A stretch of DNA of 57,177 bases. It comes from an uncultured archaeon. GTDB taxonomy: Archaea > Iainarchaeota > Iainarchaeia > Iainarchaeales > 1-14-0-10-31-34. The position numbers and the translations under genes were made by a program. The notes beneath the pieces were generated by a model that worked only from the letters and a program-made list of their open reading frames with translations, searched no databases and was not told where the DNA came from. The stretch spans positions 1 to 57,177 of the forward strand of contig CAYTYC010000006.1 of assembly GCA_964442255.1 (NCBI GenBank), given 5' to 3'. Shown here piece after piece: positions 1 through 57,177 of this stretch; position 1 is the stretch's first letter; each line of letters begins with the position of its first letter.

Positions 1-193
1 GGACAATCGCTTTCTTTGCCCCGATCCCCAAAGCCTTTTCCGCCAGCTTGTCCGCATGGAAATCCTTTTGCCCAAGGCCAACAGACAATGTGACAACCTT
101 GGCATTGTTTTTTTCCTGAAGCCATTTGAGTATGACTGAAGTGTCCAGGCCTCCGGAGAAAAGAAGGAGAACCTTCCCTGAATTTGAAGCCAT
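1..193 (-). CDS. argG: Argininosuccinate synthase, N-terminal part (runs off the window)
   Basis: Not in ORF track; manual translation [42 protein letters not shown] has the ArgG PP-loop SGGLDTS and the V-x-LGQ motif. Confidence 0.92.
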
Positions 194-267
194 ACTATTT
201 GTATGCCCTAAAAAGGGCTTAAATACGGCAGATACATTTAATATAATTTTGGCTCAAATTGTTCCAT

Positions 268-864
268 ATGAAACAAAGCAATCTTTTGCCTGTTTCGCGC
301 AGGGTGGAGGACTTTGTAAAGAACAAGCCCTTCGTGCAGGAAGCCGTTGAGCAGGGAATAGTGAACTTCAGCTCGCTTGCAAGGCTTATCTCAAAGGATT
401 TGGGCGGGGAAAACTTTAATGCGGTGAAGGCTGCGCTTTTGAGGGCAAACAGGAAATTGGTTAAGCAAAAGAAGCAGAGGGAGAAAAAAGTTATCGCCCT
501 TCTTCGGAATTCCTCTTTTGAAATGAAAAACAAGGTTGCGGCACTTCACTCCGCAACTCCGCTGGATTTGGAGAGCATTGCTTCTTCCTTCACGCCTAGC
601 GGTTACGTTTACTTTCTGGAAGAAAGGGCTGCCGAAAAACTGAAGCACAGGGATGTTGAGGGGGGCTTTGCGATAATCCACTTAAAGAACCGGATTGAAA
701 TTGAATACACGCCTGGGGTAGTGGCCTTTATTTTTTCTGCCCTGGCCTCCGAAAACATTAACGTGGTTCACCTTCTGGACTGCAGGGAAGATACGTTCAT
801 TGTAATCAAGGAAAGCGATGCCCCGCTTGCGTTCTCGGTGCTTGCGGAAAGGCTGAGGATATAA
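268..864 (+). CDS. ACT-domain protein, probable amino-acid-responsive regulator
   Basis: N-terminal GIVNFSSLAR helical segment and C-terminal ACT-like TPGVVAFIFSALASENINV; divergent from argG. Confidence 0.75.
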   Translation: MKQSNLLPVSRRVEDFVKNKPFVQEAVEQGIVNFSSLARLISKDLGGENFNAVKAALLRANRKLVKQKKQREKKVIALLRNSSFEMKNKVAALHSATPLDLESIASSFTPSGYVYFLEERAAEKLKHRDVEGGFAIIHLKNRIEIEYTPGVVAFIFSALASENINVVHLLDCREDTFIVIKESDAPLAFSVLAERLRI

Positions 865-872
865 GCAAGGGG

Positions 873-1604
873 CTATTCCGCCAACTGCCCGAGTTCCCCA
901 AAATAGTATGTTTTGTCCCCTGCAACCCAAACCTCAAATTCGCTTAAATCCTGTTTCAGGAAAGGGCTCAAAAGCCTTTCCTTCAACACATTCGTGCCCT
1001 CAAAAACCAGATTAAAGGAAGGCAATACAACCAAAATTTTTCCCCGGAATTTTCCCTTTAAAAAGCACTTGAATTTCTCCCGTTTCACGCCCTCGCGCAA
1101 AACCACTGCGGGATGCTCGTGCCCTGTAACCAACACTTTGGCTTTCTTGAATTCGCTTTCCTTTGGCAAAACATCCCCGTGCAAAAACAAAACCTTTTCC
1201 TTTTCAAGGAAAAAGGAATCCAGCACTTTCAGGTTCTTCCATTTTGCGAGCGGCCCCAAAATCCGGTCATGGTTTCCTTTCAGCAAAACAATTTCTTTCG
1301 CGAAAGGCTCAATGAATGAAAGCAAATCCAGCACTTCATTCCATTCCTGTTCCGAAATTAAGCCGAACTCGTGTTTCAGGTCCCCGAGGATTGCAACTTT
1401 TTCCAGTTTCCCTGTTTTTTCCAGTATTGATTCCAGCCTTTTTTTTGTTTCCCGGAAATTAAACCTTGGAATCATTACGCCTTCCCTGTTCAGGGTTTCC
1501 TCAAACCCCAGGTGCAGGTCTGCTATCGCAAGAATTTTTTGTTCCGGAAAAAACAGCGCCAAATCAATTATTTCCGCATTCCGCAAAATCTTTTTTTCCT
1601 GCAT
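873..1604 (-). CDS. Metallophosphoesterase (ICC-like, Lhr-associated)
   Basis: Motifs DLHLG, LGDLKH, GNHD, HGD, GHEHP; lies downstream of Lhr. Confidence 0.9.
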   Translation of the reverse strand: MQEKKILRNAEIIDLALFFPEQKILAIADLHLGFEETLNREGVMIPRFNFRETKKRLESILEKTGKLEKVAILGDLKHEFGLISEQEWNEVLDLLSFIEPFAKEIVLLKGNHDRILGPLAKWKNLKVLDSFFLEKEKVLFLHGDVLPKESEFKKAKVLVTGHEHPAVVLREGVKREKFKCFLKGKFRGKILVVLPSFNLVFEGTNVLKERLLSPFLKQDLSEFEVWVAGDKTYYFGELGQLAE

Positions 1605-1647
1605 AAAAAACACTCTTACACTCCTGCATAAAAAACACTCTCACACT
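1598..1647. repeat. 25-bp tandem duplication covering the phosphoesterase start codon
   Basis: CCTGCATAAAAAACACTCTTACACT followed by CCTGCATAAAAAACACTCTCACACT (one mismatch). Confidence 0.9.
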
Positions 1648-1787
1648 TTTTCTTTTAAGGAAATCCTTTCCGCTTTCCGCTGTTGAAGCCTTTTTTCAAT
1701 TGGTTTTTTTTTCCGTTCCATTCCAGGTTTTTCTTTTTAAGCCCGGCTTCACCCTTTTTTCCATGCACCCCAAATTCTTTTTCCTGC

Positions 1788-4397
1788 TTAAGCTTTCTCT
1801 TTTAACGCAATCCTTTCCATTACCTGCCCATGCAAACGCTTCAAAAACTCCAGCCTTTCCTCCATCCGCATAATGTCCGCGTGGCCCTGCATCACAAGGT
1901 TAAACGCAAAAGGCGAAGGAATTTCGGTGTGAAGAACCTTCACCTTAATTTTTTTCTCTTCAATTGCTTTAAGCACCTTTTCCGCGTTCTCCAGATCCAT
2001 TAAGTCCTCCAAAACCTCCCTCCGCGCCTCCTTAAGGATAGGGAAATCGTTGCTTATCCTTCTCACTGCGCTTATCAAAAGCCTTGAGCTCATCTGCTGC
2101 CTTCCCGCGGTTTTTTTCCTTCCCCTGTAAGAGCGCAAAATCATGAGCGCGCGGACAGCGCAGTGCCGGAAACGCCTGTTCAAAACCTCTGTCCTTTCAA
2201 CCGCCATTTCGCTTAACTTCCTTATTTCGCCTGATTTCACCAGCTTTATTGCCTGTTCAACTGGAAGCTTTCCGCTGCTTGTGAGCACAAAGCCGTTGTC
2301 ATTCATGCTCAATTCAATGTCCTTGTGCAACAGCCTGCTTACCGCAAAGGCGCAGGCCCTGCTTAAAACGTCATTCACCCTTCTCCCGTAAAGCGAATGG
2401 AAAACCGCATGCGTTAAATTGGCTTCCCTGAACACTTCCACCAAAAGCTTTCGTTCATGCGGAATTTCGAGGAAGCGAAACTGCTCATTGAAGTACTCGT
2501 AAATGGCTTCAGCCGCGTTTTCCTCTGCATACAGGTAACGCTTAATGAACTCCAAAATCTCTTTCCTGCTTTTCCCTGCCATGAACTGTTCTTCCATGAG
2601 CTTCCGGAATTTCCCGATTTCGTTCGCCAAATCAAAGGAAAGCGGCAGCATTTCCGAAACCCAGCTTGGAATGGTTGGAGGCCTTTTATAAGCTGAAACA
2701 ACCTGTGCCGTCATTCCCGAAGCGTACCTGAATTCATAGCTTTGCCCGCCCAAAACAAACACGTCCCCGCGCTTCATTCTTTCAAGAAAGCCTTCATCAA
2801 TTGTCCCAATCTTCAAGTCCTTTATTTTCACGTTGATTTTTGCCTCGTCAGGGATTGTGCCGATGTTTGTCATGTAGATTACGCGGGCAAGCTTTCCTTT
2901 CCGGCCAATCATCCTGGTGTCAGGGTCAAACCAGATTTTTCCGTACACGTGCCTTACCTCCAGCGAAGCGTATTTTCCGCTCAAATAATCTATTACCCCA
3001 AAGAATTCGCTTCTCCTCAAATTCCTGTAGCAATGGCTTCCTTTCACCAGCCTGAACATTTCATTCGCATGGGTTATTCCAGCGATTGCAATTCCGTAAA
3101 TCTGCTGCGCCAAAACATCCAAAGCATTCTCCGGAACCTGAATCCTGTCAATGTGGTGCTCAAGCGCATTTTTGAGCATTACCGCGCATTCCACCAGATC
3201 GTCGCGGTCCATTACCACGAGCCTTCCCTTTATTTCGTCGTGCAGCTTGTGCCCGCTTCTCCCCACCCTCTGCAGTGCGCGTGCAACGCTTTTCGGCGAA
3301 CCCAGCAATACAACCAAGTCAATGAAGCCAATGTCAATCCCCAGTTCCAGTGAAGTGCTGGAAACAATCACCTTGAGTTCTCCCTTCTTTAATCTTTCCT
3401 CTGTTTTCAGGCGCATTTCCCTGCTTAGGGAAGAATGGTGTGCCGCAATATTCGCGCCGTAGCTTTTCTCAAACATTTCCTTTAAATTGTGCACCACCCT
3501 CTCGGTTCCGCTTCTTGTGTTCGTGAAGATGAGGGTTGTGCGGTGCTTTTGGATTAAATTGTGCAATAAGCTGTAGAGTGACTCCTGCGTTTGTTTTTGC
3601 GAAACGTTAATGTAGCCTGAAAGCGGGGAAATCACTTTCATGTTAAGTTTTTTTTCGAGTTTCACGTCCACTATTTTGCAGTCCCTTTCCTTTCCGTTCT
3701 CCAATCCAACCAAAAACTTTGCGACTTCCTCCAGCGGGGCAATCGTTGCGCTCAGCCCTATGCGGCAGATTTTTGGCGAGAGCAGCTGCAGCCTTTCAAG
3801 TGAAAGGGAAAGGTGCACTCCGCGCTTGTTTGAGGCAAGCGCGTGAATCTCATCCACGATGCACCAGTCCGCGCTGCGCAAAAATTCCCTGAACTTTGGT
3901 GCGTTTAAAACAATTGCCAAGGATTCCGGTGTTGTGATCAGGATGTGCGGCGGCTTTTTTGACATTTTCGCTTTTTCACTTACACTCGTATCGCCTGTCC
4001 TTACAGCAACCCGCACGTTTATTTTCTTTCCTTTGTTTTCCGCCATTTTTTTTATTGCCTTGAGTGGTTCCTGGAGGTTGCGGTTGATGTCGTTGTTCAG
4101 TGCCTTGAGCGGGGAAATGTAAACACAATACACCCTGTCCTCAAGCTGCCCTGCCTCTGAAAGTGAAATCAGTTCGTTCAGTATTGCGGTGAATGCACTC
4201 AACGTTTTCCCCGAGCCGGTTACTGCGGTTATTAATNNNNNNNNNNATGTGTTCTCGCGCCTGTGGACGTTGAGTATTGCGTATTTTTGGGGCTCGGTGA
4301 AAGAGCCGAACTCTTTCCTGAACCATTCCGCAAGCAGGGGGTTGAGCCGGGAGAAAATCTCATTGTCCGGGTGCTTTTCTTTCTGGAACTGAATCAT
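1788..4397 (-). CDS. lhr: ATP-dependent Lhr-family helicase
   Basis: TGSGKT Walker A, SPLKAL, TTPESL, DEIH, SAT, LELGID, QRVGRSGH; 10-N gap at 4237-4246. Confidence 0.93.
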   Translation of the reverse strand: MIQFQKEKHPDNEIFSRLNPLLAEWFRKEFGSFTEPQKYAILNVHRRENTXXXXLITAVTGSGKTLSAFTAILNELISLSEAGQLEDRVYCVYISPLKALNNDINRNLQEPLKAIKKMAENKGKKINVRVAVRTGDTSVSEKAKMSKKPPHILITTPESLAIVLNAPKFREFLRSADWCIVDEIHALASNKRGVHLSLSLERLQLLSPKICRIGLSATIAPLEEVAKFLVGLENGKERDCKIVDVKLEKKLNMKVISPLSGYINVSQKQTQESLYSLLHNLIQKHRTTLIFTNTRSGTERVVHNLKEMFEKSYGANIAAHHSSLSREMRLKTEERLKKGELKVIVSSTSLELGIDIGFIDLVVLLGSPKSVARALQRVGRSGHKLHDEIKGRLVVMDRDDLVECAVMLKNALEHHIDRIQVPENALDVLAQQIYGIAIAGITHANEMFRLVKGSHCYRNLRRSEFFGVIDYLSGKYASLEVRHVYGKIWFDPDTRMIGRKGKLARVIYMTNIGTIPDEAKINVKIKDLKIGTIDEGFLERMKRGDVFVLGGQSYEFRYASGMTAQVVSAYKRPPTIPSWVSEMLPLSFDLANEIGKFRKLMEEQFMAGKSRKEILEFIKRYLYAEENAAEAIYEYFNEQFRFLEIPHERKLLVEVFREANLTHAVFHSLYGRRVNDVLSRACAFAVSRLLHKDIELSMNDNGFVLTSSGKLPVEQAIKLVKSGEIRKLSEMAVERTEVLNRRFRHCAVRALMILRSYRGRKKTAGRQQMSSRLLISAVRRISNDFPILKEARREVLEDLMDLENAEKVLKAIEEKKIKVKVLHTEIPSPFAFNLVMQGHADIMRMEERLEFLKRLHGQVMERIALKEKA

Positions 4398-4507
4398 AAA
4401 GAACACCTTTTTGGCTTATACATAACAGAAGTCGATTAACAAACGACTTACCTATAGTATTTGGAAAGCAATTTAAAGAAACCCGGTTTACTTGCGGATA
4501 CCTTCAC

Positions 4508-5107
4508 TTATTTGATTACGCCTTTCGCCCTGAAAACCCTTTGTACAGCCGTGAGGTTTGTTAAGAGCGCAAGGGCCGCCAAAACCCAGTAAATCAGCGC
4601 ATTCTGCCCGAAATATCCGGAAAAAAGGGCGCTTAAACCCACGCCCAGCCCCAGTAAAAACAGCCTTTCCCCCCTTTCAAGCAAATCAGGCCATGCATTA
4701 TTGTCAATCCTTGCAGCCATTGCCGCCCTTGCCTTGTTGTAGGAGGTTGCAAGTGAACCAAACAGCAAAACAATGCACAAAAACCAGAATCCTGTGGCAA
4801 ACGCTATTCCAATTATGAGAATGGCCTCCACATACCTGTCCACAACCGCGTCAAGGTAAGAGCCGAACGCGGATTCCTTTCCGGAAAGCCTTGCCACAGC
4901 GCCGTCCAGTGCATCAAACCCTGCTGTAATCAGAAGAAGAATTCCGCCCAAAAGAAAGTCTCCTTTTGCAAGAAAGTAAACAGTTATTCCCGCAAGCACA
5001 AGCGAAAAAAGCGTTACCGCGTTTGGCCCAATGCCTGCCTTCACGAAAAGCTTTGCGATTCCCCTCCATAATGGATTGAATTTGTGCCTGTATTTTGCGC
5101 TAATCAT
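4508..5107 (-). CDS. CDP-alcohol phosphatidyltransferase (archaetidylinositol-phosphate synthase-like)
   Basis: PNAVT and DALDGAVAR..G..LDAVVDR signature; hydrophobic helices. Confidence 0.9.
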   Translation of the reverse strand: MISAKYRHKFNPLWRGIAKLFVKAGIGPNAVTLFSLVLAGITVYFLAKGDFLLGGILLLITAGFDALDGAVARLSGKESAFGSYLDAVVDRYVEAILIIGIAFATGFWFLCIVLLFGSLATSYNKARAAMAARIDNNAWPDLLERGERLFLLGLGVGLSALFSGYFGQNALIYWVLAALALLTNLTAVQRVFRAKGVIK

Positions 5108-5400
5108 CAGGTAATACGGAGTAGAATAAAGGTTAAAAGAAGTGGTGAAAGGAGAAAAAAAAAGGGGAGGGAACAATGGTTAAGGCAACTGAAAAAAACA
5201 GCAGGATATGGGGGGGTTCACGTATTTTTTTTTACTCTTTTACGCAGAGTGAGCCTACCCCCGCCATAATCCATCTTAACGGTTTTGTTCAACCACCTCA
5301 AAAACCATAACGGTTTTTTCTTTTATAAACTTTATTCCCATTTTTTGCCAAAAAACCGCATCAATTATTCAAAAAAGCTTTTCGATTGTATTATTTAATC

Positions 5401-5964
5401 ATGGGCGCAATTCTGAAGGGCAGGAAACTGGATGTTTTCCTTGAGCTTTTAAGGAATTCCGGGGCAAGCGACAGGGAAATCGCAAAGAAAGTGAGCGCCT
5501 CGCAGCCGACCGTTACAAGGATAAGGAACAGGCTGTTCAATGAAGGGTTCATCGAAAAATACTCCCTCCAGCCCGGAGTGGAAAAGCTTGGATTAAAGTT
5601 CATGGTCCTGACTTTTTTTGGGGACATGGACTTCAAGTCAAGGAAACTCTTCAGGGAACTGATAAAAAACTCCGGGGAAGTTGTTTTTTCAGCGGAAGGG
5701 GAAGGGTTAAAGGACTACTCTTTTGTTGTCCTCTCACTCCACCCGGACTTTGACTTTTACCAGTCCTTTTTGGGCGGGCTGAGGAAAAGGCTCGGCGCAA
5801 GAAGCCTGAATGCCTCCTCTTTTTTTGTTTCCCGCAAATCACTGATAAAGGGATTTGACTTTTCCTCCGCGGTTGAAAGCTTTGTGCTTCCAAGGAAAAG
5901 GAAAAGGGACAAAATTTCCGGCCAAATCCAGAAGATTCCGTTTGTAAAAAAACCGCAGAATTAG
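5401..5964 (+). CDS. Lrp/AsnC-family transcriptional regulator
   Basis: HTH SDREIAKKVSASQPTVTRIRNRL followed by RAM-like domain. Confidence 0.82.
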   Translation: MGAILKGRKLDVFLELLRNSGASDREIAKKVSASQPTVTRIRNRLFNEGFIEKYSLQPGVEKLGLKFMVLTFFGDMDFKSRKLFRELIKNSGEVVFSAEGEGLKDYSFVVLSLHPDFDFYQSFLGGLRKRLGARSLNASSFFVSRKSLIKGFDFSSAVESFVLPRKRKRDKISGQIQKIPFVKKPQN

Positions 5965-6944
5965 TGTTTCCTTTTTTTCCTGAATTTTTTGTTTTTGGGT
6001 TTGCCCCTGAACTCGCTTATCGGCCCCATCGGGCTGCCGTAATGGATTTTTTTTATTGCCTTGGCAAAAAGCCTTGAAATGGATACAACATTTATTTTTT
6101 TTGACTTTTTTTTCGGAAGAATTGAATCCGTCAGCACAACCTCGTCAATCCTGCTCCCGTTAATTTTTTCAACCGCGTCCCCGGACAATACGCCGTGGGC
6201 GGCAAGCACCAAAACCTTTCTTGCGCCCTCCTTTTTCAGCAAATCGCTTGCCGCGACAATCGTTCCGCCTGTGTCAACCATGTCGTCAATTATGAGGCAG
6301 TTTTTTCCCTTCACTTCCCCAATCAGTGTAACTGCCTTTGCCACGTTTTCCTTTGGCCTGATTTTGTTGATGAACGCAAGCCCTGCCCCGATCTTTTTCG
6401 CGAACTTTGTGGAGCGCTTCATTGCGCCTTCATCCGGCGCAACAACAACCAGGTTTCTTAGTTTTTTTTTGTGGATGTATTCCAGGAAAAGCACTTCCGC
6501 GCTAAGGTTGTCCACAGGAATGTCAAAGAAAGCCTCAATGGGGGCGGAGTGAAGTTCCATGGTCAAAACCCGGTCAGCCCCCGTGACAGTTATCGCCTTT
6601 GCCAAAACCTTTGCGCTCACCGGAATGTGGGGCTCAAACCTTTTGTCCTGGCGGGCGTAAGCCATGTAAGGAATGACCGCCGTAACCCTTTCCGCTGAAG
6701 CCCTTTTCACGGCATCAATAAACAAAAGCAATTCCATTATGTGCTCATTGCATGGCGCGGAAAGGCTTTGCACAATATACACGTCTTTTCCCCTAACGCT
6801 TTTGTCTATTTTCAGGAGAATTTCGCTGTCCTTGAAACGGGAAAGTTTGGCTGTAGACAAGCGGGTTTTAAGGTGTCTTGCCATCGCCTCGGCCAGCGGC
6901 CTGTTTGCGCTGCCCGAAAAAACCTTGAGCTCGAATTCCTTCAT
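5961..6944 (-). CDS. prs: Ribose-phosphate pyrophosphokinase
   Basis: YARQD, ELHS, VAPDEGA, IIDDMVDTGGT motifs. Confidence 0.95.
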   Translation of the reverse strand: MKEFELKVFSGSANRPLAEAMARHLKTRLSTAKLSRFKDSEILLKIDKSVRGKDVYIVQSLSAPCNEHIMELLLFIDAVKRASAERVTAVIPYMAYARQDKRFEPHIPVSAKVLAKAITVTGADRVLTMELHSAPIEAFFDIPVDNLSAEVLFLEYIHKKKLRNLVVVAPDEGAMKRSTKFAKKIGAGLAFINKIRPKENVAKAVTLIGEVKGKNCLIIDDMVDTGGTIVAASDLLKKEGARKVLVLAAHGVLSGDAVEKINGSRIDEVVLTDSILPKKKSKKINVVSISRLFAKAIKKIHYGSPMGPISEFRGKPKNKKFRKKRKH

Positions 6945-7075
6945 TTTTTTTCCTCTTTAACCCTTGAGCCGAAACGGATTCTTATTCCGCCGGGAACCCT
7001 TTTAACCCATTCAACCACTGCCTTCCTTTTTCCTTGCCCCGCCTTTTTTTCCGGCTTTTTCATTTTTTGTCCCAT
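6941..7075 (-). CDS. Possible 44-aa basic leader ORF coupled to prs
   Basis: MGQKMKKPEKKAGQGKRKAVVEWVKRVPGGIRIRFGSRVKEEKK; its TGA overlaps the prs ATG (ATGA). Confidence 0.35.
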   Translation of the reverse strand: MGQKMKKPEKKAGQGKRKAVVEWVKRVPGGIRIRFGSRVKEEKK

Positions 7076-7127
7076 ACATTTAGTCCGTTTGGCTTTAAAT
7101 ATTTTTTTGTGCTGAAACTATCAGCTT

Positions 7128-8390
7128 ATGGAAGCCAAAATAACCGGAGTAAGGGCAAGGGAAGTGCTTGACAGCAGGGGAAACCCCACAATAGAGGCAC
7201 AAGCCTTTTCAGGGGATAATTCCGCTTCAGCGATTGTCCCAAGCGGAGCCTCCACAGGCTCATTCGAAGCTTTGGAGCTGAGGGATGGCGGGAAAAGATT
7301 CAACGGAAAAGGCGTCCTGAAGGCGGTTTCAAACGTCAACTCAATTATTGCGCCCCGCATTTTTGGAAGAAACCCAACAGAACAAAAAGAGATTGACTCT
7401 TTTCTGATTGAACTGGACGGCACAGCCAACAAGTCCAGGCTCGGCGCAAACTCCTTGCTTGCAGTAAGCATGTCAGTCTGCGCATTGGGCGCAAAGGAAT
7501 CCGGGAAAGAGCTGTTTGAGCACATCTCAAAACTCTTTGGAAGCCGTTCCATTAAGCTTCCAATCCCGCAGGTGAACGTAATTAACGGCGGAAAGCATGC
7601 GGGAATGGAGCATGAGGTGCAGGAGCACCTGCTTATGCCTGTAAAAGCAAAAGACTTTCCAACCGCAATGCAGGCTGCAGTTGAAACATACCACGCGCTC
7701 AAAAAAATGCTGAAGGAAAAATTCGGCGCACAGGGTGTTTTGCTTGGGGATGAAGGGGGCTTTGCCCCAAAAATCAATTCGCTTGAGGAAAGGCTGGAAT
7801 TAATGCTTAAGGCGGTTGAGGAGGCGGGCTACTCAAAGGAAATGGCGCTTGCCTTGGATGTGGCCGCAAGCGAATTGTTTGAAAACGGAAACTATTTCAT
7901 TGGCGAAAAAAAGTTTTCAGCGGGTGAACTGGCCGACTTTTATTTTGAAGTTGTTTCCCGCTATCCGGTTGTTTCAATTGAGGACGGTTTGGCTGAAAAT
8001 GACTGGAAAGGCTGGAGTGAATTAAACAAAAAGCTTGGAAAAAAAGTCCAGGTTGTCGGGGACGACATTCTTGTCACAAACTCTGAAAGGATTGGTAAAG
8101 CGGTTGAATTGAATGCATGCAATGCACTTCTCCTTAAGGTAAACCAAATCGGGACTGTTTCCGAATCAATGGGTGCTGCGAAAATGGCGCTGGATGCCGG
8201 CTGGAGGGTTGTTGTCAGCCACAGGAGCGGCGAAACAGAGGACTCTTTCATAGCGGATTTGGTTGTCGGGCTGGGAACAGGCCAAAGCAAGTTCGGCGCG
8301 CCTGCAAGAAGCGAAAGGAACGCGAAATACAACCGCCTGCTCCGCATTAATGAAAAGCCCGGGGAAAAGGCAGCTTACGCGGAATTTTAA
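7128..8390 (+). CDS. eno: Enolase
   Basis: DSRGNPT, PSGASTG, GDEGGF, LLKVNQIG, SHRSGETED. Confidence 0.97.
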   Translation: MEAKITGVRAREVLDSRGNPTIEAQAFSGDNSASAIVPSGASTGSFEALELRDGGKRFNGKGVLKAVSNVNSIIAPRIFGRNPTEQKEIDSFLIELDGTANKSRLGANSLLAVSMSVCALGAKESGKELFEHISKLFGSRSIKLPIPQVNVINGGKHAGMEHEVQEHLLMPVKAKDFPTAMQAAVETYHALKKMLKEKFGAQGVLLGDEGGFAPKINSLEERLELMLKAVEEAGYSKEMALALDVAASELFENGNYFIGEKKFSAGELADFYFEVVSRYPVVSIEDGLAENDWKGWSELNKKLGKKVQVVGDDILVTNSERIGKAVELNACNALLLKVNQIGTVSESMGAAKMALDAGWRVVVSHRSGETEDSFIADLVVGLGTGQSKFGAPARSERNAKYNRLLRINEKPGEKAAYAEF

Positions 8391-8563
8391 CTAATTAAGG
8401 GCAGAATCACGACAAAAATAATGGTTGTTATCGCCACACTGAACCCAATCCACGCAACCAGCCTGTTCGCTTCCCTTAGCTTCATGTAATCCACAGCCAA
8501 ATACGAAACAATCATTGCCGCAATAACCGGAAGGCCGGCTGAAAAAAAGTTGAGTTCAACCAT
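8387..8563 (-). CDS. 58-aa two-helix membrane protein
   Basis: Below ORF-track cutoff; MVELNFFSAGLPVIAAMIVSYLAVDYMKLREANRLVAWIGFSVAITTIIFVVILPLIS fills the nucS-eno gap exactly. Confidence 0.7.
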   Translation of the reverse strand: MVELNFFSAGLPVIAAMIVSYLAVDYMKLREANRLVAWIGFSVAITTIIFVVILPLIS

Positions 8564-9332
8564 TCTTTTTTCCCCCGAACAGGTCTTTTATCGAGTGCTG
8601 TCCCTTCCCAACGCCCTTTATTTTGGCTTTCGGGTTTGATATTTCAAACTCGAGTTCCTTGAATTCCAGCCCAAACTGCTCCAGCATTTCCAGCGCGTTT
8701 TTTTGAATGCCCGGCGCAAGGAGAATGCCCCTTGTTTCCCTGCCCTTCATTTTTTTCAACTGCCTCACATACCTCTGCAGCTGGCTTACCGCGTTAAAGC
8801 CAGCCTTTCTTCTTTTAACTTCAATTACAGCAATCCTTCCCTTTGAGTCCTCCGCGATGATGTCCATTACGCCTTTCCTTACCGGCATTTCCGCCTTCAA
8901 TGCCTTCATTCCGGCTTCAATAAAACTTAAATCCTCCATGAGCTGGCCGCTCAGCTCTTTTTCCGAGCCGAAAAGCCTTAAATCGCTTTTTTCCTGAACC
9001 CCCAATTCAAAGGAATCAAAAAACTCCACTGAATCAAAGAAAACCCGGATGGTTTCCTTTGGCTTAACTTTTGCCGCGGAAACAGTCAGCTTCCCTTCCG
9101 CCAAACCGCATTTGATTGCGGCGTCCATCATGTAGTTTGTCGGCCTTAACAATTTGTTTTGGTGTATTGCAAAGGAGCCGTCCCCTTTAATCAGCAGAAG
9201 CCTTTTTCCTTTCGGCAGCTTGCTTGCCGCCCGCCCGAAGTATTCCACGTTGCAGTCCCCGACAACCAAACACATTTTTCCGCTGTTCACTGACCGTTCA
9301 ATGCATTCCTTTGCCCTGGAAAACCGGTTCAT
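8556..9332 (-). CDS. nucS: Endonuclease NucS/EndoMS
   Basis: YFGRAAS, KGDGSFAIH, D..EVKR nuclease motif, QLQRY. Confidence 0.92.
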   Translation of the reverse strand: MNRFSRAKECIERSVNSGKMCLVVGDCNVEYFGRAASKLPKGKRLLLIKGDGSFAIHQNKLLRPTNYMMDAAIKCGLAEGKLTVSAAKVKPKETIRVFFDSVEFFDSFELGVQEKSDLRLFGSEKELSGQLMEDLSFIEAGMKALKAEMPVRKGVMDIIAEDSKGRIAVIEVKRRKAGFNAVSQLQRYVRQLKKMKGRETRGILLAPGIQKNALEMLEQFGLEFKELEFEISNPKAKIKGVGKGQHSIKDLFGGKKNG

Positions 9333-9368
9333 GACAGAAAAAGAGGCAAAGAAAATTTAAGCCCTTTC

Positions 9369-10010
9369 CTATTTCAAAACCATCCCTGTTTCCATGAACC
9401 AAAGGTAAAGGTCCAGTTCCGCGAGCGAAAGCCCTGTTTTTTCCGCAATTTTTTCCAGCTTTTTTTCCGCCAAAAGATACTGCTTCCCGGTAAAGGTTTT
9501 CGGTTTCTTCATCAACCCTTCTTTTTCCATTAAATCAAGTATGTGAAAGTCTATTATCGCGCAGTTCCTGCAGCCGATGTTCCTGAGAAAATGGCTTGCC
9601 TCCTTGTAGCCGAAGCCTTTCACCTTCTGCACAAGCCATTCCCTTGACTCCCTTTCACTTTGGAAGGAGCGCACGGTTTCTTTCAGTGAATCCCGGTGCT
9701 TTTGCGCCTCAAAAATGTATTCCGCCCTTTTGTTCGGGTACCTGTAGCCGAGAGACTTAAGTTTCCTGGCCAAAGAAGCTTTTGGGAGGGCGCTGAAACA
9801 GTTTCCCATTTCCTTTTGAATCCTCATCGCCTTTTCCGCGTTGTAGTTTGCGGTTAAAAGGCAAAAGCAGAGCTCATTAAACACTGCGCCTTCACCCTTT
9901 TTTCCGAGCGCGCTGAATTCCTTCATTCTTTTGTCCGCGGTTTTTTTTACTTCGCTTTTCTTCAGTTCTTCAATTTTTTTTTCCAGTTTCACGATTTCAC
10001 CCGACGCCAA
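9369..10010 (-). CDS. ogg: 8-oxoguanine DNA glycosylase/AP lyase (archaeal Ogg type)
   Basis: ELCFCLLTAN, KGFGYKEASHFLRN, AIIDFHIL, ELDLYLW. Confidence 0.9.
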   Translation of the reverse strand: MASGEIVKLEKKIEELKKSEVKKTADKRMKEFSALGKKGEGAVFNELCFCLLTANYNAEKAMRIQKEMGNCFSALPKASLARKLKSLGYRYPNKRAEYIFEAQKHRDSLKETVRSFQSERESREWLVQKVKGFGYKEASHFLRNIGCRNCAIIDFHILDLMEKEGLMKKPKTFTGKQYLLAEKKLEKIAEKTGLSLAELDLYLWFMETGMVLK

Positions 10011-10869
10011 GGAAAGACCTTAAGGCCAGCCCCGCCACAAAGGAAGCCGCGGCAACCCCCAGGCTTATTGCAGCCATTTCCAGGAAATGCTTTTTGAAGG
10101 GGCCTTCTTTCACTATGGAAACAAAGTAGGTGAAGACGGCTATCACCGCAAGCACAACCAAAAGCGTTGCCGCAATTGAATAAAGGAAATTGGTGAACAC
10201 AAAAAACGGCGCCACAAGAAGCACAACCGCGAGAATGTACGCGCCCCCGGTGTACAGGGCGGCTTTCCCGGGACGTTTTTTTCCCTCAGACTTCTTTGCC
10301 AGATACTCGGAGGACATCATGGACATTGCCGCCGCGATTCCCGTGATTGTCCCCGCCAGGCCAACAAGCCTGGTGTCCTGCAAAGCAAAGCTCAGCCCGG
10401 CAAGCGCCCCCGTCAATTCAACCAATGCATCATTAAGCCCCAGAATCATTGAGCCGATGTACTTGAGCTTGTCTTCTTCCAGCAGCCGTATGATCTCTTC
10501 CTCGTGCCTGTTTTCTTCCTCAAAAATTGTGCGTGTTTCGGGCAGAATGCGGACAATTTTTTCGTATTCTTCCTGCGCCTGCTCCTCGCCTTTTTCCATC
10601 TGCTTTACCGTAAAGGTAATGCCCAAAACCCTGAGGAGAAAAAGGTGCTTCCAGATTTTAAGCCTGTCTGGCTTAACTTCTTTTCCGGTGTATTCCTTCC
10701 ATTTTTTGTAGTGCTTTAATTCGTCTTCGGAAATCCTTTCAATTATTTTCCGGTTCTTTTTTTTTTCCTTTTTCGCTATTTCCCTGTAAATGAAGTGCTC
10801 TGTTATCTCGTTTTTCTGGAATCCCCTTATTTTTTCAAGGGTTTTTTTGCTTAATTCTTTTTTTTCCAT
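9997..10869 (-). CDS. VIT1/CCC1 transporter with N-terminal rubrerythrin-like domain
   Basis: ExxH motifs (ELKH, ENRH) then LGLNDALVE and MMSSEY with multiple TM helices. Confidence 0.88.
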   Translation of the reverse strand: MEKKELSKKTLEKIRGFQKNEITEHFIYREIAKKEKKKNRKIIERISEDELKHYKKWKEYTGKEVKPDRLKIWKHLFLLRVLGITFTVKQMEKGEEQAQEEYEKIVRILPETRTIFEEENRHEEEIIRLLEEDKLKYIGSMILGLNDALVELTGALAGLSFALQDTRLVGLAGTITGIAAAMSMMSSEYLAKKSEGKKRPGKAALYTGGAYILAVVLLVAPFFVFTNFLYSIAATLLVVLAVIAVFTYFVSIVKEGPFKKHFLEMAAISLGVAAASFVAGLALRSFLGVG

Positions 10870-10886
10870 TCATCCACTATTTTTTT

Positions 10887-11264
10887 TTACCCTTTTTTCC
10901 ACAGCCCGTGCACGTTGCAGTATTCCCTTGCGGTGAGCTTGTCCCCTTTCACGGAAAACTCTGCTTCAGGGCTTTCCCCTGCCTTAAGGAATTTCCTGTG
11001 CGTTACGCCGTCCGCAATGAGCTGAATCCATTCAATGAAGTGCTTTTCCTCCATCGGGTGCGGCACTTCCCCGACCCTGACTTTTACGCTGTTCTCTGTT
11101 TCCTCTATTACAGGAACATGCTTTTCCTGTCCCTCGTCCTGTGTTTTTTCCTGCAACAGCTCCATTGGCTTTTGACAGCAAACCAGTTCACCCACTCCTT
11201 CGTGAACCACTTCCACCATGTTTCCGCAGGTTTCGCATTTATATATTTCCCCTGTTTTAGCCAT
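10887..11264 (-). CDS. dfx: Desulfoferrodoxin (superoxide reductase)
   Basis: [35 protein letters not shown]. Confidence 0.95.
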
Positions 11265-11286
11265 TTTTTTTTTCACCTCCTTTTCC

Positions 11287-11706
11287 TTATTTTCCTAATG
11301 CCTGCCGCAGGTCCATTGCGTGCTCCTGCTCTGTTGCAAGGATGTTCCTTAACTGCTGCGCCAAAGCGAATTCCTTTAGTTCTTCGGCCTGCTCAATCCT
11401 TGCCTTGTATCTTGTGATTGCATCCTCTTCGCCCGCCAAATCCTGCTCAAGCATTTCCTTGTTGTCTTTGGATGTAAGTACTTTTCCAATATCCGCGCTC
11501 GGGCTTCCGCCCAAAAAATCTATCTGGTCAGCCAGTGTTAGCGCGTGCTGCATTTCCTCGTTTGCATGAACCTTGAGCTCTTTGATTATGTCGCCGAACT
11601 CTGCACCCGTCATCACTGCAGCGTGGTTAATGTACTGTATTGCGGCTGAAAACTCCAATTCCAGGTCCCTGTTCAGGAGCTTTATAAGTTCTTCAACTGT
11701 CGCCAT
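11287..11706 (-). CDS. Ferritin-like (bacterioferritin-related) protein
   Basis: QY..H, EEMQHA, LGGSP, EQEHA four-helix di-iron pattern. Confidence 0.88.
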
Positions 11707-11726
11707 CTTCTTTCACCCCCTTTTTT

Positions 11727-11834
11727 TTATTTTCTATTGCATTTAAGGCAGTAAAACAATGTTTCGCGGTCCCCTGTCCTTAGTTTTTCACTGCATTTTC
11801 TGCAGTAATTTTCTTTTTCCCCAATTTCAACCAA
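11727..11834 (-). CDS. 35-aa CxxC..CxxC micro zinc-finger protein (TTG start)
   Basis: Manual translation MVEIGEKENYCRKCSEKLRTGDRETLFYCLKCNRK. Confidence 0.55.
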   Translation of the reverse strand: MVEIGEKENYCRKCSEKLRTGDRETLFYCLKCNRK

Positions 11835-11840
11835 CCATTT

Positions 11841-11957
11841 TTATTTTCCAACACATTTTTTGCGGTATTCTTCCGCGTCGGAGTCTTTTTTCCCGAGTTT
11901 TTCACCGCATTTTCTGCAGGTCTTCGCTTTTCCCGGTCAGACCCGTTCCTTTGCCAT
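11841..11957 (-). pseudogene. Degenerate micro zinc-finger copy
   Basis: MAKERV*PGKAKTCRKCGEKLGKKDSDAEEYRKKCVGK: in-frame TGA and third Cys replaced by Arg. Confidence 0.5.
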
Positions 11958-11958
11958 G

Positions 11959-12063
11959 TTATCTTATCCCGCACTTAAAGCAGTAAAAAAGTGAATCACT
12001 TTCGCCTTTCTTCAGTTTTTCACCGCATTTTCTGCAGTTTCCTTTCTGTGTTTCTCCCTTCAT
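11959..12063 (-). CDS. 34-aa CxxCG..CxxCG micro zinc-finger protein
   Basis: MKGETQKGNCRKCGEKLKKGESDSLFYCFKCGIR; purine-rich RBS-like GAGGGG upstream. Confidence 0.62.
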   Translation of the reverse strand: MKGETQKGNCRKCGEKLKKGESDSLFYCFKCGIR

Positions 12064-12100
12064 TTTTATCCCCTCTCCCGCATTTTGTGCAGTAATCTCT

Positions 12101-12490
12101 TTATGCGTTTTTCTTCCCGCATTCCACGCAAACCCCTTTGTATGTAACCTCCATGGTGTCTGCCCTGAATCCTTTTTTCCTGAAGTTTTTCAAAGCATTT
12201 TTTGGAATCCGGTCGTCAAATGAATCCAGCACTTTTCCGCATTCCCTGCAAACGCAGTGCTGGTGTCCTTCGGTTTGACCGTCAAACCTGAACTCCCTGT
12301 CAACTTCAAGCCTGTTTGCGAGGCCTTTCCTGTAAAGCTTGTCAAGGTTCCTGTAAACTGTCGCAAGGGTTATGGATGGAACCTCTTTCCTTACCGCCAA
12401 GTAAACCTCCTCGGCATTCGGATGAGTCTTAACGCTTTTGAGGTAATCCATTATCTTTGCAAGCTGGATTGTGTCCCTTTGCCCGGGCAA
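12101..12490 (-). CDS. Fur/PerR-family transcriptional regulator
   Basis: HPNAEEVY, SITLATVYRNL, HQHCVCRECG, GVCVEC; TTG start inferred. Confidence 0.92.
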   Translation of the reverse strand: MPGQRDTIQLAKIMDYLKSVKTHPNAEEVYLAVRKEVPSITLATVYRNLDKLYRKGLANRLEVDREFRFDGQTEGHQHCVCRECGKVLDSFDDRIPKNALKNFRKKGFRADTMEVTYKGVCVECGKKNA

Positions 12491-12507
12491 AAGTAAGCCC
12501 CCGCCAA

Positions 12508-12547
12508 ATAAATAATCATTATCAATTAGAAACAATTATTATTTAAA
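12508..12547 (-). promoter_or_regulatory. TATA box plus Fur-box-like operator upstream of the Fur gene
   Basis: Minus-strand TTTAAATA at 12540-12547; ATAATCATTATC (12512-12523) equals the last 12 nt of the bacterial Fur consensus GATAATGATAATCATTATC. Confidence 0.6.
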
Positions 12548-12554
12548 GTTTTCG

Positions 12555-13637
12555 TTAAAGCCCTGCAAGCCCTTTGGGGGCTTTGCTTAGTCTTTTAGAG
12601 GACTTTTTTTCCACAGCAAAGCAGTCCTCTATCCTTACCCCGCCAAAGCCTTTCTTATAGTAGGCCGGTTCCAACGTAAAAACCATTCCTTTTTTGAGCT
12701 TAAACGCGCTCTTTGGCCCAAGCCTGTCTGGGAAATCATGCACTTCCATTCCCAACCCATGCCCTAAAGCATGCATCAGCCCGGAGGAAAAAAACTGTTT
12801 CATCTGCCTGTCTGCTTCATTGAAAAGAGAGCTTGCGTTTGCGCCCTGCTTCAGGTTCTTGAAAGCGTTTTCCTGTATTTCCCTTACCGCAGAATAAGCC
12901 GCAGCCTGCTTTTCGCCTGGCTTTCCAACGCAAAAGGTCCTGCTTAAGTCCGAGCAATAGTTTTCATACTTTACCCCAAAATCCACTATAAGCAGCCCGT
13001 TCCCTGAAATCTTTTTCTTTGAGGTAATGTGGTGGGGGACAGAGGCATTATTCCCGAATGCAACGATTGCAGGAAATGAAAGCCCTTCCGCGCCAAGCCT
13101 TCTTGCCATGAACTCCAGCTCCAGCGCAAGCTCTTTTTCCTTCATTCCTTTCCTGAAAAAATCCGGAATTGAATTCAGCGCCTTTTCTGTGATTTTGCAT
13201 GCCCCTTCAATTTTTTTGATTTCTTCCCTGGATTTGATTTCCCGTGCCTTTCCGAGTGCAAAGGAAATGTCCAAAATCTTTTTGCCCTTAAAGAGCTTTT
13301 TCAGGCCAGGGAAATTGCTGTGCGGGTAAACCTGAAAATTCACCCCTATTTTTTTTCCTTTAATGCATTCCTTTAATGTTTCCGAAAAGCCTTTCCGCCC
13401 TGAAACAATCCGGAGTTCAAACCAGTTCCCTTTCTTTTGCTCCTCAAGGCATGAGGCAATCACCACGGGCCTCATTTTTTTCCTTAAAACAAGGAAGCTT
13501 TCCGGAAAGCTTTCCGGGGGCAGGGAGGAAAAGTAATAAAAGTTCGGGTCCCTTGAAAAGCGGAAATTCCTTATTATTGCGCAGTCCAGGGAATTCTTTT
13601 CCAGGAAAGCCCTTATTTTCCGCTGCATGGGCATCAT
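12555..13637 (-). CDS. Xaa-Pro aminopeptidase (M24)
   Basis: DFG..YCSDLSRT, HALGHGLG.EVHD, TLEP, GGVRIED. Confidence 0.92.
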   Translation of the reverse strand: MMPMQRKIRAFLEKNSLDCAIIRNFRFSRDPNFYYFSSLPPESFPESFLVLRKKMRPVVIASCLEEQKKGNWFELRIVSGRKGFSETLKECIKGKKIGVNFQVYPHSNFPGLKKLFKGKKILDISFALGKAREIKSREEIKKIEGACKITEKALNSIPDFFRKGMKEKELALELEFMARRLGAEGLSFPAIVAFGNNASVPHHITSKKKISGNGLLIVDFGVKYENYCSDLSRTFCVGKPGEKQAAAYSAVREIQENAFKNLKQGANASSLFNEADRQMKQFFSSGLMHALGHGLGMEVHDFPDRLGPKSAFKLKKGMVFTLEPAYYKKGFGGVRIEDCFAVEKKSSKRLSKAPKGLAGL

Positions 13638-14590
13638 TTTCTTTTGATTCTTCTGAAGCCGGAGCATTCAATGAACTCAAACTTCCCTTTTTTTTCCAGC
13701 TTGTCAAGAAGCAGATTCAATCCGATTGTGTCCGATGAAATGTGCCCCGCCACAACGTAATTGAACTTGTTTTTTTCCGCCGCCTTTTTGCTGTCCTCGC
13801 TTAAATGCATTCCCACAACAGTCCCAACGCCCGCCTGCACCATTTTTTCGTAGACGTCTTTTGAAGGCTCAGTTCCGCCCGTCATTTCCACGTAAACCTT
13901 TCCGCAGCTGTTTTCCGGCGAGCCGATAAAAATTTTGGGGCCCGCGCCATGCTTCATTGCCTCCACGTATTCCGGGATTTCCTTCAATATTTTCAGGATG
14001 CCGGACACCTTTTCCGGCTTTTCTTTGTCCAAAAGCTTTTGCAGAAAGCTTTCCACGTGGTTGTCTGATGCGGTGTGGCAGCACATGTAAGGAATTCCCA
14101 AAAGCCTTGCCGCGTCCTGCGAGCGGGTGTGGTTCACTGCGCTTAAACCGCGTTCAACCTGTGAAATCCTTTCCGACATAACGCCTTCCGCAACATTAAT
14201 CGGAACCCCGAACCTGCTCATGATGTTTGCCTGCATTTTCATCACAGAGTAAAGGTTTGCCAGCGCCTTTCCTTCCGGGTGGTGCGCCAAAACCAGGTCA
14301 ATTTTTTTTCCTTTTTCCTTCAGCCTTTCCGCGAGAAGAATCTCGGAAACCTCCATGTCAATTCCGAGGAGAATGGTTTTGATTTTTTCTTTCCCTGAGC
14401 CGTTCAAAATCTGCGTGTCAGGATACGGGTTCCAGAGGCCGTCCCTGTCGAAGTCCTTTTTGTCTTTTTCCTTCAATTCATTGAATTCTTTTTTCTTTTG
14501 CGCAAGGACCTTTTTTACCTCTTTTTCGCCGCGCGGGTCGGCCTTAATCCCTTCGCCCACAAAAAATTCGTGCAACTCCTTAAGGTTCAT
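13634..14590 (-). CDS. NIF3/NGG1-interacting-factor family protein
   Basis: GID, AHHPEG, HTASDN, GHISSD.IG.N metal-binding motifs. Confidence 0.8.
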   Translation of the reverse strand: MNLKELHEFFVGEGIKADPRGEKEVKKVLAQKKKEFNELKEKDKKDFDRDGLWNPYPDTQILNGSGKEKIKTILLGIDMEVSEILLAERLKEKGKKIDLVLAHHPEGKALANLYSVMKMQANIMSRFGVPINVAEGVMSERISQVERGLSAVNHTRSQDAARLLGIPYMCCHTASDNHVESFLQKLLDKEKPEKVSGILKILKEIPEYVEAMKHGAGPKIFIGSPENSCGKVYVEMTGGTEPSKDVYEKMVQAGVGTVVGMHLSEDSKKAAEKNKFNYVVAGHISSDTIGLNLLLDKLEKKGKFEFIECSGFRRIKRK

Positions 14591-14614
14591 TTTTTTTTCA
14601 CCCTCTTTTTTTTT

Positions 14615-14779
14615 TCACTTTTTTTTCAGCATGGGAAGCCCGGTGTTCGGGTTTTCCACCACCCTGAATCCTTCCGGCAAGTCAATTGAGCCCCCGCTTT
14701 TCTTTGAGAAAAAGAAAAGCCTTCCATTTTGGTGGAGATAATAGCTTACGCCTTTGCTGTTTTTGTGTTCATAGCCCAT
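14615..14779 (-). CDS. 54-aa hypothetical protein
   Basis: MGYEHKNSKGVSYYLH..LFFFSKK..DLPEGFRVVENPNTGLPMLKKK; GGAGG RBS upstream. Confidence 0.8.
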   Translation of the reverse strand: MGYEHKNSKGVSYYLHQNGRLFFFSKKSGGSIDLPEGFRVVENPNTGLPMLKKK

Positions 14780-14789
14780 GTTTTTTTCC

Positions 14790-14940
14790 CTCCTTTGGCC
14801 CTGGCCCCTTTTGCTAAAGCTTCCCTGCAAACCCGAAGGTTTTGCGGGGCCCCGTAACGTTGGAACCCTGCAGTTTCCTGCGCGCCGAAAAACCGCGGGG
14901 TTTTTTCAACGAAGCAAAACTTTTGCAGGGTTTCCAAAGG
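14790..14940 (-). ncRNA. Candidate structured 5' leader or ncRNA
   Basis: Minus strand has TGGAAACCCTGCA/TGCAGGGTTCCA stem and a GCAAAACC-TTCG-GGTTTGC hairpin (cUUCGg loop) downstream of a TTATAA box. Confidence 0.35.
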
Positions 14941-15000
14941 CTTTTTGAGATTATAAGTGGAATTCTCCTTATTAAGATTTGCCCTGCTTAATCTTGCAGA

Positions 15001-16119
15001 ATGGCCGCTGAACTGCTTGCAAGGTTTGATGAATTCACGGAAAAAATAGCCGAAAGCGACAAAATAGCCCTGGCCCACCACTCGGACGCGGACGGCTTTG
15101 GATCAGGGCTGATTGTGGAAAAGGCGCTTGAAAAGCTGAGGGGAAAAAGGGCTGACACCCGCTTCATTCCCCCGGTGCACGAGTACTTTCTTTCAGGAAA
15201 AACTTTGGGGGAATTCAGGGAAAAAGGAATCCAAAAACTTGTTTCAGTTGATTTGGGCCTTGACGCAAGGCCGCAGGCATTCCTGGAAGAAGAAAAGAGT
15301 TTTTCTTCACTGATACTGGACCACCACAAGCTTTGCGAGGACCTTAATTCCCGGAACACGATAATGCTCAAGCCCCAGCTTTTGCTTTATTCCTGCGAGC
15401 CCTCAAAATACCCGTGCGCGAAATTCGTTTTTGACCTCTTCTCCCGCCACGCGGACTTAAAGGAATTCAATTGGTTAAGTGTTTTGGGGATAGTTGGAGA
15501 CAATTCAGTTGAAAACTATCCCGAAGAAATTGAAATAGCCGAAAAGGAGCATTCCCTTTCCGTCCGGGACTTCCAGGAACTCGCTGACCTTATTGACGCG
15601 GTGGGGGCGGCGGATTTTGGCAACCTGTACTCTTTGTATGAAGAATTTTTCACTGCGGAAAAGCCAAGGGACTTGTTTGAAAGCAGTTTTTTTTCCTTCA
15701 AAAAAGAGTTTGACCGGGAAGTTGAAGAATGGGGCAACAGGTTCAAAACCGAAGCGGAAAGGTTTGAAAAAGAAGAGCTGAACCTTTTCACCATAAAGCC
15801 GGAGTTTTCAATCAAAAGCCCCCTAAGCAACCGCTTAAGCAAGCTTGAGCCAGGCAAAATTCTGGTGATAGCGGAGGATTTAAGGGACGGGTTCCTTTAC
15901 TTGAGCGCAAGAAGGCAGGATTTCAGGGTGAAGGTGAATGATTTGCTGCAGGATGCGGTTGAAGGTTTTGGTGAAGGGAACGCAGGCGGCCACATTCCCG
16001 CCGCGGGAGGAAAAATTCTTAAAAAGGATTTTCCCGCATTCAGGGAAAGGCTGCTTTCCGCCGCCCCAAAAAAAGGGTTCAGGATAAATCCCGCGCAAAA
16101 AACCGGGAAAATGCGGTAA
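15001..16119 (+). CDS. DHH/DHHA1 phosphoesterase (RecJ-like)
   Basis: HHSDADG, VDLG, LDHH, GGHIPAAGG. Confidence 0.9.
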   Translation: MAAELLARFDEFTEKIAESDKIALAHHSDADGFGSGLIVEKALEKLRGKRADTRFIPPVHEYFLSGKTLGEFREKGIQKLVSVDLGLDARPQAFLEEEKSFSSLILDHHKLCEDLNSRNTIMLKPQLLLYSCEPSKYPCAKFVFDLFSRHADLKEFNWLSVLGIVGDNSVENYPEEIEIAEKEHSLSVRDFQELADLIDAVGAADFGNLYSLYEEFFTAEKPRDLFESSFFSFKKEFDREVEEWGNRFKTEAERFEKEELNLFTIKPEFSIKSPLSNRLSKLEPGKILVIAEDLRDGFLYLSARRQDFRVKVNDLLQDAVEGFGEGNAGGHIPAAGGKILKKDFPAFRERLLSAAPKKGFRINPAQKTGKMR

Positions 16120-16134
16120 AAAAAAGCCGCGGAA

Positions 16135-16168
16135 TGACATCCTCCCCGCCCTAAAGGGCAGGGTATCC
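16135..16168 (-). mobile_element. IS200/IS605-type right-end hairpin remnant
   Basis: Minus strand GGATACCCTGCCC-TTTA-GGGCGGGGAGGATGTCA; same layout as 57017-57050; no transposase adjacent. Confidence 0.7.
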
Positions 16169-16303
16169 CAAAAATTTAACTCAAGAAAAAACAATCGGCC
16201 TGAAAGCCGAGATATTAAACCGCCTGACACGGAATAAAAAAAAAGTCCAACGAAAAAAGACAGGGAAAAAAAAAATTCTGCGCTGCACTGAAAAAAGAGG
16301 AAA

Positions 16304-16487
16304 CAACAAAAAGCAGAANNNNNNNNNNNNNNNNNNNNNNNNNNNNNNNNNNNNNNNNNNNNNNNNNNNNNNNNNNNNNNNNNNNNNNNNNNNNNNNNNN
16401 NNNNNNNNNNNNNNNNNNAAACAAAAAGCAGAAAAACAAAAAGCAGAAAAACAAAAAGCAGAAAAACAAAAAGCAGAAAAACAAAAA
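16304..16487. repeat. 15-bp tandem repeat (AAAAACAAAAAGCAG)n spanning a 100-N gap
   Basis: More than 4 copies after the gap and about 1 before it; true copy number unresolved. Confidence 0.9.
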
Positions 16488-16609
16488 GGGGCTTTCCAAA
16501 AAAAAATGGGGAATAATCCCGAAAAAAAAAATTCACTGAATTTTTGGGAAAAAAAAATATGCAAAAAAAAAATTTTGGCAGGCAAAAAATTTAATTATAA
16601 GGTGCTGAA

Positions 16610-17179
16610 ATGAAGGAAAAAATCAGGGAAGCGTTTATTGCGGAAAGGAAAACCCTCTCCGAATCCGAGGTAAGGAAAAAAAGCCTTAAAATAATCAAAA
16701 GGCTTGTTCGCCTTCCGGAATTCCGGAAAGCCAAAACAATGATGTGCTATGTGAGCTTCGGAAACGAGGTGAGGACGCACGAGCTGATAAGCGAGCTTCT
16801 TGCGCAGGGAAAAAGGATTGCTGTGCCGAAAACAGGGTGCGGAAAAAAAACCATGTATGCGGCGGAAATAAAAAAATTCGGTTCAGGAATGCAGAAAGGG
16901 CATTTTGGAATCCTTGAGCCAAAAAAGGGGCGGAGAATAAAAAAAGAAAAGCTTGACCTGGTTATTGTGCCGGGCGTTGCGTTTGACAGGAAAGGCGGAA
17001 GAATCGGCTTCGGGAAAGGCCATTTTGACCGCTTTTTGGCAGGGCTTAAAAACGGCGCGCCCTTTGTGGCGCTTGCGTTTGATTTCCAGGTAAGGGAGTC
17101 TCCCCTGCCTTTGGACGAAAAAGACGTCCGCGTGGACAAGGTTGTCACGGAAAAATGCGTGCTTGACGCTAATGCATGA
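16610..17179 (+). CDS. 5-formyltetrahydrofolate cyclo-ligase
   Basis: NEVRT, GILEP, DLVIVPGVAFDRKGGRIGFGKGHFDR. Confidence 0.93.
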   Translation: MKEKIREAFIAERKTLSESEVRKKSLKIIKRLVRLPEFRKAKTMMCYVSFGNEVRTHELISELLAQGKRIAVPKTGCGKKTMYAAEIKKFGSGMQKGHFGILEPKKGRRIKKEKLDLVIVPGVAFDRKGGRIGFGKGHFDRFLAGLKNGAPFVALAFDFQVRESPLPLDEKDVRVDKVVTEKCVLDANA

Positions 17180-18713
17180 AATGCCTTTCATTCGTGAAGA
17201 GAAGCGCAATCCCGTTTTTGTTTGCCTCTTTTATTACTTCTTCATCCTTCACCGAGCCGCCAGGCTCAATTACCGCGGAAATGCCGTGCTTTGCGGCCAG
17301 CTCAATTGAATCCTTGAACGGAAAAAATGCGTCAGAAGCAAGCACTGCCCCCTTAACTTCTTTTCCTGCTTTCTTTAAAGCAATCTCCACGGCTTCCACC
17401 CGGCTTGCCTGCCCCGCGCCAACCCCAATCGCTTTCCCGTCCTTTGCGACAACAACCGCATTGGATTTAGCGTGCTTAACCGCTTTCCATGCAAACAACA
17501 AATCCTCCAGCTGTTTTTTTGAGGGCTTAACCCCTGAAACAAACCTTAATTCACTCCGCTTAAGCACTTTGAAATCCTTTTCCTGCAAAAGCATTCCCCC
17601 GGAAAGGCCCCTGAAATCAAATTTTTCCCCGCCTTTTCCCCAATCCCTGAATTCAATTACGCGCAAATTCTTTTTTTTTGCAAAACTTTCCAGCGCCTTT
17701 TTTTCAAATGCGGGCGCAACCACGGCCTCATTGAAGAAAGAGGTTATTCTTTCCGCTGTTTCAGCGTTAACCTTCCGGTTCAATGCAATTATTCCCCCGA
17801 AGGCCGAAAGCGAGTCGCATTCAAACGCTTTCCTGAAGGCATCTTCAATTTTTTTGCCTACTGCAACACCGCACGGATTTGTGTGCTTCACAATCACTGC
17901 AGCGGGTTCGGCGAATTCTTCAGCCAATTCAACTGCTGCATTTGCGTCATTGAAATTATTGTAGGACAATTCTTTTCCCTGCAGCTGTCTGGCGTTCACC
18001 AAACCCCCCCTGAAAGGAGAAGAGTAAACCGCCGCCTTCTGGTGCGGGTTTTCCCCGTACCTGCAGTCCTGCTTTTTCTCAAAGCCCAAAACCTTTTTTT
18101 CCGGAAAGCCCGTCAAAGAAAATTTTTCCCTGAAAAAATTTGAGATAAGGGAGTCATACATTGCTGTTTCCTCAAACGCCTTCACCGCCAGCTCTTTTTT
18201 CATCGCCAATGAAACTTTGCCCCCGGCTTTCAGTTCCCCCAAAACTTTTCCGTAATCCCGGGGGGAGGAAACAACCGCCACGGATTCAAAGTTTTTTGCC
18301 GCGGCCCTTAGCAGCGCAACCCCGCCGATGTCCACGTTTTCCACGGCATTGCCTGCTTCGGGGTTTTTTTCAACAGCTTCCCTGAACGGGTAAAGGTTCA
18401 CGGCAACCAAATCAATGGGTTTGATTCCCAGCCGCTTCAATTCCTTCAAATCATTTTCCTTTTTCCGGTTCGCGAGAATTCCCGCATGGATTGCGGGATG
18501 CAGGGTTTTAACCCTTCCGCCCAGGCATTCAGGGAAGGCCGTGAGGGACTCAACCTTTACCGCCTTGATTCCATTCTTTTTCAGCAGCGCACAGGTTCCC
18601 CCGCTTGCGGCAATTTCCGTGCCGAGCCTTTCCAGGCCCTTCGCAAACTCCACAATTCCTTCCTTGCTGAAAACACTGATTAACGCACGTTTAACCGTCA
18701 ATTTTTTTTCCAC
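17169..18713 (-). CDS. purH: Bifunctional AICAR transformylase/IMP cyclohydrolase
   Basis: GRVKTLHP, DIGG, RYGENPHQ, KHTNPCG, SDAFFPF. Confidence 0.96.
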   Translation of the reverse strand: MEKKLTVKRALISVFSKEGIVEFAKGLERLGTEIAASGGTCALLKKNGIKAVKVESLTAFPECLGGRVKTLHPAIHAGILANRKKENDLKELKRLGIKPIDLVAVNLYPFREAVEKNPEAGNAVENVDIGGVALLRAAAKNFESVAVVSSPRDYGKVLGELKAGGKVSLAMKKELAVKAFEETAMYDSLISNFFREKFSLTGFPEKKVLGFEKKQDCRYGENPHQKAAVYSSPFRGGLVNARQLQGKELSYNNFNDANAAVELAEEFAEPAAVIVKHTNPCGVAVGKKIEDAFRKAFECDSLSAFGGIIALNRKVNAETAERITSFFNEAVVAPAFEKKALESFAKKKNLRVIEFRDWGKGGEKFDFRGLSGGMLLQEKDFKVLKRSELRFVSGVKPSKKQLEDLLFAWKAVKHAKSNAVVVAKDGKAIGVGAGQASRVEAVEIALKKAGKEVKGAVLASDAFFPFKDSIELAAKHGISAVIEPGGSVKDEEVIKEANKNGIALLFTNERHFMH

Positions 18714-18787
18714 CTTTTTCCAGTTTTTTTTCGGTTCTTTTTATCGGAACCGCCTTATTTTTTTGCCCTTTAACTTCTTTTAATTCT

Positions 18788-19408
18788 TTATTCTTCCGCC
18801 TTGACCTTTTTTCCTTCAACCTTTATTTTTCCTTCCGCGAATTTTTGGATGCACCACGGAAAAAGCTCTTTTTCGGCTTCCTGAACCTTTTCCTTCAGGC
18901 TTTCAACACTTTCGCCTTCCTCCACTTTCACTTCCTTTTGCGCTATAACCGGCCCGGCGTCCTCTGACTCGTCCACAAAAAAGATTGTGCACCCTGAAAC
19001 CTTTTTTCCCGCTTCCAGCACTGCCTTGTGCACGTCTTTGTTCATTTTTCCCGCGAATTCCGGCAAAAGCGAGGGGTGCACGTTCATCGCCCGGTTTCTC
19101 CATTTTTCAACAAACTTTTTGCTTATCCACCGAAGGTAACCAATCAGGCAAACCAGCTGAATGTTTTCCCTTTCCAGCACTTCCATCACTTTTTCATCGA
19201 ATTCTTCCCTTGAAGAAAACTTTTTCGGGTCAATGAACTCTGCTTTAATTCCGTGTTTTTTCGCCCTTTCCAATGCAAACGCGTTTTCCTTGTCCGAAAT
19301 TACAACCGCGATTTCCGCATCCAGTTTCCCTGATTCAATTGCGTCAATAATTCCCTGCAAAGTGGTTCCACGGGTTGAAGCCATTACAGCCAAACGCAGT
19401 TTTTCCAT
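18788..19408 (-). CDS. purN: Phosphoribosylglycinamide formyltransferase
   Basis: GTTLQGI, NVHPSLLP, SGCT, DAGPVIAQ. Confidence 0.93.
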   Translation of the reverse strand: MEKLRLAVMASTRGTTLQGIIDAIESGKLDAEIAVVISDKENAFALERAKKHGIKAEFIDPKKFSSREEFDEKVMEVLERENIQLVCLIGYLRWISKKFVEKWRNRAMNVHPSLLPEFAGKMNKDVHKAVLEAGKKVSGCTIFFVDESEDAGPVIAQKEVKVEEGESVESLKEKVQEAEKELFPWCIQKFAEGKIKVEGKKVKAEE

Positions 19409-19470
19409 TCTTCCACCAAAAGAGATATATATCTCAAACGCAATTACTTTTTTAAAGAGTGATTTGATTT

Positions 19471-20043
19471 ATGCCCGGAAGCAGACCAAGATTTGCCAGC
19501 ATAGCTGCTGCAAAACAAGAACTTGCACCAAGGTTTCATGAAGGATCCGGTTATAAACCCGAAGAAAACGCGAAACGCTTTAGACAGCTTGCAGAAAGCG
19601 AAACTGGTGACGTCAAAAGATTCCTTCTCAGGCTTGCGGGAGGGGAAGAACGCAAAATAAAGAAAAAAATCGCCGGACTTGAGGAAAAGCAAATCTTTTC
19701 TCAGGCTTTAATTCAAACCGAAATGCTTTTGCACGCGCAGTCCGGCGACAAAAAAGGCTTCATGTATCGCCTTGAAACTGAACTTGAAGAAAGGTGCCGT
19801 TTTTTTCCAGCAACCAAAATGCACCCCGAGCAAAGAAAAGCATATGGCAAAATGCTTGTTGAGCGTTCAATTTACTTGTCGGAATGGCTAGCCTCACAAG
19901 AAAAGCTTCCCGCTTTTGCGGTAGGTGTTCTGAGCCAGGCTTTGCCTGCCGCAAGATATATTGGGGACAAAGAACTGGCGGCAAAACTGACGCAAGAATT
20001 AATGGCAAAGATTGAAAAACTTGAATCCAAAGGAAAAGACTAA
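19471..20043 (+). CDS. Orphan hypothetical protein (helical, basic N-terminus)
   Basis: 190-aa ORF filling the purN-folD gap on the opposite strand; no family recognised. Confidence 0.7.
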   Translation: MPGSRPRFASIAAAKQELAPRFHEGSGYKPEENAKRFRQLAESETGDVKRFLLRLAGGEERKIKKKIAGLEEKQIFSQALIQTEMLLHAQSGDKKGFMYRLETELEERCRFFPATKMHPEQRKAYGKMLVERSIYLSEWLASQEKLPAFAVGVLSQALPAARYIGDKELAAKLTQELMAKIEKLESKGKD

Positions 20044-20879
20044 CCCTTCTGCTTTTTTACCGCAATTAAAACGTTTTCAGTCACGCCCGCCACAGTCATC
20101 GGCCCGACTCCGCCCGGAACAGGCGTAATCAGCGAGGCCTTTTCCTTCACTTTTTCAAAGTCCACGTCGCCTTTCAGCTTTCCTTCAACTTTTGTGGTTC
20201 CAATATCCACCACAACCGTGCCTTCCTTCACCATGTCGCCTGAAATAAGCCCGGGCTTTCCGACCGCAACAGCCAGAATATCCGCCTTCAATGTTTCCGC
20301 CTTCAAATCTTTTGTTGATTTGTCGCAGTACGTGACCTTTCCTCCGCGGTTTTCCAGCATTACACCCAAAGGCTTTCCAACAATTTTGCTGGTTCCCACC
20401 ACAACGCAGTTTTTTCCCTTTACTTCCACATTGTATTCTTCCAGCAATTTGATGACGCCTTTCGGGGTGCAGGGCGCAAGGCTTTCGTCGCCTTCCAAAA
20501 CCTTTTTTTGGTTCACCGGGTGAAAGCCGTCCACGTCCTTTTCCGGCGCAACGGCATCCATGATTTTTTCCCTGCCAATCTGCTCCGGCAAGGGAAGCTG
20601 AACAAGAATTCCGTCCACTTCCGGGTCTTCATTCAGTTCCTCAATTTTTTTCAGCAATTCTTTTTCTGAAACACTTTCAGGAAACTCCAGTTTCCTTACC
20701 TCAATTCCGGCCTCTTTGCACGCCTTTTCCTTTGCCTTCACGTAAACAAGGGAAGCGGAATTGTCCCCAACCAGCACAACCGCAAAAACAGGCTTAATTT
20801 TAAGGAATTCAATTTCTTTCTTCACTTTTGCGCGCAGTTTTTCCGCTGTCTTTCTTCCGTCCATCAGCTCAGCAGGCAT
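20040..20879 (-). CDS. folD: Methylene-THF dehydrogenase/cyclohydrolase
   Basis: GILVQLPLP, KDVDGFHP, PCTPKG, TPVPGGVGPMT. Confidence 0.96.
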   Translation of the reverse strand: MPAELMDGRKTAEKLRAKVKKEIEFLKIKPVFAVVLVGDNSASLVYVKAKEKACKEAGIEVRKLEFPESVSEKELLKKIEELNEDPEVDGILVQLPLPEQIGREKIMDAVAPEKDVDGFHPVNQKKVLEGDESLAPCTPKGVIKLLEEYNVEVKGKNCVVVGTSKIVGKPLGVMLENRGGKVTYCDKSTKDLKAETLKADILAVAVGKPGLISGDMVKEGTVVVDIGTTKVEGKLKGDVDFEKVKEKASLITPVPGGVGPMTVAGVTENVLIAVKKQKG

Positions 20880-20900
20880 AAACATTTTTCCCCTGAAAAA

Positions 20901-22139
20901 CTAATAAATAACGAACTCTTTGCACAATTCCAGGACTTTTCCGCGGATTTCCTTTTTCTTCCTTTCATCATTTACGTGGTCAATTGCCTGTGAAATGAAT
21001 TCCGCGATTTCCTTCATTTCGCTTTCCTTCATTCCCCGCGTAGTTAAGGCCGGGGTCCCCAAACGGATTCCGCCTGGGTCCAAAGGCTTCCGCTTGTCAA
21101 ATGGAATCATGTTCTTGTTGCAGTAAATTCCCGTTTCATCCAATGCAAGCTCTGCCTCCTTTCCGCCCACATTCTTGTTCGTTAAATCCACAAGCAGCAA
21201 GTGGTTGTCTGTTCCCCCCGTAACAAGCCTGAAGCCGTGGTCCATCAGCCCTTCAGCCAGCGCCTTCGCGTTTTTCACAACCTGCGAGGCATAGTTTTTG
21301 AATTCCGGCTGGAGGTCTTCCCTGAATGCAACAGCCTTTGCGGCGTTTGTGTGGTCGTGCGGCCCTCCCTGCAATCCGGGAAAAACCTTTTTGTCTATTT
21401 CTTTTGCGTGCCGCTCCCTGCACATAATCATTGCCCCGCGCGGCCCCCTCAAAGTTTTGTGCGTCGTGGTTGTGACCACGTCAAAAAAGGGGACAGGGTT
21501 TTCATGCATTCCCGCACAGCACAATCCGGCGATGTGCGCAATGTCAGCAAAACTCACCGCCCCGGCATCCTTTGCGATTTCCGCAAACTCTTTGAAGTCA
21601 ATTTTTCTCGGGTAAGCGCTTGCCCCGCTTAAAACCATTTTCGGCTTCTCTTTTTCCGCAATCCTCCTGACTTCGTCCATGTCCAGTGTTTCGGTTTCCC
21701 TGTCCACTGCATACGGAATCGGGCTGTAAAGCATTCCGCTGAAGCTGAGCGGATGCCCGTGGGTCAAGTGCCCTCCGCACGCCAAATCCATGCCCATGAA
21801 CCTGTCCCCCACCTGCAGGAAAGCCATGTAAACCGCAAGGTTTGCCGGGCTTCCCGAATAGGGCTGAACGTTCACGTGCTCCGCGTTAAAAAGCTTTTTT
21901 GCCCTTTCAATCGCCAGATTTTCAATCACGTCAATAAATTCGTTTCCCCCGTAATACCTTTTTCCAGGGTATCCTTCCGAGTACTTGTTCGTGAAAATTG
22001 ACCCCATTGCCTCAAGCACAGCCAGACTCACGTAATTCTCGGACGCAATCAGCTCCAGCCCGTTCATTTGCCTTTCAAGCTCTTTTTGAAGCGCTGATTC
22101 AATTTCTGAATCAAGTTTTTTCAGGTTATCGGTTTGCAT
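20901..22139 (-). CDS. glyA: Serine hydroxymethyltransferase
   Basis: LIASEN, YSEGYPGKRYYGG, GGHLTHG, TTTTHKTLRGPRG. Confidence 0.97.
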   Translation of the reverse strand: MQTDNLKKLDSEIESALQKELERQMNGLELIASENYVSLAVLEAMGSIFTNKYSEGYPGKRYYGGNEFIDVIENLAIERAKKLFNAEHVNVQPYSGSPANLAVYMAFLQVGDRFMGMDLACGGHLTHGHPLSFSGMLYSPIPYAVDRETETLDMDEVRRIAEKEKPKMVLSGASAYPRKIDFKEFAEIAKDAGAVSFADIAHIAGLCCAGMHENPVPFFDVVTTTTHKTLRGPRGAMIMCRERHAKEIDKKVFPGLQGGPHDHTNAAKAVAFREDLQPEFKNYASQVVKNAKALAEGLMDHGFRLVTGGTDNHLLLVDLTNKNVGGKEAELALDETGIYCNKNMIPFDKRKPLDPGGIRLGTPALTTRGMKESEMKEIAEFISQAIDHVNDERKKKEIRGKVLELCKEFVIY

Positions 22140-22271
22140 TCCTTTTTCCACCTCTTTGGATGCAAAAATTAGGGATAAAGTGTTTTAAAGCCTTTTTTCT
22201 TTCCGGCTTTTTTGCTTTCCCTAAAACCGAAAGCCTTTAATTCAACGCAATAGTTAATTCTTTGAGGAAAA

Positions 22272-22949
22272 ATGGCGCGTAGACCGATTGCAGCCGCATT
22301 AAGGGGCAGGGCAGGACCAATGCGTGTCAGCGTCCGCAACATGCCCCGCAATCCCGGAATCCTTTCAAAAATCGGCCACGCTGCCGCAGGGCTTGCTTCA
22401 GCCGGCGCATTCCACCAGGTAAGGGACGTGGCTGGAAGGGCGGGAAGGTTTGCGAAAAGGCAGCTTGCGGAAGACTCAAGGCTGAGAAAAGCCTTAAGCA
22501 TGGGGGAAGCCGAAAAAAGGGAGGTTCAGCTGGAGAACTTGAAAGGGCGTTTCACCGAATTTTTGGAGCAGGGAAAGGTTGCCGAAGCCGCGGAAGCAAT
22601 GGCATTGCACCACGCAAAAAAGCCTGAATTGCTTTTAGAGGAAGTGAATCACCTGATGCGTTTTCCCCAATTCAATGAAAACCGGAATGCAATGGTGTGG
22701 CTCCTGCTTTTGAGGGCGCTTGCTTTGAAGCAGCTCGTCCAAAGGGAGGCCCGCCGCGACCCCGTACGTTCGGCAAAGCTTTTAGCCAATTATTTCAGGG
22801 CCCTGAGGAAAGCAGGAAAGCTTTACAGGGAAGGGGCGCTTGAAAAAGGCCAGAATGAAAAATTCAGCCAGTTTGTGAAGGCAGCGACAATTAACAGGTT
22901 TCAGGGCATGGTTCAGCAGCAGCTTGGCCTGCCGGTTCAGCAGGAATAA
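22272..22949 (+). CDS. Orphan hypothetical protein (Arg-rich N-terminus)
   Basis: 225-aa ORF with GAGG RBS and upstream TTTAAT box, opposite strand to flanking genes. Confidence 0.72.
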   Translation: MARRPIAAALRGRAGPMRVSVRNMPRNPGILSKIGHAAAGLASAGAFHQVRDVAGRAGRFAKRQLAEDSRLRKALSMGEAEKREVQLENLKGRFTEFLEQGKVAEAAEAMALHHAKKPELLLEEVNHLMRFPQFNENRNAMVWLLLLRALALKQLVQREARRDPVRSAKLLANYFRALRKAGKLYREGALEKGQNEKFSQFVKAATINRFQGMVQQQLGLPVQQE

Positions 22950-24227
22950 TTATCCCCCGTTTTTGAGGGCTTTCTTAACTTCCCCGACCACAAAAATTGA
23001 GCCAGCAACCAAAAGCATTTCATCCTTCTTCAAATGCTCGAGCGCGTACTTGAATGCTTTTCCGCAGTCCTTGATTACTTTCACGTGCGGAGTGAATTTT
23101 TTGAATTCCCCGCGTAAAAGTTTTGGCTTTAAACCCCTGTGCTGTGCCTGGCACACCACAACAGAGTCCACCAGCGGGGCAATGTTTGCGGCCATGGACT
23201 TGTAGTCCTTGTCGCCTGAGGTTCCCATAACCATTTTGATTTTGTAGTGCCCGTTAAGTTCCTTTAAGCTGTTTTTCAGCCTCCTGAAGGCTCCGGGGTT
23301 GTGCGCTGCGTCAAAGACAATGAAGGGCTTTTTTCTGTAAACTTCAAACCTTCCCGGCCATTTCGCTTTCGCCAACCCCTGCCTTGCAATTCTTTTGTTG
23401 ACTTTTTTCAGCCCTAACGCCTCCACAACAGCCAGGGCTGTTGCCGCATTAATTACCTGGTGAGCGCCAAAAAGCGAAATCGTGGCCTTCCTCAGTTTCC
23501 ATTTTGCCCCAAAGTAGTCAAAGAACTGTTTTTTCAGCGTGAAGCCGTCCCTTTCAAATTTCACGTCTTTTCCCACCAAAACCAGCCTTGAACCCTTTTC
23601 CCTGCACTTCCTTTTGATTACATCCAAAACCCGCTTTTTCTCTGTTGCGGTCACCACAACCGAGTTTTTCTTGATTATTCCTGCCTTTTGCAGGGCAATC
23701 TTTCGGAGGTTTTTTCCAAGGGTTTTCATGTGCTCGCGGTCAACGTTTGTCACCACCTGCGCCTTTGACTTCACCACGTTTGTTGCGTCATGCTTTCCGC
23801 CCATTCCCACCTCCAATACAACCCATTTAACCCTTTTTTTTGCGAAAAAATGCAGTGCCATTGCGGTCAAAAACTCGAAGAAAGTCGGGTTAAAGCCCGG
23901 CGCCCTTTCCATTGCCTTCCTCACTTCGGTTGCGCATTTCGCGAAATCCTTGTCGGAAATATTTTTTCCGCGGTACTGGATGCGTTCATTGTATTTCACC
24001 AGATGCGGGGAAATATTCATTCCCACCCTGTAGCCCGCGTCAAGCATGATGCTGTAAACCATTGCGCAGACAGAGCCTTTTCCGTTGCTTCCCGCCACGT
24101 GAATGAATTTCAGCCTTTTTTCCGGGTTTCCCAAAAGGAACAGGAGAGTGCGGATGTTTTTCAGCGTATAGTTTGCCCTCTTTATGCGAAGGGAATCAAT
24201 AAACTCCACAGACTGCCTGTAATTCAT
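22950..24227 (-). CDS. folC: Folylpolyglutamate synthase/dihydrofolate synthase
   Basis: IHVAGSNGKGS, SPHL..NERI, LEVGMGG..DATN, WPGRFE, DAAHNP. Confidence 0.95.
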   Translation of the reverse strand: MNYRQSVEFIDSLRIKRANYTLKNIRTLLFLLGNPEKRLKFIHVAGSNGKGSVCAMVYSIMLDAGYRVGMNISPHLVKYNERIQYRGKNISDKDFAKCATEVRKAMERAPGFNPTFFEFLTAMALHFFAKKRVKWVVLEVGMGGKHDATNVVKSKAQVVTNVDREHMKTLGKNLRKIALQKAGIIKKNSVVVTATEKKRVLDVIKRKCREKGSRLVLVGKDVKFERDGFTLKKQFFDYFGAKWKLRKATISLFGAHQVINAATALAVVEALGLKKVNKRIARQGLAKAKWPGRFEVYRKKPFIVFDAAHNPGAFRRLKNSLKELNGHYKIKMVMGTSGDKDYKSMAANIAPLVDSVVVCQAQHRGLKPKLLRGEFKKFTPHVKVIKDCGKAFKYALEHLKKDEMLLVAGSIFVVGEVKKALKNGG

Positions 24228-24284
24228 TTCCAGTTACCGCGAAAAATAGTTACGTTATTTTTCCACCAACAGCCTTTAAAATAT

Positions 24285-25811
24285 TTACTCTGGGCGTTTT
24301 TCCGGTGAAATTCGTTCAAAGGCCCACACAGGCTTTCCGCAGCTTCTTTTCCCTTCCGGGCAAAAGGGCTTAACCCCCGCCCGAAACCTTGCGCGGCAGT
24401 TTGGCCCCACAAATTCCGCGAGTTTCGGCGCCTTTTCCATTACCTGCTCCAGCTCTTCCGCCGCTGTTTCCCATATTTCCCTCTGCGAGTTAAAGCACAA
24501 ACGCATTCTCCATTTGTGCAAATAATTCAGCAAATTCCCTGACTCAATTATCCGCAGATTCAATGCATTGGGAAGCAGGTAATTTGCGTCGGCTTCCTTA
24601 ACCCCTGCCTTCAAAAGCCCGTTCCTTTTTTTCCACAACTCGTCCATCCACTTTTCGTAAACTTTAAGGCTTTCCGTGTTCCGTTTTATTAGGAATGGAG
24701 TGAAATAATCCGGCTTCTCCGAAACAGTTGCAAGAAGCAAGGGCCTTGCCGACGGCGTCATGCGGTGCCTCTGGTTCTGGCTGTCGCAGGAATGCGAAAT
24801 TTTTTTCTTGAACACAAAATTAACGCTGTTCAGCGCACGCATAAGCGGAGAAACAGTTGAAATGTTGAGTGTTTCCGAAAGCAAAGAATTCTTTTTCGGG
24901 TCCAAAACAAGTTCAATCGCTTTCCCATCTTCAAGCTCTTTTTTAGTCTTCCCGAGCACTGCCCTCACGCTGTCCCCAAAAACTTTTTCAGCATTCTGGG
25001 TAAAGGAAACAAGCAAAGATTTCCTTTCACCTAACTCTTTATCAAATTCTTCAATGAATTCCCCTGTTTTCACTTCACCAAATTCCTTTAAGGCCTTGAA
25101 TTCAGGGGTTTCCTCTAATGGAATCGGATCACCAACACCCTCAAAAAACTTTGAATCAATCTTCTTCACTTCTTCAGCCATTTTCCCTATCACTTTCTTT
25201 GCTTCCCAACCCACATCCAGCGAATTCACGCTTTTGTGCAGCCTGTAAAGCGTCAACCCGTTCACGGAATGCACAAGCGAGGTGTGCGCCGCCACAGGCA
25301 GGCAGTACCTTGCAATTTCCATTGCCTTTTTTTCCAGCTCCCTTTCCTTTTTTTTGTCGACTTCCGAGCCGGCTTTTTTCTTAAGGTCTTCCAAAAGCAT
25401 TCCAGTGAGCTTTTCATAGACTTCCCACGCTTTTGCAACAGTTTCCTCAAAAATTTTTCTTTTTTTTTCGCCCATTTCCGGAACCGCTGCGGCGGGCTCC
25501 TTTAATTTCACGTATCTCTGCGAACTTTGAGAAGAATTGTAGAACGGGTGGGAGTGCAGGAAGCTCCAGACAAACTGCCTTGAAACGTTTTCCAGGGCAA
25601 ACTCAAAGCTTGCGTGCGAGAAAACCGTGTGGTGGCCGCCTTCAAAAGTGCCTTTTCCAATCCTTTCAATTTGCTCGGCAGTAAGCCCCCCTCTTTCAGC
25701 GACTTTGGGCGAATAACAGGTTCTTGCCGCCGCAACCGCGTCCTTGTACGGCTCCTGAAACCAGTTCAAAAGCCTTGCTTTTGGCTCAGGGCTTAAAATT
25801 TTTTCCCCCAT
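24285..25811 (-). CDS. thyX: Long, two-domain FAD-dependent thymidylate synthase (ThyX-like)
   Basis: GHHTVFSH..VSR..SQRY in domain 1; QRHR and RLCFNSQREI in domain 2; next to folate genes and tmk. Confidence 0.8.
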   Translation of the reverse strand: MGEKILSPEPKARLLNWFQEPYKDAVAAARTCYSPKVAERGGLTAEQIERIGKGTFEGGHHTVFSHASFEFALENVSRQFVWSFLHSHPFYNSSQSSQRYVKLKEPAAAVPEMGEKKRKIFEETVAKAWEVYEKLTGMLLEDLKKKAGSEVDKKKERELEKKAMEIARYCLPVAAHTSLVHSVNGLTLYRLHKSVNSLDVGWEAKKVIGKMAEEVKKIDSKFFEGVGDPIPLEETPEFKALKEFGEVKTGEFIEEFDKELGERKSLLVSFTQNAEKVFGDSVRAVLGKTKKELEDGKAIELVLDPKKNSLLSETLNISTVSPLMRALNSVNFVFKKKISHSCDSQNQRHRMTPSARPLLLATVSEKPDYFTPFLIKRNTESLKVYEKWMDELWKKRNGLLKAGVKEADANYLLPNALNLRIIESGNLLNYLHKWRMRLCFNSQREIWETAAEELEQVMEKAPKLAEFVGPNCRARFRAGVKPFCPEGKRSCGKPVWAFERISPEKRPE

Positions 25812-25872
25812 TTCAACCAGAAAACTTTGAACAGGAAAAGCATTTTAAAGCAATTCAGCCCCTTTTCTTTTC

Positions 25873-26460
25873 ATGGGCTTAAGGAAACTTTTGGGGCTGA
25901 AGCGAAAGCCCCCTGAAACAAGTGCCTCAAGGCGGGCTTTTCTCAAAAAGTCTGTTTTAGCCGCCGCATGGTATGGCGCCGCAAAAAAGCCGGCAGGCGG
26001 GTTCCTTGTCTTTCATGGAAAAAAATACAAGGCCTCGCCGAAAGCAGCCGAAACCAGACTCCCAGAACGGCTTCCTCACGGGGCAAGAACTTTGGAAGTG
26101 GACTTAAGCGAAAGAAAAATGCATTTAAAGGTGAACGGAAAAACGGTTGTCACTTTTCCTGTTGCCGTGGGGAAAAAAAGCAGGTCCACGCCAACAGGAA
26201 GGTTTAAGCTGCACACACCGATAATAAATCCAACTTATTCAGACGGCAAAAGAGTTATTAAGCCCGGCCCAAACAACCCGATGGGTGCAGTTAAAATTCT
26301 CTTCAAAGAGCAAGGATACTTTTTCCTGCACGGAAACAGCAACCCGGAGGAAATTGGCAAGGCAAGCTCACTTGGCTGCGTCAGAATGTACAACGAGCAC
26401 ATCATATGGCTTGTGGACAGGCTTCCAAAGCGCGGCACCGAAATTTGGGTCCGCGAGTAA
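25873..26460 (+). CDS. L,D-transpeptidase (YkuD) family protein with twin-arginine motif
   Basis: SRRAFLK; FPVAVGK..TPTG, PGPNNPMG, HG-x-SSLGCVRMYN. Confidence 0.88.
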   Translation: MGLRKLLGLKRKPPETSASRRAFLKKSVLAAAWYGAAKKPAGGFLVFHGKKYKASPKAAETRLPERLPHGARTLEVDLSERKMHLKVNGKTVVTFPVAVGKKSRSTPTGRFKLHTPIINPTYSDGKRVIKPGPNNPMGAVKILFKEQGYFFLHGNSNPEEIGKASSLGCVRMYNEHIIWLVDRLPKRGTEIWVRE

Positions 26461-26508
26461 AGCATTAAGTTAAAAAATTCGTTTGCCTTTTTCTTTAAAG
26501 GTGGGTTT

Positions 26509-27162
26509 TTGAAGGGAAAAATAATTGTTTTTGAGGGCCTTGACGCAAGCGGAAAAGCCACGCAGGCAAAGCTTTTGTGCGCGAAGATGCGCAAGGCGCG
26601 GAAAAAAGCCGAAGTAATTTCTTTCCCGCAGTACGAACGCTTTTTTGGCGCATTGGTGGGAAAATACCTCCGCGGGGATTTCGGAAAAAAGGAGTCCCTG
26701 GCGCAGGAATTTGCCGCACTCCTGTACTCTTTGGACAGGTATGAAGCCAAGCGGCGCATAGAAAAAAAATTGCCCCAAGGCATTAACCTGATAATGGACC
26801 GCTACACTGAAGCAAACCTTTACCATGCCGCAAGATTTTCAAGCAAAAAACAGCAGTTGGATTACATTAAATGGATTAAAAAAGTTGAAAGCCGGATGCC
26901 TCCCGCAAACGTGACTTTTTTCCTTGACATGCCTGAAAAGGCCGCAAAGCTTTTGCTGAAGAAAGAGGGAAAAGAAAAGGACATCCATGAACTTGACAGG
27001 GCTTTCCAGAAGCGCGTGAGAAAAGTTTTTGAGGAAGAAGCCAGGAAAAACAAAAAATGGGTGAAGGTTAACTGTATCCGGAAAAAGGGCGCGGGCTTTG
27101 AAATTAAATCAAAGAAAGAGATTGCGGACGAAGTGTGGGGGAAAATAAAAGAAAAGATTTAG
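26509..27162 (+). CDS. tmk: Thymidylate kinase
   Basis: FEGLDASGKATQ P-loop, FPQY, MDRY, DIHE. Confidence 0.92.
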   Translation: MKGKIIVFEGLDASGKATQAKLLCAKMRKARKKAEVISFPQYERFFGALVGKYLRGDFGKKESLAQEFAALLYSLDRYEAKRRIEKKLPQGINLIMDRYTEANLYHAARFSSKKQQLDYIKWIKKVESRMPPANVTFFLDMPEKAAKLLLKKEGKEKDIHELDRAFQKRVRKVFEEEARKNKKWVKVNCIRKKGAGFEIKSKKEIADEVWGKIKEKI

Positions 27163-27662
27163 TATCTGCGTTTAGCTTCCTTTATCGCCCTTATTTTCTG
27201 AAGGGTTTTATGGGTTCTTTCAAGGAAATCCGCGTTGCTAATGGCTTCCTCTAAATGATTCAAAAGGCTATTTGGTTTAAGTCCTTCAACTTCAAATACC
27301 CCTACAATGTCTCGGAGAGTTCTTAGCCTCACGCCAAAGCCTTTCTTCTGCATAACTTGAAATCCTCCAAGTTCAACAAATTTTTCATAAAACTTTTGTG
27401 CTTTAGAATAGCTGAAACCCATTTCTTTTACAGTGTAAGGTTTTTTGGGCGGGGGCATAGGTTTAGACGGTTCCTCTATATACCTCCTTTCCCGCCTCCC
27501 AACAGCTCTTGCAGCTGCTTTTTCTGCGTCTCTTCTTTCCAGGCCGCTTTTCCCTGATTTAATCCGTTTTATGGGAACATCTCCTTTTTTGCCGGGCTTT
27601 TTTCCTTCGCCTCCCGGCGGCTGCCCCGTACCTGAGCGCTTCAGTCTTCTCCAAACCGGCAT
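27159..27662 (-). CDS. Orphan hypothetical protein (basic, Pro/Gly-rich N-terminus)
   Basis: 167-aa ORF filling the tmk-porB gap; no family recognised. Confidence 0.65.
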   Translation of the reverse strand: MPVWRRLKRSGTGQPPGGEGKKPGKKGDVPIKRIKSGKSGLERRDAEKAAARAVGRRERRYIEEPSKPMPPPKKPYTVKEMGFSYSKAQKFYEKFVELGGFQVMQKKGFGVRLRTLRDIVGVFEVEGLKPNSLLNHLEEAISNADFLERTHKTLQKIRAIKEAKRRY

Positions 27663-27683
27663 AGTTTTACCTTAGATAATTTT

Positions 27684-28682
27684 TCACTCAATCACGTCAA
27701 AAACCTTTCCTTTTTTCTCCAAATCAGAAAGGAACTGGTACCTGCCGTTTAAATGCTTTTGCACTTTTTCCAGCTCGGATTCGGTTAAGTGCTTGAAGCG
27801 CTTCTGCCTGATTAAGTAGTCTTCCACCGGCTTCAATTTCTCCGGCTTAACGCTGAACTTCACTTTCCCGTTTTCAATTTCATACAACGGAAACACGCCT
27901 GTTTCAACCGCAAGCCTGCACAATTCAATGGACTCCTCGCACTGGTGGCCCCAGCCAGTGGGGCAGGAACAGATAGCGTGAACATAGCCTGGCCCGTCCA
28001 CTTCCAAAGCCTTTTTCACTTTTTTGTTCAAATCCTGCAAATGAGAGGGAGAAACAGTCGCAACATACTTCACCCCATGCGAGGCGATAATGTAAGGCAA
28101 AGGCTTTTTTGGCAGGATTTTTCCGTGAATTTCCTTTCCCGCAGGGGTTGTGGTGGTGGCCGCATACAGCGGGGTTGCGCCGCTCCTCTGCACCCCTGTA
28201 TTCATGTAGGCCTCGTTATCGGTGCAAACATACAGAAACTTGTGGTTCCGTTCAATCGCGCCGCTCAAGGACTGCAGCCCGATGTCAAATGTTGCGCCGT
28301 CGCCTCCGAACACAACCAAATTTATTCCATTCCTTTTCCCCTGCTTTATTAGCGCTTCATCAATCCCTGAAGCGATTGCCGGCGCGTTCTCGAAGGCCCC
28401 GTGAATCCACGGGATTTTCCACGCGGTTTCGGGGTAAGGGCTTGACACAACCTCGCCGCAGCCTGTCGCGCTCACCGCGATGGTGTTTTTTCCCGCTGCC
28501 TTCAGCACGTGCCTTATCACAAGGACTTCCGCGCAGCCCGCGCAAGCCCTGTGCCCTGAAGAAAAAAGCTCTTCCCTCTCCAAACCCAAAATTTTTTCGC
28601 TGCTTTCTTTGGCGGCTGAACCCGCCTTTTTTCTCTTTGGCTTCCTGAATTTTCCGCCCAAAAGCTTTTTCTTTTTTCTCAC
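27684..28682 (-). CDS. porB: Pyruvate:ferredoxin oxidoreductase beta subunit
   Basis: GHRACAGC, GGDG..DIG TPP motif, DNEAYMNTGVQRS, CPTGW. Confidence 0.94.
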   Translation of the reverse strand: MRKKKKLLGGKFRKPKRKKAGSAAKESSEKILGLEREELFSSGHRACAGCAEVLVIRHVLKAAGKNTIAVSATGCGEVVSSPYPETAWKIPWIHGAFENAPAIASGIDEALIKQGKRNGINLVVFGGDGATFDIGLQSLSGAIERNHKFLYVCTDNEAYMNTGVQRSGATPLYAATTTTPAGKEIHGKILPKKPLPYIIASHGVKYVATVSPSHLQDLNKKVKKALEVDGPGYVHAICSCPTGWGHQCEESIELCRLAVETGVFPLYEIENGKVKFSVKPEKLKPVEDYLIRQKRFKHLTESELEKVQKHLNGRYQFLSDLEKKGKVFDVIE

Positions 28683-28713
28683 TTAAACCACTGCTCCGGC
28701 TTTTTTTCCGTGT

Positions 28714-29859
28714 TCACTTCAGCCACTCCGTTTTCTGCTGTTTCTTTAAACTTTTTAAAGCCTTTTTCAGGTGCCACTGCATTATGTCCCTTCCCCCCAG
28801 CCCCGCAATAAAGCCGTTCACAACCAAATCCTTTCTTCCGAACAGCGCTGACTTCACGTCAGTGAAAAGCGCGCCCTCCATTCCAAGGCTGATGTGCCTG
28901 TCAATTACAGCCAACCCCTTCAAATTCTTTGCTGCCTTCCGGATTTCTTTTGCGGGAAACGGCCGCAGCACCCTTAACCTGATTAGCCCGGCCTTTACTC
29001 CCTCGTTTCTCAGCTTGTCCACGACAATCCTTGCGGTTCCGCAAAGGCTTCCCTGCCCTATCAAGGCAAACTCCGCGTCCTCCATTTTATGTTTTTCAAT
29101 CAGCCCGTTTCCGTACCTTCTTCCAAACCCTTTCCCGAACTGGGAATGCACTTTAACTATTTTTGTTTCCGCCTTTTCCATTGCCTTCTGCTGCATTTCC
29201 TTGAATTCCATGAAGGAATCCGGGAAGGCAATCGGGCCGATGCTTAACGGTTTTTTTGGGTCAAGGAAAGCGTGCAATGGTTTGTAGGGCGGCAAAAAGG
29301 AGTCAGCCTCTTTCTGTGAAGGGATTTCCACGGGCTCATACACGTGGCTCAGGGTGTAGCCGTCAATGTTGACGATTGAGGGCAGCAAAACGTCTTTGTC
29401 CTCCGACACTTTGAATGCCTGCACAATTGTGTCCAATGCCTCCTGCGAGCTTTCAGCCCAGAACTGAATCCATCCCTGGTCTCTTGCGGAAACAGAGTCG
29501 CTGTGGTCGTTCCAGATGTTTATGGGCGCGCTTAACGCGCGGTTTGCGACAGCCATTACGGGCGGAAGCCTTAAGCCTGAAATGATGGGAAGCATTTCAA
29601 ACATCAGCGCAAGCCCCTGTGAAGAGGAAGCCGTGAAAGCCCTTGCGCCTGTTGCGCTTGCGCCAAGCAAGGCGGAGGCGGCGGAATGCTCGGATTCCGC
29701 CCTTATTATGCGCGCGTCCAGGTCCCCGTTGTGCACCATTTTCGCGAGCCTTTCAACTATGTGGGTTTGCGGGGTGATGGGGTAAATTGGAATGACTTCA
29801 GCCCTGCTTCTTTTAACGCCCAACGCCATTGCCATTGATGCTTCAATCACTTTACGCAT
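28714..29859 (-). CDS. porA: Pyruvate:ferredoxin oxidoreductase alpha subunit
   Basis: YPITPQT, ESEHSA, TASSSQGL, GLGGRD. Confidence 0.94.
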   Translation of the reverse strand: MRKVIEASMAMALGVKRSRAEVIPIYPITPQTHIVERLAKMVHNGDLDARIIRAESEHSAASALLGASATGARAFTASSSQGLALMFEMLPIISGLRLPPVMAVANRALSAPINIWNDHSDSVSARDQGWIQFWAESSQEALDTIVQAFKVSEDKDVLLPSIVNIDGYTLSHVYEPVEIPSQKEADSFLPPYKPLHAFLDPKKPLSIGPIAFPDSFMEFKEMQQKAMEKAETKIVKVHSQFGKGFGRRYGNGLIEKHKMEDAEFALIGQGSLCGTARIVVDKLRNEGVKAGLIRLRVLRPFPAKEIRKAAKNLKGLAVIDRHISLGMEGALFTDVKSALFGRKDLVVNGFIAGLGGRDIMQWHLKKALKSLKKQQKTEWLK

Positions 29860-30034
29860 TCTAAGATGTAGTGCGCTGAATAAATAAAAAGGTTTCGCTT
29901 ATTGTCTACAAAATCTTCGTCAATACCCAAACCTTTAAATACTTGGGGGTGCACCATTATAAGAGTGAAAAAATGGGTGAAAAAGGAATCCGTCTTTGGC
30001 GTTGGGCAAAAGGGTTTAGGCGGTGTGCGGCAGC

Positions 30035-30673
30035 ATGAAGGAAATAAGGATCCATGGAAGGGGCGGGCAGGGCGCTGTGACTTGCTCGCAGGCATTGGCG
30101 CTTGCGGCTTTCTTTGACGGAAAATTTTCGCAGGCTTTCCCCAATTTTGGGGTTGAGAGAAGGGGCGCGCCGGTGTCCTCATTCTGCAGGATTTCGGGCT
30201 CCAGCATAAACATCCGTTCGCATGTTTACAAGCCTGACTATGTTATTGTCCTTGACCCCACTTTGCTTGAGGCCGTTGACGTCGCAAAGGGAGTTCACGG
30301 GGGAAAAATCATTGTGAACACTAACAGGAAGCCGGGAAAGCTTAATCTTAAAGGCGACTTTGACCTTCAGGCAGTGGACGTAACCAAAATCGCTTTAAAG
30401 GAGGCGAAAAAGCCTTTCGTTAACCTCGGAATCCTCGGCGCCTTCGCTTCATTCACCAACGAAATTTCCCTGGATGCGCTGGAGAAGACCGTGATGGATA
30501 TATTTTATGGAAAGGAAAGCTGGGGGGAAAAGAATTACTCGATTGTGAAAAAGGTTTTTGAATCATGCGAGGCGAAAAGGATTGAAGCACTCAATTGGCG
30601 CGGTAATCTCCAGGCCGGGGTCTTCGGCTGGAAACAGGACAGGAAGCTGGAGAACCTACAGGCCGGTTATTGA
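30035..30673 (+). CDS. porC: Pyruvate:ferredoxin oxidoreductase gamma subunit
   Basis: EIRIHGRGGQG, FGVERRGAP; frame runs about 90 nt into porD. Confidence 0.9.
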   Translation: MKEIRIHGRGGQGAVTCSQALALAAFFDGKFSQAFPNFGVERRGAPVSSFCRISGSSINIRSHVYKPDYVIVLDPTLLEAVDVAKGVHGGKIIVNTNRKPGKLNLKGDFDLQAVDVTKIALKEAKKPFVNLGILGAFASFTNEISLDALEKTVMDIFYGKESWGEKNYSIVKKVFESCEAKRIEALNWRGNLQAGVFGWKQDRKLENLQAGY

Positions 30674-30842
30674 CCGGGAAAAATGCAGGAAATGCGGCAT
30701 CTGCTGGAGCTATTGCCCTGATTCCGCGGTTGGAAAAAACAACGGCTGCTTTGAAATAAACTACGATTACTGCAAGGGCTGCGGAATCTGCGCAAAGGAA
30801 TGCCCTGTTAACTGCATTTCAATGGAGCTGGAGGAAAAATAG
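30582..30842 (+). CDS. porD: Pyruvate:ferredoxin oxidoreductase delta subunit (2x[4Fe-4S])
   Basis: TGSWRTYRP, CRKCGICWSYCP, YCKGCGICAKECP; TTG start inferred. Confidence 0.92.
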   Translation: MKHSIGAVISRPGSSAGNRTGSWRTYRPVIDREKCRKCGICWSYCPDSAVGKNNGCFEINYDYCKGCGICAKECPVNCISMELEEK

Positions 30843-30882
30843 GAATAAAAATTTTTTGCTTTTTTTATTGACTGGTGCTGCC

Positions 30883-31203
30883 TTGAAAATCGGGATAATA
30901 ATAAGCCAAAAGGACCCTGAAACAGCCTGGAATGCCTTCAGGTTTGCGAATTTTTCTTTAAGCAAACAGCACAAGGTGAAAGTCTTTCTTTTGGGAAAAG
31001 GCGTTGAGTGCACGGAAATTGAAGGCGGAAAATTCAATGCCAGAGAGCAGGCCCAAAAATTCCTGAAATCGGGGGGAGAATTGTTTGCCTGCGGTGCCTG
31101 CATGAAATCAAGGCACAAGAAAGGCTCAAAAGTTTGCCCTGTTTCCACAATGCAGGATTTAATGAGTATTGTGGAAGAGTCTGACAGGATTGTTTCGTTC
31201 TGA
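30883..31203 (+). CDS. DsrE-family protein
   Basis: ETAWNAFRFA, VFLLGKGVE, ACGAC, CPVSTM. Confidence 0.85.
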   Translation: MKIGIIISQKDPETAWNAFRFANFSLSKQHKVKVFLLGKGVECTEIEGGKFNAREQAQKFLKSGGELFACGACMKSRHKKGSKVCPVSTMQDLMSIVEESDRIVSF

Positions 31204-31308
31204 CCGGCTTTTCAAAGGAAACCTTTTTTGCATTCGCACGTGCCCCACCGCATTTATTCCCGCATGGATTCAATACTTTATTAATTCTTTTTTCCATTTA
31301 AAATTATC

Positions 31309-31788
31309 ATGTGGCGGCTTGAGACAGGCTTCCTTGAAGGCAAAACCGACGCGTTTGGGGAAAGCGTCAGGCAGGCGGTTTCCGAGGATTTGGGGATAAA
31401 ATCCGTGCAGGAAGTGAAAACCGTTGAAGTCTACTTTCTGGAATTGAATTTAACTGAAGAAAAAGTGAAAGAACTTGCGGAAAAGGTTTTCCTTGACCCG
31501 GTAATCCAAACTTATTCCATTGATTCACCTGTGCCTGCACAGGCAGACTGGGAAATCGAGGTGAAGCTGAAGGAAAACGTGACAGACAATGTGGGGATAA
31601 TTGCGGTCAAGGCGGTTGAAGACTTTTTGGGAAGAAAACTGGGTGAAGATGAATCCATTAGGACTGGCAAAAAATACCTGATCCGGGGAAACTTAAATGA
31701 AAAGCAGGTTAAAAAAATTTGCAGGGATTTGCTTGCAAATGAATTGATTGAGAGTTTTGAATATGGGAAAACAATCGCGGAGGCGTAG
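31309..31788 (+). CDS. purS: PurS-like (double-length) subunit of FGAM synthase
   Basis: Two PurS-like halves ending FLDPVIQ and LLANELIESF; upstream of purL. Confidence 0.75.
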   Translation: MWRLETGFLEGKTDAFGESVRQAVSEDLGIKSVQEVKTVEVYFLELNLTEEKVKELAEKVFLDPVIQTYSIDSPVPAQADWEIEVKLKENVTDNVGIIAVKAVEDFLGRKLGEDESIRTGKKYLIRGNLNEKQVKKICRDLLANELIESFEYGKTIAEA

Positions 31789-31942
31789 TGGAAGACTTGT
31801 TCACTGGAAAGGGGTTATTGGAAAGGTGCCAAGCAGAATCATGCGAACGCGGCCTTGGCCTTCTTGGTTCAGGAGATGGGCTGAAAAAAGGAGAATACCA
31901 TTGGAAAAAGTAGATGAAGACAAAATAAAGAAAAAGGGATAA
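31763..31942 (+). CDS. Possible 59-aa basic, Trp-rich ORF between purS and purL
   Basis: MGKQSRRRSGRLVHWKG..KIKKKG; stop 2 nt before the first purL-like ATG. Confidence 0.4.
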   Translation: MGKQSRRRSGRLVHWKGVIGKVPSRIMRTRPWPSWFRRWAEKRRIPLEKVDEDKIKKKG

Positions 31943-32164
31943 AAATGGAAAACGTGCACGCAAATGAAGTGGAAAAAAGGAGAATACCATTGGAAAAAGT
32001 AGATGAAGACAAAATAAAGAAAAAGGNNNNNNNNNNNNNNNNNNNNNNNNNNNNNNNNNNNNNNNNNNNNNNNNNNNNNNNNNNNNNNNNNNNNNNNNNN
32101 NNNNNNNNNNNNNNNNNNNNNNNNNNGATAAAAATGGAAAACGTGCACGCAAATGAAGTGGAAA
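31883..32164. repeat. 89-bp tandem repeat containing the purL start, spanning a 100-N gap
   Basis: GAAAAAAGGAGAATACC.. at 31883 and 31972; GATAAAAATGGAAAACGTGCACGCAAATGAAGTG at 31938 and 32127. Confidence 0.85.
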
Positions 32165-34533
32165 TCCTTTCCCTGAACGAAAAAGAGCTTGAGGCTTTGA
32201 GCGGCAAAATGCTTCTCTCCTTTTCCGTGGAAGAATTCAGGGAAATCCAGGCGCACTACAAAAAAAAGAAAAGAAACCCCACGGACATTGAGCTCGAAAC
32301 ATTGGCGCAAACCTGGAGCGAGCACTGCAAGCACAAAACCTTTAATTCAGGGGTTGAATTCACGAAAAACGGAAAAAAAACGGTTTTCAGTAATCTAATA
32401 AAGGAAACAATTTTTTCCGCAACCAGGGAAATCGCGAAAAAGAAGAAAGGCTTCTTGGTTTCAGTGTTTAAGGACAACGCGGGAATAATTTCCTTCAACA
32501 AAAAATTTGATTTGGCTTTCAAGGCTGAAACCCACAACCACCCCTCTGCATTAGAGCCCTATGGGGGGGCATCAACTGGAATTGGGGGGGTGATAAGGGA
32601 TGTTTTGGGCGCAGGGCTTGGCGCAAAGCCAATCGCAAACACCGACACCTTCTGTTTCGGTTACTGGAACCTTCCGCATGAAAAGCTTCCAAAAGGAATC
32701 CTGCACCCGAAAAGAATCTTCAAAGGAGTGCGGGCAGGAGTCAGGGACTATGGAAACAGGATGGGCATTCCCACAGTAAACGGCGCAATTTATTTCGATG
32801 AAAGGTTTACGGGAAACCCGCTGGTTTACTGTGGAACTTTGGGGATAATGCCAAAGAGAATGCACAAAAAAGGCGCAAGAAAAGGCGATTTGGCTGTTGT
32901 AATGGGCGACAAAACAGGCAGGGACGGAATACACGGAGTGACCTTTGCTTCCGTGGAGCTGGAGGAGGAAAGCCCGCCTTCCGCGGTGCAGATCGGGAAT
33001 CCGATTGAGGAAAAAAAGTTTATGGACGTTTTATTGAAGGCCCGTGACCAAAAGCTTTACACCGCAATAACCGACTGCGGAGGAGGCGGATTCAGTTCTG
33101 CAATAGGGGAAATGGGTGAAGAACTGGGCGTAAGGGTTGAACTGGACAAGGCTCCGCTAAAATACAGGGGGCTGAAACCATGGGAAATCTGGGTTTCGGA
33201 GTCACAGGAAAGAATGGTTTTGGCTGTTCCTAAGGAAAAGTTCAAAAAGCTCTCCGAATTATGCGGAAAAGAAGATGTTTCCGTTACAGCAATAGGGGAA
33301 TTCACCGGAAAAAAGAAACTTGAGCTTTACTTCAAAGGCTCTCTTGTGGGGGAAATGGAAATGGCTTTCCTGCACAAGGGCCTGCCAAAATGCAGATTGA
33401 AGGCGGAATGGAAAGACAAAAAGGTTTCCGAAAAACTCCCTGAACCAAAAGATTCAGGCGAAGAATTGCTGAAGCTGCTTTCCCACCCAAACATTTCCTC
33501 CAAGGAAACCACAATCCGGCAATACGACCATGAAGTGCAGGGCACTTCCGTATTGAAGCCACTGGTTGGCGAGCAGAATGACAGCCCGGGGGATGCGGCA
33601 ATAATAAAGCCCTTGTTTGGTTTCCCTGAAGGCGCGGTGCTTGCAAATGGCATTAACCCAAGGTTTGGCGAGCTGTCCCCCTATTGGATGGCTGCCTCAG
33701 CCATTGACGAAGCCATAAGAAACATTGTCGCAGTCGGCGGGGATACGGAAAAAATCGCTTTGCTTGACAATTTTTGCTGGGGAAACCCCCGAAAACCCGA
33801 ACTTTTGGGCGGAATAGTTGAGGCCACCCTTGCCTGCAGGGATTATTCAATTGCTTTCAATTCCCCTTTCATTTCCGGGAAAGACTCTTTGTACAATGAA
33901 TTTTCTTCCGGAGGAAAAACGGTTTCAATTCCCGGAACGCTTTTGGTGAGCGCTGTGGGAGTAATGGATGACGCAAGGAAAAGGATTTCCATGGACTTAA
34001 AGGAAGAAGGCAGCCTGCTTTACATTGTGGGGGAAACGTTTGATGAACTGGGCGGAAGCCATTATTGCTGGAACCACGGAAAACTGGGTGAAAAGATTCC
34101 AAAGGTTGACGCAAAAAAGGCCCTTAACGCTTACAGGGCCCTCTCAAAAGCATCTTCAACCGGATTAAAAAACAATGAAAGAGTTATCCGCTCAATGCAT
34201 GACTGCAGCCAGGGCGGGTTGGGCGTAAGCGCAGCGGAAATGGCGTTTGCGGGAATGAAGGGACTGGAAATAGACTTATCCAAAGTGCCTTACTCAGGGG
34301 AAAAAAGAAACGACTTCATCCTGTTTTCCGAAAGCAATTCCAGGATGCTGATAGAGGTTCCGGAAAAATTCAGGGAAAAGTTTGAGAAACTAATGAAAGG
34401 CAGCACTTTTGCTTTGATCGGAAAAGTCACGCAAGGAAAAGAGCTTGTGGTTAAGGGATTGAACGGAAGTGAAATAATCAGAAAAGATTTAAGTGAATTG
34501 AAAAACGCTTGGAAGGAGACGCTTAACTGGTGA
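32134..34533 (+). CDS. purL: Phosphoribosylformylglycinamidine synthase subunit PurL
   Basis: WSEHCKHK, ETHNHPS, DCGGGG, SESQERM, QYDHEV, ISGKDS; ORF-track start 31945 is inflated by the repeat and gap. Confidence 0.96.
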   Translation: MENVHANEVEILSLNEKELEALSGKMLLSFSVEEFREIQAHYKKKKRNPTDIELETLAQTWSEHCKHKTFNSGVEFTKNGKKTVFSNLIKETIFSATREIAKKKKGFLVSVFKDNAGIISFNKKFDLAFKAETHNHPSALEPYGGASTGIGGVIRDVLGAGLGAKPIANTDTFCFGYWNLPHEKLPKGILHPKRIFKGVRAGVRDYGNRMGIPTVNGAIYFDERFTGNPLVYCGTLGIMPKRMHKKGARKGDLAVVMGDKTGRDGIHGVTFASVELEEESPPSAVQIGNPIEEKKFMDVLLKARDQKLYTAITDCGGGGFSSAIGEMGEELGVRVELDKAPLKYRGLKPWEIWVSESQERMVLAVPKEKFKKLSELCGKEDVSVTAIGEFTGKKKLELYFKGSLVGEMEMAFLHKGLPKCRLKAEWKDKKVSEKLPEPKDSGEELLKLLSHPNISSKETTIRQYDHEVQGTSVLKPLVGEQNDSPGDAAIIKPLFGFPEGAVLANGINPRFGELSPYWMAASAIDEAIRNIVAVGGDTEKIALLDNFCWGNPRKPELLGGIVEATLACRDYSIAFNSPFISGKDSLYNEFSSGGKTVSIPGTLLVSAVGVMDDARKRISMDLKEEGSLLYIVGETFDELGGSHYCWNHGKLGEKIPKVDAKKALNAYRALSKASSTGLKNNERVIRSMHDCSQGGLGVSAAEMAFAGMKGLEIDLSKVPYSGEKRNDFILFSESNSRMLIEVPEKFREKFEKLMKGSTFALIGKVTQGKELVVKGLNGSEIIRKDLSELKNAWKETLNW

Positions 34534-35300
34534 AAAAAATGGAAAAACCAAGGGCAATTGTTTTCCGCACCGCGGGAACAAACTGCGATGTTGAGACAGC
34601 CAACGCACTGCGCCTTGCGGGGGCGGAGACCGAAGTAATCCACGTGAATGAACTAGTGCGGAAAGAAAAATCCCTTGAAAACTTTCACCTGGCCGTAATC
34701 CCGGGGGGGTTCGCGGACGGCGACTACATTGGCTCCGGCAAAGTTTTTGCGAACAAGCTGAAGTTCAGGCTTTTTGATGAAATGAAAAGCTTTGTGGAGG
34801 ACGGAAAGCTTTTGTGGGGCATATGCAACGGCTTTCAGGTTCTGGTAAAAGCCGGCTTTCTCCCTGCGTTTGAAAAGAAGTATGGGGAACAAAACGTTAC
34901 CCTTGCATTCAATTCCTCAGGGCATTTCCAGGACGAATGGATTACAATAAGGAATGCGGGGGCAAAGCACTGCATTTACGCTAAGGGAGTGGAAAAAATT
35001 TACTGCCCGGTTAACCACGGGGAAGGAAGGTTTGACGTGAAAAACAATGAAGTTTTAAAGAAACTCTATGAAAAGGATTTGGTTGTATTCAAGTATTCCC
35101 CAAACCCAAATGGTTCCCTTGATGATATCGCAGGAATCTGCGACGAAACAGGGCGGATTTTCGGCTTAATGCCGCATCCGGAAAAAAACATTTATTTTTT
35201 CTCTGACCCTCGAAGCACGCGCTCGCAGCTGCAAGAAAAAGGGGAAGGAATGGTTTTGTTTGAGAATGCAGTGAATTACGCGAAAAAAAACCTTCTTTGA
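34530..35300 (+). CDS. purQ: Phosphoribosylformylglycinamidine synthase subunit PurQ
   Basis: GTNCD, PGGF..GD, GICNGFQ, HGEG, MPHPE. Confidence 0.96.
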   Translation: MKKMEKPRAIVFRTAGTNCDVETANALRLAGAETEVIHVNELVRKEKSLENFHLAVIPGGFADGDYIGSGKVFANKLKFRLFDEMKSFVEDGKLLWGICNGFQVLVKAGFLPAFEKKYGEQNVTLAFNSSGHFQDEWITIRNAGAKHCIYAKGVEKIYCPVNHGEGRFDVKNNEVLKKLYEKDLVVFKYSPNPNGSLDDIAGICDETGRIFGLMPHPEKNIYFFSDPRSTRSQLQEKGEGMVLFENAVNYAKKNLL

Positions 35301-35310
35301 TTTTACGCTT

Positions 35311-35985
35311 ATGCACAAAGACATTCCAAAAATTATCCGGCTTTTGCGAAAAGAGGTTGGAAAAACAAAAGCAATTGTCCAGCATAGAACCCCATTCAAA
35401 GTGCTTGTTTCAACTGTTCTTTCAGCCCGCACCCGCGACGAAAAAACTTCCAAAGCCTCTGCACAGCTTTTCAAAAAGTATTCAAGTCCGAAAGCCCTCT
35501 CCAAAGCCCCCTTAAAAGAAATAGAAAAACTAATCAGGCCCGCGGGGTTTTACAGGGAAAAAGCCAAAAGAATTCTGCAGTTAAGCAAAGAGCTACTGGA
35601 AAGATTCAATGGAAAAGTTCCCAAAAACCCGGAGGACTTGATTTCACTTCCCGGAGTGGGAAGAAAAACAGCGAACTGCGTTCTGGTTTACGCGTTTTCC
35701 CTGCCCGCGGTTCCCGTGGATGTGCACGTCCACAGAATAAGCAACCGCATTGGATTGGTCCGCACAGGAAAACCGGAGGAAACGGAAACAGAGCTGGTTA
35801 AAATTGTCCCGAAAAAATACTGGATTGAATTAAATGAATTGATGGTTAAATTCGGGCAAAGGAAATGCAAACCCATTTCTCCAAAATGTGAACTTTGTTC
35901 ACTTCCCCCTCACTGCGATTACTTCAAAAACGTTTTCAGGAAAAATCCGTCAAAAACTTCTGCGCAGAGCCTTCCAGCGCGATGA
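35311..35985 (+). CDS. nth: Endonuclease III
   Basis: LPGVGRKTAN HhH, VDVHVHR, C-x6-C-x2-C-x5-C Fe-S motif. Confidence 0.94.
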   Translation: MHKDIPKIIRLLRKEVGKTKAIVQHRTPFKVLVSTVLSARTRDEKTSKASAQLFKKYSSPKALSKAPLKEIEKLIRPAGFYREKAKRILQLSKELLERFNGKVPKNPEDLISLPGVGRKTANCVLVYAFSLPAVPVDVHVHRISNRIGLVRTGKPEETETELVKIVPKKYWIELNELMVKFGQRKCKPISPKCELCSLPPHCDYFKNVFRKNPSKTSAQSLPAR

Positions 35986-37063
35986 AGTGCTGGAACTGCC
36001 TTCCCCTTATCCCAAATTCCTTCAATTCCCCAAGGCTCCTGAATTTGTGCCCTTCTTCGATTTTTTCCCAAACCCTTTTCGCGCTCTTTGGGCCGATGCC
36101 GGGAACAAGCAAAATCTCTTCAAAGTTTGCGTTATTCAAATCCAATGGAAACAAATCCGAGTGCAGGGCCATGTTCAGCTTGGGCTCGACGCTTAAATCC
36201 AAAAAACCGTTTTCATCAAACAAAATTTCTTTGCATTTCACTTTGTAGTCCCGCATCAAAAAATCGGTTTTGTACAAAAAATTCTGCCTTCTTAACGGTG
36301 CGGCTTCCCTTCCCTCCAGTTTTGTTCCCTGAACAGGCGAAAAAGCGGAAAAGTATCCCCTCCTTAAATCAAATTCACTGTAAAGTTTGGAGTAAAACTT
36401 CAAAATATCCTTGTCTGTTTCATCCGTTCCCCCGACAATCACCTGCGTCGTGTGCCCTGAAGGCGTCATATTCTCCCTGCCCTTTTGTTTTATCCACCGC
36501 ATTCTCCTCATCAAATCAATTTTGAAGTCCTTTGTTCCGGTTAATTCATTCAGGTAGTTTTTCTTTGGCGCCTCCAGATTAATTGAAACCCTGTCCGCAA
36601 GCCTTGTTGCTTCATCCACCTGGCTTTTGCTTGCCCCGGGCAAAACCTTCAAATGAATGTAGCCGGAAAAAAAGTGTTTCATCCTCAAAGCGCGCACAAC
36701 GTTAAGCATTTTTTCCATTGTCTTCTCCTCATCCCCGCTTAACCCGGAACTGAGGAAAAGCCCTTCCACTTGTCTTTGCGCAAGCATGTGCGTGAACACA
36801 TTCACCAGCTCATGCTCCTCAAACTCTGTTTTCCTTCCCTTTGTGCAGGCGGCTGAATTGTTGCAGTAATAGCAGTCGTTTTTGCATTCATTGGAGTAAA
36901 GGGTTTTCAGGAGGGGAATGCATTTTCCGGAGGGAAGGACCGCATGAAACACTCCGCCTAAATTAGGTAGTTTTTTGTTCAAGTCCCCTGTGCAGCTGTT
37001 CATTGAGCAGCGGTCGTATTTTCCTGCCTCTGAAAGAATCTCCAGCTTCCGGATGGAGTTCAT
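35936..37063 (-). CDS. Putative DNA modification/repair radical SAM protein with HhH
   Basis: CKNDCYYC, GYIHLK, ADRVSINLE, FSAFSP, C-terminal VPGIGPKSA; resembles TIGR03916 family. Confidence 0.85.
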   Translation of the reverse strand: MNSIRKLEILSEAGKYDRCSMNSCTGDLNKKLPNLGGVFHAVLPSGKCIPLLKTLYSNECKNDCYYCNNSAACTKGRKTEFEEHELVNVFTHMLAQRQVEGLFLSSGLSGDEEKTMEKMLNVVRALRMKHFFSGYIHLKVLPGASKSQVDEATRLADRVSINLEAPKKNYLNELTGTKDFKIDLMRRMRWIKQKGRENMTPSGHTTQVIVGGTDETDKDILKFYSKLYSEFDLRRGYFSAFSPVQGTKLEGREAAPLRRQNFLYKTDFLMRDYKVKCKEILFDENGFLDLSVEPKLNMALHSDLFPLDLNNANFEEILLVPGIGPKSAKRVWEKIEEGHKFRSLGELKEFGIRGRQFQHFIALEGSAQKFLTDFS

Positions 37064-37184
37064 GAAAAAGAAAGGCTTCCGGAGCCTTAATTCCTTTCGG
37101 GGGGGCGTATTTCCTGTGAACCAATCCTTGAGTGGAGGAAATAAAAAAAAACGTCAAAAGCCGTGATTTAAGCGTTTGCAAGGA

Positions 37185-37217
37185 TTTAAAAGGTGTTATT
37201 ACTTATAGATAATAACA
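37185..37217 (+). promoter_or_regulatory. Promoter and candidate operator of the Rhs locus
   Basis: TTTAAAA box followed by perfect inverted repeat TGTTATT-N10-AATAACA (37194-37217). Confidence 0.45.
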
Positions 37218-37248
37218 GAATCACCGTAATTAGTGAGTGGGGGATTTT

Positions 37249-40200
37249 GTGAAAACAAGGCTTGGCCTGAGTTTGTTTTTCCTTCTTTTTTTTGCAGCTT
37301 CTGCCCTGGCAACTGAACCCGATTACCCTGAACAGGTTGTTGACGGCGGGGCAAGCTTCGATTTTCAGGGACAGACAAAGGTGAGCCTTTTTACAGGGGA
37401 TGCAGCCATGTCAATTCCCTTAACTGAACTCTCCGGAAGAAACGGCCAAACCTTTCCGCTTTCCTTGGGCTACAACAGCGATTTGCAGCCAATTGTTTCC
37501 GCGACGAACAACCGCTCACAGGCATCTGAATTCGGGCTTGGCTGGGGGCTTGGGTTGGGCGCCGTGTACTTCGACAGGAACGCCACATTCGATGATGAAA
37601 CAGATGACAGCTATTTTATTTCTTCCCCTGTAACAGGTTTCCAGGAACTGATTGAAGTTGCTCCGGATGAATTCCGCCCAAAAAACAACAGTTTCATTCG
37701 CGTGAAAAAAACCCCTGACAACTGGCTTTTGCATGCATTGGACGGAACTCAATACGAGTTCGGGCATTTGCGAATCACGGGAGACTTTGACATTGGCTGC
37801 GACCTCACAGGAACTTACAGCAACTTCCGTCAGGATGAGGAAATCGGAGCCTGTGTAGACCACAAGGACCATGTTTGCTCTGTGGAGCCTGGATGCACTG
37901 CAGGGAACTGCTACACGGTGTTTGACATTGAGTGCGTGTTAAACGACTTTCACACAAATGTTCCGGCCCAATGGGATTTAACCAAGATAACTGACAACCT
38001 TGGAAACAAAATCAACATCTCTTACAGGGACGTTATGGGGGACATGGATGTCAAATACCTTTCATATATGCAGGCAGTCCACTATGCTGTTGACACTGGC
38101 TTCCCATACCCTGACATGTGCGCTGGCTCGGCCTGCGGGGAAAAATGCAATTTTGACACAATGGTGCAGCTAACCCAGTCAATTCCTTTTACGGAAGAAA
38201 CATATATTGACCAGATAACTGATTCAACCGGAAACAGGCTGGACTTCCATTACACTTACAGAAGCGACGCGCCAAACGACTATCGCACAGGATACTATGG
38301 TTCGTGCGGAGCCAGTTACCCGTACGTCGGCTATATGCCTCCCAACCTAACCAAAGAAGACAAAATTGATTACATTGAACACTACAATTTCCTTGGGGAA
38401 CTTGTAAAAGAAATAAGCTTTGACTTTTCTTACCTGAATTCGGGGGACACGGAAAACTACCAAAAGCTTTTGCTTGATAAAATAATTGTTTCAGATGGCA
38501 CTGGAAAAATAGCCCCTGGCTCAAGGTTTGAATATGCGTTCACCTACCGCAGTGCCTCAAATTCCTGGCACGGCCACCTGAAGGATTTCACAAATCCTTT
38601 GGGGGGAAAAACCACTTTCTTCTATGTAGATAAGGCGTACCAGTTCAAGGACGAGGCTGCGGAAACAGGCTCAAAAGGCGCCAGGGTAAGCAAAATCCAG
38701 AGGGACAACGGCTTGGGGCAGGTAACGGAAACAAACTACTCCTATGAATACGGGCACTTAACTACTGAGGAGAGATTAAGCCCTCTTGTGGGATACAATA
38801 AAGTGATGGAGGTTGTTCCGGGAAACAACGGCGAAAAAGTTTACAGATTCTACAACGATTTAACCAATGCAGAATGCGGCGAATGCCCTGACCCTGCAGG
38901 GATAGCTAATTTCCATGAGCTTGACGGCCTGCTTTACCTCACCCAATCCAAGAAAGAGGACGGAACAATTTATTCCTCTTCCTCAAAGGTGTTTGAGGCA
39001 GTTGAGCTGACTCCGGGAGTGTTTGACGCCAGGCTATTGCAGCAGACTGAGGCCTTAGAAACAGTTTCCTCAATTGCGGTTTTCTCCGGCTTTGACGAAC
39101 ACAACGGTCGGCCAAGGCTTGTTTCCAGGAGAGGCGACAATGTGCCTAAATGGAGTTTAACCCAAACAGAATTCGCCCACGACTCCTATCCGGGAATGCT
39201 TTCGGATGGAATGCTTTCCCAGGTTTACAGGACAACAGTCTATGAAGACACAGACCAAAGCGGTTCCATTACAACAGGCGACAAAATGCTTTCCCGCGGC
39301 GGAAATGAGTGGGCGCAGTTTAACGGAAAATTCCTGCCCTCCAACTCATTTGAATGGCTGGACGAAGATGAAGACCAGGTGTATGATGTGCCCAGCCCCG
39401 ACAGGCTGCTTTACACAACCTACGGCTATGATTCGCACTTCAACCTTTTGCAGTCCACTGACCCAAAAGCAAAAAACACGTATTTCTTTTACGGGGACAA
39501 TGAAAACAACTGCTCTTCCTCTGCGGAAGGCCTGAACAACACGCTTTTGACCTGCGTAAGAAACCATTTGGGGCACGAAAAGCTCACCGACTATGACACC
39601 AGAACCCTTAAGCCCAACTCGTTTACCGCGGAAAACGGCGCAGTGACCTCGATGCTTTTGGACGGCTTTGGAGAGCCAAAGGCAGTTAAATTGCCTGGAG
39701 ACCACTCTTACACCCTTAAGATTGACCGCTCTGACCCGAATGTTCTGCTGAAACAGCAGGTAACGGACGGAGCCAAAGTAAAGGCTTCGGCTGAATTTTT
39801 TGACGGCTTCGGAAAAACAGTGCAAACCGCAGTTAAAGAAACAGATTCCCCTTTAAGGGCGTACCGAACTGACACATCATACAATGAAATGGGGGAAAAG
39901 GCTTATGTTTCAGAGCCCTACCGATCAACAGAAGGCATAACCGGAAACCAGCTCTTTTACGTCCTGCCCAACTCTTCCGCCCCAAAAACAGAATTCACTT
40001 ATTTCCCCGAACCAATGCAGAGGCGGCATGAAATAATTCCCGCGGGAAGTTCAGGGGAAAAAATTGTTTTCACTTACGGTGTGCAAAGCGGATTCTACAC
40101 AAAAACGATTACAAACGAAAAAAACCATTCATCCACTGTGCGCTTTGATGCCTCCGGAAACCCTGTCCAGGAAGACCTCCCTGACTCAACTTTCATACAA

Positions 40201-41763
40201 AAGGAGTACGATGCAATGGACCGCCTGATCAAAGAAAAAAACCAGTTAACCCAGGAAACAGCCTACGGCTTTGATTCGCTTGGCCGCAACACCCTGATCT
40301 CAAACCCCGAATTCGGGGCGGTTAACTTCGGTTTTGATGACGCCGGAAACCTTACCATTGAGTCGGATTCAAGGCTATACGATATCACGAGGCATTACGA
40401 CGACCTCCACCGGCTGACTGATGAAGACTACCCCGAAAGCCCTTACGTCGGGCTGGATGTGCACTACGATTACGACACCTATCCTTACCCCTGCTATGCC
40501 CCGGCAAACAACGCCACCGGGAAGCTCACCCGTGTTTCGGATTCAACAGGCGACTACTGCTTTTACTATGACGCAAGGGGAAACATTGTTGCAAAGGACT
40601 CAATTATCGACGGGGTTCACTACAGGACTTACAGCCGATTCGACAAATCCGGCGGCACAATTTCTTTCCTTAACCTTAACACAAAAACAGACTACGAATT
40701 CAATGAAGCAGGCCAGCTGGCCCTTGCCTCAAACAACCTGGTTTCAGCTTCCTACACCCACAGGGATGACGCCAAACCCGATTCAATGGCCTACGGAAAC
40801 TCCGTGGAAACGGATTACTACTTCAATGCCCGCGGAATGCTTGACGGAATTTCAACCCAAAACCTTCTTTCATTCTTCGGGCAACAGGAAAACATTAATT
40901 TCGCATATGGTTATGATTTGGCAAGAAACCTTAAAACTGAAAACGGCGGAACACATTACTACGACCCATTGAACCGCCTGGAGGAAGTTTCAACCCCGAA
41001 TGAAACATTCCTTTACGATGATTTGGGAAACTGGGAAAACAAAAACGGCTTTGAATACGAGGTTGACCCTTTAACAAACTGGATTAACAGCGTTTCAAAC
41101 TCCCAAGGAACAATAACCAAAGTATTGGGATACGATGCAGCAGGAAACATCACCTCAATTACGGGGAGAAGGGAACTTGAATTCCATCACTCTGAAACGG
41201 GAGCATTGGGTGACGGAATAATGTATCTCTGGGGGGCAAACGACCCTGTCAGCAACCAAAGCGATGTGCGGGTTGTTTTTGACGACGGAACAGACCACTT
41301 TGAATGGGAACCTGAAGTCTATGGCTGCAGCCCGTGCGGCGAACAATGCGGCTGGGGCAGAGAATGTTCGGGCGGACTCAGCCTCGATAACTCAACCGTT
41401 GTTTCAGGCTTCCCTGAACCAGGCACTTCATGGTATGACCAGCAGCATGAGGACAGGTTTTTCACTGTATTAACCCGGAATTCTGAAACCACTTCATTTG
41501 GCTTTGGCCCCGGAAACAGGCTCATGGAAGTCAACTACCAGAACGCGGAATTCCTTGAATTCGGATACAATTTTGCGGGGGAAAGGGTGTTGGAGAAAAA
41601 CTCAGTCCTTGATATTGTTTACACGACAATTTATTCAGCGGGAGTTCCGGTTTACAGGTTTGGTGAACCCGAACAGCTCGGCCCAACCTCCTCAAAAAAC
41701 CCCAAAACCAAGGGCGGAAAAATTGACAAAGACATTAAAGCGAATGAGGGGGAAAAGGCATGA
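37249..41763 (+). CDS. Secreted SpvB/TcB-like + YD/Rhs-repeat shell protein lacking the Rhs core
   Basis: Signal peptide (..FFAASALA); VSLFTG..SIPL..LSLGYNS..FGLGWGL and DGTQYEFG SpvB-like motifs; many YD-x-x-G repeats; no DPxG. Start may be 37237. Confidence 0.88.
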   Translation: MKTRLGLSLFFLLFFAASALATEPDYPEQVVDGGASFDFQGQTKVSLFTGDAAMSIPLTELSGRNGQTFPLSLGYNSDLQPIVSATNNRSQASEFGLGWGLGLGAVYFDRNATFDDETDDSYFISSPVTGFQELIEVAPDEFRPKNNSFIRVKKTPDNWLLHALDGTQYEFGHLRITGDFDIGCDLTGTYSNFRQDEEIGACVDHKDHVCSVEPGCTAGNCYTVFDIECVLNDFHTNVPAQWDLTKITDNLGNKINISYRDVMGDMDVKYLSYMQAVHYAVDTGFPYPDMCAGSACGEKCNFDTMVQLTQSIPFTEETYIDQITDSTGNRLDFHYTYRSDAPNDYRTGYYGSCGASYPYVGYMPPNLTKEDKIDYIEHYNFLGELVKEISFDFSYLNSGDTENYQKLLLDKIIVSDGTGKIAPGSRFEYAFTYRSASNSWHGHLKDFTNPLGGKTTFFYVDKAYQFKDEAAETGSKGARVSKIQRDNGLGQVTETNYSYEYGHLTTEERLSPLVGYNKVMEVVPGNNGEKVYRFYNDLTNAECGECPDPAGIANFHELDGLLYLTQSKKEDGTIYSSSSKVFEAVELTPGVFDARLLQQTEALETVSSIAVFSGFDEHNGRPRLVSRRGDNVPKWSLTQTEFAHDSYPGMLSDGMLSQVYRTTVYEDTDQSGSITTGDKMLSRGGNEWAQFNGKFLPSNSFEWLDEDEDQVYDVPSPDRLLYTTYGYDSHFNLLQSTDPKAKNTYFFYGDNENNCSSSAEGLNNTLLTCVRNHLGHEKLTDYDTRTLKPNSFTAENGAVTSMLLDGFGEPKAVKLPGDHSYTLKIDRSDPNVLLKQQVTDGAKVKASAEFFDGFGKTVQTAVKETDSPLRAYRTDTSYNEMGEKAYVSEPYRSTEGITGNQLFYVLPNSSAPKTEFTYFPEPMQRRHEIIPAGSSGEKIVFTYGVQSGFYTKTITNEKNHSSTVRFDASGNPVQEDLPDSTFIQKEYDAMDRLIKEKNQLTQETAYGFDSLGRNTLISNPEFGAVNFGFDDAGNLTIESDSRLYDITRHYDDLHRLTDEDYPESPYVGLDVHYDYDTYPYPCYAPANNATGKLTRVSDSTGDYCFYYDARGNIVAKDSIIDGVHYRTYSRFDKSGGTISFLNLNTKTDYEFNEAGQLALASNNLVSASYTHRDDAKPDSMAYGNSVETDYYFNARGMLDGISTQNLLSFFGQQENINFAYGYDLARNLKTENGGTHYYDPLNRLEEVSTPNETFLYDDLGNWENKNGFEYEVDPLTNWINSVSNSQGTITKVLGYDAAGNITSITGRRELEFHHSETGALGDGIMYLWGANDPVSNQSDVRVVFDDGTDHFEWEPEVYGCSPCGEQCGWGRECSGGLSLDNSTVVSGFPEPGTSWYDQQHEDRFFTVLTRNSETTSFGFGPGNRLMEVNYQNAEFLEFGYNFAGERVLEKNSVLDIVYTTIYSAGVPVYRFGEPEQLGPTSSKNPKTKGGKIDKDIKANEGEKA

Positions 41764-43517
41764 AAAAAGTGACTGCAGTCCTCTTCATAATGCTGCTTTC
41801 CTTTTCTCTTCTCGTGTTCAGCGCTGCGGCCAGAACAAAAGAAATTGAAATAAAGCTTGACTGTGATGACACAGACACGGGCGGCTGCGGAGGCGGCGAC
41901 GGAGGGCAGGCCGTCCCACAATGCGCTCGCTACCTGAGCCTTGACGCCCAAAGCGAATACGAACAAATACGGGTTTCGGTTTCAGGATATTCGGCTTACA
42001 TGTTTAACGAGCTTTCAATTGAAAGAAAGCCCGAGGGAGGGGGTTTCACGGAAATTGAAAGGGTTGTCGACCCTTCATCCGAAGGGCATGAATTCATTGA
42101 CTCAACCGCTGAGGGCGGAGTAACCTACACTTACCGCGCAAAATTCTTTTGCTGGCAGCAGGGGGGAAGTTTCATTGAATCGGATTACACTTCAGAGGAA
42201 AACGCTTTCACTTACTATTGCGGTGATGTTGTTTGCGGGGCTGAAGAAAACGAATACAACTGCTCCTGCGACTGCCATTACTGCGGCGACTGGGTGTGCA
42301 ATGCGGATGAGGATTCAGTGAATTGCCCGCAGGACTGCTTCACTTCAGGGGACGGGGTCTGCAACTTCAACGAAACAGTTGAATCTGCCCCAAATGACTG
42401 CGCTTACTGCGGCGACGGGGAATGCAGGGGTTCCGAGGATTCAGTGAACTGCCCAATGGATTGCGTTGTAACCTTGGTTCCGAATGGGCAGGAACTGTTT
42501 TACGGGAACAGCCGTTCGCCTTTTGCCTTAAGGGAAAACGGAAACAATTTTTACTTCCATTACGACCGTCTTGGCTCAGCGGTTGCGGCGTCAAATGATG
42601 AAGGTGAAAGGCAATGGGAGAAAAGCTATTCTGCCTTCGGTGAAAAGCTTTCAGAAAACTGGGCTTCAGGCTTCAACCAGGCGAGGAATCCGGTCGGCTT
42701 TACGGGAAACCCTGCGGACGGAATCGCATTCCTTAATTTTCGCGCAAGAGAGTATTACCCTGAACTTGGGATATTCCTGCAGTCAGACAGGGTTGTAGAC
42801 CCGTACGCTTCTTCGCATTCTTACTCATGGAACAGCCCGAAAAACTTTGTCGACCCCTTTGGGGAGGATTTTTACGCTGCTGGAACTAACGATGATGGGC
42901 AAACAGAAGTATACTTTACAATAACTTACCAACCCCATCCCAGAGATGACCCAATTCTTTACCACTATGGCAGTTCCGCAATATGGTACAAAAGCAGGTA
43001 CACCAATGAAGGGCAAATAATTTATAGCGGGAGTTCAGGCATTGACGCGGCAACCGCGGCAGCAAGGGACCGGCAACTCTTTTATGAAAATTTTGGCTCA
43101 CAGCCAGATGCAACCATTACGTCCATGCTTTTGCCTTACATTAAGCCGCAGTTCCCTGGTTTGAGTGAAAGAACAAACGCAAGCGGAATTCCGGTATTCA
43201 GGAGCTTCTCGCCTTCACATATGCTTAACTTAAAGTCTTTGGAGGAGGTTGAAGCGGAGAAGCATGCCTGGAACAAGAAGCATTTCCCTGAGATTTATCT
43301 CCCAAAAAGTGCGCCTGAACTCTTTGCAGCATACGGTCCGGCAAGCAACTACCAGGAAAGGCTGCTTTACGAAGGCTGTTCGCTTTCCCCTATAGGTGGG
43401 CCACCAAAGCTGGGCAGGATAGCCCTGGCTTTTACGCGTGTCGGTGCGCGCATGGGCCCAATTTTCAAGAGAGTATCCTTGTGGATGACCACACACCAGA
43501 TTCCCGCAATACCTTAA
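41760..43517 (+). CDS. Secreted FN3-like + Cys-rich + Rhs-core protein with unknown C-terminal tail
   Basis: Signal peptide; FIDS..YTYRAK FN3-like strand; HYDRLGS, YSAFGE, GFTG, AREYYPELGIFLQSD, NSPKNFVDPFG Rhs-associated core. Confidence 0.88.
   Translation: MKKVTAVLFIMLLSFSLLVFSAAARTKEIEIKLDCDDTDTGGCGGGDGGQAVPQCARYLSLDAQSEYEQIRVSVSGYSAYMFNELSIERKPEGGGFTEIERVVDPSSEGHEFIDSTAEGGVTYTYRAKFFCWQQGGSFIESDYTSEENAFTYYCGDVVCGAEENEYNCSCDCHYCGDWVCNADEDSVNCPQDCFTSGDGVCNFNETVESAPNDCAYCGDGECRGSEDSVNCPMDCVVTLVPNGQELFYGNSRSPFALRENGNNFYFHYDRLGSAVAASNDEGERQWEKSYSAFGEKLSENWASGFNQARNPVGFTGNPADGIAFLNFRAREYYPELGIFLQSDRVVDPYASSHSYSWNSPKNFVDPFGEDFYAAGTNDDGQTEVYFTITYQPHPRDDPILYHYGSSAIWYKSRYTNEGQIIYSGSSGIDAATAAARDRQLFYENFGSQPDATITSMLLPYIKPQFPGLSERTNASGIPVFRSFSPSHMLNLKSLEEVEAEKHAWNKKHFPEIYLPKSAPELFAAYGPASNYQERLLYEGCSLSPIGGPPKLGRIALAFTRVGARMGPIFKRVSLWMTTHQIPAIP
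42216..42464 (+). repeat. Four ~21-aa Cys-rich repeats (CGDxxC..E...NCPxDC)
   Basis: YCGDVVCGAEENEYNCSCDC, YCGDWVCNADEDSVNCPQDC, TSGDGVCNFNETVESAPNDC, YCGDGECRGSEDSVNCPMDC. Confidence 0.9.
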
Positions 43518-43582
43518 CCCATAGAAAAAGCCGTAATCAGAAACAAATTAATTAGTTTCCATAAACAATTTTTGTGGTTTTT

Positions 43583-44167
43583 ATGGGCAAAACTGCCGCA
43601 ATACTCCTTGGTGCTGCCGCCGCTTTATCGTATGGAACAGGCGCCTATATGGACCATCTTGCGGATGGAAAGAGGATTCTTCAGGCTGTTAAAAGTGACT
43701 GGAATGGGCGCCGTGAGGTAATAGCCTATGATTCGCGTAAGGAAGGCTATTATAAAGCGGAAGAACACATGCGTGAAGTGGTCCCAGACACCCTGCGCTG
43801 GGTACGGTACATACACCACAAGGCTGACAGCACTATATCGCATGATTTGACGCCCGGAGAGGTAAAAGCTGTTGAAGCCTATCTTAGGGCTTTTGAGGGG
43901 TTGAGCACTACTAAAGTTAATCGCGAAGTTCGACGCAGACTGGAGAACAGGAGATTGGGGGCTGATTTGGCTTATGTTGTTGGCACTCTTGCAGTGGGCG
44001 GGGGGATTGTTAATGCTTTGAGAGATTACTATAAGAGAAGGCCAAAGGGCTCAAGGGGCGGAGGAGGAAGGCCAATGAAGCGCCATGGAAGAGGCAGGGC
44101 AGGCATCAGGCCCAAACTATTCCCGGACAATCGCAAACCCAAAAAATACTCCCCCCAAAGAAAATAA
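43583..44167 (+). CDS. Orphan protein with N- and C-terminal hydrophobic segments (immunity-position gene)
   Basis: MGKTAAILLGAAAALSYG..LAYVVGTLAVGGGIV plus basic tail; directly after the Rhs-core gene. Confidence 0.65.
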   Translation: MGKTAAILLGAAAALSYGTGAYMDHLADGKRILQAVKSDWNGRREVIAYDSRKEGYYKAEEHMREVVPDTLRWVRYIHHKADSTISHDLTPGEVKAVEAYLRAFEGLSTTKVNREVRRRLENRRLGADLAYVVGTLAVGGGIVNALRDYYKRRPKGSRGGGGRPMKRHGRGRAGIRPKLFPDNRKPKKYSPQRK

Positions 44168-44178
44168 AGGTTTTTCCC

Positions 44179-44451
44179 ATGAAATCACTCCACTTAAAAG
44201 TCCATGGAAGGGTGCAGGGCGTTTTTTTCCGCGCATTCACGCGCGCGCACGCGGTTCAGCTCGGCTTGAAGGGTTCAGTGAAAAACCTCATTGACGGAAC
44301 AGTGGACGTGTACGCGGAAGGCGAAGAAAAAAAACTAAAAGAACTCATAGACAGGCTTTCCCGCGGCCCCCCCGGCGCAAAGGTGGAAAAAATAGGTGAA
44401 GAATGGGGAAAAGCCCAGAAACAGTACGCGGATTTTGAGGTAGAACGCTGA
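44179..44451 (+). CDS. acyP: Acylphosphatase
   Basis: GRVQGVFFR, GSVKNLIDGTV, GPPGAKV. Confidence 0.95.
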   Translation: MKSLHLKVHGRVQGVFFRAFTRAHAVQLGLKGSVKNLIDGTVDVYAEGEEKKLKELIDRLSRGPPGAKVEKIGEEWGKAQKQYADFEVER

Positions 44452-44459
44452 TTATCTGA

Positions 44460-44939
44460 TTATTCGACTTTCAGGTTAACCCTTTCCTCAAACACTCTTC
44501 CATCCAGATTAACTTCCGCAACAAAAGCGTAATCCCCTTTCGGAACGCCTGCGGCGGGGTTTGCCCGCACAACAAACTCGGTGCGCTTATAGCCGTGCTT
44601 TGCCAGCACGCCCAAATCCTTTTCAGGAGGAAAAACAATGAAGGCCCTTTCATCAACTGAATGCAGTGAAACAACGGCTTTGCTTACGTCTTCCCCGACA
44701 ATATTGAAGACGCTCACATCGGCCATTGTGCTTGAATCCTTGTTCAAAACCAACGGGTTGGAGCCAAAGGAAACAGCAAGCGCCTTGGGCGAGAAAAGGA
44801 AAAAAACCTGCACCAAAAACAGCGCCAGCACAAACAAAATGGCAAGCGCCATCAAAGGAATGTGCAGGTCAGGAATTCCCTTCACTCCCGCAAACTTAAA
44901 GGAAGGAAGCTTAATTCTTTGCTTGTCGTATATGCCCAT
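44460..44939 (-). CDS. Membrane-anchored protein with beta-sandwich-like ectodomain
   Basis: One TM helix followed by beta-rich segment ending GDYAF..LKVE. Confidence 0.7.
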   Translation of the reverse strand: MGIYDKQRIKLPSFKFAGVKGIPDLHIPLMALAILFVLALFLVQVFFLFSPKALAVSFGSNPLVLNKDSSTMADVSVFNIVGEDVSKAVVSLHSVDERAFIVFPPEKDLGVLAKHGYKRTEFVVRANPAAGVPKGDYAFVAEVNLDGRVFEERVNLKVE

Positions 44940-45032
44940 CTGAATCCATAGAAAAAGGCGCTTGAAGTATTAAAAACTTACCTTGAAACCCTTTAATGCC
45001 TTGATGAAAAAATTGGCGAAGCTGGGCTTGGG

Positions 45033-45320
45033 TTACTTTTTAAGGGTGAAAAGCTTGGAGTCCCCTTTCCCGTCGAGAATGCCTGCCCTAACCCCTGCGT
45101 CAAGCCACGCGTGCGCGTAACTGAAGCATCCGAAAGCCTTCAGGAAATCGCCTTTTGATATGAAGAATTCGCCGTCCTTAACATAATTTCTGCACATTTC
45201 AATGAAGTCCTGTGCGTTTTTCTTGTCCCTTTCGCTTAATCCGCCCAAAATTTCAATTTTTGCAAGCGCAAGCCGCGTCACGTCCCTGTACTTGAACGCC
45301 TCTTCCTTCACCTCATCCAT
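45033..45320 (-). CDS. DUF357 family protein
   Basis: YVKDGEFF..AFGCFSYAHAWLDAGVRAG; follows dph5. Confidence 0.85.
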   Translation of the reverse strand: MDEVKEEAFKYRDVTRLALAKIEILGGLSERDKKNAQDFIEMCRNYVKDGEFFISKGDFLKAFGCFSYAHAWLDAGVRAGILDGKGDSKLFTLKK

Positions 45321-45640
45321 TCCATTCACTGAAAACCTTAAGCAGTTCCATTTCCATTCCATTCACTGAAAAACTTAAGCAGTTCCATTTCCATTCCATT
45401 CACTGAAAAACTTAAGCAGTTCCATTTCCATTCCATTCACTGAAAACCTTAAGCAGTTCCATTTCNNNNNNNNNNNNNNNNNNNNNNNNNNNNNNNNNNN
45501 NNNNNNNNNNNNNNNNNNNNNNNNNNNNNNNNNNNNNNNNNNNNNNNNNNNNNNNNNNNNNNNNNCATTCCATTCACTGAAAACCTTAAGCAGTTCCATT
45601 TCCATTCCATTCACTGAAAACCTTAAGCAGTTCCATTTCC
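45317..45640. repeat. 37-bp tandem repeat (at least 6 copies) at the dph5/DUF357 junction, spanning a 100-N gap
   Basis: Unit CACTGAAAA(C/A)CTTAAGCAGTTCCATTTCCATTCCATT at 45327, 45364, 45401, 45438 and two after the gap; no spacers. Confidence 0.92.
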
Positions 45641-46362
45641 TTTTCACTAAGCCTTCCGCAAACAAGCAATGAATGCGGCGCTGAACCAAAATCTTCTTTC
45701 TTCAATTCTTTAGCGCTTCCCGCCTTTATTTTCATGTCCTTTGCGCCCGCGCGCGCAATTCCGGCCAAAACGGTTTCCGAAATAATTTTTTTCCCTTTTT
45801 TCTTTTCAATTCCCTCAAGCAATTCAATTGCACCTTCAATGCTTAACGCTTCGTCTTTTTCTTCCCCGGGATCCAAAAAACAGAAGGTGTGAAAGCCGAG
45901 CGAAAAGTTTTTTTCAATGACATTGTAAAATGATTCGGGTGAAAAATTTTCCTTCGGCCTTACAATTGTGCAGCTTCTGCCGAAATTGTAGTCATTCAGG
46001 CCGGTCAATGGAACAAAATCCTTTATGGAAACCGCGGGGACAACCTTCCACTTGACCCCCTTTTCTTCCATCGCCTCAAGCAGGGAAATATGGGTTGTGG
46101 CAGTCAGCGGGGAGCCGAAAACAAGGAGGCAGACATCGCGGTTCACGGCCTTTTCCGCGAGTTTTCCGGCTTCTTCCTCCACTTCACTTCTACATAATAA
46201 ATGTATTTTCTTCCCCGCCAGCCGCTCCAGCTCCTTCAGGTTTCCCCCGGAAAAATGGCCGGTGTAGGACTCCAGAAAAACTTCTCCGCATTCCTTCAGC
46301 CTTTCAAGCCCCTCCAGCGTGAGGTGCGTCGGCTTCAGCCCCGCCCCTACCAAACAAAACAT
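45586..46362 (-). CDS. dph5: Diphthine synthase
   Basis: LVGAGL, LESYT, GSPLTATTH, YNFGRSCTI, HTFCFLD, PHSL. Confidence 0.9.
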   Translation of the reverse strand: MFCLVGAGLKPTHLTLEGLERLKECGEVFLESYTGHFSGGNLKELERLAGKKIHLLCRSEVEEEAGKLAEKAVNRDVCLLVFGSPLTATTHISLLEAMEEKGVKWKVVPAVSIKDFVPLTGLNDYNFGRSCTIVRPKENFSPESFYNVIEKNFSLGFHTFCFLDPGEEKDEALSIEGAIELLEGIEKKKGKKIISETVLAGIARAGAKDMKIKAGSAKELKKEDFGSAPHSLLVCGRLSEKEMELLKVFSEWNGNGTA

Positions 46363-46623
46363 TTCAATAGAGTTTTCTGGAAAAGAACCAATAAAAATCA
46401 TTTGGTTCCGTTTTTTCAAGAAGTTTTTTTATGCCCGCAAAATTTTTTTCCGCGTTATTTTTTTTGCGCAAAACTTTTTTTTTGAACGCAAAAAATTATT
46501 TTTTCACAGTTTTTTCGTTTTTTACCGCAAAAAAACTCGCAAAAAAGCAAATGTTTATAAATAAAAAACAGCAAGTAATTGTTTAATTCCAAAAACATTT
46601 TTGCGCAAAGGAGGTGAAACAAA

Positions 46624-46848
46624 ATGGCAAGAAGAAAAAAAGCTTCAACAAGAAAGGCTTCAACAAGAAAGAAAAGCACTTCAGGAAGGAAAACAACAAG
46701 AAAGGCTTCAACAAGAAAGAAAGCGACAAGAAAGAAAAGCACTTCAGGAAGGAAAACAACAAGAAAGGCTTCAACAAGAAAGAAAGCGACAAGAAAGAAA
46801 AGCACTTCAAGAAGCAAGAGCACAAGAAGAAAGCGAAGAAGCAGATAA
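46624..46848 (+). CDS. 74-aa Lys/Arg/Ser/Thr repeat protein (histone H1/protamine-like)
   Basis: GGAGGTGA RBS 5 nt upstream, TTTATAAA box at 46554, T-rich terminator after stop; internal 60-bp tandem repeat. Confidence 0.8.
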   Translation: MARRKKASTRKASTRKKSTSGRKTTRKASTRKKATRKKSTSGRKTTRKASTRKKATRKKSTSRSKSTRRKRRSR

Positions 46849-46902
46849 ATAAATTTTTGTTGCCTTTACTTTCTTTTTCTAATTCTTTTTATTTTTTTTA
46901 TT

Positions 46903-47751
46903 TTAGCCCAATGTCGTCAGCCCCAGGCTGAAGGCGTCCCTTATTCCCGGCGCAAAGCCGAGGATTATGATGAAAATTTTTATGAAATTTCTGAGCGAAG
47001 AACTCTCAATTTCTTTGTCAACAAAGTAAAGGATGAGCAGCGCAAGCGCCACCTTCACCACGACGAATGCAGCGGGGGAAAAATTCTGGATAATGAAATT
47101 GCTGACAACGTGCTGTTCGCTGTAGGACGAAAAAAAGCCCAGGGCGGTGAAGGTTGCAACCCCGTCGGTTGCCTGCGCGGCAAGCGCCGCCACATTCAGC
47201 CTTTCCTTCAGGACGTTTTTCTTCAACAGCCTGAATGCATGGTAAAGCCCTGCAACAATAACCCCTACGGCAACCCAAACAAAAAGAAACTCAATCGGGC
47301 GGGTCAGGTGCAGGAGCTGGAAGAAAACAACAGGCAGCACGGCAACCCACCCCGCCAGCCCAAACATCCTGAGTGGGTTCATCCCTATTTTCGGCGCAAG
47401 CCTTAATGAGGCATACAGGGAAATAATCGCAAGCACCCCCATCAGGACATAGATTCCCGGGGAAACCATGTAAAAGCCCAATTCAAGGGGATTCGCGCTG
47501 CGCTGGAAAAAGAAGACGCTTGAATTTGCCTCCTCAAATATCCTGAATGTTGAGCCCAGGATAATGTAAGGGAGAACCGCCTTAAAAAACCCGTAATCAA
47601 AGTTTATTCCCCTTTTTTTGAAGAAAGGGTAAACCAAACCAAAGGCCACCCCCAAAAGGACTGCGCCGTAAACAAGGGTGTTCACGACATTGTAGCCGCT
47701 GTACTCCAGGATGGGGCGGGCGAAAAACTCGTGCCATAACTCCAATACCAT
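46903..47751 (-). CDS. DUF63 family membrane protein
   Basis: GYNVVNTLVY, DGVAT, EQHV, LGFAPGIRD; multiple TM helices. Confidence 0.82.
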   Translation of the reverse strand: MVLELWHEFFARPILEYSGYNVVNTLVYGAVLLGVAFGLVYPFFKKRGINFDYGFFKAVLPYIILGSTFRIFEEANSSVFFFQRSANPLELGFYMVSPGIYVLMGVLAIISLYASLRLAPKIGMNPLRMFGLAGWVAVLPVVFFQLLHLTRPIEFLFVWVAVGVIVAGLYHAFRLLKKNVLKERLNVAALAAQATDGVATFTALGFFSSYSEQHVVSNFIIQNFSPAAFVVVKVALALLILYFVDKEIESSSLRNFIKIFIIILGFAPGIRDAFSLGLTTLG

Positions 47752-47804
47752 AGCGTTAAATAGGTAAGTAAAGCTTTAAAGTCTGCTCGCCCAAGTTTTT
47801 TTCT

Positions 47805-48860
47805 ATGCGCTTCCTTGAAGTTGAAAAGAAAAAAGCCGAATCCCTCCGCCAGGCCCTCATTGAGGCCGGGCTGTTTGACTTCGGCTCCCGGATAAAAAAA
47901 TCAGGGGAAAATGTCCTGCTTCCCGCAAAAAAAGGAAGCCTTTCCCTTTTCCGGAAAAAATTCAATTTCAGGGAAAAAAATTTAAGGGCTTCTCCCGCCA
48001 AAGGAAAGCCGAAAAACTTCCGCGACGCGCTGAAAAAGGTTTTAACGAAAAAAGAATTGCCCCATGCAATAACCTCCTTTGATTCCATGGGCCCGGTCGC
48101 GGTTGTGGAGATTCCGGGAGGGCTTGAAAAAAAGGAAAAAGAGATAGGTGAAACGCTTCTTTCAGTCCATCCGCATTTTGAGACAGTCTGCAAAATCTCG
48201 GGAAAGCATTCCGGAAAATACCGCGTGCAGCCGGTAAAGGTTATTGCCGGAAAAAAGAACACGTTTGTGGGCTACAGGGAAAGCGGATGCATTTTTGAAT
48301 TCAACTTAAGGAAAGTGTTTTTTTCCCCAAGGCTTTCGCATGAAAGGCTGAGGATAAACGGGCTCATCAAAAAAGGGGAAATTGTGGGGTGCCTGTTTGC
48401 GGGCGTTGGGCCTTTTCCGATAGTGTTCTGCAAAAACTCCCGCATGAAAAAGGCTTACGCGGTTGAGCTGAACCCGCATGCCGTGAAATACATGAAAAAA
48501 AATGTTGAGTTGAATAAATGCGGGGAAAAAATTGCCGTAATTGAAGGGGACGTGAAAAAAGTTGCCCCCAAAAAACTCAGGGGAAAATGCGACAGGGTTG
48601 TGATGCCTTTGCCGAAGGGAGGGGAACACTTTCTTCCCGAAGCAATTCAGGCAATAAAGCCGGAGGGCGGGACAGTCCACTTCTATTTTTTTTCCCCAAA
48701 AGAAGACCCTTTCGGGGAGGCGCTTGAACTCATCGGGCGCGCGGCGCCTGAAGCCAAAAAAAACTTAAGGGTTTTGAGGAAAAAACAGGTAAGGAGCTTT
48801 TCACCCGCGGTGGTGCAGGTGGCAATAGACTTCAGGGTGAAGGGCAGGGCGAAAAAATGA
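47805..48860 (+). CDS. trm5: Trm5/Met10+-family tRNA methyltransferase
   Basis: VFFSPRLSHER, LFAGVGPF, VELNPHA, DRVVMPLP. Confidence 0.85.
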   Translation: MRFLEVEKKKAESLRQALIEAGLFDFGSRIKKSGENVLLPAKKGSLSLFRKKFNFREKNLRASPAKGKPKNFRDALKKVLTKKELPHAITSFDSMGPVAVVEIPGGLEKKEKEIGETLLSVHPHFETVCKISGKHSGKYRVQPVKVIAGKKNTFVGYRESGCIFEFNLRKVFFSPRLSHERLRINGLIKKGEIVGCLFAGVGPFPIVFCKNSRMKKAYAVELNPHAVKYMKKNVELNKCGEKIAVIEGDVKKVAPKKLRGKCDRVVMPLPKGGEHFLPEAIQAIKPEGGTVHFYFFSPKEDPFGEALELIGRAAPEAKKNLRVLRKKQVRSFSPAVVQVAIDFRVKGRAKK

Positions 48861-49309
48861 ATTCAGGCAATCCGGAAAAAAACCCCGTGGAAAAAAGGAA
48901 AAAAATCTCCTTTGGGGAAATTTTCGGGAAAGTTAAGGCAGCTGAAATTAGCCCCGCGTCAATTGATCTGGTTGTCGGGATAGGGAAAGGCGGAATAATT
49001 CCCGCGGCCCTGTTTGCGCATGCACTCAAGAAAGAGCTTGCAATTCTCTGGATACAATACTATGAGCCGGGAAAAAAGCCGGAGAAAAGGTTTGTGGCGC
49101 CAAAGCTGATGAAGCAGGCTGAATTCGGGTTCACAGGAAAAAAAGTCCTGCTTGTGGATGACTTCAGCAGAAGCGGGGACACAATGAATTTTGCGGAAAA
49201 TGTTTTGCTTTCCGGGGGCGCAAAAAAAGTGGAAAAGGCTGCGGTTGCGGGGAAAAAGCCCCACTGCCTGATTGAATGCGCGGAATGCGTTGAATTTCCG
49301 TGGGATTAA
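48857..49309 (+). CDS. Type I phosphoribosyltransferase
   Basis: GIGKGGIIPA, VLLVDDFSRSGDT, FPWD. Confidence 0.85.
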   Translation: MNSGNPEKNPVEKRKKISFGEIFGKVKAAEISPASIDLVVGIGKGGIIPAALFAHALKKELAILWIQYYEPGKKPEKRFVAPKLMKQAEFGFTGKKVLLVDDFSRSGDTMNFAENVLLSGGAKKVEKAAVAGKKPHCLIECAECVEFPWD

Positions 49310-49341
49310 CAATTTAATTGTTTTCCAGCCTTTTTCAATCG

Positions 49342-50007
49342 GTGAAAAAAGTGAACATTGTTTTCTTGGGGAAACCCGGCGCAGGAAAAGGCACTTACGC
49401 AAAAGCCGCGGAAGAGTCCTTCGGCTTCAGGCATTTGAGCACCGGCGACCTGATAAGGGCTGAAATAAAGGCTGAAACTTCCCTTGGAAAAGAAATAAGG
49501 GAAACCGTTGAATCAGGGGAACTGGTGAAGGACGAAACAGTTATGGAGCTCCTGAAAAAGGCATTCAATGAAGCGGAAAGCGAAAAGGGGTTTATTCTTG
49601 ACGGGTTTCCCCGCACATTCTTCCAGGCCACGCTGCTGGAGGAATTCCTTGAATCAAAGGGAAAAAAAATTGATTTGGCCGTCAACTTCGCGGTTTCGGA
49701 TGAAACCGTGATAAAAAGGCTTTCCGCGAGACGGCAGTGCATGAAATGCGGAAAAGTCTACAACCTCCTCACCAACCCCCCGAAGGAAGAAGACACGTGC
49801 GGCAAATGCGGCTCAAGGCTTTACCAGCGCGAGGACGACAAGCCGGAGGCAATAAAGAAAAGGCTCGCGGAATACGAAACGCAGACCAGGCCGCTGATTG
49901 ACTACTGCAAAAAAAAAGGCCTGCTGAAAGAAATAAAGGCGGAAAATCCGATTGAAGAAATAAACGGTGAAGTGAAAAGCCTTATTGAATTGGCCCGGCA
50001 ACCTTGA
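49342..50007 (+). CDS. adk: Adenylate kinase with Zn-binding LID
   Basis: GKPGAGKGT, STGDLIR, LDGFPRT, CxxC..CxxC, QREDD. Confidence 0.95.
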   Translation: MKKVNIVFLGKPGAGKGTYAKAAEESFGFRHLSTGDLIRAEIKAETSLGKEIRETVESGELVKDETVMELLKKAFNEAESEKGFILDGFPRTFFQATLLEEFLESKGKKIDLAVNFAVSDETVIKRLSARRQCMKCGKVYNLLTNPPKEEDTCGKCGSRLYQREDDKPEAIKKRLAEYETQTRPLIDYCKKKGLLKEIKAENPIEEINGEVKSLIELARQP

Positions 50008-50851
50008 CCCATTGCCTCCGCATTTCCACTGCATCCAGGTCCTGCCTTCCTGAGCTTTCGCAGATAACCGTTCCCTTTAATCCGAATTCCTTTGCAGCCT
50101 TCAAAAAAAGCCTGTAATCCGGTTCGGGTTTTTTTTCAAGCAGGGTTGAATGGCTTTTTTCCCCTTTTTCCCCGAAATTAATCGGGTAAAGGTGCGAGTG
50201 CAAATCCTTTACCGCCTTTTTTCCAAGGCCTTTCTCCAGCTTTTCCAGCACTCCCAGAAAATCCTCCTTGCTTTTCAGGCTTCCCCCTGTGCGCGCATGC
50301 AAATGCGCCCAGTCAATGCAGGGCCTGCTTAACTCCAGCTGCGAACACAATTCAATCAGATCCTCCAATGAACCCAAGGCGCTTTTCTTTCCGGTCACCT
50401 CCAAAGAAAAGCAGGTTTGTTTTGCGTTCAGCTTTCGCGCCTCCGCCTCCACTTTACGCATTTCTTCAATAAACTGTTTTTTCGCTTTTTCAGGGTTTCC
50501 TGAATAAAAGCCGGGATGAAAGTTCACTTCCTGCGCGCCCAAAATTTTTGCGGTTTTAAAGGACTTCAGGAGATGCTGCCTGCTTTTCTCCACAGTCCCC
50601 TTTTTCAGGGAGGTGAGGACGGCGTAATACGGCGCATGAACGCTTAATTTGATTCCTGCTTTTTTTGAGTTTTTCCCGAGCCCTTCCGCGTGCTTTTCCC
50701 CCATTTTCACGCCAAAAGTGAACTGCACTTCATAGGCGTTCAGCCCAAGCTCTTGGAGGTAAACCGGGAAATCCAGTGAATCTTTTCCGTGTTTTGAGTG
50801 AAGGAACGCAGGGGTCAGTCCCGCGGGCCCGAATGAAAGGTCTGCACCCAT
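49982..50851 (-). CDS. Endonuclease IV-like AP endonuclease (TIM barrel)
   Basis: FGPAG, SVHAPYY, FHPG, EVTGK, IDWAHLHAR, ICES. Confidence 0.87.
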   Translation of the reverse strand: MGADLSFGPAGLTPAFLHSKHGKDSLDFPVYLQELGLNAYEVQFTFGVKMGEKHAEGLGKNSKKAGIKLSVHAPYYAVLTSLKKGTVEKSRQHLLKSFKTAKILGAQEVNFHPGFYSGNPEKAKKQFIEEMRKVEAEARKLNAKQTCFSLEVTGKKSALGSLEDLIELCSQLELSRPCIDWAHLHARTGGSLKSKEDFLGVLEKLEKGLGKKAVKDLHSHLYPINFGEKGEKSHSTLLEKKPEPDYRLFLKAAKEFGLKGTVICESSGRQDLDAVEMRRQWVKVAGPIQ

Positions 50852-50859
50852 TTTTTTTT

Positions 50860-51255
50860 TCACTTAAATAGCCTGTTGAATGAAGGCTTTTTTAACGGGT
50901 TGCCCCTGAAAAAAGCCAAATGGCTTTTGCATCCGCAGTCATGGGAACCAAATTTCCTGCACACAAGTTCAGCCCCATCCAAAGAAAAAATTTTTTTGTT
51001 CAAAGCGCATTCAACCCTTCTTTTTGTTTCAATTTTTTTTGCCGCGAGAATTTCCGCCTTTTCAAGCAAAAAATCAATGTTCCAGCGCATTTTCTTTTCC
51101 TTTTTCAGGTGCCTTTCAACCCTTTTCGCCAGCGAATTCATTGCAGAGCCGGTGTAAACATAGTGCCCAGCCGGAAAAAGGAATTCCCCCATTTTTCCTA
51201 TTCCAATTCGCTTGGTTTTCTCAAGCCGCAAAACCAGCGCATAAACTCCCATCAT
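50860..51255 (-). CDS. DUF123 / GIY-YIG-like endonuclease
   Basis: GVYAL, YVYTGSA, RVERH, WNID, EC, FGSHDCGCKSHL. Confidence 0.85.
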   Translation of the reverse strand: MMGVYALVLRLEKTKRIGIGKMGEFLFPAGHYVYTGSAMNSLAKRVERHLKKEKKMRWNIDFLLEKAEILAAKKIETKRRVECALNKKIFSLDGAELVCRKFGSHDCGCKSHLAFFRGNPLKKPSFNRLFK

Positions 51256-51311
51256 TTTTTTATTGAAGGAAATGAGCTTTATTAAACCTTTCCCTGCAAA
51301 AAATAGGGAAT

Positions 51312-52214
51312 ATGATTGAATTGGTGGTAGTGGGAAGCGTCGCGCTTGACTCCGTTGAAACGCCTTTCGGAAAGACCGAGGAGGCGCTGGGCGGAAGCGC
51401 AACCTTTGCCTCAATCGCTGCTTCCTATTTTTGCTCCCCCGGAATTGTCGCGGTGGTGGGAAAGGATTTTCCGGAGAAGCACGTTAAGCTTCTTTCCTCA
51501 AAGGGAGTGGATGTTTCCGGCATGGAAAAAGTTGAGGGAAAGACCTTCCGCTGGAAGGGAAAATACGGTTTTGACTTGAATGTGGCGAAAACCCTTTCCA
51601 CGGAACTGAATGTGTTCGCTTCCTTCAGCCCGAAAATCCCGGATGAATTCAGGAAAGCGGAGTACGTTTTCCTCGGAAACATTGACCCCGAACTGCAGCT
51701 CAAGGTTTTGGACCAGATTGAGTCGCCGAAACTTGTGGTAAGCGACACAATGAATTACTGGATTGAAAACAAGAGGGAAAAGGTTTTGGAGGCTGTGGAA
51801 AAAGTTGACCTTGCGCTGATGAACGACGGGGAAGCCAGAGAATTGTTTGGCACCACAAACCTGCTTAAGGCCGCAAGGGAAATCCTCAGGCTTAACTCGG
51901 ATTACGCGATAATAAAGAAAGGCGAGCACGGAAGCATAATGGTTTCAAAGGAAGGATACTTTTCAATGCCCGGCTTCCCGCTTGAAAACGTCGCCGACCC
52001 GACTGGGGCGGGGGACAGCTTTGCAGGCGCATTGATTGGATTCCTTGTGCAGCATGGAAAACTTGACGACAAGTCCCTGAGAAAAGCGATTGTTTACGGC
52101 TCAACCGTGGCGTCATTCAACGCCGAATCATTTTCCCTGGGAAAGCTTTCCGGGCTGACAAAAAACGAAATAGAGGAAAGGTTCAGCCACTTCAGGGAAC
52201 TGGTGAGGTTCTGA
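51312..52214 (+). CDS. PfkB-family carbohydrate/nucleoside kinase
   Basis: GGSATF, KKGEHG, DPTGAGDSFAG. Confidence 0.93.
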   Translation: MIELVVVGSVALDSVETPFGKTEEALGGSATFASIAASYFCSPGIVAVVGKDFPEKHVKLLSSKGVDVSGMEKVEGKTFRWKGKYGFDLNVAKTLSTELNVFASFSPKIPDEFRKAEYVFLGNIDPELQLKVLDQIESPKLVVSDTMNYWIENKREKVLEAVEKVDLALMNDGEARELFGTTNLLKAAREILRLNSDYAIIKKGEHGSIMVSKEGYFSMPGFPLENVADPTGAGDSFAGALIGFLVQHGKLDDKSLRKAIVYGSTVASFNAESFSLGKLSGLTKNEIEERFSHFRELVRF

Positions 52215-52458
52215 AAGGCTTTGGGTTTCCAGGTTTAACCGCAACTTTTTTATGGCAGGCGGGATAACCGCTAACGGGGCTTATAAAGGCCCGCAACCCG
52301 ATTTTGAATAATGCAAACCCCTGCACCCTATTTTAGTTTTTTGCCCAGAAAAGCAAACAAAATTTTATGCTTGCCTTAAACAAATTTGACCCTGTTGGCA
52401 GATGCCATCCGGGAATAGCCTTTAATATGGGTTTGCCCTTAATTTTCACAGGTCCAAA

Positions 52459-53319
52459 ATGGCTTTTGTTTCCGGTTACAGGATTCTTCCAAAGGCCTTC
52501 AGAAAAGGCTATGCGGTGGGTTCGTTCAATTTTTCCACAATCGAAATATTCAACGGCATAACCGCGGGCGCCCTTGCAAAACGCTCGCCCCTTATTTTAA
52601 GCACCTCCGAAAACGAGCTCAAGCACTTTGGGATGGATAATGCGGCAGCTGCGGCGCAATCATTCGGTTCCATGCACAAAATTCCGGTTGCGTTAAACCT
52701 TGACCACGGAAAAACAATTTTCATGGTAAAAAAATGCGTTGATGCAGGCTATTCCTGCGTGCACTTTGACGGCTCTTCCCTGGGGCGGAACAAAAACGTG
52801 AAGCTCACGAAAAAAACGGTTTCCCTTGCAAAAAGGAAAGGCGTTTGGGTGGAGGGCGAGCTGGGAATAATTTCAGGCGGCTCTTCAGTCCATACAGCAA
52901 AAGAAAAAGTCAACGCCGAATTTTTCACCGACCCGCAGGAAGCAAAAGAATTTGTGGAGCTTACCGGGGTGAATGCCCTTGCTGTTTCAATTGGAAACGT
53001 GCACGGGCTGTGGAAAGGCTCGCCGAAGCTGGACTTCAAAAGGCTTGCTGAAATAAAAAAGAAAACCCGCATTCCGCTTGTGCTCCACGGCGGCTCGGGA
53101 ATAACTCCGGCGCAACTTAAGAAAGCAATCCCGCTGGGAATAGCGAAAGTGAACGTTAACACGGAATTAAGGAAGGCCTTCAGCGAAACACTGGGAAAAG
53201 AAATCAGCAGGAAAAAGGGGGAGGTTGTGCCCTATCATTTTTTGGGGAAACCGCGGGAAGAGGTGCAAAAGGTTGTTGAAAAAAAAATACTTCAGTTCGG
53301 CTCCCAAAAAAAAGCCTAG
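52459..53319 (+). CDS. fba: Class II fructose-bisphosphate aldolase
   Basis: LDHG, DGS, EGELG, IGNVHG, LVLHGGSG, KVNVNT. Confidence 0.92.
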   Translation: MAFVSGYRILPKAFRKGYAVGSFNFSTIEIFNGITAGALAKRSPLILSTSENELKHFGMDNAAAAAQSFGSMHKIPVALNLDHGKTIFMVKKCVDAGYSCVHFDGSSLGRNKNVKLTKKTVSLAKRKGVWVEGELGIISGGSSVHTAKEKVNAEFFTDPQEAKEFVELTGVNALAVSIGNVHGLWKGSPKLDFKRLAEIKKKTRIPLVLHGGSGITPAQLKKAIPLGIAKVNVNTELRKAFSETLGKEISRKKGEVVPYHFLGKPREEVQKVVEKKILQFGSQKKA

Positions 53320-53630
53320 TCCCTGAATTTGTGCTTCAGTTCTTTTTCCATTTTCCGGATGCACTCGCTCACGCCCTTTGAGGCAATCCAGTTTGAGTCG
53401 CTGGAAGAAAACTTTTTTCCGCTCAGGCCCAAAAGCACGCTTACCTCAAACAATGCCCTGTTCCCTTCGCTTCGCGTCTGCTTGAAGTGCACCTGCAGGA
53501 AATCCACGTTCCTGTACTTTTTAACGGCATTTTCCACGAAGTCGGTGCAAAGGGAAATTATTTTGCCTTTTTCAAAGGAGTCAACCCCGTCCAGGCCGGA
53601 AAACTGAATCAGTTTTTCCGGGCTAACCAT
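53316..53630 (-). CDS. Hypothetical protein, possibly HPF/RaiA-like fold
   Basis: 104 aa, beta-alpha-beta-beta-beta-alpha pattern (IQFSG..LQVHFK..FEVSV..KFSS..W..KMEKEL). Confidence 0.5.
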   Translation of the reverse strand: MVSPEKLIQFSGLDGVDSFEKGKIISLCTDFVENAVKKYRNVDFLQVHFKQTRSEGNRALFEVSVLLGLSGKKFSSSDSNWIASKGVSECIRKMEKELKHKFRD

Positions 53631-53643
53631 TTTTTTTTCACCA

Positions 53644-54126
53644 CTATAATTTACCGCTTAACTCTTTAACAGGGTTTCCCCCGGCAAAGCTTCCTTCCCT
53701 TACATCCCCGTTAACCAAGGACATCGCGGAAACAACGGCGTTGTCCCCTATTTCAACGCCCGCAAGCACGGTGGAATTCGCCCCAAGCAACGCGTTTTTT
53801 CCTATAACCGTTTTCCCTGTCCTGTATTCCTTCACCAGAAACTCGTGGGAAAGGATTGTGCAGTTAAACCCGATAATGCAGTTTTCCTTTAGGGTAATGA
53901 GCTCCGGAAAAAAAACGTCAAACATCGCCATTAACCCTATTGAAGCATTTTTTTCCACCTTCATTCCGGTTCTCCTCAATAAAAACCGCTTTAGCGCAAG
54001 GCCTGGGCAAAACCTGCTGGAATAAATCACAATAAAATTGAATGCAACCCTGAAAGGGCTTTTTGCCTTGTGCCATTCCATCAGGGAATTAGGGGAAGAT
54101 GTTTTTGTTGAAGCAATCCGTCTCAC
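53644..54126 (-). CDS. Hexapeptide-repeat acetyltransferase (YvoF-like)
   Basis: NSL..NFIVI..MKV..DVFFPE.I..IIGFNCTILSHE, LGANSTVLAGV.IG, GNP. Confidence 0.85.
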   Translation of the reverse strand: MRRIASTKTSSPNSLMEWHKAKSPFRVAFNFIVIYSSRFCPGLALKRFLLRRTGMKVEKNASIGLMAMFDVFFPELITLKENCIIGFNCTILSHEFLVKEYRTGKTVIGKNALLGANSTVLAGVEIGDNAVVSAMSLVNGDVREGSFAGGNPVKELSGKL

Positions 54127-55383
54127 TTAAGTACCCACTTCCCATGATTCAAGGTATTCCTTCTGTTCCTTAGTGAGTTCGTCTATTTTGATTCCCAGTG
54201 AGGCCAGCTTTAGGGAGGCAATTTCCTGGTCAACTTCCTTTGGAAGCACGTAAACCTTGTTTTCAAGCTTTCCCCTGTTCTGGAAAATGAATTCCGCTGC
54301 CCTGGACTGGTTGCTGAAGGACATGTCCATTACCGAAGCCGGGTGGCCTTCCGCGCACGCCAGGTTAACCAGCCTTCCGCCCGCAAGCAGGAACACTTTT
54401 TTTCCGCCCCCCAAAGTGAATTCCTCCACCAAAGGCCGGATTTCGCGAACGGAAGCTGACAATTCCTTCAAGGCTTTCTTGTTTATTTCAACGTCAAAGT
54501 GCCCTGAGTTCGCGACAACGCATCCGTCCTTCATTTTCCTGAAGTGCTGTGAATCCACGACATTAATGTCCCCTGTCAGCGTGACAATAAGGTCTGCCTT
54601 GTCCACCACGTCAACCATTCTCGCGACATTGAATCCGTCCATCACGGCTTCAATTGCCTTCAGATGGTCAACCTCCGTTACAATAACATTTGCGCCCATT
54701 CCCTTTGCCTTGGTTGCAAAGCCCCTGCCGCACCAGCCGTAGCCGGCGACAACCACTGTTTTTCCTGCAAGCAAAAGGTTTGTTGCGCGCAGTATCCCGT
54801 CAATCGTGCTCTGCCCGGTTCCATAGCGGTTGTCAAAAAAATGCTTTGTTTTGGAGTCGTTGACCGCAATAATGGGGTACTTTAAAACGCCTTTTTTTTC
54901 CATTGCCTTAAACCTTATGACCCCTGTTGTCGTTTCCTCGGAGCCCCCCCACATTCCGTCCAAGAGCTCTGTGCGCTTTGAATGAATCTCTGACACCAAA
55001 TCCGCGCCGTCGTCCATTGAAACATTAGGCTTTAAGTCCAGTGCCTTGTTCAAATGCTCGTAATATGTTTTGTTGTCCTCGCCTTTAACGGCGAAAACCG
55101 GCACATTGTAGTCCTTAACCAGGGAGGCCGCAACCTCGTCCTGCGTGCTTAAGGGGTTGGATGCGCAAAGCCTTACTTCAGCCCCCCCTGCAGCCAGCGT
55201 CCGCATGAGGTTTGCTGTTTCCGAGGTCACGTGCAGGCAGGCTGCAATTTTAACTCCCTTCAGGGGCGTTTCTTTTTCAAACCGCGCCTTCAGCTGCCTT
55301 AAAACATCCATCTGCCTTTCCGCCCACTCAATTTTCAGTTTTCCTGCGGGCGCAAGGGAAGAGTCTTTCACGTCGTAATCCAT
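54127..55383 (-). CDS. ahcY: Adenosylhomocysteinase
   Basis: ACLHVT, DDGADL, EETTTG, FDNRYGTG, GYGWCG, GHFD, GRLVNL..EGHP. Confidence 0.97.
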   Translation of the reverse strand: MDYDVKDSSLAPAGKLKIEWAERQMDVLRQLKARFEKETPLKGVKIAACLHVTSETANLMRTLAAGGAEVRLCASNPLSTQDEVAASLVKDYNVPVFAVKGEDNKTYYEHLNKALDLKPNVSMDDGADLVSEIHSKRTELLDGMWGGSEETTTGVIRFKAMEKKGVLKYPIIAVNDSKTKHFFDNRYGTGQSTIDGILRATNLLLAGKTVVVAGYGWCGRGFATKAKGMGANVIVTEVDHLKAIEAVMDGFNVARMVDVVDKADLIVTLTGDINVVDSQHFRKMKDGCVVANSGHFDVEINKKALKELSASVREIRPLVEEFTLGGGKKVFLLAGGRLVNLACAEGHPASVMDMSFSNQSRAAEFIFQNRGKLENKVYVLPKEVDQEIASLKLASLGIKIDELTKEQKEYLESWEVGT

Positions 55384-55466
55384 TTTTCCTTCCACCTTCC
55401 TGGCTTTTTCTTAACTAAGAAAAAAGAACAAAATCTTATAAAAAGAGGGGATTTTTTTTTCCTTTT

Positions 55467-56177
55467 TTACCTTAAGCTGTCCCACGGGATTTCTTCCCTT
55501 CCCCTCACAAGGATTCCCTGGTCGCTTATCTCAAATGGGTGCACGCTGGTGGAATGGTCCGTGCCCCGCATTTTTCTCACAAACAGGGAACGGTGCGGGG
55601 GGGTGAAGTAAAGCGCGATAATTGAGTCCGCAATGAAGTCCTCAATGCCGAAGGCGCTGAACTGGCCCCTCCTGGTTGAGGTTTCGGCGGTGAGGAGAGT
55701 GGTGCAGTTCAAATTCTTCAAATAATCCGTGAACTCGTATATCGTGCTCCTCAACGCCCCGGGCTCGCGAATCCAGATTCCCAATGCTGTTGTGGAGTCA
55801 ACCACCAGCCTTACTGCGCCGATTTTTTCAACCATGTCCGAGATTGCCTTCAGTTCCTCGTAAATTTGCTCTTCCACCTGCTCCGGCTTTTTTCCGCTCA
55901 GCTGCAGCTTGTAAATCTTGAACAAATCCTTTTCCTGCAGTTTTTTTATGTCCCAGTTGAAGTTCTGCATGTTCCACGTGATGTTCTTTAAATTGGTTTC
56001 AAGCGTCACATACAGCCCGGGCTCGTTCTGCTTTAATGCCCCGCCGTAAAGGTACTGCAGCGCAAAAATCGTTTTTCCAGTTCCAGAAGCCCCGCTTACA
56101 AGGGCGGTTGAGCCCTGTGGAACCCCTCCCTGAATCAACTGGTCAAGGCCTTCAATTCCTGTTGGAACGCGTTTCAT
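55467..56177 (-). CDS. Single-domain KaiC/RAD55-family ATPase
   Basis: TGIEGLD, GASGTGKT, LVVDS, RKMRGTDH. Confidence 0.9.
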   Translation of the reverse strand: MKRVPTGIEGLDQLIQGGVPQGSTALVSGASGTGKTIFALQYLYGGALKQNEPGLYVTLETNLKNITWNMQNFNWDIKKLQEKDLFKIYKLQLSGKKPEQVEEQIYEELKAISDMVEKIGAVRLVVDSTTALGIWIREPGALRSTIYEFTDYLKNLNCTTLLTAETSTRRGQFSAFGIEDFIADSIIALYFTPPHRSLFVRKMRGTDHSTSVHPFEISDQGILVRGREEIPWDSLR

Positions 56178-56283
56178 TCAATTTTCACCCATTTATATAT
56201 GACTTTAATTTTATTAAATCTATCTGAATCGCCAAAAAAAAACATAAAAAGCCTTAAATACCTGTTTGAGCCCATTAATTGAA

Positions 56284-56988
56284 ATGCCTGAATCCCCTGC
56301 CCTCAGCGGGCCTGTTGACCTGGTTGACTTGATTGAGCAGCCCGCGTGGAAAACCATTCTCCTGAATTTGGTTGAAAGCGAGAAAATGGACCCGTGGGAC
56401 ATTGACGTGTGCGAGCTGGCGGATAAATACCTCCAAAAAATCAATTCCCTGGGCGGAACCGATCTCCGCCTGCCGGCAAACGCAATTCTGGCTTCCGCGA
56501 TTTTGCTGAAAACAAAGGCGCGTTTCCTGCGCCTTTCCTCTTTGGATGAGGAAGAGCAGCAAAAGGAAGTGGAAAAGTTCATTGAAGAATTTATCCCGGA
56601 GCTCCAGAACCCGCGCAGGCTAAAGGAAGGCCGCGTAACTTTGGATTCTTTGGTTGACGTGATTGAAAGGATGGTGGAGTCCAGCAAGAAAAGAAAGGAC
56701 CCCGCTTACCGGGGAGAGGAGCTGAGGTTTGACATCCCTTTCCCTGACGAAAACATTGAGGAAAAAATTGAGCTCATTTATGAAAAGGTGAAGGCGCTTG
56801 CGGATTCGCAGGGTTTGGTGCTGTTCTCCAAGCTCTTGGATCAAAGAAACCCGAATGAAATGGTGAACACATTCATTCCGCTGCTTTTCCTTGCAGGAAA
56901 CGACAAAATCTCCCTGTTGCAGGAGGAATTTTTTGGGGAGATTTTTATCAGCCTGAACAAAAAAAACGGGGACATCCGGGAAGTTTAA
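56284..56988 (+). CDS. scpA: Segregation/condensation protein A (kleisin)
   Basis: MDPWDID, AILLKTK, VTLDSL, FIPLLFLA..LLQEEFFGEI. Confidence 0.88.
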   Translation: MPESPALSGPVDLVDLIEQPAWKTILLNLVESEKMDPWDIDVCELADKYLQKINSLGGTDLRLPANAILASAILLKTKARFLRLSSLDEEEQQKEVEKFIEEFIPELQNPRRLKEGRVTLDSLVDVIERMVESSKKRKDPAYRGEELRFDIPFPDENIEEKIELIYEKVKALADSQGLVLFSKLLDQRNPNEMVNTFIPLLFLAGNDKISLLQEEFFGEIFISLNKKNGDIREV

Positions 56989-57016
56989 CCCCGCCATCCC
57001 GCAAAAAACATAACTA

Positions 57017-57122
57017 TGACATCCTTCCACGGCTAAAGCCGTGGGTTTCCCTGAATTCGTTGAGGCTGTCTTTTTCCGTTAAAGGCGAAGCCGCATGGCG
57101 TAAGCCACTTGCCGAAGGCAGT
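57017..57122 (-). mobile_element. IS200/IS605-type right end with omega-RNA-like upstream segment
   Basis: Minus strand ACTGCCTTCGGCAAGTGGCTTACGCC..GGAAACCCACGGC-TTTA-GCCGTGGAAGGATGTCA; no tnpB-like frame in the remaining 55 nt. Confidence 0.72.
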
Positions 57123-57177
57123 TTTTTAATCAAACTTTTTTTTTAAAAAGTTTGTTTTGATGAAACTTTTTTGAAAA

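What the first reader, a model, noticed from the sequence alone, without database searches (positions are those of the whole stretch)
37237..44167. Split, doubly secreted Rhs toxin-like system in an archaeon
Seen: gene 1 (about 1500 aa) has a signal peptide, SpvB/TcB-like N-terminus and YD repeats but stops just before the Rhs-associated core. Gene 2 overlaps it by ATGA, has its own signal peptide and supplies exactly the missing core (HYDRLGS..YSAFGE..PELGIFLQSD..PKNFVDPFG) plus a 217-aa tail. Known: Rhs proteins form a shell closed by this core, whose aspartyl autoprotease releases a C-terminal toxin; Tc toxins split B/C within the shell, and orphan rhs-CT modules usually lack signal peptides. 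Inference: a two-chain cage with an exchangeable plug-plus-warhead subunit, Sec-exported, with no T6SS or TcA genes in this window. I do not recognise this architecture from archaea.
Basis: partly seen in the sequence, partly recalled or inferred. Interest (0 to 1): 0.88.

Follow-up and report, generated by a model that had tools for sequence, protein, structure and literature searches.

The report
Two-gene secreted Rhs toxin cage
A small-genome archaeon encodes an Rhs-type toxin cage in two separately secreted proteins, a large shell and a small piece carrying the closing plug and a unique tail, which is a rare, conserved variant of a known bacterial toxin design.

Summary
Gene 1 (37237-41763, 1508 aa) has a signal peptide and YD/RHS repeats but no Rhs core. 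Gene 2 (41760-43517, 585 aa) overlaps it by ATGA.

The split is not an artefact. An independent assembly spans the junction with no differences. The same shell / signal-peptide-core-tail pair occurs in two other genera of the family (a relative is labelled Candidatus Diapherotrites), probably in a fourth metagenome contig, and in two bacterial-looking contigs.

The autoprotease motif is intact (D343, D365, PxxxxDPxG). A complex model docks gene 2's core onto gene 1's shell (ipSAE 0.84, best control 0.00), but likeness to solved one-chain Rhs proteins may explain that pass.

Best reading: a Sec-exported, two-chain Rhs polymorphic toxin, closest to the Tc toxin TcB-TcC cocoon. It is cut about 125 residues before the cleavage site, and no PAAR was found in this 93.8%-complete genome; the TcA search was uninformative.

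Toxicity, target, delivery and immunity are untested. It is a new variant of a known kind.

The parts
37237..41763 (+). Gene 1: shell subunit, 1508 aa (P0001). YD/RHS-repeat protein without an Rhs core. The true start may be the GTG at 37249.
   Evidence: ORF. PF05593 1e-14 and TIGR01643 4.4e-8, with no core hit. 25-26% identical along its length to the shells P0006 and P0007 of two related genera. Start region read.
37237..37314 (+). Signal-peptide-like N-terminus of gene 1 (residues 1-26, ...KTRLGLSLFFLLFFAASALA|TE).
   Evidence: Read directly from the translation. No predictor was run.
37393..37569 (+). Weak SpvB-like N-terminal motif (residues 53-111; GD..SIPL...GRNG...LGW).
   Evidence: PF03534 E=0.033, 13.9 bits against a cut-off of 22. 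The motif is invariant in the three archaeal shells. tblastn matched it to N-termini of bacterial Rhs-like genes.
39757..39960 (+). DUF6443-like segment (residues 841-908), below threshold here.
   Evidence: PF20041 E=8.2e-4, 20 bits against a cut-off of 27.8 in P0001. The same family is at or over threshold in P0006 and P0007.
39934..41661 (+). YD-repeat shell region of gene 1 (about residues 900-1475). Residues ~1306-1420 are not in the modelled interface and may be an outward excursion.
   Evidence: RHS and YD hits at residues 970-1000 and 1092-1124. Interface residues 987-1305 and 1421-1476 in the complex model. The excursion is an inference.
41662..41760 (+). Lys-rich, low-complexity C-terminal tail of gene 1 (residues 1476-1508).
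   Evidence: Read. Absent from the aligned relatives.
41760..41763 (+). ATGA overlap: the start of gene 2 and the stop of gene 1. A purine-rich GAGGGGG lies 7-13 nt upstream.
   Evidence: A ribosome-binding role is an inference.
41760..43517 (+). Gene 2: plug-and-tail subunit, 585 aa (P0002).
   Evidence: TIGR03696 41 bits against a cut-off of 32.5. It is the only Rhs core in the genome.
41760..41831 (+). Signal-peptide-like N-terminus of gene 2 (residues 1-24, MKKVTAVLFIMLLSFSLLVFSAAA|R).
   Evidence: Read. AlphaFold2 models residues 2-23 as a confident helix. No predictor was run.
41832..42485 (+). Non-Rhs N-terminal module of gene 2 (residues 25-242): a beta-rich part followed by four Cys-rich ~21-aa repeats (about residues 153-235, nt 42216-42464).
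   Evidence: Read. The repeat part matches open frames in related genomes: most matches, in which 23 of 61 genomes matched. No Pfam or NCBIfam family at E<=0.1. The fold was not resolved.
42486..42863 (+). Last shell strands plus the Rhs-associated core (residues 243-368). Includes R330, D343, D365 and P360xxxxD365PxG368. The TIGR03696 match is nt 42627-42863.
   Evidence: Aligns to the last ~115 residues of the solved Rhs chains 8qja_A and 8h8a_A. The residues are invariant in 42 sequences. The motif and the 22-residue spacing of the two aspartates are as in RhsA (passages of PMC8765631). Docks on gene 1 in the model.
42864..43514 (+). 217-aa C-terminal tail (residues 369-585): presumed toxin or cargo, with no detectable relatives.
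   Evidence: phmmer against 1.84 billion representatives found only itself and one spurious 38-residue match. No Pfam hit. AlphaFold2 pLDDT below 50. Best Atlas score 0.83, a lead only.
43574..44167 (+). Gene 3, 197 aa (P0003; the likelier start is the ATG at 43583). Two hydrophobic segments and an Arg/Lys-rich tail. A candidate immunity or accessory protein, unproven.
   Evidence: No family hit. No Atlas hit. No significant similarity to the ORFs downstream of the relatives' core genes.

Best explanation
The locus encodes an Rhs/YD-repeat polymorphic toxin whose cage is made from two separately translated and separately Sec-exported chains.

The two chains. Chain A (gene 1) is the bulk of the YD shell. 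Chain B (gene 2) carries an outward-facing Cys-rich module, the last shell strands, the inward-spiralling core that plugs the cage and acts as an aspartyl autoprotease, and a lineage-specific 217-aa tail.

Proposed sequence of events. Translation of the two genes is coupled through the ATGA overlap. Both chains cross the membrane unfolded and lose their signal peptides. Chain B's first strands then add onto the free edge of chain A's beta-spiral, and the core closes the cage around the tail. The core cuts at or just after G368/E369, leaving the tail free inside until it reaches a target cell.

What is shown: the gene structure, the domain content, the conservation of the split and the intact autoprotease motif.

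What is supported only by a model: docking of chain B onto chain A.

What is inferred: Sec export, assembly outside the cell, encapsulation, toxicity of the tail, the target (a host or a competitor of this small-genome archaeon) and an immunity role for gene 3.
For: 1. Domain split. Gene 1 has RHS/YD repeats but no core. Gene 2 has the core at 41 bits against a 32.5 cut-off. It is the only core in the genome, and gene 1 is the only RHS-repeat gene.

2. The same break point in relatives. G003:C14 has a 2091-aa shell plus a 426-aa core protein. G002:C1 has a 1784-aa shell plus a 380-aa core protein. These are three genera of one family. Every small protein starts with a hydrophobic signal-like segment ending in AxA or VNA, followed within a few residues by the final YD strands.

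3. Further instances.
- P0149 is 81% identical to P0007, is 1770 aa long and has no core.
- Contig L096 carries a Secretin gene and has a 1308-aa signal-peptide shell followed after 11 nt by a 278-aa signal-peptide core protein.
- Contig L100 has a signal-peptide + SpvB (1.9e-19) + TcdB_midN (1.3e-9) + RHS shell, then a 144-aa ORF, then a 404-aa signal-peptide YD-core-tail protein.

4. Archaeal setting.
- The window carries Trm5/TYW2, DUF63 and a tetrapyrrole-methylase-family gene (TP_methylase) that I take by recall to be diphthine synthase.
- The relatives' loci carry eIF-6 and FBPase class V.
- P0005 is named Candidatus Diapherotrites archaeon by its source.
- The GC content of each pair matches its own contig.

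5. The junction is sound. A 4081-bp contig from an independent assembler covers 40562-44600 with 0 differences and 0 gaps. No indels or joints were listed in either run.

6. Gene 2 supplies the shell's end. P0005 residues 24-146 match positions 767-892 of the 909-position TEN_YD-shell model. P0002 residues 250-368 align to the C-terminal ~115 residues of the solved Rhs chains 8qja_A and 8h8a_A, up to the ends of those chains.

7. The protease motif is intact. R330, D343 and D365 are invariant in 42 sequences. The pattern P360xxxxD365PxG368 and the D-D spacing of 22 match RhsA D1324/D1346, where either D-to-N change abolishes cleavage (passages of PMC8765631).

8. Complex model of P0001 620-1480 with P0002 243-372.
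- ipSAE was 0.84 in all three runs, and the best of 3 controls scored 0.00.
- The mark was reached by 116 of 157 solved complexes and by 2 of 215 mismatched pairs in the tool's calibration.
- The runs agree in at least 90% of contacts, and the partner's pLDDT was 75-78.
- Contacts include gene 1's last residues 1469-1476 against gene 2's first modelled residues 243-250.

9. Polymorphic-toxin behaviour. P0005 and P0008 are near-identical up to DPSGNAE and unalignable after it. The three archaeal tails are unrelated to one another.

10. A signal peptide on the core protein is a heritable trait. On a tree of 122 core regions the label needs 11 changes, against a shuffled mean of 27. None of 500 shuffles was as low.
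Against: - The docking pass may reflect likeness to solved one-chain Rhs and Tc BC structures, as the tool itself warns. Only 861 of gene 1's 1508 residues were modelled, and the tail was left out.
- The alignment behind chain 1 had only 3 rows.
- Many short signal-peptide core-tail genes have no shell gene next to them. I picked 10 such genes from the 73 metagenome loci, using a crude hydrophobicity cut-off and requiring at least 2 kb of upstream DNA. Only 2 (L096, L100) have a clear YD shell directly upstream. One (L099) has a truncated YD frame two genes away, and one (L046) has a large YD frame downstream.
- How a tail could be enclosed when both chains fold outside the cell is unexplained.
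- The residue after G368 is E, not the W/L/F of the published consensus.
- The tail has no relatives and no confident fold, so toxicity is only an analogy.
- No conserved immunity-like gene was found. In the two relatives the downstream ORF is on the opposite strand and is unrelated.
- P0002's core sits on a very long branch (2.5 changes per column) and scores lower than the relatives' cores (44 against 87-92 bits).
- The system is patchy: the shell was found in 3 of 9 genomes of the family.
Confidence: 0.6

Rival explanations
1. Gene 2 works alone. It would be a small secreted pro-toxin in which the Rhs core is only a self-cleaving release module behind a Cys-rich surface-binding module. Gene 1 would be a separate YD-repeat surface or adhesion protein that happens to sit in the same operon.
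For: - Short signal-peptide core-tail proteins are common: 28 of the 120 best short relatives of P0005, by my hydrophobicity cut-off.
- Most of those with context have no adjacent shell: 2 clear cases among the 10 I examined.
- Gene 2 has its own 215-aa outward module.
Against: - Every archaeal locus with context has a core-less shell directly upstream: 3 of 3.
- Gene 1 ends, and gene 2's Rhs part begins, at the matching point of one continuous shell.
- The model docks them with chain ends adjacent.
- On its own the core region of P0002 folds with low confidence: residues 290-370 have pLDDT mostly 45-66. This is a weak argument.
- A shell gene could lie elsewhere in the genomes that have lone genes.
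Confidence: 0.2
2. The pair forms a cage-like surface scaffold that is not a toxin. As in teneurins, the shell would serve adhesion to a host cell and the tail would be a binding or structural piece.
For: - Teneurin YD shells are empty scaffolds whose plug is not cleaved (passage of PMC8765631).
- The archaeal shells carry adhesion-type extras: LamG x2 in P0006, a dockerin in P0007 and Cys-rich repeats in P0002.
- The tail has no toxin family.
- No immunity gene was identified.
Against: - The autoprotease residues that teneurins lack are all kept.
- Tails are swapped between close relatives right after the cleavage motif, as in polymorphic toxins.
- P0005's tail carries an HExxH string (read; no family hit).
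Confidence: 0.12
3. Artefact or decay: a frameshifted, misassembled or misbinned single Rhs gene.
For: - Rhs genes are repeat-rich and often break assemblies. Two cores in related genomes sit at contig ends.
- More distant relatives are single-chain: 38 of 60 P0007 hits have a fused core.
Against: - Gene 2 begins with a start codon, a signal peptide and 215 residues of non-Rhs sequence, which a frameshift cannot create.
- An independent assembly spans the junction with no differences.
- The same split occurs in other genera with intact frames.
- The 57-kb contig carries archaeal housekeeping genes on both sides, and the GC content of the pair matches it.
Confidence: 0.03

Closest known systems
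Tc (ABC) toxin BC sub-complex: TcB plus TcC
   Same: Two separately encoded chains build one YD-repeat cocoon. The second chain ends in the aspartyl-autoprotease core followed by a hypervariable tail that is cleaved and held inside (passages of PMC8765631). Gene 1 has a weak SpvB-like N-terminus, and the related contig L100 has clear SpvB and TcdB_midN domains.
   Different: - The cut lies only about 125 residues before the cleavage site, so chain B is a minimal TcC. TcC itself is ~100 kDa.
- Both chains here carry signal peptides. The abstract of PMC10847048 says Yersinia entomophaga Tc toxin is released by T10SS-dependent lysis. That Tc subunits lack signal peptides is recalled.
- No TcA was found (controls silent).
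- No FG-GAP propeller was detected in gene 1.
- The host is an archaeon.
Single-chain Sec-dependent Rhs polymorphic toxins of the 'TcdB/TcaC' type (Zhang et al. 2012, PMC3482391)
   Same: A signal peptide, an SpvB-type N-terminus, RHS repeats and a variable C-terminal toxin. The class is listed for Euryarchaeota as well, and Methanosarcina acetivorans has classical RHS toxins (passages read).
   Different: Those are one polypeptide of about 2200 aa with an integrin-like propeller. Here the chain is broken before the core, the second piece has its own signal peptide, and no propeller was detected.
T6SS Rhs effectors such as RhsA of Pseudomonas protegens (PMC8765631) and the solved chains 8qja and 8h8a
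   Same: The same C-terminal core and PxxxxDPxG motif with two catalytic aspartates 22 residues apart.
   Different: Those are single chains mounted on VgrG through PAAR, with no signal peptide. No PAAR was found in this genome.
Orphan rhs-CT modules downstream of full-length rhs genes
   Same: Short genes holding a core fragment plus a variable tail. An example array is seen in G002:C7.
   Different: Orphans lack a start with a signal peptide and are thought to be recombination spares. Gene 2 and its kin are complete secreted proteins sitting behind a shell that lacks any core of its own.

Membership tests
Rhs / YD-repeat polymorphic toxin | Array of YD/RHS repeats that forms the shell | tested here: met
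   PF05593 1e-14 and TIGR01643 4.4e-8 in gene 1.
Rhs / YD-repeat polymorphic toxin | Rhs-associated core (TIGR03696) at the end of the shell | tested here: met
   41 bits against a cut-off of 32.5, at residues 290-368 of gene 2 and not in gene 1. 44.4 bits in the genome scan.
Rhs / YD-repeat polymorphic toxin | PxxxxDPxG motif and two catalytic aspartates of the autoprotease | tested here: met
   P360xxxxD365PxG368. D343 and D365 are 22 residues apart, as in RhsA D1324/D1346, and are invariant in 42 sequences. The residue after G is E, not W/L/F. Cleavage itself was not tested.
Rhs / YD-repeat polymorphic toxin | Shell, core and toxin on one polypeptide | tested here: not met
   A stop codon and a new start with a signal peptide lie between the shell and the core. 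The break is conserved in relatives.
Rhs / YD-repeat polymorphic toxin | Variable C-terminal domain directly after the cleavage motif | tested here: met
   The tails of P0002, P0004, P0005 and P0008 are mutually unalignable. P0002's tail has no relatives.
Rhs / YD-repeat polymorphic toxin | Cognate immunity gene next to the toxin | tested here: inconclusive
   Gene 3 follows on the same strand but has no family and no relatives. The relatives' downstream ORFs are on the opposite strand and unrelated.
Tc toxin BC cocoon | Two separately encoded chains that together make one shell | tested here: met
   Gene 1 lacks the last shell positions and gene 2 supplies them: TEN_YD-shell positions 767-892 of 909 in P0005, and the PDB alignment. 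Docking was modelled at ipSAE 0.84 against a best control of 0.00. This is a model only and may reflect likeness to solved structures.
Tc toxin BC cocoon | SpvB N-terminal domain in the B chain | tested here: inconclusive
   PF03534 E=0.033, 13.9 bits against a cut-off of 22. hhalign to an SpvB-bearing relative was not significant. The AlphaFold2 model of residues 1-700 was unusable, pLDDT 30.
Tc toxin BC cocoon | FG-GAP beta-propeller that docks on TcA | tested here: not met
   No FG-GAP or TcdB_mid family in P0001, P0006 or P0007 at the thresholds used. No structure was available to rule out a divergent propeller.
Tc toxin BC cocoon | TcA translocator partner | tested here: inconclusive
   PF18276 and PF03538 found nothing in the 93.8%-complete genome, but the control genomes were silent too.
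T6SS Rhs effector | PAAR/VgrG mounting domain | tested here: not met
   No PAAR in the genome, with controls ringing in 3 genomes. None in gene 1.

The most novel reading that the evidence does not exclude
Signal-peptide core-tail proteins may be the swappable 'cartridge' of a toxin or effector cage that is assembled outside the cell. The cage would be built after Sec export from a shell subunit and a plug subunit. Ultra-small, single-membrane episymbionts (DPANN archaea and CPR bacteria) would use it to act on host or rival cells without a T6SS, a TcA or any injection machine. Among the 120 best short relatives, the six signal-peptide-bearing ones that carry an organism name all come from such lineages: Diapherotrites, Aenigmatarchaeota, Altiarchaeota, Patescibacteria (two) and Peregrinibacteria. 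None of the ten named ones without a signal peptide does. This would be a delivery route of its own kind rather than a broken Rhs gene.
Probability: 0.25. Interest if true: 0.85.

Novelty: new variant of a known kind. Interest (0 to 1): 0.62.

Why it matters
Rhs and Tc cages are thought to fold around their cargo inside the producing cell. A cage whose two halves each cross the membrane unfolded would have to assemble and load its cargo outside the cell. If confirmed, that changes how encapsulation is thought to work.

It would also give DPANN archaea a concrete candidate weapon or host-interaction factor. Their means of acting on hosts and rivals are almost unknown. My searches of the held library for Rhs with DPANN or Diapherotrites found nothing relevant.

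The recurrence of signal-peptide core-tail genes in CPR and DPANN metagenome proteins suggests a wider class that has not been catalogued.

Tried and rejected
- AlphaFold2 of whole gene 2 with a 42-row alignment gave mean pLDDT 49.2. Only the signal helix and residues ~235-290 were confident, so no fold search of the tail was run.
- AlphaFold2 of gene 1 residues 1-700 with 3 rows gave pLDDT 30 and was unusable.
- hhalign of the N-terminal alignment against the SpvB/FG-GAP/TcdB_mid protein P0130 was not significant.
- phmmer of P0001 against PDB sequences found no hit at 0.001.
- The tail against 1.84 billion representatives found nothing real. Its best Atlas score was 0.83, with toxin-family rows at 0.76-0.79, which are leads only.
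- The Atlas gave no usable hit for gene 3.
- Pairwise comparison of the three downstream ORFs found no similarity.
- In the sequencing-run search, no RNA holder was listed.
- The shell alignment against genome contigs found only one archaeal locus, the one already known. The rest were bacterial N-terminal matches.
- TcA family searches were uninformative because the controls were silent.
- Literature. Makarova et al. 2019 (mBio, archaeal polymorphic toxins) is not held. I know it only from citing sentences, and it may already list archaeal Rhs loci of this sort. My searches turned up no description of a split Rhs with two signal peptides. That is not proof that none exists. No supplements were read.
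- I considered and rejected programmed frameshifting or read-through across the junction, because gene 2 has its own signal peptide and 215 non-Rhs residues.


Full report
WHAT IS THERE

The window is contig C6 of a 1.28-Mb genome in 51 contigs, 93.8% complete. Housekeeping genes surround the locus. They include purS/purL/purQ-type genes, a Trm5/TYW2 methyltransferase, DUF63 and a tetrapyrrole-methylase-family gene (TP_methylase) that I take by recall to be diphthine synthase. That mix fits an archaeon. A protein of a same-family genome (G002) is named 'Candidatus Diapherotrites archaeon' by its source.

Gene 1 (37237-41763, 1508 aa)
- It starts with a signal-peptide-like segment. A GTG at 37249 would give MKTRLGLSLFFLLFFAASALA|TE.
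- It scores RHS_repeat at 1e-14 and YD_repeat at 4.4e-8.
- It has only sub-threshold SpvB (E=0.033) and DUF6443 (E=8.2e-4) matches.
- It has no Rhs-associated core.
- It ends in a Lys-rich low-complexity tail.

Gene 2 (41760-43517, 585 aa)
- It overlaps gene 1 in ATGA.
- It begins MKKVTAVLFIMLLSFSLLVFSAAA|RT.
The repeat part matches open frames in many related genomes. Most matches, in which 23 of 61 genomes matched, fall on residues ~150-240.
- From about residue 243 come the last YD strands.
- The Rhs core follows (TIGR03696, residues 290-368, 41 bits against a cut-off of 32.5).
- After PKNFVDPFG comes a 217-residue tail.

Gene 3 (43574-44167) follows on the same strand and has no recognisable family.

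IS THE SPLIT REAL?

Three lines of evidence say it is.

1. A frameshift cannot create a start codon, a signal peptide and 215 residues of unrelated sequence.

2. A 4081-bp contig made by a different assembler from a public run of a microbial-mat metagenome covers 40562-44600 with no differences or gaps. A second sample of the same study also covers the junction bins, with no listed differences there. The first run may be the sample of origin, so this checks the assembly and is not independent biology.

3. The split is conserved.
- The Rhs core is rare in this lineage: 5 of 196 genomes of the order, and 6 of 215 of the phylum, 5 of them over the cut-off. Every match lies on a short open frame of 148-705 aa.
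- In the two related genera with long contigs, a large core-less YD protein (2091 aa in G003, 1784 aa in G002) is followed at once by a small protein (426 and 380 aa). That small protein reads signal peptide, last YD strands, core, unrelated tail.
- A fourth case is likely. P0149 is 81% identical to the G002 shell and has no core. P0008 is 91% identical to the G002 small protein over the core. Both report the same 178,070-bp contig length. Adjacency of the two was not seen.
- The GC content of each pair matches its own contig.
- In G000 and G003 the pair lies next to the same radical-SAM/HhH gene (40% identity), but at opposite ends of the pair.
- The shell was found in only 3 of the 9 genomes of the family.

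THE ARCHITECTURE IS NOT CONFINED TO ARCHAEA

A scan of JGI metagenome contigs with the small-protein alignment returned 73 loci. Two of them show the same design.
- L096 carries a Secretin gene and an IS200-like transposase, so it is bacterial. It has a 1308-aa signal-peptide shell with bacterial TSP3 repeats at its end. Eleven bases later comes a 278-aa signal-peptide core-tail protein.
- L100 has a signal-peptide shell with clear SpvB (1.9e-19) and TcdB_midN (1.3e-9) domains. Next comes a 144-aa signal-peptide ORF with a weak FG-GAP match, then a 404-aa signal-peptide YD-core-tail protein.

More distant relatives of the shell are ordinary single chains. Of the 60 hits to P0007, 38 have a fused core. 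The other 22 have none, and many of those may be fragments.

SHORT SIGNAL-PEPTIDE CORE-TAIL PROTEINS AS A CLASS

Among the 120 best short (209-665 aa) relatives of P0005, 28 have a hydrophobic N-terminal segment by a crude Kyte-Doolittle cut-off and 92 do not. On a tree of 122 core regions this trait clusters. It needs 11 changes against a shuffled mean of 27, and none of 500 shuffles was as low. Kin share labels and the alignment has only 127 columns, so the test shows only that the trait is inherited within lineages.

The six signal-peptide-bearing proteins that carry an organism name come from Diapherotrites, Aenigmatarchaeota, Altiarchaeota, Patescibacteria (two) and Peregrinibacteria. The ten named ones without a signal peptide come from other groups. 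These numbers are small, and the search is biased towards relatives of the query.

The picture also cuts against a simple two-chain story. I picked 10 signal-peptide-type short core genes from the 73 loci, using the same crude cut-off and requiring at least 2 kb upstream. Only L096 and L100 have a clear shell directly upstream. L099 has a truncated YD frame two genes away, and L046 has a large YD frame downstream. The other six (L059, L061, L088, L090, L102, L106) show no core-less shell beside the gene; the YD frame upstream in L088 holds a core of its own.

DOES GENE 2 COMPLETE GENE 1'S SHELL?

- P0005 residues 24-146 match positions 767-892 of the 909-position teneurin YD-shell model.
- P0002 residues 250-368 align to the last ~115 residues of the solved Rhs chains 8qja_A and 8h8a_A, up to the ends of those chains.
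- The published consensus PxxxxDPxG(W/L/F) and two catalytic aspartates 22 residues apart (RhsA D1324 and D1346, each needed for cleavage) come from passages of PMC8765631. P0002 has P360xxxxD365PxG368 and D343.
- R330, D343 and D365 are invariant in a 42-sequence alignment. The residue after G368 is E rather than W/L/F.
- A complex model of gene 1 residues 620-1480 with gene 2 residues 243-372 scored ipSAE 0.84 in all three runs. The best of 3 controls scored 0.00, the runs agreed in at least 90% of contacts, and the partner's pLDDT was 75-78.
- In the tool's calibration that mark was reached by 116 of 157 solved complexes and by 2 of 215 mismatched pairs.
- The interface uses gene 1 residues 987-1305 and 1421-1476. 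Gene 1's last residues touch gene 2's first modelled residues, as expected if one spiral had simply been cut.
- The tool warns that halves of a family with solved one-chain structures can pass from memory. The result therefore shows likeness and does not prove binding. The tail and 647 residues of gene 1 were outside the model.

THE TAIL AND GENE 3

The 217-aa tail has no relative among 1.84 billion representatives. The only other hit is a spurious 38-residue match to a repeat protein. It has no family and no confident fold, and it has only sub-threshold language-model look-alikes, a few of which are polymorphic-toxin C-terminal families.

Between close relatives, the sequence is near-identical up to DPSGNAE and unalignable after it (P0005 against P0008). 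That is the signature of polymorphic-toxin tail replacement. P0005's tail contains an HExxH string (read, no family hit).

Gene 3 has two hydrophobic segments and a basic tail. It has no relatives. The ORFs downstream of the two related pairs are on the opposite strand and are unrelated. An immunity role is only a guess.

HOW IT MOST LIKELY WORKS

- Shown: two coupled genes, each with a secretory-type N-terminus. Together they hold exactly the parts of one Rhs protein, with an intact autoprotease motif, and the arrangement is conserved across genera.
- Supported by a model only: the small chain docks on the large one.
- Inferred: both chains are exported unfolded through Sec. They assemble outside the single membrane, the core plugs the cage and cuts off the tail, and the tail is delivered to another cell.

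The extras on the shells would then sit on the outside of the cage at the new chain ends, where they could bind surfaces. These are the Cys-rich repeats here, two LamG domains in G003, a dockerin in G002 and TSP3 repeats in L096. How the tail gets inside a cage that forms outside the cell, and how it enters a target without TcA, is open. No PAAR was found, and the TcA searches were uninformative.

COMPARISON AND NOVELTY

The nearest known system is the TcB-TcC cocoon of Tc toxins, in which two chains form one shell and the second chain carries the autoprotease and a hypervariable tail (passages of PMC8765631). The nearest in gene content is the single-chain, signal-peptide 'TcdB/TcaC'-type RHS toxin of Zhang et al. 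2012. That paper also records classical RHS toxins in Methanosarcina acetivorans (passages of PMC3482391).

This locus differs in four ways:
- where the chain is cut, about 125 residues before the cleavage site;
- in having a signal peptide on each chain;
- in lacking a detectable propeller, TcA or PAAR;
- in its host lineage.

My literature searches found no description of this arrangement. The main survey of archaeal polymorphic toxins (Makarova et al. 2019) could not be read. I rate the locus a new variant of a known kind, of moderate to high interest.

Noticed in passing
L016 (G002:C7:1-7992): An array of six Rhs core-tail modules without signal peptides, interleaved with small ORFs and a TPR protein. 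It resembles a bacterial orphan rhs-CT/immunity array. Its GC is 0.441 against 0.386 for the main contig stretch of G002, so it may be misbinned.
   Followed up: partly
window 42216-42464 (gene 2 residues ~153-235): Four copies of a Cys-rich ~21-aa repeat (CGDG.C...E....C..DC type) with no Pfam or NCBIfam family. Similar repeats occur in open frames of many related genomes, sometimes in several proteins per genome.
   Followed up: partly
L015 (G002:C1) 3754-14027: In G002 the Rhs pair sits between the genes for SRP54 (Ffh) and an SRP54-type GTPase resembling the SRP receptor FtsY. These are the two parts of the co-translational targeting route to Sec.
   Followed up: no
window 35936-37063 and L014 2987-4108: The same radical-SAM/helix-hairpin-helix gene (40% identity) lies next to the Rhs pair in G000 and G003. 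It is beside the shell start in one and beside the core-gene end in the other. This suggests a local inversion or a shared insertion site.
   Followed up: partly
L100 8273-8707: A 144-aa signal-peptide ORF with a weak FG-GAP-like match lies between the shell gene and the core-tail gene. It may be a third small subunit.
   Followed up: no
L015 6182-7324 (P0005 tail): The tail of the G002 small protein contains an HEYAH (HExxH) string, which hints at a metallopeptidase-type toxin. No family hit supports it.
   Followed up: no
window 24285-25811: A 508-aa protein with two matched stretches of the ThyX (Thy1) family, which looks like a tandem-duplicated thymidylate synthase.
   Followed up: no
L018 (G004:C24) and L019 (G158:C153): Two further Rhs cores in related genomes sit at the very start of short contigs (2.6 and 2.1 kb), so their upstream partners are unassembled. 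L018 has GC 0.524.
   Followed up: no
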